53,556 bases of DNA from positions 1 to 53,556 of the forward strand of contig JANMKN010000350.1 of NCBI GenBank assembly GCA_031372065.1, given 5' to 3'. Positions 1-53,556 of this stretch are shown here, piece after piece; within the stretch, counting starts at the first letter, position 1, and each line of letters opens with the position of its first letter. The notes under the pieces are model-generated. The model did not search any database. It was not told the origin of the DNA and saw only the letters and a program-made list of their open reading frames with translations. The translations under genes and the position numbers were made by a program. The DNA comes from Abditibacteriaceae bacterium (GTDB taxonomy: Bacteria > Armatimonadota > Abditibacteriia > Abditibacteriales > Abditibacteriaceae).

Positions 1-1
1 G

Positions 2-895
2 TCGCTGGAAAATGCGGTGAAGGTCAAGAACAAATACCCGTATCTGGTAGATGACGCGGGCAATTGGGCCGAGCGCAAGGACGTTCGCAACGTGCGCGTC
101 ATGGTCGGACGCGGCGGCGGAATGCAGCTTTTCAACAACGAGTGGATGACGATCACCGGCAAAACGATGGGGGCGGAATACGGCATTGGGCACCCGCTGG
201 GCAACGCCATTGACGCGCCGGTGATGCTCCTCAAAAGCTGCATCGGCAACCGCAGTCTGGGCTGGGATCTCTTGCCGCCGGGCAGCGAGCGCTTTGAATT
301 TGAAGGCAAAGTTTACGCGGGCTACAAAGATCGTCCCGATTCGTGGACGGAAGACGTGGCCAAAGGCAAGGCCACGGAGCCGCCCCCGAGGCTGGACAAA
401 GACGGCAAGCCTATCGAATGGTATGCCGGCAAGCAATACGACGACGACATCGCCAACGCCAAAAAAGTGCTGTCCGAACTCGATAAATACTATCCCGGCG
501 CCACCAAATACGAAGTCGCCGGATTCTTCTTCTGGCAGGGCGAAAAAGACGGCGGAAACGCCGCCCACGCCGCTCGCTACGAGCAAAATCTCGTCGCGTT
601 CATCAAGCAGCTCCGCAAGGAGTTCGATGCGCCTAACGCGAAGTTCGTGTTAGCCACGCTCGGCGAAGCGACCAAAGGCAGCACCGGCAACGGCGGCAAA
701 GTTCTCGACGCGCAACTCGCGGTGGACGGCACGAGCGGCAAATATCCCGAATTCAAAGGCAACGTCGCCACGGTTTATGCCAACCCGCTGTCGTTAGGCG
801 GCAGCGGCAACAGCCATTACAACGGCAACGCCGAAACCTACATGAACGTGGGCGAAGCGATGGGCAACGCGATGGTGGAACTGCTGAAAAAGTAA
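2..895 (+). CDS. Sialate O-acetylesterase (SASA/DUF303, SGNH-like) family protein, 5'-truncated by window edge
   Basis: Frame is open from position 2 (SLENAVKVK...). Motifs MGAEYGIG, LLKSCIGNRSLGWD, FFFWQGEKD and SHYNGNAETY match this esterase family and the esterase domain at 18114. Confidence 0.75.
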   Translation, partial: SLENAVKVKNKYPYLVDDAGNWAERKDVRNVRVMVGRGGGMQLFNNEWMTITGKTMGAEYGIGHPLGNAIDAPVMLLKSCIGNRSLGWDLLPPGSERFEFEGKVYAGYKDRPDSWTEDVAKGKATEPPPRLDKDGKPIEWYAGKQYDDDIANAKKVLSELDKYYPGATKYEVAGFFFWQGEKDGGNAAHAARYEQNLVAFIKQLRKEFDAPNAKFVLATLGEATKGSTGNGGKVLDAQLAVDGTSGKYPEFKGNVATVYANPLSLGGSGNSHYNGNAETYMNVGEAMGNAMVELLKK

Positions 896-978
896 GTGGG
901 CGACCTCAACACATGGCTCCAACAACGAAATCACGAAGCGCAGGGCGAGCTTGCGACACAAAAAGTCAAACACACCTG

Positions 979-3336
979 ATGAAAGTTTCTCTGCTGGGCG
1001 TCTTTTTTTGCGGACTGACTGTCGCAGGTCTTGAGGCGAAGGCGGCCAAACCACCGCAAGCGCCAAAGGTCGAGTTCAATCGGGATGTTCGCCCGCTCCT
1101 TTCGGACGCCTGCTTTCATTGTCACGGGCCGGACAAGAACACGCGCAAAGCCGACCTGCGGCTGGATATTCGCGAGGAAGCGGTAAAGCTGGCGAAGTCC
1201 GGTGAATTTCCCATCATGCCGGGGCGGCCCGACAAAAGTGAGCTGGTGCGGAGAATCGTCGCGGCTGACGCAGATGAACGGATGCCGCCGCCCGATTCGC
1301 ACAAAGTGCTGAACCCGGCGCAGCAAGAAATTCTCCGAAGATGGGTCGCCCAAGGCGCGGAGTATCAGCTTCATTGGGCGTATTTGCCGATTCAAAGGCC
1401 ACCTGTTCCGGCGAAGGGTTTACATCCGGTGGACGCGTTCGTTCGCCAGCGCCTGGCCACGGAGAATCTGCGACCTGCTGCCGAGGCGGATAAAGTCACG
1501 CTGATTCGACGCGTGACGCTTGACCTCATCGGGCTGCCGCCTACTCCGGCGGAGGTGGATGCCTTTGTCAACGATAAGGCGCCAAGGGCCTATGAGCGGG
1601 TGGTGGAGCGTTTGTTAGCTTCGCCGCATTTCGGCGAGCGCATGGCGGTGGATTGGCTGGACGGGGCGCGCTATGCGGACACCAACGGCTATCAGGTAGA
1701 CCGCGACCGCACGCTGTATGGTTGGCGCGATTGGGTGATTCGGGCGTTTAACGAAAACAAGCGTTTCGATCAGTTCACCATCGAGCAAATCGCGGGCGAC
1801 CTGCTGCCGAATGCCACGATTGAACAGCGAATCGCCACCGGCTTCAATCGCAACCACATGATTAACGAAGAAGGTGGCATCACTCCCGAAGAGTTTTTGG
1901 CCGAATACACCGCAGATCGCGTGGAAACCACGGCGACGGTTTGGCTGGGGCAGACCTTTAATTGCGCGCGCTGCCACGATCATAAGTTCGACCCGTTCAC
2001 GCAACGGGATTTTTATAGTCTGAAAGCGTTTTTTCACAACGTATCGGAAAAAGGCGTCGGCGATTATGGGCAGCAGTTCAACATGAGCAGCCCGCCGTTT
2101 GTGACGCTGCCCGCGCCCGATCTCGAAGCAAAGATTGCAGCGCTCAAGACGGAAATCGAACAAGTGAAGCAGGATCAGAGCGAGGAGGCCAAAAAGCGCC
2201 TCGCACAGCTTACAAAAAACCTTGCCGACACCGAGAAAAGCGTTCCGGTCACGCTCGTGATGGACGAGGGCACGCCACGCGACACCTTTATTTTGCGGCG
2301 CGGCGTGTTTGACCAGCTTGGCGAAAAAGTCACCGCCGCCACGCCCGCCGCTTTGCCACAGATGCGCGAAGAACTGCCTCGCAACCGGCTGGGGCTGGCG
2401 CGCTGGCTGGTCGATCCGCAAAATCCGCTGCCTGCGCGCGTCACGGTCAATCGGTTTTGGCAAATGCTGTTCGGCACCGGACTGGTGCGCACAGCGGAGG
2501 ATTTCGGTTCGCAAGGTGAGCCGCCGAGCCATCCAGAACTGATTAATTGGCTGGCGGCGGAATTTATTTCCAGCGGGTGGGATGTCAAAGCCATGCTGCG
2601 CTTGCTGGTCACCAGCGCGACTTATCGGCAAAGCTCGAAACTCACGCCCAAGGCACACGAGCGAGACCCGGATAACCGCCTGTTGGCCCGTGGCCCGCGC
2701 TTTCGCTTGCAGGGTGAATTCGTGCGCGATCAGGCACTCGCCGCCAGCGGCTTGTTGGTCGAAAAAATTGGCGGCCCTTCGGTGAAGCCGTATCATCCGG
2801 CGGGCCTCTATGAGCAGGTGGTCAACCAAAAAGACAATCCTGCGGCGACTTATACACAGGACACGGGCGAGGCGCTCCACCGCCGCAGTCTCTACACCTA
2901 TTGGAAACGCTCGGTGCCAAACCCCGCCATGCTGCTCTTTGACGCGCCTTTTCGCGAAACCTGCACGCTACGCCGCCCCCGCACCAACACGCCGCTGCAA
3001 GCGCTGAATCTGCTCAACGACCCGACCTACGTCGAAGCCGCCCGGCTATTGGCGCAGCGGATGTTGCGCGAAGGTGGAAACTCCCCTGAATCGCGACTGC
3101 GCTATGGTTTTCGTATAGTCACAGCTCGCGTTCCGGGCCCTGCGGAAATGAAGATTCTCAAAGCGTCGTTAGAGCGCACGCTGCGGGAGTTTCAGGCCGA
3201 CCCGGCGGGCGCGGCGGCGTTGCTGAAAGTCGGAGAAGCCGCCACTGATGCAAAATTGGACGCCGAAGAGCTGGCCTCATTCACCACGCTCGCCAGCTTG
3301 ATGCTGAATCTCGATGAAGCCGTGACCAAGGAATAG
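979..3336 (+). CDS. Planctomycete cytochrome c + DUF1549 (PSCyt2) + DUF1553 (PSD1) domain protein
   Basis: Signal peptide after ATG 979; FNRDVRPLLSDACFHCHGPD, HWAY, WLDGARYADTNG, CARCHDHKFDP, NPLPARVTVNRFW, RRSLYT, TNTPLQAL. Confidence 0.9.
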   Translation: MKVSLLGVFFCGLTVAGLEAKAAKPPQAPKVEFNRDVRPLLSDACFHCHGPDKNTRKADLRLDIREEAVKLAKSGEFPIMPGRPDKSELVRRIVAADADERMPPPDSHKVLNPAQQEILRRWVAQGAEYQLHWAYLPIQRPPVPAKGLHPVDAFVRQRLATENLRPAAEADKVTLIRRVTLDLIGLPPTPAEVDAFVNDKAPRAYERVVERLLASPHFGERMAVDWLDGARYADTNGYQVDRDRTLYGWRDWVIRAFNENKRFDQFTIEQIAGDLLPNATIEQRIATGFNRNHMINEEGGITPEEFLAEYTADRVETTATVWLGQTFNCARCHDHKFDPFTQRDFYSLKAFFHNVSEKGVGDYGQQFNMSSPPFVTLPAPDLEAKIAALKTEIEQVKQDQSEEAKKRLAQLTKNLADTEKSVPVTLVMDEGTPRDTFILRRGVFDQLGEKVTAATPAALPQMREELPRNRLGLARWLVDPQNPLPARVTVNRFWQMLFGTGLVRTAEDFGSQGEPPSHPELINWLAAEFISSGWDVKAMLRLLVTSATYRQSSKLTPKAHERDPDNRLLARGPRFRLQGEFVRDQALAASGLLVEKIGGPSVKPYHPAGLYEQVVNQKDNPAATYTQDTGEALHRRSLYTYWKRSVPNPAMLLFDAPFRETCTLRRPRTNTPLQALNLLNDPTYVEAARLLAQRMLREGGNSPESRLRYGFRIVTARVPGPAEMKILKASLERTLREFQADPAGAAALLKVGEAATDAKLDAEELASFTTLASLMLNLDEAVTKE

Positions 3337-3342
3337 CCCGCC

Positions 3343-4794
3343 ATGAGTTCGAATCCCTTTCTCGACATCACCCGCCGCCAGTTCCTGGGCCGCGCCAGCA
3401 GCGGCATTGGCGCGGCGGCGCTGGCTTCGTTGTTGAACCCTCAGTGGGGGCGAGCCGCGCAAGGTGCAACGGCGCAAGGCGCCGCCGGCCTGACGCATTT
3501 CGCGCCGAAGGCCAAACGCGTGATCTGGCTTACGCAAGCCGGTGCGCCGTCGCAGCTCGATCTTTTTGATTACAAACCGGGGCTGCGCGAACTGTTCAAC
3601 AAAGACCTGCCCAACTCGGTTCGCAATGGTCAGCGTGTCACCGGGATGACATCGGGCCAAGCGCGCTTTCCCGTTGCGCCCACGATTTTTACTTTCAAAC
3701 AATACGGACAGGCAGGGCACTGGCTCAGCGACTTGCTGCCGCATACGGCGCGCATCGCCGATGAGCTTTGCATCATCCGTTCGCTGAATACCGAGGCCAT
3801 CAATCACGATCCGGCGATGACGATGCTGCAAACTGGCAGTCAAGTCGCCGGGCGGCCTTCTTTTGGCTCGTGGATGTCCTACGGCCTCGGTTCGGAGAAC
3901 GCCGATCTGCCCGCGTTTGTGGTGATGATTTCGCGGCCCAGCGGCAAGGGCAACGCGCAGCCTTTGCACGAACGCATGTGGAGTTCGGGCTTTCTTTCGG
4001 CGCGCTATCAGGGCGTGCGCTTCAGCCCCGGCAAAGACCCGGTGCTGTTTTTGTCGAACCCGCCCGGCATCAGTCCCGAACGCCGTCGCGCGATGTTAGA
4101 CGACCTTGCGGGCCTGAACAAAATCAAGCTCGACGACTATCAAGACCCGGAAATTCAGGCGCGCATTGACCAATACGAGATGGCCTTTCGGATGCAGTCC
4201 TCCGTGCCGGAGTTGGCCGACTTTTCCAAAGAACCCGCCTCGGTGTTCGAGCGCTATGGCCCGGAATCGCGCAAGCCCGGCAGCTATGCGGCGAACTGCA
4301 TTCTCGCGCGCCGTCTCGCCGAGCGCGGCGTGCGTTTTATTCAGCTTTATCATCGCGGCTGGGATCAGCACAGCGATTTGCCACGGGACATCCGCACGCA
4401 GTGCTACGACACCGATCAGCCCAGCGCCGCGCTCGTCGAGGAGCTAAAAGAACGCGGCCTGCTGGACGACACGCTGGTCATTTGGGGCGGCGAATTCGGG
4501 CGTAGCGTTTACTCGCAAGGCCAACTCACTGAGACCACTTACGGGCGCGATCATCACCCGCGCTGCTTCTCGCTTTGGCTTGCCGGCGGCGGGATAAAGC
4601 GCGGCACCATCGTCGGCGAAACGGATGACTTTTCCTACAACGTCGTAAGCGACCCGGTGCATATTCATGACCTCAACGCCACCGCGCTGCATCTGCTGGG
4701 GTTCGACCACACGCGGCTCACCGTTCGGCACCAAGGCCGCGACTACCGACTGACCGATGTCCACGGAAAGGTGGTGGAAAAAGTCCTCGCGTGA
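3343..4794 (+). CDS. DUF1501 family protein (Tat-exported, alkaline-phosphatase/sulfatase-like)
   Basis: TRRQFL Tat motif; GAPSQLDLFDYKP, WDQH, GEFGR, GRDHHP; usual partner directly downstream of a DUF1549/1553 gene. Confidence 0.9.
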   Translation: MSSNPFLDITRRQFLGRASSGIGAAALASLLNPQWGRAAQGATAQGAAGLTHFAPKAKRVIWLTQAGAPSQLDLFDYKPGLRELFNKDLPNSVRNGQRVTGMTSGQARFPVAPTIFTFKQYGQAGHWLSDLLPHTARIADELCIIRSLNTEAINHDPAMTMLQTGSQVAGRPSFGSWMSYGLGSENADLPAFVVMISRPSGKGNAQPLHERMWSSGFLSARYQGVRFSPGKDPVLFLSNPPGISPERRRAMLDDLAGLNKIKLDDYQDPEIQARIDQYEMAFRMQSSVPELADFSKEPASVFERYGPESRKPGSYAANCILARRLAERGVRFIQLYHRGWDQHSDLPRDIRTQCYDTDQPSAALVEELKERGLLDDTLVIWGGEFGRSVYSQGQLTETTYGRDHHPRCFSLWLAGGGIKRGTIVGETDDFSYNVVSDPVHIHDLNATALHLLGFDHTRLTVRHQGRDYRLTDVHGKVVEKVLA

Positions 4795-4829
4795 GGCTTG
4801 CGAGCGATTTTCCATCCGCCAACGAAACC

Positions 4830-6383
4830 ATGAAAGCGCACCACACAACTTACGACGCCATCGTGGTCGGCGGTGGTCACAACGGCTTGGTGGCGGCGAA
4901 TTATTTGGCCAAGGCGGGGAAAACGGTGCTTTTGCTCGAAGCAGAGGGCGAATTGGGCGGGGCCACGAGTAGCGCGAAACCTTGGCCCGAATACGAGGCG
5001 CGGCTTTCGCGCTATGCTTATTTGGTGTCGCTGCTGCCCGATGAAATCGTCGCGGATTTGGGCATCAATTTCCAAACGCTCGAACGCGGCGTCGCTTCCT
5101 ACACGCCTTGTCAGAGGGATGGAAAAGACGATGGACTTTTGGTTGCCACGGAGTGGGACGAAGCGAGCGCGAGCAGCTTCCGGCGGCTGACCGGCTCGGA
5201 GCGCGAAGGCATCGCTTGGCGCGAGTTTTACGCGGAGATTGCCGAACTGGCCCAGCGCCTTGCGCCGACTTTGCTCCAGCCGCTCAAAAGCGCGGCGGAA
5301 CTGAAATCCGAAATGGGCTTGCCGCAGATTTGGCGCGATTTGATGGAAGTGCCGATTGGCGAAGTCATTCGCAATCACTTCAGCGATGATGTCGTGCGGG
5401 GCGTGGTTTTAACCGACGCGCTGATTGGAACTTTTGTCTCAGCCGATGATATGCAGGCGAACCGCTGCTTTCTGTATCACCTGATTGGCAACGGCAGCGG
5501 GCAGTGGCGCGTGCCGCAGGGCGGCATGGGCGCGCTCGTCAAGGAACTGCATCGCGTGGCCGCGTTGCGGGGTGTGGAAATCAAGCTCCAATCCAAGGTC
5601 GCCACGTTGGAAAACGGCCCGATGGGCGTTCGCATGGAAACGGAAGTCGGCGAAATCTACACCGCCAGAAATCTGCTTTTTGCCGCCGCGCCGCAACATC
5701 TGGCGCGATTGCGCGGGCAGGCGGTAGCGCAGTCGTTAGAGGGTTCACAACTCAAAATCAACATGCTACTCACGCGCCTGCCGCGCCTCAAGTCGGGTGT
5801 AGACCCGCGAATCGCTTTTGCGGGCACGTTCCACGTCAACGAAAGTTATTCCCAATTGGAAGCCGCCTACGGCGACGCGCGCGGCGGCGAGATGCCGCAG
5901 CCGCTGCCGCTGGAACTGTATTGCCACACCTTGACCGATTCCAGCATTTTGTCGGCGGAACTGAACGAGAAAGGCTTTCAAACGCTCACGCTGTTTGGAC
6001 TGCACACGCCCGCGCGGCTCTTCGATGCGAATCCCGAACGGGCCAAGGCACTGGCCACAGAGCGCGCCCTTGCCAGCCTGAATCAGTATTTGCTCGAACC
6101 CATCGAATCGGTGCTGGCGCCTTGCCGCGATGGCTCGTTGGCGATTGAAGTTAAAACGCCGCTCGATTTGGAAAAAGACATCGCGCTGCCGCGCGGCAAT
6201 ATTTTTCATCGCGATTTGGAGTTTCCGTTTCTTGAAAACGAAGAGGCGGGCGCGAATCATCTCTGGGGCGCGGAAACCGATGACCCGCATATTTTTCTCG
6301 CCGGTGCGGGCGCACGGCGCGGCGGCGGCGTTAGCGGCATCGCCCGATGGCGTTGCTGTCCAAGGATTAGACTTTTCCCATGA
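4830..6383 (+). CDS. Phytoene dehydrogenase-like FAD-dependent oxidoreductase (C-terminus apparently frameshifted)
   Basis: YDAIVVGGGHNGLVAA FAD motif, GGMGAL, TPLDLE...GNIFH, GAGARRGGGVSGI; the expected terminal GHNAA motif is missing (see findings). Confidence 0.85.
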   Translation: MKAHHTTYDAIVVGGGHNGLVAANYLAKAGKTVLLLEAEGELGGATSSAKPWPEYEARLSRYAYLVSLLPDEIVADLGINFQTLERGVASYTPCQRDGKDDGLLVATEWDEASASSFRRLTGSEREGIAWREFYAEIAELAQRLAPTLLQPLKSAAELKSEMGLPQIWRDLMEVPIGEVIRNHFSDDVVRGVVLTDALIGTFVSADDMQANRCFLYHLIGNGSGQWRVPQGGMGALVKELHRVAALRGVEIKLQSKVATLENGPMGVRMETEVGEIYTARNLLFAAAPQHLARLRGQAVAQSLEGSQLKINMLLTRLPRLKSGVDPRIAFAGTFHVNESYSQLEAAYGDARGGEMPQPLPLELYCHTLTDSSILSAELNEKGFQTLTLFGLHTPARLFDANPERAKALATERALASLNQYLLEPIESVLAPCRDGSLAIEVKTPLDLEKDIALPRGNIFHRDLEFPFLENEEAGANHLWGAETDDPHIFLAGAGARRGGGVSGIARWRCCPRIRLFP

Positions 6384-7114
6384 AATTTCCAGCCTTTCTC
6401 GTTGTTTTGTTCTGCTTCCCCGCTTTCGCAGCAAAAGCACCGCTGCCCACGGCTCACACTACACGCAATGTCGAAGGCTGGAGCGTTCGCGTGGATAATC
6501 GTCTGCTGCAAGGCGACGGCGCGGCGCTGGGCGAACGCGCTTTGAAGCTGCTCGCATCGCGGCTCGTTGCCATCACCATCGTGGTGCCGGAAAAGTCGCT
6601 GGCCAAGCTGCGCGCCATCACCATCCAGCTCGACTTGAACCATGGCGGTCTGCGCGCGATGCAATATCATCCCTCTGCCGGCTGGCTGAAGAACAACGGC
6701 TACAGCGAGGCGCTGGCTAAGTGTGTCCACATTCCGGAGGTGGGCGATTTCCTCAACCCGTCGGAGAATCTGCGAATGCCGTGGGTTGTGCTGCATGAAC
6801 TGGCGCACGGGTTCCATGACCAGGCCGTCGGGTTCGATGACGCCTGCGTGACCGCCGCCTGGAAAAAGTTTTGCGACAGCGGAAAATACAAATCCGTCCT
6901 CACCAGCCTTGGCCGTATGCGCGAACACTACGGGCTGACCGACCAAAAAGAGTTTTTCGCCGAAATGACCGAGAGCTATTTCGGCTCGAACGATTTCTTC
7001 CCCTTCGTTTCCGGCGAGTTGAAGCAGGCCGAGCCGGAGATTTTCGCGCTGCTGTCCGAAATTTGGGGGCCGCTCCCTGGTTTCGCACCGCCAAAACCCA
7101 AGGACAAGCCATGA
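6380..7114 (+). CDS. Secreted zincin-type metallopeptidase (HEXXH ... EFFAE)
   Basis: Signal peptide; VVLHELAHGFHD and downstream KEFFAEMTESYF. Confidence 0.75.
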   Translation: MKFPAFLVVLFCFPAFAAKAPLPTAHTTRNVEGWSVRVDNRLLQGDGAALGERALKLLASRLVAITIVVPEKSLAKLRAITIQLDLNHGGLRAMQYHPSAGWLKNNGYSEALAKCVHIPEVGDFLNPSENLRMPWVVLHELAHGFHDQAVGFDDACVTAAWKKFCDSGKYKSVLTSLGRMREHYGLTDQKEFFAEMTESYFGSNDFFPFVSGELKQAEPEIFALLSEIWGPLPGFAPPKPKDKP

Positions 7115-9564
7115 AGCGCATTCTCATTTTCATAATCGCCCTTGCCGCGACGAATTACGGCCACGCGGCGGAAGTTGCCGTGCCCCAGCCGGTGCAGGGC
7201 GCGCTGCGCAGCTATTGCATTGGCTGCCACAGCGAAAAGAAAAGCAAGGGCGAGGTGCGCCTCGATAACTTTGCCGGTTTGGATGGCAAATCGCGGCTCG
7301 ACTTGCTGAACCGGCTGCAAGAGCAATTGCACTTCAACGCGATGCCGCCAGAGGATGCGAAGCAGCCGTCCGTCGCCGAAAAAAAGCTGCTCACCGATTG
7401 GGTGCGCGGCGAACTCACAAAGTCGAACGCGCCGTTGATTGAGGACAAGCTGCGCTATCCCGACTACGGCAATGCGGTTGACCACGACCGGCTGTTTAGC
7501 GGCGAAATCAAAGAAAAACCCTACGGCCCGGCGCGGCGTTGGCTGGTCAGTCCGCAGATTTTCAACGAACGCGTTTTGGACGCGCTTGTAGCGGATGATA
7601 GAGTCCGCGAGCAGTGGAAAAACGGTTTCTACGGCGTGACCAATCCGTTTGTTTTGCCCGACCGCGCGGGGATTCGCGATTACGCCATCAACGCGCTCGA
7701 CGGTGGGCATTTGCTGGTGATGCTGACCAATGCGCAGTGGATTTCGCACAAGCAAATTCGCGCCGCCCGCGTCAAAAATGGCGATCTCAAAGCCGATTCC
7801 TTGGAGAATCCCAAAGACAAATGGTATCCGGCCACCACGCCGCCCGCGTTTGAAGCGGTGATTCTGGGCAAGACCAAACCCGGCGACAAAGCGCTCGGCG
7901 CCGCCATCCAAACGCAGTTCGCCCTGGTGCTGCAACGCCCGGCCAGCGAAGCCGAAATGGCCAAGTATCTGGGGCTAACGCGCGCGGCGATTGATTTGGC
8001 GGGCAACACCGAAGGCTTGCGCCAGATGCTGGTGGCGGTGTTGCTGGAATCGGAGTTCTTGTATCGCCTCGAAATGGGCGAAGGCGCGCCCGACGAACGG
8101 GGCCGCCGCAAACTTTCGCCGCGCGAGGCCAGCTATGCCCTGAGTTATGCCCTGGGCGACCGCAACCCCGACCCGACTCTGGCCAAAGCCGCCGCTGAAG
8201 GGCACCTCAATTCCAACGAAGATTACCGGCGCGAAGTGCTGCGACTGCTTGCCGATCATAACTATTACCGGGGCCAAATCGACCCGGCGATCAACGATTC
8301 CACCGTGACTTCGCACCCGAAGATCATTCGCTTTTTCCGCGAGTTTTTCGGCTATCCTAACGCGCTGAAGGTGTTCAAGGACAAAAACCGCAGCGGCGGC
8401 TACTACGATAATCCGGGGCGCGGCAGCAGCGCCACGCCCGGCAGGCTGATTCGCGAAGCCGACAAAATGGTGGAGCATTTCGTCAAGCAGGATAAGCAGG
8501 TGTTCGCAGAGCTGCTGACATCCGACCGCTTTTTCGTGTATCACAACATCGACAACGAAAAAGGCCAGAAGATTATCGCCGGTTGGAAAGAGGTCTACGA
8601 GACTTTAAAGGACACGGAATGGCGCACCAATCCCGAAAAGGTCTTCGCTGAGCATCAAGAACTGTGCAAGAAAAACAATATCGACCTTGTGAAAAACACT
8701 CATGCCAACGATCTACAACGCGTGATGACCTATTTCTCCTTCACGTTTGGCAAAGGCAACACGCCCTTCACCACGTTTCCGTGGTCACACGGTTTTAACT
8801 ACTGGCATTCGGACAGCTATAGCATTGGGGGAACACCGGGTTCGCCTTTTCGCGGCAGTGAGAACTATGACGAAAGCCACAATTTGAATTATCCGGTGGT
8901 GCAGCCCTTCAAATTGGCCAATCACATGGGGCTGCTCACGCATCCGGCGTGGCTGATCGCGCACTCGTCCAATTTTCATACCGATCCGATTCGGCGCGGG
9001 CGTTGGATTCGCGAAAAACTGCTGGCCGGGCGCGTGCCCGATGTGCCGATTACGGTGGACGCCAAAGTGCCCGAAGACCCGCACATGACGCTCCGCGAAC
9101 GCGTGGAAAGCGTGACTACCAAACCGTCCTGCGTGAACTGCCACTCGCAGATGAACCCGCTGGGTTATTCCCTGGAAAAGTTCGACGACTTCGGACGCTT
9201 TCGCAGCGACGAGCCATTGGAAAGCCCGGAAAACCTCATCGCCAAGGCCAAGGGCAAATACGACGCGGACACTTATAAAACCAAGCCGGTCGACACCTCC
9301 GGCTTTTTGACCGGCACGGGTGACGCGAAATTAGATGGCCCGGTGCGCGATGCCTTCGACTTGATTGAGCGGCTCGGCAAATCCGACCGCGTGCGCCAGT
9401 CCATCATCCGCCACGCGTTTCGTTTTTATATGGGCCGCAACGAGACTTTGGCCGATTCGCCAACGCTCATCGCCGCTGACAAAGCCTATCGCGAGAGCGA
9501 CGGCAGCTTCAACGCTGTCATCGTCTCGCTGCTGAGTTCCGATTCGTTTATGTTCCGCAAATGA
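7111..9564 (+). CDS. DUF1588/DUF1592/DUF1585-type (PSCyt3/PSD) c-type cytochrome protein
   Basis: ATG 7111 overlaps the upstream stop; signal peptide; CIGCH and CVNCH heme motifs; SEFLYRLE, GLLTHPAWL, TDPIRRGRWIREKLL. Confidence 0.85.
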   Translation: MKRILIFIIALAATNYGHAAEVAVPQPVQGALRSYCIGCHSEKKSKGEVRLDNFAGLDGKSRLDLLNRLQEQLHFNAMPPEDAKQPSVAEKKLLTDWVRGELTKSNAPLIEDKLRYPDYGNAVDHDRLFSGEIKEKPYGPARRWLVSPQIFNERVLDALVADDRVREQWKNGFYGVTNPFVLPDRAGIRDYAINALDGGHLLVMLTNAQWISHKQIRAARVKNGDLKADSLENPKDKWYPATTPPAFEAVILGKTKPGDKALGAAIQTQFALVLQRPASEAEMAKYLGLTRAAIDLAGNTEGLRQMLVAVLLESEFLYRLEMGEGAPDERGRRKLSPREASYALSYALGDRNPDPTLAKAAAEGHLNSNEDYRREVLRLLADHNYYRGQIDPAINDSTVTSHPKIIRFFREFFGYPNALKVFKDKNRSGGYYDNPGRGSSATPGRLIREADKMVEHFVKQDKQVFAELLTSDRFFVYHNIDNEKGQKIIAGWKEVYETLKDTEWRTNPEKVFAEHQELCKKNNIDLVKNTHANDLQRVMTYFSFTFGKGNTPFTTFPWSHGFNYWHSDSYSIGGTPGSPFRGSENYDESHNLNYPVVQPFKLANHMGLLTHPAWLIAHSSNFHTDPIRRGRWIREKLLAGRVPDVPITVDAKVPEDPHMTLRERVESVTTKPSCVNCHSQMNPLGYSLEKFDDFGRFRSDEPLESPENLIAKAKGKYDADTYKTKPVDTSGFLTGTGDAKLDGPVRDAFDLIERLGKSDRVRQSIIRHAFRFYMGRNETLADSPTLIAADKAYRESDGSFNAVIVSLLSSDSFMFRK

Positions 9565-11012
9565 AAGGTAACCACCACATGGCAACAAGAAGAGATTTTT
9601 TGAAAACATCGGCTCTGAGCGCGAGCGCGCTTATGCTGCCGCCCTCGGTGCGGAGCGCCTTGGCCGCGCCTGCCGCTGTCGAGTCCGCTGCTTCGGCCAC
9701 CGGCAAGCCGCCGATGCGCTTCATTTTTATGCACAAAGGCAACGGCCTTTTTCCCAGCGTAATGGTGCCGCCCACGCTGAACGCCCAAGAAAAGGCCAAA
9801 GAAGACAAAAAAGAAGCCTTCGAGGTTGACCTCGACAAGCATGATTTGCCGCAATGGATGAGCGCGCTCAGCGACCACAAAAAGCACCTGACGATTTTGC
9901 AAGGCTTATCGGGCCGGATGTGCACCAACGGACATCACTCGTGGCAGTCGTGTTTGGGCGTTTACGCGGCCAACGAACGCCTGAGTTCCATCAAATGGGC
10001 CACGGTCGATTTTGAGCTGGCCCGGCTGTTTCCCTCGCCGTTAGAGCACATCGAACTGGCCTGTTTTCCGATTGACGGCGGCAACGCGCGCGGCAACATC
10101 AACGGCATCGAAAAAGGCTTTTCGGCGCGCGGGCCGCAGCAGCCCAACTACGCTTTCGGCTCGCCCAAAGTCGCCCTCGATGAACTGTTCAAATCGGTGG
10201 CCAGCGACCAAGCCGCGCGCACGCGCTACGAATTAGAGCGCAAAATGCTGGAATTCGTGGCCGCCAACCAAGCCGGGCTAAGCCCCGAAATGGCCGGTTT
10301 GGAGCGGGCGAAAATCCAAAACTATGCCGAAGCCATCGAAGACATTCGCAAGCGCAACGGCAAATTGGAAGCGATGGGCGATGTTATCAGCCGCAACGTG
10401 CCCAAGCTCGACAAAAAATATCTGACCGACGAAGTTTCCACCATCGACCGCCAGCTTGGTCACGTTGAAATTTTGCTTTCGGCGCTGATTTCCGGCATGA
10501 CCAACGTCGTCACGTTCACGGTGGACGAACTGGGCACGCTTTACACGGGCGTTCCCGAACTGGAAACCGAAAAAATCAATCTGCACGACGTGGGACACGG
10601 CAAAGCGGTCGGCAAGTTAGACGCCTTGGAAGTGCGCCGCAACATCCGCAATTGTCACGTGCATCTCATCGACCTCATCGTGCGGCGCCTGAAAAGCGTC
10701 CCGGAGGGCAACGGCACGATGTTCGATAACACAATGCTCTTTTATTTTCCCGACAACGGCGAAACGCACCACAGCATCGGCATCGAGTGGCCGTATCTGG
10801 TTTTGGCGGGCGAAAACGCCAAGCTTAACATCGCTGGTCGCTATATTCGCCTGCCATTTTGGGGCACCGAGGGGCACAAAACCATCGGCAACTGGTTCAC
10901 CACCGTTCTTAACGCCTACGGCAACCCGATTAAACACTTCGGTGACCTCGATTTGGGCCTAACCAAGTTCGTGCCCGACCAAACCGGGCCAATTAGACAA
11001 CTTTTGGCGTGA
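9561..11012 (+). CDS. DUF1552 family protein (Tat-exported)
   Basis: TRRDFLK Tat motif; PMRFIFMHKGNG, GMTNVVT, LHDVGH, EGNGTMFDNT; usual partner of DUF1588/1592 genes. Confidence 0.85.
   Translation: MKGNHHMATRRDFLKTSALSASALMLPPSVRSALAAPAAVESAASATGKPPMRFIFMHKGNGLFPSVMVPPTLNAQEKAKEDKKEAFEVDLDKHDLPQWMSALSDHKKHLTILQGLSGRMCTNGHHSWQSCLGVYAANERLSSIKWATVDFELARLFPSPLEHIELACFPIDGGNARGNINGIEKGFSARGPQQPNYAFGSPKVALDELFKSVASDQAARTRYELERKMLEFVAANQAGLSPEMAGLERAKIQNYAEAIEDIRKRNGKLEAMGDVISRNVPKLDKKYLTDEVSTIDRQLGHVEILLSALISGMTNVVTFTVDELGTLYTGVPELETEKINLHDVGHGKAVGKLDALEVRRNIRNCHVHLIDLIVRRLKSVPEGNGTMFDNTMLFYFPDNGETHHSIGIEWPYLVLAGENAKLNIAGRYIRLPFWGTEGHKTIGNWFTTVLNAYGNPIKHFGDLDLGLTKFVPDQTGPIRQLLA
10935..11012 (+). 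repeat. Direct repeat copy 1 (last 26 codons of the DUF1552 gene)
   Basis: 67/78 nt identical, ungapped, to 11521-11598 by manual alignment. Confidence 0.9.
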
Positions 11013-11509
11013 ACGAAAACAGGAACTATCGCGCCATGATCCGCTCCGCAGCAAAAGCCTTCTTTCCACTCCTGATGCTGGCAGTCACCTTTGCAGCGAC
11101 AGGTTGCTCCCAATCCGGGCCAGCTTCCATCGCGGAAAGCAGTGCCGCGCGTGCCGACCTCGCCGACCGTGTTCAATTCATCGAACGATACGTCAAATTC
11201 AGGCGCCAATACGTGAAGCTGGATTATGCTGTCACCTATCAAAACAACGGCGGCGGTATGGTTCCAGCTCCGTCCGACTGGGATATTCGCCTGCTCGCTG
11301 TGGTTCCAAAGGCCGAGGTGAACAGTTGGATTCCCAGCGGCGTTGCAAAGAAGCAGGAACACTCTCCGCATTGGCTGCGCGATTTACCCGGCTCGATTCA
11401 ACGACAGGGAATCACGGAATGGTATCGGCAATCCGGAACGGAGGTAGGAATTGATCGCTCCCGGTCCGTCATCGCCTACCGAAACACAACGACTCCCGAC
11501 TCCAAATAA
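11009..11509 (+). CDS. Hypothetical lipoprotein
   Basis: Hydrophobic leader with lipobox-like ATGC; 166-aa ORF lying between the two 78-bp repeats. Confidence 0.65.
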   Translation: MNENRNYRAMIRSAAKAFFPLLMLAVTFAATGCSQSGPASIAESSAARADLADRVQFIERYVKFRRQYVKLDYAVTYQNNGGGMVPAPSDWDIRLLAVVPKAEVNSWIPSGVAKKQEHSPHWLRDLPGSIQRQGITEWYRQSGTEVGIDRSRSVIAYRNTTTPDSK

Positions 11510-11520
11510 AACTTGCGCAA

Positions 11521-11598
11521 GACTTCGGCGACTTCGATTTGAGTTTGAGCAAGTTCGTCCCCGACCAAACCGGGCCAATTAGACAATTTTTGGCCTGA
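11521..11598 (+). repeat. Direct repeat copy 2 (orphan DUF1552 3' end)
   Basis: Translates DFGDFDLSLSKFVPDQTGPIRQFLA* versus HFGDLDLGLTKFVPDQTGPIRQLLA* in copy 1. Confidence 0.9.
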
Positions 11599-11649
11599 GC
11601 CGCCGACAGTTTTCACTGAATTAGAGCGCCGAATTCAACGCGACACATC

Positions 11650-13029
11650 ATGAACAGAAGAACTTTTCTCGCCACCACGGCCAGCACTTTGGCCGCCAGC
11701 AGCGTATTTCCGCGTTTTGCCATCGGCAAGCCGGGCCGCTCGGCCAACGGCAAATTGAACATCGCCTTCATCGGCTCCGGTGGTTGGATTGCGCGGCAGC
11801 CCTACGAGCAAGGATGCAGCGAAGAAAACCTCGTGGCTTTTTGCGATGTTGACCGCGAACACTGCGCGGAAAATATGAAAAACTGGCGCACGAATCAGCC
11901 GTTTTTCGAGGACTACCGCGTGATGCTCGACAAGATGCATAAGGAAATCGACGCGGTGGTCGTTTCCACGCCCGATCACTCGCACTTTCCCGCCACACTG
12001 GCGGCGATGGAGCGCGGCATCCACGTTTACACGCAAAAGCCGCTGACGCATAACATTTGGCAAGCCAGAACGCTTGTGAAAGCCAAAGACCGCTACAAAG
12101 TCGTCACGCAGATGGGCAACCAAGGGCACGCGGGCGACGGCATTCGCAAATCGGTGGAAGCCTATCGGGCCGGGTTGATTGGCGAAGTCAGCGAGGTTTT
12201 CGCGCGCAACGACGGGCCGGAGATGGGCGGTGAGCATTTCGCCAATCCCGCCACCATGCCGCCGCCCTCGTCGCCGCTTCCCGAAGGTCTGGCGTGGGAT
12301 TTGTGGCTCGGCCCTGCCGCCAAGCGCGATTTCTACCGTGATTATCTGCCTTATAAGTGGCGGGCGTTCTACGACTTCGGTTCGGGAATGCTCGGCGACT
12401 GGGGCTGCCACACCTTCGATACGCCGGTGTGGACGCTCGACCTCGATCCGCCTAACGTGGTGGAATGTTTAGAGCGCAAGGACTCGCTCAATGGCCTGAT
12501 TCCGGCGGGCAGTCGCATCAAGTATTCTTTTCTGGCAAACGCCAAGCGCGGCCCTGTGACGCTTTACTGGTTCGACGGTCCGCAGGATTGGACAAAAGTC
12601 GGGCGCATCGACAAATTCGGCGCCGATCACGCCGCGCACCTCGGCCAAGCCTGCTGGATGGTGGGCACCAAAGGCCTCATCGGTTGCGGCACGCACGCCG
12701 GGCCGCCGGTCATTTTACCGGTGGAACTGCGCAAAGAGTGGCAAGAGAATCCGCCCGCCGCCACCATTCCCCGCGTCGCCGGTGGCTCTTTCCGCGAGTG
12801 GCTCAGCGCCATCAAAGAAACCGGCCCGGAGCCGGGATCGAATTTCACTTACTCGGCCAAGCTGACCGAAATCATTCTTCTTGGCGTGCTGGCCCAGCGC
12901 TTCAACACCCGCATCGAGTGGGACGCCAAAGTCGGTCGCATTACCAACCACCCAGAGCTAAACGTTTTTATCAAGGAACCCGTAAGAAAAGGCTGGGAAT
13001 ACGGTGAGGAACTATGGCGCGAGGGATGA
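11650..13029 (+). CDS. Gfo/Idh/MocA family oxidoreductase (Tat-exported)
   Basis: NRRTFL Tat motif; IAFIGSGG, STPDHSH, YTQKPLTH, QMGNQG, WDLWLGPA, GMLGDWGCH. Confidence 0.9.
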   Translation: MNRRTFLATTASTLAASSVFPRFAIGKPGRSANGKLNIAFIGSGGWIARQPYEQGCSEENLVAFCDVDREHCAENMKNWRTNQPFFEDYRVMLDKMHKEIDAVVVSTPDHSHFPATLAAMERGIHVYTQKPLTHNIWQARTLVKAKDRYKVVTQMGNQGHAGDGIRKSVEAYRAGLIGEVSEVFARNDGPEMGGEHFANPATMPPPSSPLPEGLAWDLWLGPAAKRDFYRDYLPYKWRAFYDFGSGMLGDWGCHTFDTPVWTLDLDPPNVVECLERKDSLNGLIPAGSRIKYSFLANAKRGPVTLYWFDGPQDWTKVGRIDKFGADHAAHLGQACWMVGTKGLIGCGTHAGPPVILPVELRKEWQENPPAATIPRVAGGSFREWLSAIKETGPEPGSNFTYSAKLTEIILLGVLAQRFNTRIEWDAKVGRITNHPELNVFIKEPVRKGWEYGEELWREG

Positions 13030-13096
13030 GCAACGGAACGCGTTCATTGAAAGAGGCAGCGATGTGCGGCTGGTGTCTGAGTTCGCGCAGGACAGA

Positions 13097-13134
13097 AAAC
13101 CAGACAGCAAGCATTAAACCAGACAGCAAGCATT
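13097..13134. repeat. Perfect 19-bp tandem duplication AAACCAGACAGCAAGCATT x2
   Basis: Read directly in the spacer upstream of the DPP-IV gene. Confidence 0.9.
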
Positions 13135-13370
13135 TTTGGCCTGCGGTTCGCCAAGTAATGACACGCCAACAAGACACAGCCATGAAACCGGCCACACCCG
13201 GAAGTCAACCATCATCCGCAACAGGTTTTCGAATATTCCAAGCACTTCTGCTTAAAGTTCCTAAATTTATGACATGAGTTTCTGGAGTTGAAACCACAAA
13301 TGACAAACTCTCCTTTTATAGAATCGCACCCGGCTTTTGTTTAGGAACTCTTAAGCTCAACACAGAAACT

Positions 13371-15668
13371 ATGACCAACTCACCGCACGATTTCCAGCCG
13401 ACAATTGCCGAAGTTCAAGCTCCTGCCGTTCCCATAAAACGCGGTCTCTTGACTGTGGAGCGCATTTTTGGCCCCGAACCAGAATTCAAGAGTGAAAGTT
13501 GGGGCCCCGCGCACTGGTTCAAAGATGGTTCGGGTTATACCACGCTGGAAACTTCGGAAACCTTTGCCTGCGTAGAGCTTGCTGGGGACGAGCCGGCCAA
13601 AGAGATCAGGGACATCGTCAAGTATGATCCTGAATCCGGGCAGCGTGAAATCATCGTGCCGGCTGCGAGCCTCATTCCTGCGGGGCAGACTCTGCCGCTC
13701 AAAATTGAAAATTATGCGTGGAGCGACGATGCGGAAAAATTCCTGATCTTCACCAATGCTCAGCGGGTTTGGCGGGAAAAAACGCGTGGAGATTACTGGC
13801 TTTTAAATCGCAAAACGGGAACTTTGAAGCAATTGGGCGGGCAAGCCGCGCCCTCGACGATGATGTTTGCCACCCTTTCCCCACATGGAGGCAGCGTCGC
13901 TTATGTCTGCGAGAACAATCTGTTCGTGCAATCCCTGCAAGATTTGCAGATCACCCAACTAACTTTCGATGGCTGCGCCACCATCATCAATGGCACCGCC
14001 GACTGGGTCAACGAAGAGGAGTTCCACTTGCGCAACGGCCTGCGCTGGAGTCCCGATTCCCAGTCAATCGCTTACTGGCAGTTCGATACCGCTGGCGTTC
14101 GTGAGTTTTCACTTGTCAACAGCACCGACTCGCTTTATCCGCAGATCACTTCCTACGCTTATCCCAAAGTCGGCGAAACCAACTCCGCGTGCCGGGGGGG
14201 CGTCGTCCCGGCCACCGGCGGAGCCACCCAATGGTTCAACCCGAACCCAGACCCAAGGAGTCACTACATTCCGCGCATGGAATGGTCGAGCGACTCGCAG
14301 CGCATCCTTTTTCAACAGTTGAACCGGCTACAAAATACTAATCAAGTCATCAGCGGCGATCCCCAAACGGGCGAGACGCAAGTCATCTTCACAGACCGCG
14401 ATGACGCTTGGGTGGAAGTGATGTCGGAGTGGCGGTGGATTGACAAAGGCGCCAGTTTCCTCTGGCTCAGTGAGCGCGATGGGTGGCAGCACCTTTACGC
14501 GGTCACGACCGAAGATCAGGCGATTCGGTTGCTGACTCCGGGCAATTTTGACGTGGTCAGCGTGGCGGGTGTGGATGAACAACGAGGCTTGGTTTATTTC
14601 ATCGCTTCCCCGGACAATCCTACTCAACGCTACCTCTACCGTGCCCGCTTGGATGGAACAGGCGAGGTGGAACGCGTTTCGCCGATTGAGCAACAAGGCA
14701 CGCATTCCTATCGTTTCTCAAAAGACGGTCTTTGGGCCTTTCACACCTTCTCGTGTTTCGGCCAACCGCCCGTCATCGAACTGGTCAGCCTGCCGGAGCA
14801 CAAAGTCGTTCGCGTGTTAACGAGCAACGCCGCGTTGCAACAAAAACTGGCCGAACTCACGCCGTGCCCCAACGAGTTTTTTAAGGTGGACATCGGCCAA
14901 GATGTGGTGGTTGATGCCTGGTGCATTAAGCCGCCTGACTTCGACCCCGCGCGTTCGTATCCGCTTTTCATTCATGTTTATGGCGAACCTGCCGCCTCGA
15001 CCGTTGTTGATGCCTGGGGCGGAGACAACTACCTTTGGCACGCGATGTTGGCGCAGCGGGGCTATGTCGTCATGAGCATCGACAATCGCGGCACTCCGGC
15101 TCCCTTAGGGCGTGCCTGGCGCAAAAGTGTCTATCGACAAATCGGCAGCATCGCCTCTGCCGATCAAGCGGCAGCGACCCAGGAGATTCTTCGGCAGCGG
15201 CCTTATCTCGATGCGGCACGCGTTGGTATTTGGGGATGGAGCGGCGGCGGTTCGATGAGTCTGAATGCCATTTTTCGTTATCCCGATCTCTACCAAACCG
15301 CGATGGCCATTGCTTTCGTTGCCAACCAAAGGTTTTACGACACGATTTATCAGGAGCGCTACATGGGGCTGCCTGCCGACAACGAAGACGGATTCACCCA
15401 CGGGTCGCCAATCACCTTTGCCCACCAACTGAAAGGCAATCTGCTGCTGGTTTATGGCACGGGCGACGATAACTGCCACTACCAAAACTGCGAGGTTTTG
15501 GTGAACGAACTCATTAACCATAATAAGCAGTTTTCCCAAATTTCGTATCCGAACTGCGGCCACGGCCTCAACGAAGGCAAAAACACCAAACGTCACCTCT
15601 ACGAAACGCTTACTCGCTATCTGCAGGCAAACCTATCGGCAACTTCCACTCTGCCGTCATTATCATGA
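13371..15668 (+). CDS. S9B dipeptidyl peptidase IV family protein
   Basis: DWVNEEE, YPKVGE, GWSGGG nucleophile elbow, YDTIYQERYMG, DDNCH, terminal His. Confidence 0.92.
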   Translation: MTNSPHDFQPTIAEVQAPAVPIKRGLLTVERIFGPEPEFKSESWGPAHWFKDGSGYTTLETSETFACVELAGDEPAKEIRDIVKYDPESGQREIIVPAASLIPAGQTLPLKIENYAWSDDAEKFLIFTNAQRVWREKTRGDYWLLNRKTGTLKQLGGQAAPSTMMFATLSPHGGSVAYVCENNLFVQSLQDLQITQLTFDGCATIINGTADWVNEEEFHLRNGLRWSPDSQSIAYWQFDTAGVREFSLVNSTDSLYPQITSYAYPKVGETNSACRGGVVPATGGATQWFNPNPDPRSHYIPRMEWSSDSQRILFQQLNRLQNTNQVISGDPQTGETQVIFTDRDDAWVEVMSEWRWIDKGASFLWLSERDGWQHLYAVTTEDQAIRLLTPGNFDVVSVAGVDEQRGLVYFIASPDNPTQRYLYRARLDGTGEVERVSPIEQQGTHSYRFSKDGLWAFHTFSCFGQPPVIELVSLPEHKVVRVLTSNAALQQKLAELTPCPNEFFKVDIGQDVVVDAWCIKPPDFDPARSYPLFIHVYGEPAASTVVDAWGGDNYLWHAMLAQRGYVVMSIDNRGTPAPLGRAWRKSVYRQIGSIASADQAAATQEILRQRPYLDAARVGIWGWSGGGSMSLNAIFRYPDLYQTAMAIAFVANQRFYDTIYQERYMGLPADNEDGFTHGSPITFAHQLKGNLLLVYGTGDDNCHYQNCEVLVNELINHNKQFSQISYPNCGHGLNEGKNTKRHLYETLTRYLQANLSATSTLPSLS

Positions 15669-16840
15669 ATCATCCTTCCACTGCGTTGCCTGTGGCGGCC
15701 AGAATCGCCGCCGGTATCCCCGAAGTTAACAGCAGCCTTTACTGGCGCATCCGCTTCTCGGTCTGCGACCAGGTCGTATTGATTGAACTTCCGGGTCAAA
15801 CCGGCAGCGAATCGGTGCTGATTCTGCGCGACATCGAAATGGATCGCGCCCGACAATTCGCACGCGTTGACCGCGTCGCCTGCCCGGCGGACTTTACGCC
15901 AGAAGGTGGCTTATCGGGTGACCGGGAAACGGCAAACGCCCAAGCCGCTGCCGAATGCCTCCGTCGCGCGGGTGTTACGGTGGCGACGGGAGATCGCACG
16001 CTGCCACTCATTTTTGCTGACTTCGCCCGCCAGGCCGGCATCGCCATCGAATGCGATCCCGACCAATGGGTCAACGAACGCCGCCAGAAGTCCGCCGAAG
16101 AAATCGAGCACCTGCGCGAGGCCCAGCGCATCACCGAAGGAGCGGTGCAAATGGCCTGTGAGTTAATCGCCTGCGCGGATGTCCGGCGTGACGGCTTGCT
16201 CCTGCACGAGGGCCAAGTGCTAACTTCCGAGCGAGTTCGCGCAGCCGTGGATCATTGGCTGTTAGATCGCGATTTCATCAATCCCATGGCGATTATCGCG
16301 GGCGGGCCAGCAGCGGCGGATTGTCACTATTTGGGCACGGGCGAACTCCGCACCGGCGAACCTGTCATCGTGGATATTTTTCCGCGCTATCGTAAGACGC
16401 GCTACAATGGCGACTGCACCCGCACCGTGGTGCATGGCGAGATTCCGGATGAAGTTCATCGCATGCACGCCGCTGTGCGAGCCGCGAAATTGGCCGCCCA
16501 GCAAACCATCGCTGCCGGAGTCACGGGCGAAGCCGTGCATCGCGCAACCGTGCAGGCAATGGAGAGCGCAGGCTACGCTTTCGGCCTGCCCGCCGCGAAT
16601 GCTCCACTCTCTTATTGCGCCCTCACGCATGGAACAGGTCACGGCATCGGACTCGATGTCCACGAACCTCCATTGTTGGACATCAAAGGCCCCGCGCTGC
16701 TTGCGGGCGAAGTCCTCACTGTGGAGCCGGGCCTCTACCGCCGAGACCGTGGCGGAGTCCGCATCGAAGACATGGTCGTGGTGACCAAACACGGATGCGA
16801 CAACCTCAATGCCTTGAGCGATGGACTCAGCTGGAAATAA
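15665..16840 (+). CDS. M24 family Xaa-Pro aminopeptidase/prolidase
   Basis: DIFP...YNGDCTRT, HGTGHGIGLDVHE, TVEPGLY, GGVRIED. Confidence 0.92.
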   Translation: MNHPSTALPVAARIAAGIPEVNSSLYWRIRFSVCDQVVLIELPGQTGSESVLILRDIEMDRARQFARVDRVACPADFTPEGGLSGDRETANAQAAAECLRRAGVTVATGDRTLPLIFADFARQAGIAIECDPDQWVNERRQKSAEEIEHLREAQRITEGAVQMACELIACADVRRDGLLLHEGQVLTSERVRAAVDHWLLDRDFINPMAIIAGGPAAADCHYLGTGELRTGEPVIVDIFPRYRKTRYNGDCTRTVVHGEIPDEVHRMHAAVRAAKLAAQQTIAAGVTGEAVHRATVQAMESAGYAFGLPAANAPLSYCALTHGTGHGIGLDVHEPPLLDIKGPALLAGEVLTVEPGLYRRDRGGVRIEDMVVVTKHGCDNLNALSDGLSWK

Positions 16841-16935
16841 CCTGCCACGAAAGAATTACGACCCTGCAAATCATTACGAAATGACTCCTTGCATTACTTG
16901 CCATTATCATCGAAAGTCGTTTAATAAATAGCCCC

Positions 16936-18102
16936 ATGAAACACGCCTTGTCTCTTTTTGTAGCCCTGTATCTGTTAGCGCCGATGAGTATCTTGCACGC
17001 GGCGCAGGTGCCCGAAACGCTGCGTCCGCAGTTGCAAATCATCAACGGCAGCCGCCAGACCATTGACGTTTTTTGGCAGAAATCCGCCACCGAGCGCGTG
17101 CCGAACGGCTCCATCGCGCCGGGCGAGGACGCGATTATCAGCACCACGCTCGGCCATCGTTTCGAAGTGGTGGGCCGCGACGATAAGGCGACGGCCACGG
17201 TTACCAGCGCGGTGCCGGTGCAGGGTTTTCGTTTTGATCCTCAAGGACGGGACGGCGTGCCTTCGTTTTACACGCAAGCGGTCAGCGCGCATGGTTTCCC
17301 CATCGTCGCCTCGGCCAAAGTGAACCCCTACGCGCTCAAAGAAGCGGCGTTTCTGGTCGAGACGATGCTTGCCAACCGCCCGGATGTGCTGACTGCGATG
17401 ATAAAAAGCGGCGCGCGGATGTGCATTATGGCGCACGACGAATACACCACCGACCTGCCGGAGTTCGCGCGGTTGGCCGCCGCAAAGGTGCCGGGATTTG
17501 AAAATGTGTCGCCAAAGGATTATTGGGACGCACGCGCCCGTGGCATGGGCGGCAGCACAACCGACCCGCTTTGCACCGTTGCCGAGGAAAACGTGCTCGG
17601 CTATGCGGGCGACCCATATGAAAAGGAATGCATTTTCATTCATGAGTTCGCCCACAGCATCCATCTGCGTGGCATGGTAAATGTCGATTCGACCTTCGAC
17701 CTGCGGCTGAAGACGGCTTACGACTCGGCCATGAAGGCCGGTCTATGGAAAGGCAAATACGCCTCCGTCAATCACCACGAATACTTTGCCGAGGGCGTGC
17801 AATCTTGGTTCGACAACAACCGCGTGAACGATCACGACCATAATCATGTGAACACGCGAGCGTTGTTGTTGGAATACGACCCCGGTTTGGCGGCGCTCTG
17901 CCGCGAGGTTTTTGGCGACACGGTCATCAAATACACCAAGCCCGCCACCCGCCTCACCGGCCATATGGCAGGCTACAACCCGGCAACCGCACCTAAGTTC
18001 GTGTGGCCAGAGCGGTTGCAACAGGCCAGAGCAGAAATCCGCGCGCAAGCGCAGGCACGTGACAACGCTGCCAATAGTGACAAAAATACGCTACGCCCTT
18101 GA
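16936..18102 (+). CDS. Secreted protein with VHL-beta-like N-domain and zincin (HEXXH...EYFAE) domain
   Basis: Signal peptide; IINGSRQTIDVFW...TTLGHRFEVV resembles the VHL beta domain; FIHEFAHSIH; HEYFAEGVQSWF. Confidence 0.7.
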   Translation: MKHALSLFVALYLLAPMSILHAAQVPETLRPQLQIINGSRQTIDVFWQKSATERVPNGSIAPGEDAIISTTLGHRFEVVGRDDKATATVTSAVPVQGFRFDPQGRDGVPSFYTQAVSAHGFPIVASAKVNPYALKEAAFLVETMLANRPDVLTAMIKSGARMCIMAHDEYTTDLPEFARLAAAKVPGFENVSPKDYWDARARGMGGSTTDPLCTVAEENVLGYAGDPYEKECIFIHEFAHSIHLRGMVNVDSTFDLRLKTAYDSAMKAGLWKGKYASVNHHEYFAEGVQSWFDNNRVNDHDHNHVNTRALLLEYDPGLAALCREVFGDTVIKYTKPATRLTGHMAGYNPATAPKFVWPERLQQARAEIRAQAQARDNAANSDKNTLRP

Positions 18103-18113
18103 AACCCAGCCCC

Positions 18114-21100
18114 ATGAAACATCTCCCCTTATTGATCCTGATGCTGCTCTTGCCGTTTTTCAATGCCCGCGCCTTCGCGGCGCCGCTGCCGGTCAAGGTG
18201 TTTATCTTGGCCGGGCAGTCCAACATGGAAGGCCAGGCGGTGGCCGATTTGGCGGGGCGCGATTACAACGACGGCAAAGGCACGCTGGCAATGCTCATGG
18301 CCGACCCGGCCAAATCCGCTCTTTTCAAGCACCTGAAAACAGCCGACGGAGCGTGGACGGTGCGCAACGATGTATTTGTGCGCTACCAGCGCGAGAATCG
18401 GCCTCTGCTTGCCGGGCCGCTGGGGCTGGGTTTTGCGGCCTACGGCGACCCGCACCACTTCGGGCCGGAGTTGCAATTTGGCCACGTGGTAGGCGATGCG
18501 CTGGAAAACCCCGTGCTGCTCGTCAAAACCGCGTGGGGCGGCAAGAGTCTTTATAAGGATTTTCGTCCGCCTTCGTCAGGCGGAGAAACCGGCAAATATT
18601 ACACGCTGATGGTGACGCAAGTGCGTGCGGCGCTGGCCAACCTCGACCAGGAATTTCCTGCTCTCAAAGGGCGTAGTGCCGAACTGGCCGGGCTGGTGTG
18701 GTATCAAGGCTGGAACGATGGCGTTGACCCCACAACCGCCGTGCCGGAATACGAGCAAAACCTCGTTAATCTCATTGGTGATGTGCGTCGCGAGTTTCAA
18801 GTGCCCAAATTGCCAGTGGTAATCGGCGAACTCACGGGGCCGTGGGTGCAGGCCTCTGGCGGCTGGGAGACGCTGCGCAAGGCTCAGGCGGCGGCAGCGG
18901 CGCGGCCCGCACTGGCAGGTAGCGTGGTTTTTGTGCCGACGCACGACTTCGTGCGCAAACCCGAAGAATCGCCTAACCCCACCCACGGCCATCACGAGTT
19001 TGGCAACGCCGAAACCTATTTTCTGGTCGGCGACGCACTGGGCAAAGGCATGATGCAACTGATGTCCGCCAAAACCGCCATGATAAAAGACTATGGCCTC
19101 AAAAACTACGTGCGCGTCTCCAAAGACCTGCCACACAGCGAAAACCAGCCTTGGAAACTGGTCTGCACCCTGCCGTATAACTGCCATTTTCAGCCGTGGA
19201 TCGAGGTGGAAAGCGAAGCAGGCCAGGAGCTGCGCTTCAATTCCAGCAACCCTTTGGTGCTGTATCTCACCAAAACCGAAAGCGCTGTCACGCAGGCAGG
19301 CGCGGGCCAATACGAAGCGAAAAACTGGGTGAGCGGCGAAGGTGCGATTTACAGCATCCCCGCCGGGGTGAACGTCAAAGCCGTGCAATACCGCGAAACC
19401 GGCTACGATACCGCATTCGCCGGGTCGTTCGTGTGCAACGACCACGACTACAACGTGCTCTGGCAAAAAGCGGCACGCACCGCTTACATCTGTATGCGCG
19501 ACCATTTTTATGACTGTCCCGACCGCGAACGCGTCGGCTTCTGGGGCGACGGCACGCCGGAACTCAACCAGTGTTTTTATGTGTTCGATAGCAAATCGCA
19601 CGAGATCTGCCGTCAACTGGTGCGGCGCAAGCTGGAACCGAAATTCTATCCGGGTCAGCACTTGGAGTTTTTGGGCGACTACGGGCTGTGGTTCTATTAC
19701 TTGCAAACCGGCGATCTCGATTCGATGCGCACCATCTACGAACCGACCAAGACCTTCCTTTTTGAAACCTATAAATTCGGCAACGCGGGCACCTGGTTCG
19801 ACTGGGGCAAGGAAAACAAAGACACCGCCGTCACCGAAACCTGTTTTTATTACAACTGCCTCGGCACGCTAAAAAAAATCGCGCTCGCTACCGGCCACGA
19901 GGCCGATGTCCCGGCCATTGACGCGAAGCGGGAAGCCATCAAAAGCAGCTTCGACGCCAAGTATTGGAAAGGCCAATTCTACAAATCGGAACAAGTCAAA
20001 GAACCGGACGACCGCGCCAACGCGATGGCGGTGAACGTCGGTTTGGCCGAGCGCGCGAAGTGGCCTGCCATCTACGAAAATGTGCTGTCTAAAAAGACCT
20101 ATGCAAGCTGCTTTTTCGACCGCTGGGTTTTCGAAGCGCTATGTCTGATGGGCAAACCCGACAAAGCGCTGCTGCGTATGCACGAACGGTATAAAACGAT
20201 GATTCCCTGCAAGTTCAGCACGCTCTGGGAACACTACGACCGCTGGTGGGCCTCGCGCATCGACGCTTTCGACGACGCTTCGTCGCTCAACCACGGCTGG
20301 AACCCACCGGCGCTGATTCTCTCGCAGAGCATCGCGGGCATCTCGCCCGAAACGCCCGGCTGGAACACGTTTCATGTGCTACCGCAGGAGGCGTTTCTCA
20401 CTTCGCTCAAAGTCGTGGTGCCTTCGGTCAAAGGCGACGTGATGGTGCAAATTCAAAAAACCACCAGCGCTTATAACCTCGACCTCACTTCACCCACCGA
20501 AACCACCGCCATCGTGGGCATCCCCAAAAGCGCGTTTAGCAAGCTAAAAAGCATTAAGGTCAACGGCGTGGCAGTGTGGAACGGCACTTTTCGTGGCGGC
20601 GTGGTGGGCGTTGGATGGCACAGCGAAGATGCCGATTTCGTGAAGTTCACCGTGGCGCCCGGCTCATGGCAGTTTCAAGGGCTTGGCAAACTGCCGCTGA
20701 CCTCGCCCAAAGTTCCGGCGTTGGCACCAGCACTGACGCAGCCCCTCGACAAAAAACTCTGGACGGCCACTGCCAGCGTGCCCGATGGCACATTCGCCTT
20801 CAGCGGCGCCAAAATCCCTATCGACGTTGCAGCAGCCAACGCCCTCAACGGCGACCACTGGACAGGCTGGCGCGACATGACCCAAACCCAGCATCCCGGC
20901 CAGTGGTTCCAAGTGGATATGCAGCGCCCGCAACGTTTTGCGCGGATCGTCCTCGATAACACCTGGGCGCTGTGGGATTCGCCCGCCGCCTACGCAGTCA
21001 CGGTTTCGCAAGACGGCACCACTTGGAGCAAACCCATCGTCAGCGGCCACGGCGAATTGGGCATCACCACCATCAACTTCAAACCCCAAGCCGCTCGCTA

Positions 21101-21179
21101 CATTCGCATCACCCAAACCGGCACCAACCCCACTTATCACTGGTCGATATACGAATTCGATGTCTTCGCAGAGTGGTAG
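18114..21179 (+). CDS. Fusion: SASA esterase + GH78-like (alpha-L-rhamnosidase-type) six-hairpin glycosidase + F5/8 type C (discoidin) domain
   Basis: FILAGQSNMEG, FGPELQFG, WYQGWND; DCPDRERVGFWGDG, TLWE, SLNHGW; C-terminal QWFQVDM...ARYIRITQT...WSIYEFDV. Confidence 0.8.
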   Translation: MKHLPLLILMLLLPFFNARAFAAPLPVKVFILAGQSNMEGQAVADLAGRDYNDGKGTLAMLMADPAKSALFKHLKTADGAWTVRNDVFVRYQRENRPLLAGPLGLGFAAYGDPHHFGPELQFGHVVGDALENPVLLVKTAWGGKSLYKDFRPPSSGGETGKYYTLMVTQVRAALANLDQEFPALKGRSAELAGLVWYQGWNDGVDPTTAVPEYEQNLVNLIGDVRREFQVPKLPVVIGELTGPWVQASGGWETLRKAQAAAAARPALAGSVVFVPTHDFVRKPEESPNPTHGHHEFGNAETYFLVGDALGKGMMQLMSAKTAMIKDYGLKNYVRVSKDLPHSENQPWKLVCTLPYNCHFQPWIEVESEAGQELRFNSSNPLVLYLTKTESAVTQAGAGQYEAKNWVSGEGAIYSIPAGVNVKAVQYRETGYDTAFAGSFVCNDHDYNVLWQKAARTAYICMRDHFYDCPDRERVGFWGDGTPELNQCFYVFDSKSHEICRQLVRRKLEPKFYPGQHLEFLGDYGLWFYYLQTGDLDSMRTIYEPTKTFLFETYKFGNAGTWFDWGKENKDTAVTETCFYYNCLGTLKKIALATGHEADVPAIDAKREAIKSSFDAKYWKGQFYKSEQVKEPDDRANAMAVNVGLAERAKWPAIYENVLSKKTYASCFFDRWVFEALCLMGKPDKALLRMHERYKTMIPCKFSTLWEHYDRWWASRIDAFDDASSLNHGWNPPALILSQSIAGISPETPGWNTFHVLPQEAFLTSLKVVVPSVKGDVMVQIQKTTSAYNLDLTSPTETTAIVGIPKSAFSKLKSIKVNGVAVWNGTFRGGVVGVGWHSEDADFVKFTVAPGSWQFQGLGKLPLTSPKVPALAPALTQPLDKKLWTATASVPDGTFAFSGAKIPIDVAAANALNGDHWTGWRDMTQTQHPGQWFQVDMQRPQRFARIVLDNTWALWDSPAAYAVTVSQDGTTWSKPIVSGHGELGITTINFKPQAARYIRITQTGTNPTYHWSIYEFDVFAEW

Positions 21180-21332
21180 CCTCCGAAATCAGCTCATCCA
21201 ACCAGTAAGAAAACCGCACAACCACTGGTTTTAAACTACAACGGTCCGGGCCGTAAAAGTGACATGTCTTGAGGCGAAAAATGCGAGTTTCGCCTTGATT
21301 TACAAGGGTTTTAGCACTTTCTTCGTGGTATT

Positions 21333-21369
21333 TGATTGCTCCCAAAATCTACATTTTCGGGAGCAATCA
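21333..21369. repeat. Inverted repeat TGATTGCTCCC-AAAAT-N4-ATTTT(C)-GGGAGCAATCA at block boundary
   Basis: Read directly; further short inverted repeats at 21272-21295 and 21293-21307. Confidence 0.75.
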
Positions 21370-21782
21370 CGCAAAAAAACACCTACTTTGACAAAAACGG
21401 GACTGCCAAAAACGACGTTCCTAAACCCGTTGCGAATGATTTTTTCACCCCGACACGACGTTAATAACGCCAATCACGTCAGCGATTTACTACCGGTTTC
21501 CTCAATAAATCGCCAGTTTGAAGATTGTTTGACTGTCAATTTCAGCACTATGTTGATGGAACGCTATTAGGTCAGTCGCGCCTTTGTGGATATTGCAAAG
21601 GGTCGGTTTCATCATATGAACCATTAGCTTTCAAAGCCGCTACAGCGAGGCAAAGGGTTGCGAGGACACGCTCGATACGAAGTTTGGCGCCAGAACCAGA
21701 TCAAACTGGTGCATAGGATTGATGCGCATTACTTAGATTATTTACATTACTTATGTCGTGGTCGGGCTTGGACCAAGCCGTT

Positions 21783-22166
21783 TTACAAAGAATGGGGACG
21801 CACCACTAATTTGCCGCGCACCATATTCATGCCACAATGGAAGGCAAACTCGCCGACCTTGTTTGGCGTGAATTCCACTGGCACGGTTTCGCCCTGCGGC
21901 AGCATTTTGGAAACGCCAAAGTCGCCGAAGATGACCTGCTCCGTGCAAGAGTTGCTTTCCTCGCGGCGAAAATTGAGGCGCACAGGACGCCCCACTTCTA
22001 CTTCGATACGATCCGGCGAGTAGCCGCCTTTAACAACGATAGTCAGTTCCTGCACGGCACCTTGGGCAGAAGCTTTGACCACTTCGCGGGTGCCAAAGAA
22101 AAACCACAACGTTAAGGCCATCAGCGCCAATCCGCCCACGACCACAAAGATTTCTGCATTATCCAT
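21783..22166 (-). CDS. Membrane-anchored cupredoxin-like copper-binding protein (CupA-like)
   Basis: N-terminal TM helix; GGYSPDRI, SC, FHCGMNMVRGKL; start overlaps the copA stop. Confidence 0.88.
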   Translation of the reverse strand: MDNAEIFVVVGGLALMALTLWFFFGTREVVKASAQGAVQELTIVVKGGYSPDRIEVEVGRPVRLNFRREESNSCTEQVIFGDFGVSKMLPQGETVPVEFTPNKVGEFAFHCGMNMVRGKLVVRPHSL

Positions 22167-24553
22167 TACGAGCTCCTTTCGACTCGAAAACCGCGCAATC
22201 GCAACGCATTTGTCAGCACGCTGACGCTGGATAGCGCCATCGCCAGCGAGGCTAAAATTGGGCTGAGAAGCCAGCCGTTAGTAAAATAATAAAGCACTCC
22301 TGCCGCGATGGGAATGCCCAGCACGTTGTAGATGAAAGCAAAAAACAGATTTTGTTTGATGTTGGCAACCGTCGCTTTCGAGAGAGCGATGCTCGAAGCC
22401 ACACCGTGCAAATCGCCTTTAACGAGCGTAATGTCGGCGGCTTCCATCGCCACGTCAGTGCCGCTACCCATCGCAATGCCGACATCGGCTTGCGCCAAAG
22501 CGGGCGCGTCGTTGATACCGTCTCCCACCATCGCCACAATTTTCCCTTCGACTTGCAGCTTTTTGATTTCGCTTGCTTTGCCGTTCGGCATCACCTCAGC
22601 CAACACACGCTCAATGCCGACTTGCTTGGCGATAGCTTCCGCCGTGCGCCAGTTGTCGCCAGTCAACATGACGACTTCAAGTCCCAACTCATGCAAGCGT
22701 TCTACAGCGGTGAGGGAATTTTCTTTTACCGCATCCGCAACGGCGATGATGCCGACAAATTTTCCATCAAGCGCTACAAACATCGGCGTTTTTCCTGCTT
22801 CAGCTAAACGCGATGCCGCGCTTTCGTCAGGTGCTAATCCGCGATCATGGAGCAATTTCGCGTTACCGATTAACATCTGATGTCCTTCGACTTCGACTTC
22901 AATGCCCTGCCCGGCTATAGCGCGAAAATGCTTGGACTTCGCCAACTCTATATTGCGCGCGGCAGCCGATTTCACGATGGCTTCGCCCAAAGGATGCTCG
23001 CTGCCGCGCTCCGCACTGGCTACCAGACGCAACAACTCGTTTTCCTCCATGCCTTGCGACAGAAGGTCCGTAACCTCTGGTTCACCGCGCGTGATAGTGC
23101 CGGTTTTGTCCAGCACAATTGTCGTCAATTTGTGCGCGGTTTCCAATGCCTCGCCGCCTTTGATGAGGATACCGTTTTGCGCTCCACGCCCCGTGCCCAC
23201 CATAATCGCTGTCGGCGTAGCCAAGCCCAGCGCACACGGACAGGCGATGACTAAAACGGAAACGCTGGTCAAAAGCGCCATTTGCAGGCGCGATTCGACG
23301 GGCGCCACGACGAACCAAATCATGAACGTCGCAATGGCAATGCAGATCACCACCGGCACAAAGTAACCGGAAATTGTATCGGCCAGTTTTTGCAGCGGCG
23401 CCTTGCTGCCCTGCGCTTCCTGCACCATGCGCACAATGCCTTGTAGCACCGTATCTTGGCCGACTTTGGTCGCACGCATTTTGAAAGCGCCAGTTTTGTT
23501 CAGCGTGGCGCCGATCACGGCATCGCCCTCTTTCTTTTCAACCGGCAACGACTCGCCAGTCAGCATAGACTCATCCACGCTTGATGCGCCTTCGATGACT
23601 TTGCCGTCAACGGGCACTTTTTCGCCGGGACGCACTAAAATAATATCGCCGGGCCGCACTTCTTCAATGGGAATATCTTGTTCAATACCATCACGTTCAA
23701 GGCGCGCCGTTTTCGCTTGTAAACCCATTAAGGCACGAATGGCGCCACTGGTTTGGCGGCGCGCGCGCGCTTCGAGTAAGCGGCCCATCAAAATCAACGT
23801 GACGACAATCGCGGCCACTTCGTAATAGACGCCGGGCAGCATCGCTGCGTGCTGGGCGCCATGCACCATGAAAAGCGAAGGCACAACGGTGGCTGTCACG
23901 CTATACAAATAGGCTGCCAAGGTGCCGATAGCAATCAGCGTGTTCATGTCAGCGGCGCGGTGTCGAGCCGCTGCCCAAGCGCCCGTGAAAAACTCTCGCC
24001 CGGCCCAAAAAAGCACTGGTGTGGTCAAGGCCAATTCCAGCCACGGGCGCCATGCCGCATTCATCAAACCATTCAGTTCTGAGACGAAATGCCCGCCCAT
24101 TGAGATGATCGCGAGAGGCAAAGTCAAAACTGCCGCGAAGAGAAATTTCTGTTTCTGGCCGCGATATTCAGCTTCGCGCGCCTGCATTTCAGCGTCTTGC
24201 GTGCTTGCGCCACCACCGTGATTATGAACAGGGTTTTCAGCCGGCAAAATTGCGTCGTAACCGGCCTTTTGCACGGCCTCGCGCAGCTTGTGCGGATTGG
24301 TGACTTTGGGGTCGTAATGCACCGTCGCACGCGTGGTGGCGAAGTTGACGTTGCAGTTTTCAACGCCTTCGGCCTTACCGAGCGCTTTCTCAATACGGTT
24401 GGCACACGCCGCACAATGCATTCCCAAAAGCGGCAAGTCGGCACGAATGGAATCGGTGCCTGCCGCTCCTTTATGATGCGCTCCGTTCTCATCATGTTGC
24501 TGTTCGATGGACGCTGCACTCTGAATAACAGTGAGGGGAATAATCTTTTTCAT
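22166..24553 (-). CDS. copA: Copper-translocating P1B-1 ATPase
   Basis: HMA domain [41 protein letters not shown] and MALSS Cu(I) TM motifs. Start placed at ATG 24553, downstream of the operator. Confidence 0.96.
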
Positions 24554-24577
24554 GGTGTTTTCTTCTCTCATAGCAAT

Positions 24578-24594
24578 ATACCCCCATTGGGTAT
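24578..24594 (-). promoter_or_regulatory. CsoR-type operator overlapping a -10-like hexamer of the copA promoter
   Basis: Minus strand ATACCCAATGGGGGTAT (ATACCC-N5-GGGTAT) overlapping TATATT, about 25 nt upstream of the copA ATG. Confidence 0.85.
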
Positions 24595-24650
24595 GATTAG
24601 AAAGACAATCTCTGCTTTTATCGGTTGCCTTGAAATTCGCAAGTAATTGC

Positions 24651-24696
24651 AGAAAAACACAACACGCCGCTACATCGGTGATGTAGCGGCGTGTTG
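24651..24696 (-). terminator. Intrinsic terminator after csoR
   Basis: Perfect 17-bp stem CAACACGCCGCTACATC/GATGTAGCGGCGTGTTG, 3-nt loop, followed on the minus strand by TGTTTTTC. Confidence 0.8.
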
Positions 24697-24715
24697 AACG
24701 AGGCAAAAGACCGGA

Positions 24716-25006
24716 CTACGCGAGGAAGCGTTTTAACGCGGTTCGCACTTCGGCCAAGAGTTCCTCTTGACTAAGCGGTTTGGCGCACTCATGCTCACTG
24801 CCGGTGCCGTGTCCCATGACGCAGCATTCCAGATGGTTGCTCAGCAGTTCCACACCCAACGCGTCCAGAGCTGAGCGCACGGCGGAGATTTGGTTGAGAA
24901 CGTCCACGCAATAGCGGTCATCATCGATCATTTTACTGATGCCGTTGACTTGGCCAGTGATACGGTTGATGCGCGATTTAACTTTTTTGGTTTGGTCTGC
25001 GTTCAT
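24716..25006 (-). CDS. csoR: CsoR/RcnR family copper-sensing transcriptional repressor
   Basis: RINRITGQVNGI, RYCVDVLNQISAV, NHLECCV (Cys...His-x3-Cys fingerprint); adjacent to copA. Confidence 0.93.
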   Translation of the reverse strand: MNADQTKKVKSRINRITGQVNGISKMIDDDRYCVDVLNQISAVRSALDALGVELLSNHLECCVMGHGTGSEHECAKPLSQEELLAEVRTALKRFLA

Positions 25007-25061
25007 GAGAATTCAGCAGTAAGACTATCCAATTTTCGACACGTTGCCAAAGACCTCGCGC

Positions 25062-25442
25062 CTACTTCACGACGAGAGTGCCTTTATACATATTCATGCC
25101 GCAAGCGAAGGACAGCGCACCCGATTTCTTAGGCGTGAAAGTCAAGGTTGCCTTCTCGCCAACCTTGAGCGATTTACTCCACTTGAGGGCAGGCATCGCG
25201 ACGGTGTTGCCGCAGCCAGCGTCCTTGGTCAGATGAAACGTCAGGGCGACAGGTTTGCCCGCTTTCACTATCGCTGCGCCGGACTTGTAGCCATCGGGTA
25301 ACATGATCATCACTTTTTGCGGCGCTGTTTTCGGCGCATTTTTAGATGGTGCCATTTTGGTGGGCGCTGCATGCGCCGCACCGATCATGGTGGCGCTCAT
25401 GGCGAGCGCGGTCATCGTTTTGGTTGAGGTCTTGGTTTTCAT
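25062..25442 (-). CDS. Nested in-frame secreted cupredoxin-like protein (internal start)
   Basis: AGGAG-ACACC-ATG at 25452-25440, then a complete second signal peptide MKTKTSTKTMTALAMSATMIGAAHA. Confidence 0.65.
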   Translation of the reverse strand: MKTKTSTKTMTALAMSATMIGAAHAAPTKMAPSKNAPKTAPQKVMIMLPDGYKSGAAIVKAGKPVALTFHLTKDAGCGNTVAMPALKWSKSLKVGEKATLTFTPKKSGALSFACGMNMYKGTLVVK

Positions 25443-26903
25443 GGTGTCTCCTGAAGGATTGGGTTTTACGGCAAAAACAAACGGCACGGTGAGAATTTGG
25501 CCACCGTGTTGGAACTGCGCCCAGACTTTGTAAAGTCCGGCGCTGGGGAGTTGCAATTTCCCGGTGAATTTCGGGCCGCTGGCCGTCGCCATTTCCGGTG
25601 TGATTACCAGCCCGTCGCTTCCACCTGAACCGGGGCCGACCATATGAGTGTGAACCACCTGACGGCCATCCTGATGAATCGCCATTAAGTGGCCCATCGC
25701 GCCGAGATACGGTTCCATATCCGTCACTGCTTGCCCGTCCTTGGTGATGGTATAAGTCAATAGCGAGGGTCGCCCGGCTTGGAGGCCGGGTGCGACGTTA
25801 AGGGCAATAGTAAAACCATTTACCATCTTGGAAAGTTGCTTGTCCGGCACAAGGCGCGGCGAGTTTCGGGGTTTGCCACCACCAATTTTAATCTCGCTGC
25901 GCAACATCTGATTCAGGCCGTCAGCGGGCGTAAAATCGGCAAACAGCCAGTAGCGCCCAGCGCGCGGCGCCGTCCAGTTGAGACGGAAACGACCATCGGG
26001 ATTAAGCTGGGGATGTTCATGCGAAAACCAAGAGAGGTCGTCGCTGACCATGATGAGGTGCATCAGTTTTTCGTGAACAAGCTGAAACTTCGTCACGACT
26101 TTCGGCGATCCCGCTTCGCGCACGGCAAAGGTCAGTGGCACGCTCTGGCCAGCGACGGCTTTGCCGTCCCAGTGCAACCCAATACTGTAAGTTTTAGGCT
26201 TGCCGAAGGCTAATTCCTCATACAGCTTCGCGTAAGGAGCCGGGTTTTGGGCAAACGCAGCGGCTTCCTTCTTGGAACAAAAGTAGTAAGTCTGGCCGCT
26301 GTAGGCCACCTGAGCCGCTGCCGTCGCCGGGTCAACGGTCATGCGGCACACAGGGTCTTTTACCGCTCCTTTGGCGATGACTGGCCCGACTTTGGTTAGC
26401 ACACCCGCTGGATAAAGCGCGGCGATTTGGTCGAGCAGAACGTGTATTTTACGCTGATTCGCCACCGTGCCATGCAGATCGTTGTGGTCGCCGGATTCAT
26501 CGAGTTCGTTGGCCAATGTGTCGATCTGCTTGATGATGCCCGACAGCTTTGCCTGTGCATCGGGCGCAAGAGCCTTGCTGTCGGAGCGCAGTTCGCGCAC
26601 GCTGTCGCGCAGGTTGAAAGCCGCTTCATGCACGCCGGCCAACTTGCGGGTGGCGACCAAATGATCGAGGTCGCGTGCTCCCTCGCGCACGTCGTTCCAA
26701 GTCGCGATGCTGTTCTTGAAGGTCGCCAGCACATCCGCTGGTGGCGCAGAAGCATGATGTTCGTTGTGGGATGCGCTCTCTTGGGCAAAACCCGGTAGAA
26801 CGCCGAAAGCGGCGAAGCCGACAAGGGTGGCGAAAACGCCGCCGATTAAAAGTGCGCTTTTGCGCATCATGGATTTCATAATTTTATGTCTGCTCTCTGG
26901 CAT
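25062..26903 (-). CDS. Secreted multidomain metal-binding protein: His-rich helical domain + YHS + two His/Met beta-sandwich domains + cupredoxin
   Basis: Signal peptide; HNEHH; KDPVCRMTVDP...YYFCS (YHS); HEKLMHL...FSHEHP; MEPYLGAMGHL...HTH; GC...FACGMNMYKG. Exact start uncertain (several Met). Confidence 0.8.
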   Translation of the reverse strand: MPESRHKIMKSMMRKSALLIGGVFATLVGFAAFGVLPGFAQESASHNEHHASAPPADVLATFKNSIATWNDVREGARDLDHLVATRKLAGVHEAAFNLRDSVRELRSDSKALAPDAQAKLSGIIKQIDTLANELDESGDHNDLHGTVANQRKIHVLLDQIAALYPAGVLTKVGPVIAKGAVKDPVCRMTVDPATAAAQVAYSGQTYYFCSKKEAAAFAQNPAPYAKLYEELAFGKPKTYSIGLHWDGKAVAGQSVPLTFAVREAGSPKVVTKFQLVHEKLMHLIMVSDDLSWFSHEHPQLNPDGRFRLNWTAPRAGRYWLFADFTPADGLNQMLRSEIKIGGGKPRNSPRLVPDKQLSKMVNGFTIALNVAPGLQAGRPSLLTYTITKDGQAVTDMEPYLGAMGHLMAIHQDGRQVVHTHMVGPGSGGSDGLVITPEMATASGPKFTGKLQLPSAGLYKVWAQFQHGGQILTVPFVFAVKPNPSGDTMKTKTSTKTMTALAMSATMIGAAHAAPTKMAPSKNAPKTAPQKVMIMLPDGYKSGAAIVKAGKPVALTFHLTKDAGCGNTVAMPALKWSKSLKVGEKATLTFTPKKSGALSFACGMNMYKGTLVVK

Positions 26904-26918
26904 AATGCCGACTATGCC

Positions 26919-27704
26919 TTAAAACTGGGTGGAATAGCCCGCGATGAGCTTGAAGCTCTCGCGGTTCGCACCGCCTGAAACATCACTGGTCACGCCCACA
27001 TCAAAGACCGAACGCACCGTAACTTGCTGGCGCAAGCCGATGCCGATTGTCGTCAGGCCATTTTGCCCGCTGAGTGGATTAGCATGATAGCCGACTTGCG
27101 CCACAAAGGTGCGGTCGAAACGAGAGGGCAAGCCCAACGGATGGCTGTAACCGAGAATTACGCCGGGTTGCGTCTTGCGCTCGCCAGCCCCCGCACTGTT
27201 ATTGAGGAACAGGTCAAGGTTCAGATGCACCCGGTCGAAGCGCCCGACCTGCTTGGAAGCGATGCCACGCAAGCGGACATCTACGCCCTGCGAGTCGCGG
27301 CCTGTGGGCAGGAATGCATCGGCCCGCACCGCTAAGGCCGGGGTATTTCCGTATTCGCGGTTGAAGTTGTGAAAAAAGCCAAGGGCCACGGCGCCAAAGT
27401 CGCTGCGTCGTTTGGCCCCAAGGGGTGCCCCGCTGCTATCAGCGACGTATTTCGGGTCAAAGCCGAGTGAGACGTGTGAGTTCTTGGCTAAGCCATAAAG
27501 CAACTCTGCCGCGCCTTCGACACCGGTTTTTCCATCTTTTGGTTTGACGATAGCGCCGCCGACCTCGAACGCCTTTTCGCGGTAAGCCACCGAAGCGGCA
27601 TCGTCGAAATCGAGTGGACGCCCGGCGTCGAGGTTATTGTGGTCAACCGCAAAGGCAGGCGTTGCAAGTAACACCGCCAATGCGGGAATCAATGATTTTT
27701 TCAT
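26919..27704 (-). CDS. Putative outer-membrane beta-barrel protein
   Basis: AGGAGG RBS, ATGA overlap with upstream gene, signal peptide (..PAFA), amphipathic beta pattern, C-terminal KLIAGYSTQF ending in Phe. Confidence 0.7.
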   Translation of the reverse strand: MKKSLIPALAVLLATPAFAVDHNNLDAGRPLDFDDAASVAYREKAFEVGGAIVKPKDGKTGVEGAAELLYGLAKNSHVSLGFDPKYVADSSGAPLGAKRRSDFGAVALGFFHNFNREYGNTPALAVRADAFLPTGRDSQGVDVRLRGIASKQVGRFDRVHLNLDLFLNNSAGAGERKTQPGVILGYSHPLGLPSRFDRTFVAQVGYHANPLSGQNGLTTIGIGLRQQVTVRSVFDVGVTSDVSGGANRESFKLIAGYSTQF

Positions 27705-29260
27705 TGGTGTGCCTCCTTCGCCTCGTGCTCCATCGCATAAGGGTTTTCGACGGGGCCGTGCGGCTTCACATAGGTGGCAGGTGTCCCAGCGCCTTCTTTG
27801 TTGGCCCAATCCTTAAAGGTCAGCGGTTTGGCGTCTTTGTATTTGGGGTTCGCTCTCACGAAGTCGTCGAAAGCGGCGTGACCTGAAAAGGCGCGCGACC
27901 ACTGATTGCACTTGGCATGACTGCCCGGTTCTTCGAGAAACAAAACGCCCGGCGTGTCCGTAGTGAGATTACCTTCCTCATCGGAAATCACGACCAGCGT
28001 TTTCTCCGGCGTTTCCAGCGGTATTCGCAGAATGGCCTGACCTTTGGTTTCGCTGGCCATGTCGCGGGCACACAGCGCGCAACGTTGGCGCATCGTCCAA
28101 CCTTCGGCGCTTACCGTCGAAGAGCGCCACTCGTCCTTGCCAGTGGGTAGCGGCATCGAGCAGTGATGGCAGTCGCTCATGCTCATCCACCCCATGCCCG
28201 GCATATACATCAGCTCGGTTGTCGCGCCTTTCATCATGCCCATGCCCGGCATCCCTTCCAAGAAGCGATGATCGTGCATACTGCCCTGCATTTGATCTGT
28301 GCCGTCGCCAGCTTTTTCGTTGCGGTGCGCGTCCGCCGACACTATCCAAATGGCGCGCTTGATTTGCTCGGCTTTCTGCGAATCGCTTATCCAATCGCTG
28401 GCGAGGATGTCGTTCACCATGTCGTGCAGCATATGCAGGTTGTCGAAGGCATTAGCGATGTCGGGATACTTCGCGGCGAATTTGGGACTGGTTTCCGCAA
28501 ACATCGGCATGAAAACGCGATTCGTGCGGTAAAGCTCCGTCTTGTGATAGCGTTGGCCAACCACCTCATAAGAGCGTTTTTGCTGTTCCAACGTCAAGCC
28601 GTCCAGCATGTCATACATTCCGCCTTGCAGCCAGTGGTAACCCCAGAAAAGGCCGTTCACCTTCGGGTATTTGTGGCGAAAGGCCATGGAATAAGGCTGA
28701 GAATCGAGCCAGCCCATGTTCATCGGCAATGGCGTGATGGCGTAGGGCACCTGCGTGAAATAGAAATCCCACAGCGCCCTGATCTCACGGTCTTTTTGCG
28801 CCGGTGTCATCTTCGGCGAAGCCAATACGTCCACGGTCTGTGCGTGCAGGACGTGTGTCCAGTCGAAGACTTGCTCCAACACGCCGTATTTGCGCCCAAA
28901 TGTCGGCGAAAGATTGGCTTCATCCGGCATGAACTTGGGCGGATTGTTCAGCACGCGATTGATATGGTCAAACGTGGCACTATCGAGCGTGGCCGCCTTA
29001 CCGGTCACCAAATCTTCGTAAGCCATTGCGTGCCCAACCGCCACGGCGTTCAAATCGAGCGCCAGCGGTTTGAGGTTGTAAACCGCGAAGTTGTAAGGCC
29101 CGCGCTTGTAAAAGATGTGGTTTTGTTTGGTGTTGTCCAGCCACGATGGCAGATTCTTCGGTAACGACGGTAAAGCCGTGATCGAAGCAGGCATTTGCGC
29201 GTGGGTAACGCTCGCTGCCGCCAAGATCGCCAACGTAGTCATCCAAATTTTGCGTTGCAT
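27701..29260 (-). CDS. Uncharacterised secreted metal-binding protein: duplicated HxxH helical domain + Met-rich linker + NosL/MerB-like Cys domain
   Basis: GAGGAG RBS; signal peptide; FDWTHVLH and FDNLHMLH repeats; MPGMGMM...MYMPGMGWMSM; CHHCSM, CALC, HAKC. Confidence 0.8.
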   Translation of the reverse strand: MQRKIWMTTLAILAAASVTHAQMPASITALPSLPKNLPSWLDNTKQNHIFYKRGPYNFAVYNLKPLALDLNAVAVGHAMAYEDLVTGKAATLDSATFDHINRVLNNPPKFMPDEANLSPTFGRKYGVLEQVFDWTHVLHAQTVDVLASPKMTPAQKDREIRALWDFYFTQVPYAITPLPMNMGWLDSQPYSMAFRHKYPKVNGLFWGYHWLQGGMYDMLDGLTLEQQKRSYEVVGQRYHKTELYRTNRVFMPMFAETSPKFAAKYPDIANAFDNLHMLHDMVNDILASDWISDSQKAEQIKRAIWIVSADAHRNEKAGDGTDQMQGSMHDHRFLEGMPGMGMMKGATTELMYMPGMGWMSMSDCHHCSMPLPTGKDEWRSSTVSAEGWTMRQRCALCARDMASETKGQAILRIPLETPEKTLVVISDEEGNLTTDTPGVLFLEEPGSHAKCNQWSRAFSGHAAFDDFVRANPKYKDAKPLTFKDWANKEGAGTPATYVKPHGPVENPYAMEHEAKEAHQ

Positions 29261-29302
29261 TCTGCTCCTCTGGGGGCGCTTAACAGCGCCCCATTGCCGC
29301 GT

Positions 29303-29821
29303 TTATTTGGCTTTCTCGTTGGTTTTGTCCACAATTTCGAGCATCTGCGCCAACGTCAGCGGCTTGGTATCCGGTAGTTGCTCTTTATTGTTGGCAATAT
29401 ACACCTGCGCTGCCTCTATGGTCGTGAAAGCCCGGTAAGTTACGTTGCAGATTTTGTGATTGGCTTTCTGCGCGACGAAGGCGACGTTTTCCTCCGAAGC
29501 CGTCCACTTGCCGTCAGTGCGTTTTAGAGTGACCGGTTCGCCCTTCTTTTCTGAGGGCGCAAGGATGCTCAGATCGCCCTTGTATTCGGTCTTGGCTTCC
29601 GAAAGTGCACAATACACGCACTTGTATTCGATGCGCTTTTTGCCCAATTTCAGGGTCACTTCGTTGTCTTGCGTGGCGGTGTCCTGTGTGAGGGTTTGTG
29701 CGCAGAAAGGGCATGGCGCTTCGTGCGCCGGTGCCGGACGGACAAAAGTAATGCCGCCAAGGGCCAGCGTAGCGCCCAGAATTATTGCCGCACGGCGGCG
29801 AGTCATTGGAATGGATTGCAT
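29303..29821 (-). CDS. Exported Cys-rich NosL/MerB-like metal-binding protein
   Basis: AGGAG RBS; TRRRAA + hydrophobic leader (Tat-like); CPFC, CVYC, HKIC, RAFTTIEAAQVY...KPLTL. Confidence 0.75.
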   Translation of the reverse strand: MQSIPMTRRRAAIILGATLALGGITFVRPAPAHEAPCPFCAQTLTQDTATQDNEVTLKLGKKRIEYKCVYCALSEAKTEYKGDLSILAPSEKKGEPVTLKRTDGKWTASEENVAFVAQKANHKICNVTYRAFTTIEAAQVYIANNKEQLPDTKPLTLAQMLEIVDKTNEKAK

Positions 29822-30030
29822 GATGTCTCCTGAATCGAGTCGGTTGAAGGTTTTTGTCGAGAGCGACGAGAAATATCGCTTAATGTTGCCGTGCACAGCA
29901 AGGCGAGTCACTTCCTTTAGCGCAGGCGCGCTTGGGTGATATGGGCAGGAGCTAAACGGGGATTTTAAGGCGCAACACGAACCTTCGCGAGGCGAGATAC
30001 GACATTTATAGCCACCAATTCAGCTCTTTG

Positions 30031-30504
30031 CTAAATTGCAGGCGGGGCACGGCTGGGGAGTGAAATGAAACAAGGTTTCGGAGGGCGTTGAATGTCGCTG
30101 CCAACGCAGAAGTGATTGGCTGGCGGCAAGACTGCCAGTGCAAAGGGAAACGTGGGCGTTGCCAGAGCAAGCAAAGAAAAGGCGCTTGTGTTCTGTGCTT
30201 CGGACGCAAACGGCAAGGTTTCTGGGCCGTGGCATTCACAGCGTTGGTCGATATTGCACTGTGCGGCAGGGTAAGCGTGGTGCTGGTTCGCATTCGCCAC
30301 CACAGCCGATTGCGCCATTCCGCCTTGCGCCGCGCCGCCAGAACGTGCAGTCGCATCACTTTCATTGTGGCACGATTCAACATGAGCTTGCTGTCCATTG
30401 GGCGCGCAGCAACAAGCGAAAGCCATCGTCGGGGTTATGACGACCCCGAAAACGGCCAACAATGCCAAAACAACCCAAAATTTGCTCTTGCGGAGAACGT
30501 TCAT
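30031..30504 (-). CDS. Cys/His-rich leader protein with C-terminal RAPP motif (DUF2946/CruR/CutF/CopL-like candidate arrest peptide)
   Basis: N-terminal hydrophobic segment, 9 Cys and 6 His, Pro-rich tail ending SRAPPAI*; first gene after the operator. Confidence 0.72.
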   Translation of the reverse strand: MNVLRKSKFWVVLALLAVFGVVITPTMAFACCCAPNGQQAHVESCHNESDATARSGGAAQGGMAQSAVVANANQHHAYPAAQCNIDQRCECHGPETLPFASEAQNTSAFSLLALATPTFPFALAVLPPANHFCVGSDIQRPPKPCFISLPSRAPPAI

Positions 30505-30518
30505 TATTTTTGAGGGCA

Positions 30519-30538
30519 ATTATACCCTATGGCGGTAT
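30519..30538 (-). promoter_or_regulatory. CsoR-type operator overlapping a TATAAT -10 box at the head of the copper operon
   Basis: ATACCCTATGGCGGTAT (30522-30538) is 15/17 identical to the copA operator in inverted orientation; minus-strand TATAAT at 30524-30519. Confidence 0.8.
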
Positions 30539-30819
30539 CTACGACTGCCTCATGCGAGGGTTCCCGTGATCTGCCAAGGCAACGACAACCAGACTCTCCC
30601 TCTACTTCGCCAATTCAATAGAAGCCGGGCTGCATGCCCTGTAACGGGACTTTTCCCGTAACGCTTTGTGGAGAGATTTGGCCACGATGATAAAGCCATA
30701 AAGCAGCCCATTTTCCGTCGATCAGGCCGTAAGCGAAAGCGGTGGCGGCGTTGGTGCCAGCAGTTTTGAGCGTGCCATGCGCGAATTTGACGCCGGGAAA
30801 CGCGAAAATTTAGTCGTTT

Positions 30820-30912
30820 AAAGGCAACATTTATTTCACGACCAGAGGCACTGCGCTTTATGCCATCGCTTTGGCTTGGTTCGGCGCCGATGTCATTGCT
30901 TTTGCCCATTGA
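30820..30912 (+). pseudogene. Possible decayed fragment of a GH29 alpha-L-fucosidase C-terminal domain
   Basis: KGNIYFTTRGTALYAIALAWF resembles the DIRFTTKG..LYAIALAWP motif; no start codon, stops nearby. Confidence 0.35.
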
Positions 30913-30954
30913 AGATGAGCAGAAACAATGACATCGCTGAAACTCGTCGCCTTG

Positions 30955-30982
30955 TTTACAAAATCTATTTCAGGGGTATAAT
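30955..30982 (+). promoter_or_regulatory. Sigma70-like promoter for the DUF1559 gene
   Basis: TTTACA-N16-TATAAT, about 42 nt upstream of ATG 31025. Confidence 0.6.
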
Positions 30983-31024
30983 GAAGCGTCGTTGCAATTT
31001 TAGGTCTCGAAAGGTTATGGGATT

Positions 31025-31750
31025 ATGAACATGAAACGCCGCAACACAACACGCAAGCCACAAACCGGCTTCACCTTGATCGAGCTGCTTGTCGTCATAG
31101 CGATAATAGCGCTCCTCGCCGCCATTTTATTTCCCGTTTTCGCTCGCGCCCGCGAAAACGCCCGCAAATCGTCCTGCATGAACAACATGAAGCAAATCGG
31201 CGTAGGCTTGATGGCGTATGTGCAGGACTTCGACGAAAAGTATGTGTTTCAAAATGGTGATGGCCTGACTGTGGGGGGCGCCGCAGGCGCTCCCATGGGA
31301 GCAGTAGCCGGTTTGACCTTTGCGGATTTCCTCCATCCTTACATCAAAAACGAACAGGTTTGGAAATGCCCGTCATGCCCCAGACTGGGAGACCCCAACC
31401 CACGAATCAGTTATCACATGAATGGCTGCATGAACGGCACATCACTGGCTAATGTGGCGGCAGTCTCAAAAACCAGTATGTTTCGTGATCCGGGAAGTTC
31501 GACCACTTACAACCGCTGCTTTCTGCGCGTTGTTCCGGTTGATTATGGTGCCAACGATTGCGACGGTAGCGCGGCGGGAACGACAAATATCACCAACGAG
31601 CGCAATGGCGTCAATGCGCAGGCAGGCCCGCACTTTGAAGGCTACAATGTGGTTTTTGCCGACGGCCATGTCAAGTGGATGGCGCGCAGTGATTTTCTGC
31701 TGACAGGCACGGGAGCGAAAATTATTTACAGTCCGAATGGTTTGAAATAA
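31025..31750 (+). CDS. DUF1559 family prepilin-type N-terminal cleavage/methylation protein with H-X9-DG motif
   Basis: [52 protein letters not shown]. Confidence 0.92.
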
Positions 31751-31769
31751 TTCGCGCAGCAGCAAAGTG

Positions 31770-31804
31770 AAAAGCGGACGACCTTTATGGTTGTCCGCTT
31801 TTTT
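31770..31804. terminator. Bidirectional intrinsic terminator
   Basis: AAAAGCGGACGACC-TTTAT-GGTTGTCCGCTTTT hairpin with A and T tracts between convergent genes. Confidence 0.85.
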
Positions 31805-33011
31805 ATTGATAACGCAAAGCCTCAATCGGGTCTAATTGTGAGGCTTGATAAGCCGGATAAATGCCGAAGAAAACGCCGATAACAGTTGAAGACAGAAACG
31901 AAGCCACTATCCAAAACAGTGAAACCACCGAAGACCAGCCCAAATAAGACGCGATCAAACTTGAGAGGCCCAAACCGGCCACAATGCCAATAATGCCGCC
32001 TAAAAGCGTGACTGTCACCGATTCAACCAGAAATTGAAACAAAATATCGCGGTTGCGCGCTCCCACAGCCTTGCGAATGCCGATTTCGCGCGTGCGCTCC
32101 GTCACCGAAACAATCATGATATTCATGATGCCGATGCCGCCGACAATGAGCGAAATCGAAGCGATACCAGCTAAAGCCATTGTCAAAACTGTGCCGATTG
32201 TATCCACAGAGCGCAGCAGTTCCGCTTGACTCAGAATTGTAAAATCCGCTTCGGCGCCTTCTTTCAAGCGATGCATTTTGCGCAATGTTTTTTCGAGTTC
32301 CTGCTTGGCCTGTTCGTTTTTGGTGACTTCGCCCACTTGCGCGTTCAGTTGCGTGACGTAATCCACGCCAAAAACCACTTTCATGCCCGCCGTGACGGGA
32401 ATATAAACCTGATCGTCCGGGTTGCCAAACATCGCCGAGCCTTTGAGCGCCATGATGCCGACGATTTTAAACGCCACACCTTTTATGCGCACCATTTGGC
32501 CCAGCGGCGCCGCGCTGCCAAAAAGATTTGTCGCCGTTGTTCTTCCCATCACGCACACTTTTTTCATCGAACTAACATCGCGCGCCGTGATAAAGCGCCC
32601 GCTTTCGATGCGGAAGTTTTGAATGATAAGATAATCCGGCTCGGTGCAAATAATATCCGTCGTGGAGTTTTTGTTACCGAATTTCACCTGCGCCGGGCGT
32701 TGCAGCGTGGCAGAAATGGCCACAATCGCAGGGCATTCTTTGCGAATCGCCGCCGCATCTTTGGGCTTGAGCGTGGGCTTGGTGCCAATAGCAATGCCGC
32801 CGCGCTTTTGCTGGCCGGGAAAAACAATAATCGAATTGCTGCCCAGCGCCTGCACTTGCCCCAGTATCTGTTGCCGCACACCGTTGCCAACAGCCGTGCA
32901 AAGAATTACAGAAAGCACACCAATCGTGATGCCCAAAACGGTCAAGGCCGAACGTAATTTATTCGTCGTCAGGCTTTGCAAAGCAACCCATATATTCGAC
33001 CAGATATTCAT
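31803..33011 (-). CDS. MacB/FtsX-like ABC transporter permease
   Basis: NKLRSALTVLGITIGV, GGIGIMNIMIVSVTERTREIGIRKAVGA, ASQLDPIEALRY. Confidence 0.93.
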   Translation of the reverse strand: MNIWSNIWVALQSLTTNKLRSALTVLGITIGVLSVILCTAVGNGVRQQILGQVQALGSNSIIVFPGQQKRGGIAIGTKPTLKPKDAAAIRKECPAIVAISATLQRPAQVKFGNKNSTTDIICTEPDYLIIQNFRIESGRFITARDVSSMKKVCVMGRTTATNLFGSAAPLGQMVRIKGVAFKIVGIMALKGSAMFGNPDDQVYIPVTAGMKVVFGVDYVTQLNAQVGEVTKNEQAKQELEKTLRKMHRLKEGAEADFTILSQAELLRSVDTIGTVLTMALAGIASISLIVGGIGIMNIMIVSVTERTREIGIRKAVGARNRDILFQFLVESVTVTLLGGIIGIVAGLGLSSLIASYLGWSSVVSLFWIVASFLSSTVIGVFFGIYPAYQASQLDPIEALRYQ

Positions 33012-33094
33012 CGCAATTCCGTCATGTATCTATCCTCTTTGACCGGCTCAAGCAAACAAACGCCGCTGCGCCTTTGAACGCAACGGGATTAACC

Positions 33095-33991
33095 CTATGT
33101 TCTTTTAATTTGTCGTTTTTTCTTTTTTGCACGACGAGAAGAAGCCTTTTTCGGCGTTTGATTGGCTTTCTCGTCCTTTTCAAATTCCAAGATTTTTTTC
33201 TTGTAGAGGTTTTGACGAAGGTATTGATAACTGGCAGGATAATAAAAGCGAAGCCGTTCCGATGCAGGGCCAAACTCCCACAGGTCATTGCCGCTACGCA
33301 TATCTGCTATCAAGGATGTTTTATGGACATCAGTAGTGAGACCACTCCAATCAGTTTTTACGAATTGCGCCAAAACAGGAGATTCTATTGGCGAATTAAC
33401 GACTAAACCAAGTGTGGGTTGATAACGCAGAACGGCTAAATTCCGGTTGACGATTTGGCCTATTAAAACATAGCAAACGTCGCCTACTTTAATTGTGTAA
33501 TCACCATCAAAATTGCGTTCGAGAGGTTTCTTTTTTGGAGGCATTGTGCGCCTGTTTCGATTTCGCGGGTCATATTCATCACTAAAGTAGCGAAACATAA
33601 ATTCGTGCCCCGCAGCAAGTTTCGTAAGCCGTTTATCATTGAGATGTTGAATAAGATAAGGCAGCACCGTAATACCACGTCGAACTAATTCGCGCATTTG
33701 AGGTAAGGTCTGTGGGGCATACGAGCCTAAAATACCGCCGCCAAATCGTGGCTCTTCATCTGTTGCCATGAAACCACTCGCCCAAGCCGTGCCGTGAATT
33801 CCAACGGTTTGTGTCTTGAGTGCAGTCAATCCATCAATCAATTTTTCGACGGGCACAGTAGAGTAATTGGTTGCCTTTGGTTTATTAGCGGCAAAAGCAC
33901 TGGGCATGGCCATCAGAAGAACCACTATGAACCACCAGCGATTTTTCAGGGCCAGACAAGATGCTTTTAACATACAGTTACCTCTGCTCAC
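33095..33991 (-). CDS. Hypothetical secreted protein
   Basis: 298-aa ORF filling the gap, signal-like segment (..PSAFA), visibly AT-richer than neighbours; start uncertain. Confidence 0.65.
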   Translation of the reverse strand: MSRGNCMLKASCLALKNRWWFIVVLLMAMPSAFAANKPKATNYSTVPVEKLIDGLTALKTQTVGIHGTAWASGFMATDEEPRFGGGILGSYAPQTLPQMRELVRRGITVLPYLIQHLNDKRLTKLAAGHEFMFRYFSDEYDPRNRNRRTMPPKKKPLERNFDGDYTIKVGDVCYVLIGQIVNRNLAVLRYQPTLGLVVNSPIESPVLAQFVKTDWSGLTTDVHKTSLIADMRSGNDLWEFGPASERLRFYYPASYQYLRQNLYKKKILEFEKDEKANQTPKKASSRRAKKKKRQIKRT

Positions 33992-34015
33992 ATTTTACAA
34001 CAGTTGCTGATTATT

Positions 34016-35410
34016 TTATTTCCTCGCTTCGGCTTGCAGCTTCGCGGCCTGATTAGGGTCGCCGATGTGCAGAGTATCGTAGGCTTGCTGCGAAGTTTTG
34101 AAAGCGCCGATGCCTTCGTGACCATGCCAATCGCCTTGATGATGAATCGGATTGGGCAAGCCGGTTTCACTTTCGCGCTTGGCAATCCAATTTTCCATGC
34201 GCAATTTTAAATCGGCGACGATTTCGGGGCGCTTTTCGGCCAAGTTTTCGTTTTCCTGCGGGTCGTTTTGCAAATCATACAGTTCAAATTCCGGTTTGAA
34301 GTGAAAATCCGGCTCCAGCGCGATAATCAATTTCCATTCGGGCGTGCGCCAGCCGTGCTTGCGCATCCAGGTGCATTCGGTGAAATAAAATTCATCGGCG
34401 TGCGCGGTTTGCTCGTCCTGCGCTAAGGGCAAAAGGCTGTGACCATTAAACGAATCGGGCACTTCAATTTCGGCCAATTCTAAAATCGTCGGCAGCAAAT
34501 CTTTGTGTTGATTGAACGCCGCCACGCGACGATTCACGGGCATTTTGCCGGGATAACGAATAATCAGTGGGACGTGCAAAACGTTGTCGTAAGTGCCGTG
34601 ATGATCGAACCAACATTCGTGTTCGTAAAGCGTTTCGCCGTGATCGCCGTTAATAACGACAATGGTTTCGTCTGTAATGCCATGCGTTTCGAGCGTTTGA
34701 AAAATGGTTTGAATGCACGAATCCATGTAAGCAATGGCGCCATCGTATTGCGCGACGACGTAATCTTTATCGGAAATGCCGGGCGGCATCCACGCGGCGA
34801 AGAAGTCGCAAAACGGCTTAAAATTCATCACCGGCTCCATGCTTTCATCCGCCGGGTCGCATTCATCGCCATGATAAAAAGCGCGTTCAAACGGTGCGGG
34901 CGGCAAATAAGGCGCGTGCGGGTCCATGTGCCGCAAAAACAAAAAGAACGGCTTCTCTTCGCCGATTAATCTGTCCAATTCAGGAATCGCCACATCGTTT
35001 AAGTTTTGCGCTTTGGGACTGCGGCCTTCGTTCCAACTGCCCCATCCGGCAAAATCCACATATTTATCAAAGCCGCGCGAGGCCGGATTGCCGGTAAAGC
35101 CAACGCAAGTGGTGTTATAACCCGCTTCGCGCAAAATTTCGGGCAGCGTTCGCACTTCGGCGCGCAACGGCCCTTTGTGGCGAAGCGCCACAACTTGCGT
35201 GCTGAAAACGTCCTGCCCGGTCAGCATCGAAGAATATGCGCTCGTCGTGGGAATATGGGCGCTAAAAGTGTTCTCGAAAAGCGTGCCGCCAAGCGCGAAG
35301 CGATCAATATGCGGCGTGGTCAGGCGCTGATAGCCGTAGCAACTCATGTGGTCGGCACGCAGCGAATCAATGCCCATCAAAATGATATTGGGCAGCTTTT
35401 TTCCGTTCAT
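34016..35410 (-). CDS. Sulfatase-like alkaline-phosphatase-superfamily hydrolase lacking the C/SxPxR motif
   Basis: PNIILMGIDSLRADH, PTTSAYSSMLTG, DPHAPY, GDHGE, HVPLII, ELYDL..DP.E..NL. Confidence 0.85.
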   Translation of the reverse strand: MNGKKLPNIILMGIDSLRADHMSCYGYQRLTTPHIDRFALGGTLFENTFSAHIPTTSAYSSMLTGQDVFSTQVVALRHKGPLRAEVRTLPEILREAGYNTTCVGFTGNPASRGFDKYVDFAGWGSWNEGRSPKAQNLNDVAIPELDRLIGEEKPFFLFLRHMDPHAPYLPPAPFERAFYHGDECDPADESMEPVMNFKPFCDFFAAWMPPGISDKDYVVAQYDGAIAYMDSCIQTIFQTLETHGITDETIVVINGDHGETLYEHECWFDHHGTYDNVLHVPLIIRYPGKMPVNRRVAAFNQHKDLLPTILELAEIEVPDSFNGHSLLPLAQDEQTAHADEFYFTECTWMRKHGWRTPEWKLIIALEPDFHFKPEFELYDLQNDPQENENLAEKRPEIVADLKLRMENWIAKRESETGLPNPIHHQGDWHGHEGIGAFKTSQQAYDTLHIGDPNQAAKLQAEARK

Positions 35411-35505
35411 GAATCCGTTTCCAATCGTGTTTGGGTGTTTTTGCGGCAACTTTAGGTTAATCGGTTTGATAGCGCCTCACACAGCAAAATCGTAAAATTC
35501 AGCGT

Positions 35506-35931
35506 GTGAATTTCCATTGGCGCAAGATTCTTTTAGTGACGCTGCTCTTTATCGGCGCCTTTGCGGGACTGATAAAATATTCGCTTTCGCAAACGCCCAA
35601 AATCAACAGGGATTCCAAATTAGTCCTCGACAAATTAATGGTGCGCTCACAAAAGCGCGATTATAAGGCGGCGTATCAACTTTTCACACCGAATTTGAAA
35701 AGCACTTTCAGTCTGCCCGCGTTTTCGCAAGATTGGCAGCTTTTTGAAAAAGCGCACGGCCCGATTCGCAACTGGACTTATTCGAGGGGCATGGTGAGCA
35801 TGGGCTATCCGCGTTTTGTGGAATCGGTTTATAAAGTGACTGGCAAAAAAAACGGCGCGGGAATGGTGCGCGTGCGACTGATTCCCGAAAACAACACTTG
35901 GCGCATTGATCGCCTGCTCATTTATCCGTGA
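35506..35931 (+). CDS. Hypothetical membrane-anchored protein (NTF2-like/DUF3887-like)
   Basis: N-terminal TM helix; DYKAAYQLFT...F...W and ENNTWRIDRL pattern. Confidence 0.6.
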   Translation: MNFHWRKILLVTLLFIGAFAGLIKYSLSQTPKINRDSKLVLDKLMVRSQKRDYKAAYQLFTPNLKSTFSLPAFSQDWQLFEKAHGPIRNWTYSRGMVSMGYPRFVESVYKVTGKKNGAGMVRVRLIPENNTWRIDRLLIYP

Positions 35932-36000
35932 TTTTCACCAAACGCGCCGCGCAAATCCGTTTAATTCCCACTCTTCAAATGGACAAAACGCGCAATCACA

Positions 36001-36226
36001 TCGCCAAAGTTCTTATCAAGGCAGCAAAGTTGTTATCAAGTCGTCTCAGTTGGCATTTGCATAACCTAAGCCTACCTATGATATAGCCTAAATCATCGTC
36101 AAGCCGCCAAAGTTGTCGTCATGTCGGCAAAGTTCTCATCAAGCTAACTCGATGCGCATTGATGTGTCCTCAGTGGTCATTTGCGTCCGCTCAGTGAACC
36201 TTTGTGTTGTCCAAGAAACCGTCAAG
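36001..36226. repeat. Degenerate ~20-bp tandem repeat array (consensus about NCGCCAAAGTTNTCATCAAG)
   Basis: Clear units at 36001, 36021, 36084, 36104 and 36124; variant CTCAGT units at 36041, 36165 and 36186. Confidence 0.65.
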
Positions 36227-37052
36227 CCGCGTCGTCAAACGCGCCGCGCAAATAACGCAGCGTTTCACGCGTGAGTGTTTGCGCGTCGGGCCAATAATCG
36301 AACGGTTCAACCGAAACCCAAGAATTATATTTCACGTCGCGCAAAGCCTTGGCGATGGCATAGAAATCGGTTTCGCCATAGCCCGGCGCGCGGCGGTTGG
36401 CATCGTTGGCGTGAAAATGCGCGATGCCCTGCCCGACTTGGCGAATCGTTTCTTGCGGTGGGCGCGCTTCGGCGCTGAGACTTTTGGCATCCAACATCAA
36501 ACGCACGTTGGGATGATTGATTTCTTCGACTAAGCGCGCCGCTTCGCGGGCCGTCTGAATGAAATCGCAATCGGGAGGCGGCAAGGCTTCGGGGCACAAA
36601 AGGACCTTTCGCGCTTGCAAATGCGGCGCGAGAAATTGAAAAGTTTCCTTTGTTCGCTGCCATGCTCCCGCAAAATCGCCTTCTTCCAAATGCCGCTGAT
36701 GATGCGAACCAAGAACCATAATTTGCGCGCCCAAATCGCCCGCGAAATCAATTAAAGCTGATAGATAATCACGGGTTTGCAAACGCAATTTGTCATCGCG
36801 CGAATGCAAATGCAAACCTTGGGGGGACACCAAAAGCCAATGCAGCGCCACGATTTCGAGGCCGCAATCTTCCGCGATTTTCTTGATATTTTCCCGCTGC
36901 GTCGTCTCAATTTCATGGACACTTTCGGCAAAGGTAAACGGCGCCACTTCAATGCCTTCATAGCCGCACGACGCGACGAACTGACAAAGGCCGCGCCAAT
37001 CCTCAAGCGATTGACGCGGCCCAAAAACTTCGTTGCAAATAGCGAAATTCAT
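36222..37052 (-). CDS. Sugar phosphate isomerase/epimerase (D-tagatose/psicose 3-epimerase-like TIM barrel)
   Basis: GYEGIEVAPF, LCPEAL, LMLD, HFHAND.NRRAPGYG, WVSVEPF. Confidence 0.88.
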   Translation of the reverse strand: MNFAICNEVFGPRQSLEDWRGLCQFVASCGYEGIEVAPFTFAESVHEIETTQRENIKKIAEDCGLEIVALHWLLVSPQGLHLHSRDDKLRLQTRDYLSALIDFAGDLGAQIMVLGSHHQRHLEEGDFAGAWQRTKETFQFLAPHLQARKVLLCPEALPPPDCDFIQTAREAARLVEEINHPNVRLMLDAKSLSAEARPPQETIRQVGQGIAHFHANDANRRAPGYGETDFYAIAKALRDVKYNSWVSVEPFDYWPDAQTLTRETLRYLRGAFDDAA

Positions 37053-37054
37053 TT

Positions 37055-38452
37055 CTATTTCGGCTGCGCTTTAAAAGTCAATAAATTAGCGCCAGTTTGC
37101 GTGTCCCAAACACGAACTTCGCCATCAAACGCGCCGCTGATGAGACGGTTGTGGGCCGCGTCGTAATCGAGGGCAAAAACCCAGTCGGTGTGACCTTTGA
37201 AAACGCGCGTTTCTTTTAAATTCTCCAAGTCGAATTGCTTGATTGTGCCATCGCCCGACGCGGCAAAAGCCATGTTACCGCGCACGATGAGCGCGAAAAC
37301 TTCGGCACCAAAACCGTGTTCAATATAACGCGCGCTGCCTTGCTTGGAAAAGCGGTCTTCCATGTCGGCAGCGGTGCCGTTTTCTTCGGCGGTTTTGATC
37401 GGATTCCACAGTTGCAGCCATTTGCCGCCACCGGCGCTAACAGCCAGCGGCGTGCCTTTTTCAAACTGCACACCATAAACCGGGGCCTGTCCGCGATACT
37501 GCCCGATTTGTCGGTTGTGCCCGCCATAAGTGGTAAACAAAGTGCCACTTTGGGCTTCGTAAACTTTCACCGTCATGTCTTTGCTGGACGAGGCCAAAAA
37601 GCGCCCGTCGTCGCTGAAACCCAGCCCTGTCACCCAATCGGCATGGACTTTATTTGTCCACAAACGCAGGCCGTTTTGCGTTTGGTAGGCGCGCACTCCG
37701 GCATCGGCGCCGCCCGCCGCGATAAGAGTGCCATCAGCGTTGAAAGAGGCACATAAAGCGATGTCGCCAAACGTGTCGAGCGTTTTTATTTTGCCGGTTT
37801 GCGGCTCAATTAAAGAGACTTCGCCATATTCACCCGGCGTGCCGCCCGCCACGAGAAGCTGTTTGCCATCGGGCGAAAAAATCAAACTTTGAATGCGCTG
37901 CGGCAAGTGCCCGATGCGCCGCAAAAGCGCGCCATTTTGCGGATTCCAAACCGTAATTTCGTTGTAGCCAGCCGCGAAAATTTCCTGTCCATCCGGCGAA
38001 AAGGCCAGCGCTGTCACAGCAACAGGCACGCGATATTTTTGCGGCGCATCGGGATGCTTTCGCGGCCCCAACAAACTTTTGAGCGGCGCGGTGGCGTCGC
38101 CGCCATCGAATTTCGCGCCTTCTTTGATCCATTGGCGCACGCTTTGAATATCGCTGGGCGAAAGCGGGTCGTCAGCTTGCGGCATCCGCTCGTTTTCATC
38201 CGTTGTGACAAGGCGGCGCAGCAATTCCGATTTATCCGGCTGCCCGGCGACAATCATCGCTTTGCCGGACGCGCCGGTTTTTTGCAAAAATTCAAACGTA
38301 GTGGTGCGATAGCCGCCCGCGTTGCGCTTATCGCCGTGACAACCGGCACAACGGCTCACCAGCATCGGCGCGACATCGCGCACAAACGAAACCTGCGCCA
38401 GCGCGGGCCGCAAAATTCCGAGGAACAAAACAAAAAGTAAAAAGCGCTTCAT
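37055..38452 (-). CDS. Planctomycete cytochrome c domain + WD40 repeat protein
   Basis: VSFVRDVAPML..RCAGCH, RMP, WIKEGA; several WD40 repeats (AFSPDG, GHTDWV...VRVWD). Confidence 0.9.
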   Translation of the reverse strand: MKRFLLFVLFLGILRPALAQVSFVRDVAPMLVSRCAGCHGDKRNAGGYRTTTFEFLQKTGASGKAMIVAGQPDKSELLRRLVTTDENERMPQADDPLSPSDIQSVRQWIKEGAKFDGGDATAPLKSLLGPRKHPDAPQKYRVPVAVTALAFSPDGQEIFAAGYNEITVWNPQNGALLRRIGHLPQRIQSLIFSPDGKQLLVAGGTPGEYGEVSLIEPQTGKIKTLDTFGDIALCASFNADGTLIAAGGADAGVRAYQTQNGLRLWTNKVHADWVTGLGFSDDGRFLASSSKDMTVKVYEAQSGTLFTTYGGHNRQIGQYRGQAPVYGVQFEKGTPLAVSAGGGKWLQLWNPIKTAEENGTAADMEDRFSKQGSARYIEHGFGAEVFALIVRGNMAFAASGDGTIKQFDLENLKETRVFKGHTDWVFALDYDAAHNRLISGAFDGEVRVWDTQTGANLLTFKAQPK

Positions 38453-38461
38453 GTGATTTTT

Positions 38462-38556
38462 ATAGAACGCAAATTACGCAAATGATCGCGAATTTTCGCT
38501 AATTCTCTTTGAAATATTTCGTAAATTTGCGCCAATTCGCGTCATTTGCGTTCTAT
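38462..38556. repeat. Long imperfect palindrome (about 37-bp arms) built of CGC(A/G)AAT sub-repeats
   Basis: ATAGAACGCAAATTACGCAAATGATCGCGAATTTTCG ... CGTAAATTTGCGCCAATTCGCGTCATTTGCGTTCTAT. Confidence 0.8.
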
Positions 38557-38563
38557 TTTTCCG

Positions 38564-41500
38564 CTAATGTTGAAACAAAAATTCGCGCGTGTTGGTGACA
38601 GTCCAAATCAAATCCGTGACCGCCGTTTTGCGATCAGGCGTTTTGGCTAAGAAGGATTTAGCAACCCCAATTTCTTTCGCCGTCGGAAAGCGAGCGAGCG
38701 CTGATAAATAGAGTTCTTCGATGAGTTTTTGGTCATCGAATTTCATGTATTTATCCGCGCCGGAACTGGCGGCTTGTTGTGCCATATCACCGTTTAAAAG
38801 TTCAAGGGCTTGCAACAGCGTCGGCGAATTGGTGCGCTCGCAGGTGCAAGCCGTTTCGCGTTTGGGTTGACCAAAAGCGGTGGCAAAAGTCGAATCGGCG
38901 GGATACAAACGCTGCGTGGCATAATCCGAGCGGTTTTCCAATTGTGTGATTTGCGCGTTCAAACTGTTCAAGTTTTTGTCAGCCTCAAAATACGCTTCGT
39001 GCAATAAATTCTTTTGTTCTTCGCTGCGTTTATCGTTGGGCAGCGCCAAAATTTCAACGGCGTGCGGTGGCAAATTGAGATTGTTTTTAAAAGTCTCGTC
39101 TGCGCGAAAAGAGAAGTTCGCTTCGCCGCCGCCATTGACGATTTTGAGCAGTAAATCGTTATCGCCCGGCTGCAATTCGAGTTTCACTTTTTGGCCGTTA
39201 TTGAATGGATTTTTTGTAGCTTCTTTGCCGTTCAGCCACAGTCGCCCTCGTTCGTCGGGATCAATTTGCACTTCAAGAGTTTGCGCTTTGGCGCTATAAA
39301 TTCTGCGACCTAAATAATGCACCTGATTGTTGTCGGTGGAAAGATTGTTCTTGCGATTATCTTCCAAATCGGGCCGCAGTTGCCAACCGGAATTTTCAAA
39401 GCGTGCTGATAAATCAATCGGAAACTTTTCGGGTGCCAAAGCGGTTTCGACAGCTTTCTCGAAATCGCTGTGCGCAAACGGCCCGGCGAGAAACCAACCA
39501 CCGGCGCGCAACGGCAATTGTGCGACTTCATTCTGCGCGCCGGGCAGCCATGTTTTGTAATCGTTTTCCAATTCGGCGCGGCGCTTTTCGGCGCGCTTTT
39601 GATAATCCTGCAAACTGGGTTCGATGGTTTCTGCATCCGGCAGCGAACGCGTTGCCAATCGCAGCGCGTCGCGCAATTGCTCGGCGCTTAAAAGACGGAC
39701 GCGCGCATGAGAAAATAAGGTTTCGTCTGTGACGTTAAAGTCATTAGTTTGGGTGGTGCGTTGATAAGTTTGGCTGTTGCAAATCAGACGCATGATATGC
39801 TTGCGGTCATAACCGCTTTTGATAAATTCGGCAGCCAGCGCCTCTAAAAGCGGCACGTTGGACGGCGGATTGGAAGAACGAAAATCATCAACCGCTTCGA
39901 CAATGCCGCGCCCGATTAAATCGGCCCAAATGCGATTGACTTCCACGCGCGCAAACAGCGGATTATCGGGCTTGGTGAGCCAATCGGCAAACAAGGCGCG
40001 GCGATCTGTTTTGGCTTGCGTTTTTTCGTCGGTCAGTCCCCACGGTTTCATGCGCTCGCCCGAAGTGGGCAACAAAACCTCGCCAGAATTGACCGCTTTG
40101 ATTTCGCCTTTTTCGGCTTTGGTGCGCGCAAAAACCGCCGTGATGCTGTAATAATCGCGCATTGTCCAGTTTTCAAAGGGATGATTATGGCAGCGCGCGC
40201 ACTCGATGCGCGAACCCATAAAAATCTGCGAGGTCATTTCGGCGCGTTCTTTTTCGTCGTCAATCGCCAGATAATAATTGGCGGGCGCTGCTTTTTTGGT
40301 GTCGCCTGAAGCGGTCAAAAGCGCGTGCGTCCATTGGTTATACGGCGTGTTTTGGCGCACGCGCTCGATAAGCCACTTCGAGAAAAGCTCGGCGCGTCCG
40401 TCTTTCAATTTGCGCGGCGAAACGCGCATTAAATCGGCTTTTTTCAAGGCCTGAAAACGCGCGAATTCTTCGCTGTCAAGCAAGGCATCAATTAACTTGG
40501 CACGCTTGTCCGGCGCGCTGATTTTCAAAAACTCACGCGTTTTTTCGGCGGTTGGCAAAAGGCCGGTTAAATCAAGATAAACGCGCCGTAAAAATTCGTC
40601 ATCGCGGCACGTTCCAGAGGGCAGATATTGCAGTTGTTTTAATTTTTCGTTGACCAACTTATCAACCCAGTTGATTTCAACAGGGTTGTTCCATTGAAAG
40701 CCTTTTACGTCTTCGATAACCGTGACATAAAGCGATTGCAGCGCGTTGAGATAGCGCACCGAAATCGCGGCCTGCCCGCGCGCTTTGCCGACGATTAAAC
40801 CATCGGCGTCCACTTCGGCCACGTCGGGATGCGACGATTCATAATGTGCCAAAGCGCTGACATCGCGCGCACTGCCATCGGAAAAATAAGCCAGCACGCT
40901 CATTTGCTGTTGAAGAAACGGCGCTTTTAAAACGCGTGCCGCGCCGGGGAAAATCACAACTTTTTCGCATTCGACAGCGGGCAAATCAACATTGGCGCCT
41001 TCGTAAATCCAATCGCGAAAAACCCGATAGGCCGTATCGGTTTTGCGCAGTTTTTTGCCGCCGCCGTGGGAGACTTCGAGCAGCGGTTTTTTGAGCATCA
41101 AACTTCCTTCCGGCTGCATAATATCAAGCCGCCGATTAAAGCCATCGCGCACCAGCGACACTTTATCAATGCGTGGATCGTAGCCGAAAAGCGACAGCGA
41201 AAAACCGCCTTTGCCATGCGGCGAACCGTGACACGAACCAGCAGAGCAGCCGTTTTTGGTCAGCGCCGCGACGGTTTCGCTTTTGAAACGAATTGGCTCG
41301 GCTTCGGCAAAATGCGAAACGCTGATCGGTAATGCTAAGTTTTTGTCGCCAAACGAAATCGTCAGGCGCGTGTTGCCATCATTAAGGGGATGGACTCGGC
41401 CTTTTTGCAGGCTCGCAATTTTTTCATCGGCCACGCGAAAAATCGCGCTTTGCGTCACATCGCGCGCCGCACCGTTGAAGTAGGCCGTGACGACCAACTG

Positions 41501-41683
41501 GCGATAAGCGCGGCGGCTTTCGAGTTTAATTTCGCTCACATTGGCTTCGAGGCGCTCGGCTTTTGGCAGCGCAGGTAGCAGCGCAGGCACCGTTTTAACA
41601 ACAGGCTTTTGCAGCGGCGTTGCCGCATAGCCAAAGGATGCATGGCCCAGCGCGGCGAGGAGAATTGTGAGGCAGTTTCGCAT
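38564..41683 (-). CDS. DUF1549/DUF1553 protein with Ig-like (Big_2) domains
   Basis: Signal peptide from ATG 41683; GCSAGSCHG..GKGGFSLSLFG, FLRRVYLDLTG, CARCHNHPFE, GRGIVE.VDD, CTCER, TLLQAL, EFLFQH. Confidence 0.9.
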   Translation of the reverse strand: MRNCLTILLAALGHASFGYAATPLQKPVVKTVPALLPALPKAERLEANVSEIKLESRRAYRQLVVTAYFNGAARDVTQSAIFRVADEKIASLQKGRVHPLNDGNTRLTISFGDKNLALPISVSHFAEAEPIRFKSETVAALTKNGCSAGSCHGSPHGKGGFSLSLFGYDPRIDKVSLVRDGFNRRLDIMQPEGSLMLKKPLLEVSHGGGKKLRKTDTAYRVFRDWIYEGANVDLPAVECEKVVIFPGAARVLKAPFLQQQMSVLAYFSDGSARDVSALAHYESSHPDVAEVDADGLIVGKARGQAAISVRYLNALQSLYVTVIEDVKGFQWNNPVEINWVDKLVNEKLKQLQYLPSGTCRDDEFLRRVYLDLTGLLPTAEKTREFLKISAPDKRAKLIDALLDSEEFARFQALKKADLMRVSPRKLKDGRAELFSKWLIERVRQNTPYNQWTHALLTASGDTKKAAPANYYLAIDDEKERAEMTSQIFMGSRIECARCHNHPFENWTMRDYYSITAVFARTKAEKGEIKAVNSGEVLLPTSGERMKPWGLTDEKTQAKTDRRALFADWLTKPDNPLFARVEVNRIWADLIGRGIVEAVDDFRSSNPPSNVPLLEALAAEFIKSGYDRKHIMRLICNSQTYQRTTQTNDFNVTDETLFSHARVRLLSAEQLRDALRLATRSLPDAETIEPSLQDYQKRAEKRRAELENDYKTWLPGAQNEVAQLPLRAGGWFLAGPFAHSDFEKAVETALAPEKFPIDLSARFENSGWQLRPDLEDNRKNNLSTDNNQVHYLGRRIYSAKAQTLEVQIDPDERGRLWLNGKEATKNPFNNGQKVKLELQPGDNDLLLKIVNGGGEANFSFRADETFKNNLNLPPHAVEILALPNDKRSEEQKNLLHEAYFEADKNLNSLNAQITQLENRSDYATQRLYPADSTFATAFGQPKRETACTCERTNSPTLLQALELLNGDMAQQAASSGADKYMKFDDQKLIEELYLSALARFPTAKEIGVAKSFLAKTPDRKTAVTDLIWTVTNTREFLFQH

Positions 41684-41699
41684 GAGGGAAATGAGAATC

Positions 41700-41764
41700 A
41701 TGGAGCGCGGGCCTCTTGCCCGCATTTTTCGTTTTCCATTGCGGGCGAGACGCCCGCGCTCCAT
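41700..41764. repeat. REP-like GC-rich palindromic element
   Basis: ATGGAGCGCGGGCCTCTTGCCCGCA-N15-TGCGGGCGAGACGCCCGCGCTCCAT; each arm also has an internal hairpin. Confidence 0.8.
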
Positions 41765-41768
41765 AGGT

Positions 41769-43199
41769 TTAAAACAATTCGGGAATCGGCTTGCCTTTGG
41801 CGGCCAAATAAATCGGGCGTCCGCTGGGCATATGCAACGGCTTGCTGCGGTCAATGCCGAGTTTTTCGTAAATCGTTGCGGCGTAATCTTCCAAGGTGTA
41901 AGCCATCGAACTGGTGATATAACCGCCTTCTTTGTCAGTTGAGCCGACGACTTGACCGCCCGGCACACCGGCACCAGCAAAAGCGAAGCTAAAAGCGTTC
42001 GTCCAATGGTCACGGCCCTGTCGTTCGTTCATTTTCGGCGTGCGGCCAAATTCCGTCACGAAACAAAGTAGCGTGTCATCCAATAAGCCGCGCTGATCCA
42101 TGTCTTCGATTAACGCAGCTAAGGCTTGATCGGTAGAACCCATCATCGGCCAAGTGGCGATGCCGTAGCGTCCGGCGCCCGCACCGCCATTGGGCACATT
42201 GGTGTGGCTTTTGGAATAAATCGCGTCGTGGTGATCCCAGTTCATGTTACCGCCGCCGTCGAAGCGTGTGGCTTTGCCGTCCACAAAGGTGTCCATCGGT
42301 TCGCGGCTATCCACCATGACATAACGCACGCCCGCTTCGATGAGTTTGCGGCCCAAAAGATAGCACTGCCCGCGATGGCCCATGCCATATTTTTCGCGCA
42401 TTTGTGGCGTTTCGCTTTCCAGATCGAAGGCTTTACGCGTCAGGGGGTTGGTCAGCATATCTTCGGCCTGTCCCATCAGCGATTGCATGGCCGCAGCGTC
42501 TTTCGAGCCGCCGACGTTGACGAAACCGACATCTAAGGAACTAAGCAGGTCTTTGCGATTTTTGAAGCGGCCTTCGTCAATGCCCGCCATGAGGCCGAGG
42601 TTCGGCACGCGCCAATCGGGTTTGGCCGGGCTGCCGCCGGTTTTGAAACAGGTGTAACCTGGCGGCAAAAAACCCACTGATGTTAGATGGCCCATTTCGC
42701 TGGTGCCGGGCACCATGATATTGGAAGGCAAATATAGCGCTTCGGTGCCGAGTTTGGAGGCCAAAACCGAGCCGATATCGGGCATTTCCACCGGGCCGCC
42801 GGGCGCTTCGCCGGTGTAAATATATTGCGCGCCTTTGGGGTGCGAATTGCCGATGCCGGGCGTCGGCTGAATCATGCAGCGCACGACAGTCAGTTTGTCA
42901 GCGAACTTGGCGGTTTTAGAAAGCAGTTCGGTGAACTGCATTCCCGGCACTTTGGTGCCAACTGGCTTGAAGGGGCTGCGATGTTCAAGCGGCGCATCGG
43001 GTTTTGGGTCCCAAGTGTCAATGTGCGACAAGCCGCCCTGCTCGAAAATCACCAATACCCTTTTGGCCCGCGCACCGCGTTTTTCGGGCGCGGGCGCGGC
43101 GATAGCATCCAAGCCGGTCAGCGCCGTGACCAGACTGCCCACACCAAGCCCGATAAAACTGCGCCGCCCCAAGCGTGTGCCGAAATGTTCGTGTTCCAT
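41769..43199 (-). CDS. DUF1501 family protein (Tat-exported)
   Basis: AGGAGG RBS; GRRSFI; GGLSHIDTWDPKP, WDHH, EFGRTPK, GRDHW. Confidence 0.9.
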   Translation of the reverse strand: MEHEHFGTRLGRRSFIGLGVGSLVTALTGLDAIAAPAPEKRGARAKRVLVIFEQGGLSHIDTWDPKPDAPLEHRSPFKPVGTKVPGMQFTELLSKTAKFADKLTVVRCMIQPTPGIGNSHPKGAQYIYTGEAPGGPVEMPDIGSVLASKLGTEALYLPSNIMVPGTSEMGHLTSVGFLPPGYTCFKTGGSPAKPDWRVPNLGLMAGIDEGRFKNRKDLLSSLDVGFVNVGGSKDAAAMQSLMGQAEDMLTNPLTRKAFDLESETPQMREKYGMGHRGQCYLLGRKLIEAGVRYVMVDSREPMDTFVDGKATRFDGGGNMNWDHHDAIYSKSHTNVPNGGAGAGRYGIATWPMMGSTDQALAALIEDMDQRGLLDDTLLCFVTEFGRTPKMNERQGRDHWTNAFSFAFAGAGVPGGQVVGSTDKEGGYITSSMAYTLEDYAATIYEKLGIDRSKPLHMPSGRPIYLAAKGKPIPELF

Positions 43200-43572
43200 G
43201 CGTCTTTTTCGCCTCCTGTCACCATGTCAATTTAACAGCATTGCGCCTCAAATTCGATGAAACGCCCGCCACGAAGTTGCGCCCTCGCAACCCACAGGCC
43301 GCACTTTGCTCGAAAGAGTATCATTTCTTAAGGTGCCAAAGAACTGGTGTCGAAAACCGATCTTAAAGCAGGCGCCACGAAAAAAGTTGGGCCACGTTCG
43401 ACGGTGGTGTTTTATTCGGGTTAAACCCTTTGCATTCAGCACCCCAATTTAGAATTCATTATTTACTTGTTAGCCAATGCAGAGAATCAGACTATATCAG
43501 CCCTTGATGAACTTCTCTTTGAAACAGAAAAGGGTCATCATAAAGTTGCATAACCGTTGGAACAACACAATC

Positions 43573-43815
43573 ATGCAGCGGCATTGCTTTCGGCTCAAGG
43601 ACGGCACGATTTACGAAGGTTATATTGATGAAATCAGGAAAGACAGAATTGTCTTTTTCCCAGCGCCTGGTCCCATGTTTTACGATGATGTCGAGGTCGA
43701 AATTCCAATTGATGATATTACCCTCATCATCTACTACAACGACGACGGTGAGCAGAAAGGGAAATTCTGGGATTTCCTGAGAATAACAAGCTATACAAAA
43801 GAGCCAACTTTATAA
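43573..43815 (+). CDS. Small hypothetical protein (possibly Sm/LSm-like beta fold)
   Basis: FRLKDGTIYEGYIDEI...EIPIDDI pattern; AT-rich; start uncertain. Confidence 0.5.
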   Translation: MQRHCFRLKDGTIYEGYIDEIRKDRIVFFPAPGPMFYDDVEVEIPIDDITLIIYYNDDGEQKGKFWDFLRITSYTKEPTL

Positions 43816-43848
43816 ATTGCACCTTCGTAGTCAACGCGCGAATAAACA

Positions 43849-43974
43849 AAACTATCAGTTCCGACGCCAAAACTACCAACTCGGCAGCCGAAACTACCAA
43901 GTCGGCAGCCGAAACTACCAAGTCGGGAGGTGGAACTACCAAGTCGAAAGCCGAAACTACCAAAATTGGAGGGA
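43849..43974. repeat. 21-bp tandem repeat x6 (AAACTACCAAGTCGGCAGCCG consensus)
   Basis: Units start at 43849, 43870, 43891, 43912, 43933 and 43954. Confidence 0.9.
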
Positions 43975-43975
43975 C

Positions 43976-46120
43976 TTACACCAGAAAATCAATACTATGA
44001 GTGATTACTTCTTGCGTTTTCAGATAGCGCGCGGTGGCAGTGGCGGTGTGTTTTCCCGCAGCGATGTCGGGGAAATTTAAATAATAATACACATCGCGCA
44101 GGCTGCCGTTGCCGTTTTTGATTTCTTTGAGTTCCGGTTGCACTTCGGCGCCATCTAAGAGCAGGTTTTGTAATTCCACAAGCGGCGCTTTGGGCAAACC
44201 TTGCGCACTGTTTTCGCGCGCCAAGCGCACGCGCAAAGTTAGGCCTTTCGCGGGCCGCGCGGCTTCACCGGCATCTTCGGGCCGCAGAGCCACAATTGAA
44301 ATAAGCGGGCGCGCAATTTCAAGATGGTTCCACCAGCGCCATTGGTCTTCGCGCGCTTTGACGAAATCCACAACTTCGGGCGACGGGCCGTGCATCCATG
44401 TTTTGAAATCGCTGACCGCATCGTGGCGAACGGCTACGACCCAATTTTGCTTGAGCGCATTTTGCCAGCCGTTCCACGTCGGTTCTTTGGCTAAAAAGAC
44501 GGTGCGAAAACCTTCGGTCATATCAGCGAACCACCACGGCTCATCGCCGTGCGCGTCTTGCAAGGCCACAAAGGGAATTTGCCCGCGCCAGCGCTGCAAA
44601 AACGGCTCGCTGTTGAGAAAATCGGGGTTGCCGAAATGAAAAGTGCTAATCGCCGCATAACCGCCGCGCGCTAAGGAATCATCCAAATATAGGCGCGTCA
44701 GTTCCTCGTTTTCGCCGAATTGCCAGATAAGATTGCCGCCCGCTTTGCGCAAAGGCGTGAGGCGTTGTTCGCGGAAAGCCGTCCACGAAACCGCGCCTTT
44801 GTTGGAAAGTTCGGTGTTGCCCTTTTTGTTGGCGGGCGCCATGATGTCGCTGGTGTGGCTGTAAGTGCCAAGGCCGGCCACGTCCACCCAAGTGCCGTAT
44901 TCTTCGTTGCTCACGAAAAATTGCACCGGCACATTTTGCGCGTCGGCTAATTTTTGCGCTTGTTTTATCCACTGTGGCTTGGCGTTTTTCGCGCCCCACA
45001 AATGAATATTTAAAGCGCCCGCCAACTGCACGGATTCCTGCGCGCTACCGGTGCCGTGCGCTTCGATTTGGATGCTCCAAACCTTTAAATCATCGCCCAA
45101 AACCGCCCGTGGCCGCGCCGCGCCGCGCGTGATTTTTTCGATTCCTTCCAGCGAGGCCAATGTATTCAAGGCATCCAGTGCGTAATAGGTCGCTAACGGA
45201 TTGCTTTGCCAATTCGGGCGATCCGCGAAGCCGCCATCGTTGTTTGCCAACGACTGCAAATGGGCCAGAGTTTTCTCTTGGTTGCGCGGCTCGGCCCCTA
45301 AAATTTGCAAGGCCAGAAGCGCCGCGCGCGTGTAAGCCACATCGTCCGCACCGGCAAATTCCGGTTGCGGCTGATGCGTATAAGCGCCGTTATTCAACTG
45401 GCAATCGCGCAGCCAGCGCGTCGTTTCGTTGCGTTTTTCCCGCTCATGTCCCAGCACGCGCAAGGCTTCCAAGCCCCACAACGTATTGAGAATGTTGCCG
45501 TCGCCGCCATCATCGGCGGGCGTATTGTTGAAACTGCCGTTGTCGCGCCGCCGCGTCTCCAAATACGGCACATAAAACTCCTGCAAATCGTCCACAGGCA
45601 GCTTCAATAAGGCGCGGCAAGTGAAAGCGCTCACTTCGGATTTAAAAACCGGATAACCATGCTGCTCATACTGTTTCATGTAAGCGAGCGGCTTGGTGCG
45701 CGCCTTGATTTTAGGAATGAATTCGCTGGCATCAGCGCCCAACCACAGCAGACTTTGCACTTGTTGAAAATCGAAAACGCGGTGTTCCTGCTCCAATTTT
45801 TTCAATTGTTCGGGATGATGTGTTTTGATGAATTGCGCTAATTTTTCGACGTTCGGCGGCTTGCGTTTTAGCAAATTGTAGCAGCCGATAACTGAATAAG
45901 TGGGCGTGAGATGCGATTGTTCCTGATCGTCCCAACCATAGCCGCCATCGGGCCGCGCCAGAGATTCGAGATAAGTAAAAACTGAAGTGTTATTGTTTTT
46001 TGCAATGGGCGTATATTCATCGCCGCGTGCTTTGTGCGGCAAGGCCAAGCCCGCACCTGCAAGGGCCAGAGTTTTTAAAAAATCGCGGCGCCGAAAAGAC
46101 GAAAATTTGTTGCTGCTCAA
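43976..46120 (-). CDS. Tat-exported prenyltransferase/squalene-oxidase-repeat protein with uncharacterised C-terminal domain
   Basis: RRRDFLK; repeated QxxDGG(F/Y)-like motifs (RPDGGYG, RDNGSFN, QLNNGAY, NNDGGFA); TTG 46120 overlaps the upstream stop. Confidence 0.75.
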   Translation of the reverse strand: MSSNKFSSFRRRDFLKTLALAGAGLALPHKARGDEYTPIAKNNNTSVFTYLESLARPDGGYGWDDQEQSHLTPTYSVIGCYNLLKRKPPNVEKLAQFIKTHHPEQLKKLEQEHRVFDFQQVQSLLWLGADASEFIPKIKARTKPLAYMKQYEQHGYPVFKSEVSAFTCRALLKLPVDDLQEFYVPYLETRRRDNGSFNNTPADDGGDGNILNTLWGLEALRVLGHEREKRNETTRWLRDCQLNNGAYTHQPQPEFAGADDVAYTRAALLALQILGAEPRNQEKTLAHLQSLANNDGGFADRPNWQSNPLATYYALDALNTLASLEGIEKITRGAARPRAVLGDDLKVWSIQIEAHGTGSAQESVQLAGALNIHLWGAKNAKPQWIKQAQKLADAQNVPVQFFVSNEEYGTWVDVAGLGTYSHTSDIMAPANKKGNTELSNKGAVSWTAFREQRLTPLRKAGGNLIWQFGENEELTRLYLDDSLARGGYAAISTFHFGNPDFLNSEPFLQRWRGQIPFVALQDAHGDEPWWFADMTEGFRTVFLAKEPTWNGWQNALKQNWVVAVRHDAVSDFKTWMHGPSPEVVDFVKAREDQWRWWNHLEIARPLISIVALRPEDAGEAARPAKGLTLRVRLARENSAQGLPKAPLVELQNLLLDGAEVQPELKEIKNGNGSLRDVYYYLNFPDIAAGKHTATATARYLKTQEVITHSIDFLV

Positions 46121-48870
46121 GGCGTCCACTCGCTGACTGCGACCAACTTGCCGCCTTGCAGATTCGCCAAGTAATCGCCCGCTTTTTCGCGGCGCAATTC
46201 GCTGTTGGCGCTTTGCGCAAAAGTGCCGCCGCCCAGCAAAACTTGGCCGCTTTCACCTTTTTGGCGCACAACCAAAACGCGCGCGTCACTTTTCCAATCG
46301 GCGGCTTGCCATTCGCCCGCTTTGTGCGCGACGAAGACACGCGTAATTGTGCCGTCTTTTTGTTTGATTTCAAAAACGCTGATGCCATCTTCGCCTTTGA
46401 GCCACTGCGCGCTTTGCACTGGGTTATTCCACGCTTCGAGCGCGTAAACCGCGCCAAAATCGGCTTTTGTGCCGCTTTGCCGCGCGATTGCGATGTCTTC
46501 TTTATCAGGGCCGGTGCCGGCAAAAATTTTCTGGTTCGGCGCGCCTGCTAAATCCACCCCAAACTTGCCAACTTTGGTGTCCCAATCGCCTTGCCATTTT
46601 TCGCTGGCATCTTGCGCTCCGGTCACTTGAATGTGCTGATAACCTTCGCTTTGGCCCAGTGGTTTGGAATCTTTGGCAATCGGCATTTGCGCTAATTTTC
46701 CTTGATAACGAAAAGTGCGATCCCATGTGTGATTTAGCGCACTTTGGCCGTTGTATAAATCAATGACGGCATCCGGCAAAACCACAACGGTGCGGTCTAA
46801 AAGCACGCCGGGATAACTGCCGGGTGATTCGGCGCGCATGATTTTGATGTCGGGCGTGTCTTCGTAAATCAGCAATTTGCCGTCATTCGCCATCTGCGAT
46901 TTTTCATCAACGGCCAAGGTGTTGTGCGCGATGGTTTGAGTTGTCCATTGCGGGTGCAAAGCCTGATCGTAACTATGAAATTGCGGTTCGCCGCCGATTT
47001 CATCGCCTTTGGCATTTGGCGGCGCGGCAAAAAGCAACAAATTCAATTTGTCATAGTGGCCGTGAACGCCTCCGTGCGGGCCGTAATCCATCAGCGCGTA
47101 AATATGGTTATTGCGCAAAATGGAATAGCCGAGGCTTCCAAAAAGCGTGCTGCCATAAACCACTGAAGGCGGTTCGGGCAGCGTTTCAAAAACGTGCGTC
47201 GGCTGATAAATGCCTTCGGAAAAATGCAACTGGCGCTGTGTTTCGTTCAGCAAAAATGCATAGCGCGCGTCGCCGTAGCGCAGATAGCCCAAGTCGTAAA
47301 CCATCGTCTGCCAACTGCCCAGTTTGCCGCGCCCCGAATCGTTGATGCCGGGCAATGTGCCATCGGGATAAGCGTAGCGCAACGGTGAATCGAACAATTG
47401 CTTGAAACGTCCGTTGGACGCGCTCCACAAATCAATGCCCTGCCGCGCCGCCGCTTCAAAAGCGGGCACCATGACGGCCATCGCGAACAATTGATAGCCG
47501 ATAGCACCTTCGCCCCACATTCCATCAGCGCCGATTCCATTCGCAATCGCCGCGCGCAAATCGGCAACGGCGAGGTCAATCATGTTTTGCTCTTTCAAAA
47601 CGATGCCCGCCATCAGCGTGGCCGTGTTGTAAAAATTGAGCCAGTTCGGATAATCACCTTTGATGGCATCGGCGGGCGTTTTTGTGCGCCAATCAGCCTC
47701 TTTTTTCGTGCGCGCGGCCACTTCATCGGCGGGCGTTTGGCGGCGAATTTCTTCAATGGCGGGGCGAATTAAACCGTTGTCAATCAGCTTTTTATCGTCC
47801 TCGCTCAAAACGCCACTGTTGTAAATGTAATCGTAGCCTTCGATTTGCGGAATGAGCCACATCGCTTCGGATAAGCGCTGAAACGTGATCTTCGAGCTAT
47901 CCGATTTATTGCGCCCAACGTGGCGCGGATAAGAAGCATATTTCTGCGCGTAACCGACTAAAATTTCGCGCGCCACTTTCGCGTATTTTTCATCGCCGGT
48001 CAAGGCATAAGCGAAACCCAAACCACCGGCGCGATACGACAAACTGCTGTGTTCGTTGCCCGCGTTGTTGGCCGCTGTGTCTTCGGGCGTGGGAAAGGCA
48101 ACCGCCATTTTCAAATAACCGTCCGCGATATTTTTGAACGAAGCAAACGTCGCCTTACCGCGTTCGGTGTTCGCTAATTTTTCGCGCAGCGCGCTGATTT
48201 CGGCGGGCGTAAAAAGCAAACGCGGATGCTCGCCGTCTTTGGCAAGCGGCGGCAAATTAACTTTCACCATTTCGCTTTTGGGCGATGTGGCATGAACATA
48301 AACCGGCGCTTTTTCATCATATCCGGCGAGGCGAAATTTCTCGTCGAGATTGAGCGTTGTCCACAAGGCAATATCGCCCAAGCCTCCCCATTTTACCTGC
48401 CCGTCGTAGTTCGATAAAACTGTGATTTGCAGAGTTTGAATTTCACGATTAATCGGCACATCCTGCCACGCGATTTTGGTTTTGCCGCGCACTTTTTCGG
48501 GCCGCGTATTATCCAGAGTTTTGCGGATAACTTGGTCGTCGAATTTGATTTCGATGTCTTTGGGCGCCGCTTCGGTTGCGTAATCCGATTGGGCAAAAGA
48601 AATTTTTTCAACCGGCACTTTGAGCGGCAGCGTGATGGTGATGGTATAAGGCGCGCCGGTCATCACCATGCGCGAATGCGCGTTGCCATCCACATAAGCA
48701 TCCGGCGAGGTGTTTTTATCTGTCACAACATTCGGCCCGGCTTCCACACCCGCGCGCACGCCATATTTTGCCTGCGCTGCGTTGATTAAATTCGCATTCT
48801 GTGCGTGGACTCCATTGGCTGCCACGCCTGTTATTATCAAGGCCGTCATAATCTTTTTCAAATTCTTCAT
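46117..48870 (-). CDS. Heparinase II/III-domain polysaccharide lyase (PL17 oligoalginate-lyase-like)
   Basis: Signal peptide; HPRLLF, QRLSEAMWL, DGMWGEG, LPGINDS, HGGVHGHYDKL, AHNTLAVD. Confidence 0.8.
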   Translation of the reverse strand: MKNLKKIMTALIITGVAANGVHAQNANLINAAQAKYGVRAGVEAGPNVVTDKNTSPDAYVDGNAHSRMVMTGAPYTITITLPLKVPVEKISFAQSDYATEAAPKDIEIKFDDQVIRKTLDNTRPEKVRGKTKIAWQDVPINREIQTLQITVLSNYDGQVKWGGLGDIALWTTLNLDEKFRLAGYDEKAPVYVHATSPKSEMVKVNLPPLAKDGEHPRLLFTPAEISALREKLANTERGKATFASFKNIADGYLKMAVAFPTPEDTAANNAGNEHSSLSYRAGGLGFAYALTGDEKYAKVAREILVGYAQKYASYPRHVGRNKSDSSKITFQRLSEAMWLIPQIEGYDYIYNSGVLSEDDKKLIDNGLIRPAIEEIRRQTPADEVAARTKKEADWRTKTPADAIKGDYPNWLNFYNTATLMAGIVLKEQNMIDLAVADLRAAIANGIGADGMWGEGAIGYQLFAMAVMVPAFEAAARQGIDLWSASNGRFKQLFDSPLRYAYPDGTLPGINDSGRGKLGSWQTMVYDLGYLRYGDARYAFLLNETQRQLHFSEGIYQPTHVFETLPEPPSVVYGSTLFGSLGYSILRNNHIYALMDYGPHGGVHGHYDKLNLLLFAAPPNAKGDEIGGEPQFHSYDQALHPQWTTQTIAHNTLAVDEKSQMANDGKLLIYEDTPDIKIMRAESPGSYPGVLLDRTVVVLPDAVIDLYNGQSALNHTWDRTFRYQGKLAQMPIAKDSKPLGQSEGYQHIQVTGAQDASEKWQGDWDTKVGKFGVDLAGAPNQKIFAGTGPDKEDIAIARQSGTKADFGAVYALEAWNNPVQSAQWLKGEDGISVFEIKQKDGTITRVFVAHKAGEWQAADWKSDARVLVVRQKGESGQVLLGGGTFAQSANSELRREKAGDYLANLQGGKLVAVSEWTP

Positions 48871-48980
48871 GATAATCTTTGGACGTAGCCCCGCGCTTGG
48901 TGTGGCGCACTGTTACACCTGTGCTTGCCCGTGAAGGCTTAAATCTGTTGCGGTTTTGGGCTTTCGCGCATACTTTGAGC

Positions 48981-50330
48981 GTGACTAATTTTGTTTCTCG
49001 CGACCTTGAAGGCTGGGGGCGCTATCCGGTTGAAACGTGCCGCGTGGCACGGCCTGAAAAACGCCGTGATGTGGCAATGGCGGCCCAAAGCGATGAGGTG
49101 CCAGATATTATCGCGCGCGGTTTGGGCCGTGCTTATGGCGATGCGGCGCTGAATGACAATTCCGGCGTGTTGCTCAATGAAAAATTAAATCGCTTCCTCG
49201 ATTTCGATGAAAGCAGCAGCGTTTTGCACGCCGAAGCGGGCGCTTCTTTCGCCGATATTTTGCAAACCTTCGTGCCGCGCGGCTGGTTTTTGCCGGTGAC
49301 GCCGGGCACGAAATTCGTCACGCTGGGCGGCGCCATCGCTTGCGATGTGCATGGAAAAAATCACCATCGCGACGGTTGTTTGTCGAATTTCATCGAAGAA
49401 ATTGAACTCTTGACCGCGAACGGCGAAACGCGAATTTTAACACGCGAAACGCCCACCGAATTTTGGGCGACAGTGAGCGGCATGGGCTTGACCGGTGTCA
49501 TTCTCAGCGCGAAGCTGCGCTTAATGCCCATCGAAACCGCGCAGATTGCTACGACTTACACGCGAACGGAGAATCTCGAAGCGACTTTGGCCGCGTTTGG
49601 CAGCGACGAGGATTTTCAATACTCCGTCGCATGGATTGATTGTCTCGCCAGTGGCGCCAGTTTGGGGCGTTCCGTTTTGATTCGCGGCAATCACGCCTCA
49701 AAATCGGCAGTGCGCGGCGAAAATCCGCTGGCGTTTGCAGCGCCGCGCGGCAAGAAAGTGCCGCTGGATTTTCCTGACGGCGCACTCAATCCGCTGTCGG
49801 TCAAAGCCTTCAACGCACTCTACTATGCGGCGCATCCCGATGCGCAAAAGCTGGTCGGCTTCGAGCCGTTTTTCTGGCCGCTTGATAGCGTTTCAGGGTG
49901 GAACAAAATCTACGGCGCACGCGGCTTCGTTCAATATCAATGCGCGCTGCCGTTTGAAACTTCGCGCGATGGCTTGACCAAGCTGCTGGAAACCGTTTCG
50001 CGGGCCGGTCAAGCTTCGTTTTTGGCCGTATTGAAAACCTTTGGCGCTTCCACTCCATCTCCACTTGGCTTTCCTCTGCCCGGACACACGCTGGCACTTG
50101 ATATTCCCGCGAGCGACGGCATCGTTGAGTTTACCCACACATTAAATCGCATCGTTTTCAATCACGGAGGGCGCGTTTATTTAGCCAAAGACGCCACATT
50201 AGACGCCGAAATGTTTCGCCAAATGTATCCGCGTCACGAAGAATTCGCCGCCGTGAAGCAATCGCTTGACCCGCAGAATCGCTTTCAATCGTCGCTTTCG
50301 AAACGCTTGCAAATCGGAGGCGCAGCATGA
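48981..50330 (+). CDS. FAD-binding oxidoreductase, decaprenylphosphoryl-beta-D-ribose 2'-oxidase (DprE1)-like
   Basis: GWGR, RGLGRAYGDAA, PVTPGTKFVTLGGAIACDVHGKNHH, YSVAWID, SFLAVLK, TLALD, GGRVYLAKD. Confidence 0.88.
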   Translation: MTNFVSRDLEGWGRYPVETCRVARPEKRRDVAMAAQSDEVPDIIARGLGRAYGDAALNDNSGVLLNEKLNRFLDFDESSSVLHAEAGASFADILQTFVPRGWFLPVTPGTKFVTLGGAIACDVHGKNHHRDGCLSNFIEEIELLTANGETRILTRETPTEFWATVSGMGLTGVILSAKLRLMPIETAQIATTYTRTENLEATLAAFGSDEDFQYSVAWIDCLASGASLGRSVLIRGNHASKSAVRGENPLAFAAPRGKKVPLDFPDGALNPLSVKAFNALYYAAHPDAQKLVGFEPFFWPLDSVSGWNKIYGARGFVQYQCALPFETSRDGLTKLLETVSRAGQASFLAVLKTFGASTPSPLGFPLPGHTLALDIPASDGIVEFTHTLNRIVFNHGGRVYLAKDATLDAEMFRQMYPRHEEFAAVKQSLDPQNRFQSSLSKRLQIGGAA

Positions 50331-51076
50331 ACGAAAAAACCTTCGGCAAAGGTTGCCGAGTTTTGATTTTGGGCGCCACGTCGGGCATCGCTAAATCGTT
50401 GGCGCGCGAGTTTGCGCGGCACGGTTTCGACTTAGTTTTAGCGGGCCGCGACATGGACGAAATGCAAACTATCGCCGCCGATGCGCGCGTGCGTTACGGC
50501 ACCAAAAGCGAAATTGTGCCGTTTTCCGCGACGGATTTCGAGTCGCATCCAGAATTCTGGAAAAGTTGCGGCGCGCTGGATGGCGTGCTGTGTTGTTTCG
50601 GCGTCATGCACACGCAAAATGAGGCCGAAAACGATTGGCAAAAAGCGTATGCGATGATCGAAGTGAATTATTCGGCCAGCGTTTCGATTTTAAACATCGC
50701 CGCGAACGAATTTGAAGCGCGCGGGCGTGGTTTCATCGCGATTTTATCCAGCGTTGCTGGAGATCGCGGACGGCGCAGCAACTACATTTACGGCTCAACC
50801 AAAGCCGCCGTTTCGACTTACGCCGAAGGCTTACGGGCCAGATTGTTCGCTTCCGGCGTGTCGATGACGACCATCAAACCCGGCCCGGTGGACACCGCGA
50901 TGTCGTTTGGCCTCGATAAGTTGCCGCTTTTAGCGTCACCCGAAAAAGTCGCTGCTGATATTTATCGCGGCGTGCGTCGCAAGGCCGACGTGGTTTATAC
51001 ACCCGCGCCATGGCGATTCATCATGGCGATTCTCTGCGCTGTGCCGTCGTTTTTGTGGAAGCGCGCAAAACTGTAA
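50327..51076 (+). CDS. SDR oxidoreductase, DprE2-like
   Basis: ILGATSGIA, SSVAGDRGRRSNYIYGSTK; ATGA-coupled to the DprE1-like gene. Confidence 0.85.
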   Translation: MNEKTFGKGCRVLILGATSGIAKSLAREFARHGFDLVLAGRDMDEMQTIAADARVRYGTKSEIVPFSATDFESHPEFWKSCGALDGVLCCFGVMHTQNEAENDWQKAYAMIEVNYSASVSILNIAANEFEARGRGFIAILSSVAGDRGRRSNYIYGSTKAAVSTYAEGLRARLFASGVSMTTIKPGPVDTAMSFGLDKLPLLASPEKVAADIYRGVRRKADVVYTPAPWRFIMAILCAVPSFLWKRAKL

Positions 51077-51142
51077 GTGACATATTACCGCAAAGCCAAA
51101 TCCAATAGTGGCATTAAAGTTGGCAGAGGCTAAACTGCGGCC

Positions 51143-53556
51143 ATGTTTCCCCGATTATTGCTTTGCTTTTTGCTTTTGCTGTCGCCAGTTTTCGCGCAAG
51201 ATACCAAACTCGGTGAGGGCGCCGATTTGCAAGTTTTCGGGCGCGGCGCCGCACCCGGCCAATTTGAACTGCTGCGCGACATCACTTTCGATGCGCAAGG
51301 CAACCTTTACGCGCTTGATGGCGGCGAATTTCAAAAAGACGTGAAAATCGGCAATTTTCGCGTCCAAAAGTTCGACGCGATGGGCCAATTCGTCAGCGAA
51401 TTTTCTGTTTGGGACGAAGCTCTTGGCGATAAGAATTTTCCGCAGCGCTTGGCAGTTGCCAATTCCGGCGTTGTTTTCGTGACACAACCCAAAGCCGATA
51501 TAGTGCAGAAATTTTCGCCGGAAGGGAAGCCGCTACGCAGTATTTCTGTTCCGTATGCATTAGCGATTGCAACCATGAAAAATGGCGTAGCCGTAATTGC
51601 CAGTCGCAACGATGTGGTGAATGGCAAATGGACATGGCTGGGCGGCGACGAAATTATTATGCTGCCAGACACTCAGCGCTTTACATTAGACCAACGCCTC
51701 GCTTTGGAAAAACGTCTCGATAATATTCAAGATTTGGAAGTTGATAAAACCGGCAATTTCTACGTTTTAGCTGCCGTAAATCAAATTTACAAATTCAATC
51801 CCGATGGAAAATTACTGGGCGTGATCGGCGCCGGAGCGAATACGCGCAATGCGGATGGAAGCGAGCCACTGCACAGCGTCGCGGTGAATTCCAAAGGCGA
51901 TATTTACAGCATGACGTGGGGCAATCCCGGCTTGCTGACGCGCTACGATGCGGCGCTCAAAACTGTGACGCAGCGCGAAGGCCAATTTCACTGGGCCGAT
52001 CCGTGGAGTGTTCATTCAGGCTACGTTCCGCTTGCCATTGACCCACAAGATCACCTTTGGGTAGCCGCTACCAATCGCCAAGACCCAAATGGGCCGAACT
52101 TCAAAAGTTATCACGTCAGCCCGGCGATTTCACGCTTGGAAAATGATTATCTCGACACCGATAAAAACGGCACCACGCGCCGTTCGATGGCGCTCTTGGG
52201 TTTCAAGCCACAACTGCAAATCAAGCTGCCCTATTCGATTTCTTACGAACCAAAACAGCCGATAAACTGCGATTTCGTGGTAGCGGCGGCCAATCGGCGT
52301 TTGAACGAAATTTCCGTGGCGTGGCACGTTTATGATGTCTTCAAAAACGAGTGGGGCAAAGGCGCTTTCAAAGTGCCGCTCAAAGATGGGGAAGAAGCGA
52401 AAACGAATTTCACATTCACGCCGCCGCGCTTTGGCTGGTTCACGGTTGAAGCTGAAATTTCCGGCAACGGCGAACGCTTAATCGGCATCGGCGCGCATGG
52501 CGGCGTGACGCCAAAATACGCCAATATGCCCATTCTTGGCGAAGGCGATTCGGTTGGCGGTTGGGAAGATGCGCCGCGCCAAATGTTTGTCGGCTTGCCG
52601 ATGATGCGCCTGCATCCGGGCAAAGGCGTCGAGAAATTCGATAAAGATTTGCAACTCGCCGAAAAATGGGGCGCTTTTGTTTTCGCGCAACTGACCGACA
52701 ACAAAAACAATTTGAACCTCGAATACACGCGCCCGATTGTTGAAAAATTCAAAGGTCGCGTGAAATTCTGGGAATTGATGAATGAGCCGAATTTTTCGCT
52801 GAGTCCCGAAGATTACGTCAAAGCCGCGCAGCCGGTTTACGACATGATTCATCAGCTTGACCCGGCGGCGCAGGTGCTTGGCCCGGCGGTGTGCGGCATG
52901 GATTTGGGGTGGCACGAGCGTTTTTACAAGGCTGGCGGCAAAACGACGTGCGATATTCTCTCGATGCATGATTACGAAGGGCACGAAAGCATTGACCCCG
53001 TTCATTGGCAGTGGAAAATTCCCGCGCTGCGCAAATTGATGGCGCAGCATGGCGACGATAAAAAGGAAATCTGGCAAACCGAACGCGCCATTACAGGCGT
53101 GCGCGGCGATAATTTTCTCGGCCCGGCGCAAGCTGTGCGCGTGACGCTGCACCGCGATTTGTTGGAATCGCTCGGCATTTCGCCGCTGCATAATGCGCAT
53201 TACTACCTCAATGAAGGCGGCTACGGCCCAGTGCCGACGTATTTATGGTCAAATAGCGGCCCGCATCCCGGCGCGCTCGCGCTTCGCACGCGCGAAGCGA
53301 TGACGAAAGGGAAAAAGTTTGCGGGAACGCTCGACTTCGGCCCAACCGGCAATAAAATGTTCATAGGGTTGCGCTACGACGGCGCGGACGGCTCGACGAT
53401 TATTCTGCGGAATCTCGGCACCAGCCAAATGCCTTCGCTGGTGTTTTCTACCAATGCACCTTTCACTCTGCGCGATGAATTTGGCAACGCCGAAGAGGAA
53501 ATCCTAATACGCGGATTTGTGCGTGGCTGGAAGGACTCTCGCAGACTCACGCAGGC
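51143..53556 (+). CDS. Secreted NHL-repeat beta-propeller + clan GH-A (GH39/GH5-like) glycoside hydrolase, 3'-truncated by window edge
   Basis: Absent from the ORF track because it has no stop. Partial manual translation: MFPRLLLCFLLLLSPVFAQ..., PGQFELLRDITFDAQGNLY, RVQKFD; same frame FWELMNEPN, ILSMHDY, IWQTE. Confidence 0.8.
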   Translation, partial: MFPRLLLCFLLLLSPVFAQDTKLGEGADLQVFGRGAAPGQFELLRDITFDAQGNLYALDGGEFQKDVKIGNFRVQKFDAMGQFVSEFSVWDEALGDKNFPQRLAVANSGVVFVTQPKADIVQKFSPEGKPLRSISVPYALAIATMKNGVAVIASRNDVVNGKWTWLGGDEIIMLPDTQRFTLDQRLALEKRLDNIQDLEVDKTGNFYVLAAVNQIYKFNPDGKLLGVIGAGANTRNADGSEPLHSVAVNSKGDIYSMTWGNPGLLTRYDAALKTVTQREGQFHWADPWSVHSGYVPLAIDPQDHLWVAATNRQDPNGPNFKSYHVSPAISRLENDYLDTDKNGTTRRSMALLGFKPQLQIKLPYSISYEPKQPINCDFVVAAANRRLNEISVAWHVYDVFKNEWGKGAFKVPLKDGEEAKTNFTFTPPRFGWFTVEAEISGNGERLIGIGAHGGVTPKYANMPILGEGDSVGGWEDAPRQMFVGLPMMRLHPGKGVEKFDKDLQLAEKWGAFVFAQLTDNKNNLNLEYTRPIVEKFKGRVKFWELMNEPNFSLSPEDYVKAAQPVYDMIHQLDPAAQVLGPAVCGMDLGWHERFYKAGGKTTCDILSMHDYEGHESIDPVHWQWKIPALRKLMAQHGDDKKEIWQTERAITGVRGDNFLGPAQAVRVTLHRDLLESLGISPLHNAHYYLNEGGYGPVPTYLWSNSGPHPGALALRTREAMTKGKKFAGTLDFGPTGNKMFIGLRYDGADGSTIILRNLGTSQMPSLVFSTNAPFTLRDEFGNAEEEILIRGFVRGWKDSRRLTQ

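Follow-up and report, generated by a model that had tools for sequence, protein, structure and literature searches.

The window, a stretch of 53,556 nucleotides, holds between positions 21783 and 30538 eight open reading frames that are all co-oriented on the minus strand (g1 to g8; Table 1). The first six (unit 1) lie behind a CsoR-type operator and end at a terminator-like hairpin, and the last two (unit 2) follow a second operator. The eight co-oriented genes, two operators and strong terminator described in an earlier note on this DNA are all present. The six-His internal duplication of g3, the in-frame RBS, ATG and signal-like segment within g5 and the CxC motif of the leader go beyond that note.

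Table 1. Features of the locus, in the order of transcription
Feature	Position	Strand	Characteristics
CsoR-type operator 1	30520..30540	-	TAC-X9-GTA; PWM score 21.3, genome rank 2
g1, exported Cys-rich leader, 157 aa	30031..30504	-	CxC 60 residues upstream of C-terminal RAPP
g2, exported NosL/MerB-like protein	29303..29821	-	H33; C37xxC40; C68xxC71; H122xxC125
g3, 519-aa exported protein	27701..29260	-	duplicated helical domain, Met-rich linker, C-terminal NosL/MerB-fold domain
g4, predicted outer-membrane beta-barrel (MetA/PF13557-like)	26919..27704	-	invariant N-terminal D21-H22, H160, C-terminal Phe
g5, exported mosaic protein	25062..26903	-	helical domain, YHS, tandem His-rich repeat, CupA-like cupredoxin
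In-frame RBS and ATG (M488) inside g5	25440..25452	-	followed by a signal-peptide-like stretch
g6, CsoR	24716..25006	-	C33, H58, C62; PF02583 E 2.5e-26
Intrinsic terminator-like hairpin	24660..24696	-	perfect 17-bp stem and U tract
CsoR-type operator 2, upstream of copA	24576..24596	-	PWM score 23.9, genome rank 1
g7, CopA, P1B-1 Cu(I) ATPase	22166..24571	-	start possibly a few codons downstream
g8, CupA-like membrane-anchored cupredoxin	21783..22166	-	Cys and CGMNM motif aligned to CupA

PMC3902906 gives TAC-X9-GTA as the consensus of CsoR operators. Our operator matrix was trained on csoR and copA sites of 8 relatives; nine X8-spaced sites among the 17 candidates were left out, and the matrix represents X9 spacing. 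Both operators of the locus fit TAC-X9-GTA, and for this matrix they are the two best sites in the 6.1-Mb genome, scoring 23.9 and 21.3, while the third-best site scored 15.2. Operator 1 overlaps a TATAAT -10-like hexamer, and a promoter scan called no full promoter at either operator. Of 72 relatives, 13 had a site above 12 bits upstream of the cassette, compared to 0 of 72 control stretches; the remaining 59 relatives lacked a strong X9 operator there, X8-spaced sites falling outside the matrix. DNA contigs of one study, in which one run is possibly the source, span the locus but bring no independent evidence, and no RNA data set holding it was listed.

The csoR, copA and cupA genes are ordinary Cu(I) efflux parts. 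The best PDB matches of g6 were CsoRs, and it has Cys-His-Cys at the X-Y-Z positions and no His at the N-terminal W position, its first His being residue 58; such a C-H-C motif by itself is not enough to determine the inducer completely (PMC8643695). g7 scored 629 bits against TIGR01511 (cut-off 397) and is the sole Cu-type P1B ATPase found in this genome. The motif set of P1B-1 CopA proteins comprises CPC, YN, MxxSS, DKTGT and an HMA CxxC, all of which are present in g7. g8 combines an N-terminal membrane anchor with a cupredoxin carrying the Cys and CGMNM of CupA, and it matched S. pneumoniae CupA (phmmer, 2mry, E 1.5e-23).

Unit 1 starts with g1, predicted to be a CutF/CruR-like, ribosome-stalling sensor. 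Measured against broad CutF-like criteria, it has an export signal, a Cys motif, PP in the last 15 residues and a co-oriented downstream gene, but it is 157 rather than <150 aa long and carries CxC instead of CxxxC. It matched no Pfam family, and neither g1 nor 4 related leaders matched DUF2946/PF11162. Of 76 related loci, 52 have a comparable Cys/RAPP leader at the head of the cassette, two spurious matches (L054 and L122) having been removed from 54. The last Cys stands 59 to 68 residues ahead of RAPP in 51 of 53 leaders, and none of the 53 has a CruR-type CxxC about 45 residues ahead of it. Because CruR-type RAPP leaders turn genes OFF in copper (PMC9426467), the leader does not by itself settle the direction. 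The cassette could import or store copper within a concentration window, with CsoR switching it on and a CruR-like leader switching it off at higher copper. This would be in agreement with a RAPP exactly as in CruR, a mildly C-rich stretch around the leader stop (C/G 1.35; 0.95 to 1.96 in relatives), no significant hairpin over the g2 RBS (z -1.1) and the presence of the leader without an operator in many relatives. We nevertheless regard it as quite unlikely, given the absence of the CruR CxxC at 45 residues, the overlap of the operator with the -10-like hexamer and the linkage of the genes to efflux ATPases.

g2 matched Pfam MerB weakly (E 6.5e-4) and is homologous to the C-domain of g3 (hhalign 99.6%). 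The modeled fold of that domain aligned with MerB2 (Z 8.8, rmsd 3.4, 125 aligned) and with NosL (Z 7.9, rmsd 3.8, 111 aligned), so that the MerB-like fold of NosL proteins is found in g3 by structure and in g2 by homology. According to PMC8457098, NosL is a Cu(I) chaperone and serves an enzyme. The CxxCxM and second Met among its Cu ligands are missing in g2, and CxxCxM occurs in 41 of 81 g3 C-domains. The ligand residues that g2 does carry were kept in 76-78 of 76-78 homologues. No NosZ client was found in the genome beyond a weak C-terminal-domain match.

The N-terminal part of g3 is an internal repeat (E 1.6e-20) that AF2 modeled as an all-helical, pseudo-symmetric domain (pLDDT 91.5 and 94.4 for g3). 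Each repeat half contributes three histidines in the pattern H + HxxH (77, 136, 139 and 209, 276, 279), accompanied by many invariant aromatic and polar residues. These histidines were conserved in all of 35 near homologues, in 47-59 of 63 far ones and in 9 of 9 sequences of a small cross-clade alignment. The earlier note had proposed a set of envelope metal-binding candidates, and the conserved His/Cys ligand sets of the exported proteins are consistent with such a role. g3 had no Pfam match, and searches of PDB sequences with g3, its alignments or the barrel yielded no significant match. The isolated N-domain had no clear structural match (Foldseek best E 0.3; VIA-align best Z 5.1, rmsd 4.5, 138 aligned, to a GPCR), which alone does not establish that the fold is new. 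No tyrosinase, hemerythrin or ferritin-like family appeared among the fold matches listed. We also rejected a multicopper oxidase of the CueO/PcoA/CutO type, the N-domain being all-helical, with no Pfam match and no Cu-oxidase cupredoxin domains. ESM Atlas clusters were labelled solely 'hypothetical', apart from a weak YtkA lead (19% of cluster members) for the His-rich repeat of g5.

g4 adjoins g3 in 79 of 80 loci. Its match to PF13557 was weak (E 0.009, 16.5 bits, cut-off 22), and 18 of 63 homologues matched at E<=0.1 (best 6.6e-7). Among 149 distant representatives, 12 carried a fusion of the barrel with the six-His domain, and further fusions involved cupredoxin, cytochrome c, DUF2231 and SnoaL domains. 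g3 might be a cuproenzyme of the periplasm that acts on a small organic or redox substrate, with g2 and its own NosL-like domain loading the metal as NosL does for NosZ, the MetA-type barrel admitting the substrate, and CsoR and the leader timing synthesis to the copper supply. Six invariant histidines in a pseudo-symmetric helical domain rich in invariant aromatic and polar residues, the cytochrome c, DUF2231 and SnoaL fusions, the PF13557 match of the barrel and the service of NosL to an enzyme (PMC8457098) all fit an enzyme. However, the neighboring genes serve metal efflux and storage (CzcA/CusA in 21, DUF305 in 20 and DUF326 in 6 of the 80 loci) rather than catabolism, and the barrel has invariant His/Asp residues, and we consider this explanation unlikely.

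g5 is a variable fusion whose modules are often separate genes in relatives. Its helical domain carries H92, D100 and D139, and its repeat H277, H282, H295 and H297, then H405, H418 and H420. M488 is possibly a second start yielding a stand-alone cupredoxin: the RBS word ahead of it is identical to that ahead of g2, and one of the relatives inspected (L051) has a similar segment.

Gene neighborhoods delimit the conserved unit, which is g2-g3-g4 plus the leader: g2, g3 and g4 were adjacent in 73 of 80 related loci. A P1B ATPase was present in 30 of the 80, and in 29 of these 30 it was Cu-type. Among the 41 long loci with at least 8 kb on both sides, 20 had a Cu ATPase, 15 csoR, 23 either of them and 31 some metal gene; 10 had none of six metal-gene classes. 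The recurrent linkage with copA/csoR that the earlier note had put forward as a check was thus observed, and it recurs across several phyla with differing gene orders. Records bearing the labels Elusimicrobiota, Zixiibacteriota, Acidobacteria and Ignavibacteriales contain copies of the cassette. In a distant clade (80 metagenome loci), 60 loci had the barrel, 14 a P1B ATPase and 10 a CusA-like pump. Housekeeping genes surround some of the loci, both near and far ones, as they would if unit 1 were unrelated to metal handling and its linkage to csoR and copA due to chance; the operator of its own in front of unit 1 and the recurrence in several phyla with varying gene order make this highly improbable.

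Paralogous g3-barrel pairs (L211 and L212) were found in Zn/Cd-type islands, where they adjoin a second P1B ATPase (metal type unassigned) and ZIP, CDF, MerR and OEP/MFP efflux genes; in L211, a multicopper oxidase lies beside the pair. The g3-barrel core could handle another metal (Zn, Cd, Co, Ni or Ag) or several, and sit in copper islands in some lineages only. The CzcA/CusA-family pumps in 21 of 80 loci and the His-only sites, which suit divalent ions, point the same way, and the CxxC pairs may be structural Zn sites. On the other side stand the sole strong operator-matrix sites of the genome, both at this locus, the C-H-C repressor and the predominance of Cu-type pumps in ATPase-bearing loci, and we find this possibility distinctly doubtful. 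The term CsoR regulon, applied to the locus in the earlier note, fits this genome, in which both units are predicted from the matrix ranks to be under CsoR operators, but it does not hold generally in view of the relatives without the operator, the long loci without a metal gene and the Zn/Cd-type islands.

No multicopper oxidase and no Cu-oxidase_2, CopC, CopD or CusF was found in the genome, which is 93.9% complete. The earlier claim that multicopper oxidase, CusCBA and CopCD are lacking was borne out to this extent, but CzcA/CusA-family RND pumps are encoded elsewhere in the genome. Of 36 cassette genomes, 2 had a Cu-oxidase_3 domain, compared to 48 of 265 other genomes (Fisher p 0.059); restricted to the four carrier families, the comparison gave 2 of 35 against 11 of 44 (p 0.031, kin not being independent). 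The anticorrelation between cassette and oxidase is weak, and two genomes have both.

Taken together, we think that the cassette is probably induced by copper and acts downstream of CopA, capturing the metal in the periplasm and exporting it via the outer-membrane barrel. The exported proteins likely clear envelope copper in place of the usual copper oxidase. Cu(I) would release CsoR from both operators and would be moved to the periplasm by CupA and CopA, and the Cys/RAPP leader, like CutF, would likely provide an additional check on envelope copper at the level of translation. Cu(I) chaperones or buffers may be found in the g5 modules and in the NosL-like domains of both g2 and g3; the six His of g3 may make up a two-copper site in which the metal is held and possibly oxidised; and g3 would dock beneath the g4 barrel, through which copper would exit.

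The proposed export module is supported by the operator ranks and the enrichment of sites over control stretches, by the g2-g3-g4 adjacency and the Cu-type ATPases, and by the metal genes around the long loci and in the distant clade. The barrel/six-His fusions, the six-His conservation, the NosL/MerB fold of the g3 C-domain, given the chaperone role of NosL, and the lower frequency of Cu-oxidase_3 in cassette genomes are in agreement with it. Against it stand the 59 relatives without a strong X9 operator, the 10 long loci without a metal gene, the paralogues in Zn/Cd-type islands, the NosL Cu-ligand Met missing in g2 and kept in only part of the g3 C-domains, the OFF response of CruR-type leaders and the weakness of the oxidase anticorrelation. 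A bolder version, which we hold to be rather unlikely, would make g3 the founding member of a new six-His dicopper class whose fold is unrecognised. In this version g3 would be a cuprous oxidase or an enzyme that activates O2, docked on an outer-membrane barrel of its own and loaded with metal by NosL-like domains. It would take the place of multicopper oxidases in Armatimonadota and further understudied phyla, and both CsoR and a stalling leader of the CxC/RAPP type would control it.

What is known of copper defence in the periplasm comes chiefly from CueO, Cus and Pco/Cop of Proteobacteria; for Armatimonadota, the cassette points to another solution. Several of its protein families lack a Pfam model, its six-His domain is confidently predicted and has no clear structural match, the NosL fold is used outside denitrification, and the leader is a predicted variant of the stalling type. 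What is new is the three-gene core of a NosL/MerB-fold protein, the 519-aa protein and a MetA-type barrel; no published account of the cassette was found among the top literature matches listed.

In function, the cassette would correspond to cutFOG, copLAB or PcoAB, with folds unrelated to theirs. In copLAB, the leader copL is followed by copA and copB. With Rhodobacter cutFOG, Xanthomonas copL-copA(-copB) and Pco/Cop AB, it shares an exported leader with a Cys/Pro tail, followed by a periplasmic His-rich protein and a chaperone, but it has no multicopper-oxidase domain, and g3 is helical rather than a cupredoxin. An outer-membrane barrel is also common to Cop/Pco, although the one found here matches PF13557 and not CopB, and the leader has CxC in place of CxxxC. 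CruR (DUF2946) of Bordetella pertussis resembles g1 in its export signal, Cys motif, C-terminal RAPP and position as the first gene of a putative Cu operon. Unlike CruR, whose CxxC lies at 45 residues, g1 has no PF11162 match, carries CxC about 60 residues from RAPP and lies behind a CsoR operator, and the downstream TonB receptor is absent. NosL and MerB share the fold of the g3 C-domain and, by homology, of g2, as well as an N-terminal CxxC, but g2 has four Cys and HxxC where NosL has CxxCxM, CxxxD and Met. Type-3 dicopper proteins such as tyrosinase and hemocyanin use six His, three from each pseudo-symmetric helical half. g3 likewise has three His in each half, although with the pattern H + HxxH and with no sequence or fold match to them listed. 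Finally, the C-H-C repressor, TAC-X9-GTA, P1B-1 ATPase and CupA-like anchored cupredoxin are shared with CsoR-CopA(-CopZ) operons and S. pneumoniae CupA-CopA. The partner of CupA is CsoR here and CopY in S. pneumoniae, and an additional exported cassette of five genes lies here under a second operator.

The eight ORFs of the copper locus (g1 to g8) are all minus-strand, bearing out the co-orientation claimed in an earlier note, and lie on contig C329 of a 6.14-Mb genome that is 93.9% complete. g6 encodes CsoR (PF02583, E = 2.5e-26; residues C33, H58, and C62), g7 specifies the Cu-type P1B ATPase CopA (motifs CAAC, CPC, YN, and MALSS), the genome's two further P1B pumps both being SPC, and g8 matches pneumococcal CupA (E = 1.5e-23). 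csoR, copA, and cupA are already known gene types (available text of PMC7558416 and PMC8643695). The strong terminator proposed after csoR was recovered as a hairpin (17-bp stem) plus U tract between csoR and copA. csoR shows no clear RBS, and the weak sigma-70-like element TTGGCA-17-TAGTCT directly upstream is possibly an internal promoter, a position where the promoter scan made no call.

Features of the window, of its genome (G000), and of related loci
Feature	Location	Strand	Remarks
ORFs g1-g8	30504 to 21783	minus	
Sigma-70-like element	25022-25050	minus	upstream of csoR
Putative start region of g5 cupredoxin	25440-25452	minus	
Promoter match (11/12)	30955-30982	plus	strong; for divergent gene
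Divergent DUF1559 prepilin-type gene	31025-31750		
388-aa ORF	16936-18102	plus	after two peptidase genes; weak, below-cutoff match to ATLF metalloprotease domain (E = 0.0055)
Planctomycete-type cluster	6871-11012		DUF1592/1588/1552
Planctomycete-type cluster	37055-43199		DUF1549/1553/1501 with WD40 and cytochrome c
Paralogue of g5 cupredoxin	C125:2669-3034		stand-alone, exported, 67% identical
RND set	C194:2183-10032		RND pump, OEP-like gene, fusion protein with CupA-like cupredoxin, short Cys-containing exported ORF upstream
Heavy-metal island	C393:1071-16632		two CzcA-family pumps, SPC-type P1B ATPase; CDF-, ZIP-, and Csp-like ORFs (these three judged by eye)
NosL-like domain plus other, probably barrel-forming domain	L215:8480-10198; L216:9839-11494; P0195		in place of g3 N-domain and g4; same gene context

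The two operators of the window both match the CsoR core TAC-X9-GTA (available text of PMC3902906). On a matrix trained on 8 sites 5' of csoR or copA from four related loci, with nine X8-spaced candidates left out, they scored 23.9 and 21.3, the top two values in the genome (next site, 15.2). A site scoring above 12 preceded the cassette, the exported gene set headed by g1, in 13/72 related loci (4 of which had also contributed other training sites) compared to 0/72 control stretches taken from g3. These scores argue that CsoR control of unit 1, as predicted from sequence, is well supported in this genome and not general among relatives; the proposed CsoR regulon is supported here and does not generalize. 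Three relatives (L083, L086, and L087) share a low-scoring G-rich variant, TATAGGG...GGGGTAT, at the operator position some 650 to 700 nt upstream of g2, possibly another operator type. The promoter of the divergent DUF1559 gene likewise has a G tract before its -10 that resembles an operator half-site.

The cassette is preceded, in 52 of the 76 loci having g2, by an ORF that, like the leader g1, is rich in Cys and terminates in R[AG]PP. The last Cys of this ORF, usually within CxC, lies 59 to 68 residues before the Arg in 51/53 leaders, including g1. In contrast, CruR carries CxxC at 45 residues and turns genes off in copper (available text of PMC9426467), and CutF carries CxxxC and switches on a multicopper oxidase (available text of PMC9973294 and bioRxiv 10.1101/2025.02.05.636593). 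The supplementary lists of CutF-like proteins and their gene neighborhoods in PMC9973294 may have a bearing on g1. Since g1 gave no match to the DUF2946 profile, we infer by analogy that it may act like these leaders, in either direction; the CsoR operator ahead of g1 favors induction.

The predicted structure of g3 is confident (pLDDT 91.5). Its C-domain resembles MerB2 (Z 8.8, rmsd 3.4, 125 aligned) and NosL (Z 7.9, rmsd 3.8, 111 aligned), and g2 aligns with this domain as a homologue (hhalign 99.6%), with four Cys and an HxxC kept in both. The Met that serves as Cu ligand in NosL (available text of PMC8457098) is missing from g2 and retained in 41/81 g3 copies. The g3 N-domain consists of two repeated halves (internal duplication, E = 1.6e-20), one bearing H77, H136, and H139 and the other H209, H276, and H279, all six being kept in 35/35 near homologues, 47 to 59 of 63 far homologues, and 9/9 sequences of a small cross-clade alignment. 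Folded on its own (pLDDT 94.4), it had no clear match among PDB structures and is one candidate new metalloprotein fold. Its three His per half are reminiscent of type-3 dicopper sites. A cuproenzyme acting on an organic substrate is an unlikely, though not negligible, reading of g3.

g4 resembles PF13557 barrels (match in 18/63 homologues); its residues D21-H22 and H160 are invariant. A profile search for the distant clade returned 443 representatives. Of the 149 newly listed, 12 carry a fusion in which a g4-like barrel comes first and the g3 N-domain follows, and a domain so placed at the barrel's C terminus would face the periplasm. Adjacency and fusion point to putative g3-g4 binding. In g5, an exported mosaic whose domains are variously fused or individual genes in relatives, the C-terminal cupredoxin retains its own in-frame RBS, ATG, and signal-like segment, which, together with the stand-alone paralogue, hints that the gene either arose by recent fusion or has two starts.

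The closest named g3 matches are from Abditibacteriaceae, which makes the host a probable member of Armatimonadota, and matches occur in 42/301 sampled genomes of that phylum (strong in 36). Of the 277 named loci, we examined the 80 best-ranking ones, several of them from near-identical strains: g3 lies next to a barrel in 79, and the trio g2-g3-g4 is contiguous in 73; a P1B ATPase occurs in 30 (Cu-type in 29), the g5 His repeat in 52, csoR in 20, CzcA/CusA-family pumps in 21, DUF2231 in 21, DUF305 in 20, DUF326 in 6, and OEP in 6. The linkage to copA/csoR anticipated in the earlier note recurs: with at least 8 kb on both sides, 23 of 41 loci have a Cu ATPase (20) or csoR (15). Some metal gene is present in 31 and none in 10, and chance linkage to copper genes is very improbable.

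For the distant clade, we compared the 80 best-ranking among 579 metagenome loci, 40 of which span at least 6 kb. Of these 80, 60 contain a barrel, 10 a CusA-like pump, 2 csoR, and none a NosL-like gene; the P1B ATPases (14 loci) comprise 4 with full Cu-type motifs and 1 Zn/Cd-type, most others being truncated or unclassified. Some distant loci sit amid housekeeping genes. In other representatives from the profile search, the fusion is to cupredoxin, cytochrome c, DUF2231, or SnoaL. g3-barrel paralogue pairs occur in Zn/Cd-type islands (L211 and L212), one with a multicopper oxidase; handling of another metal is an improbable reading. These pairs belong to a second subfamily of g3 N-domain plus barrel in relatives (also L214), with a Met-rich tail and Zn/Cd-type genes, DUF305, or multicopper oxidase as neighbors. 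In two genomes (L215 and L216), a NosL-like domain joined to a long unrelated C-terminal domain, with a weak porin match in one, takes the same place after the g5 repeat and g2.

Cu-oxidase_2, CopC, CopD, CusF, and NosZ were not found in this 93.9% complete genome. This is in keeping with the lack of multicopper oxidase and CopCD at the locus stated in the earlier note, but CzcA/CusA-family RND pumps are present elsewhere, a qualification where CusCBA is concerned. The C194 RND set is a possible second copper efflux route. Cu-oxidase_3 was found in 2/36 cassette genomes and 48/265 others (301-genome sample; Fisher P = 0.059), and in 2/35 and 11/44 within four carrier families (P = 0.031), from hand tallies; because kin are not independent and the domain also marks other enzymes, this is weak support.

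We favor, as the likeliest account, CsoR-controlled efflux continued across the envelope, with putative steps beyond the pump. Cu(I) would lift CsoR off both operators, CupA and CopA would move Cu(I) into the periplasm, NosL-like and g5 modules may ferry or buffer it, and the six-His site of g3 may hold, perhaps oxidize, copper that would then leave through g4. Copper uptake or storage by the same proteins is also unlikely, slightly more so than a cuproenzyme and slightly less so than another metal.

We found no description of the cassette among top matches in the open-access literature. We regard it as a genuine and so far undescribed variant of copper defense in the envelope: its layout parallels cutFOG and Cop/Pco AB, yet none of its core families could be firmly placed in Pfam or matched to a PDB sequence.
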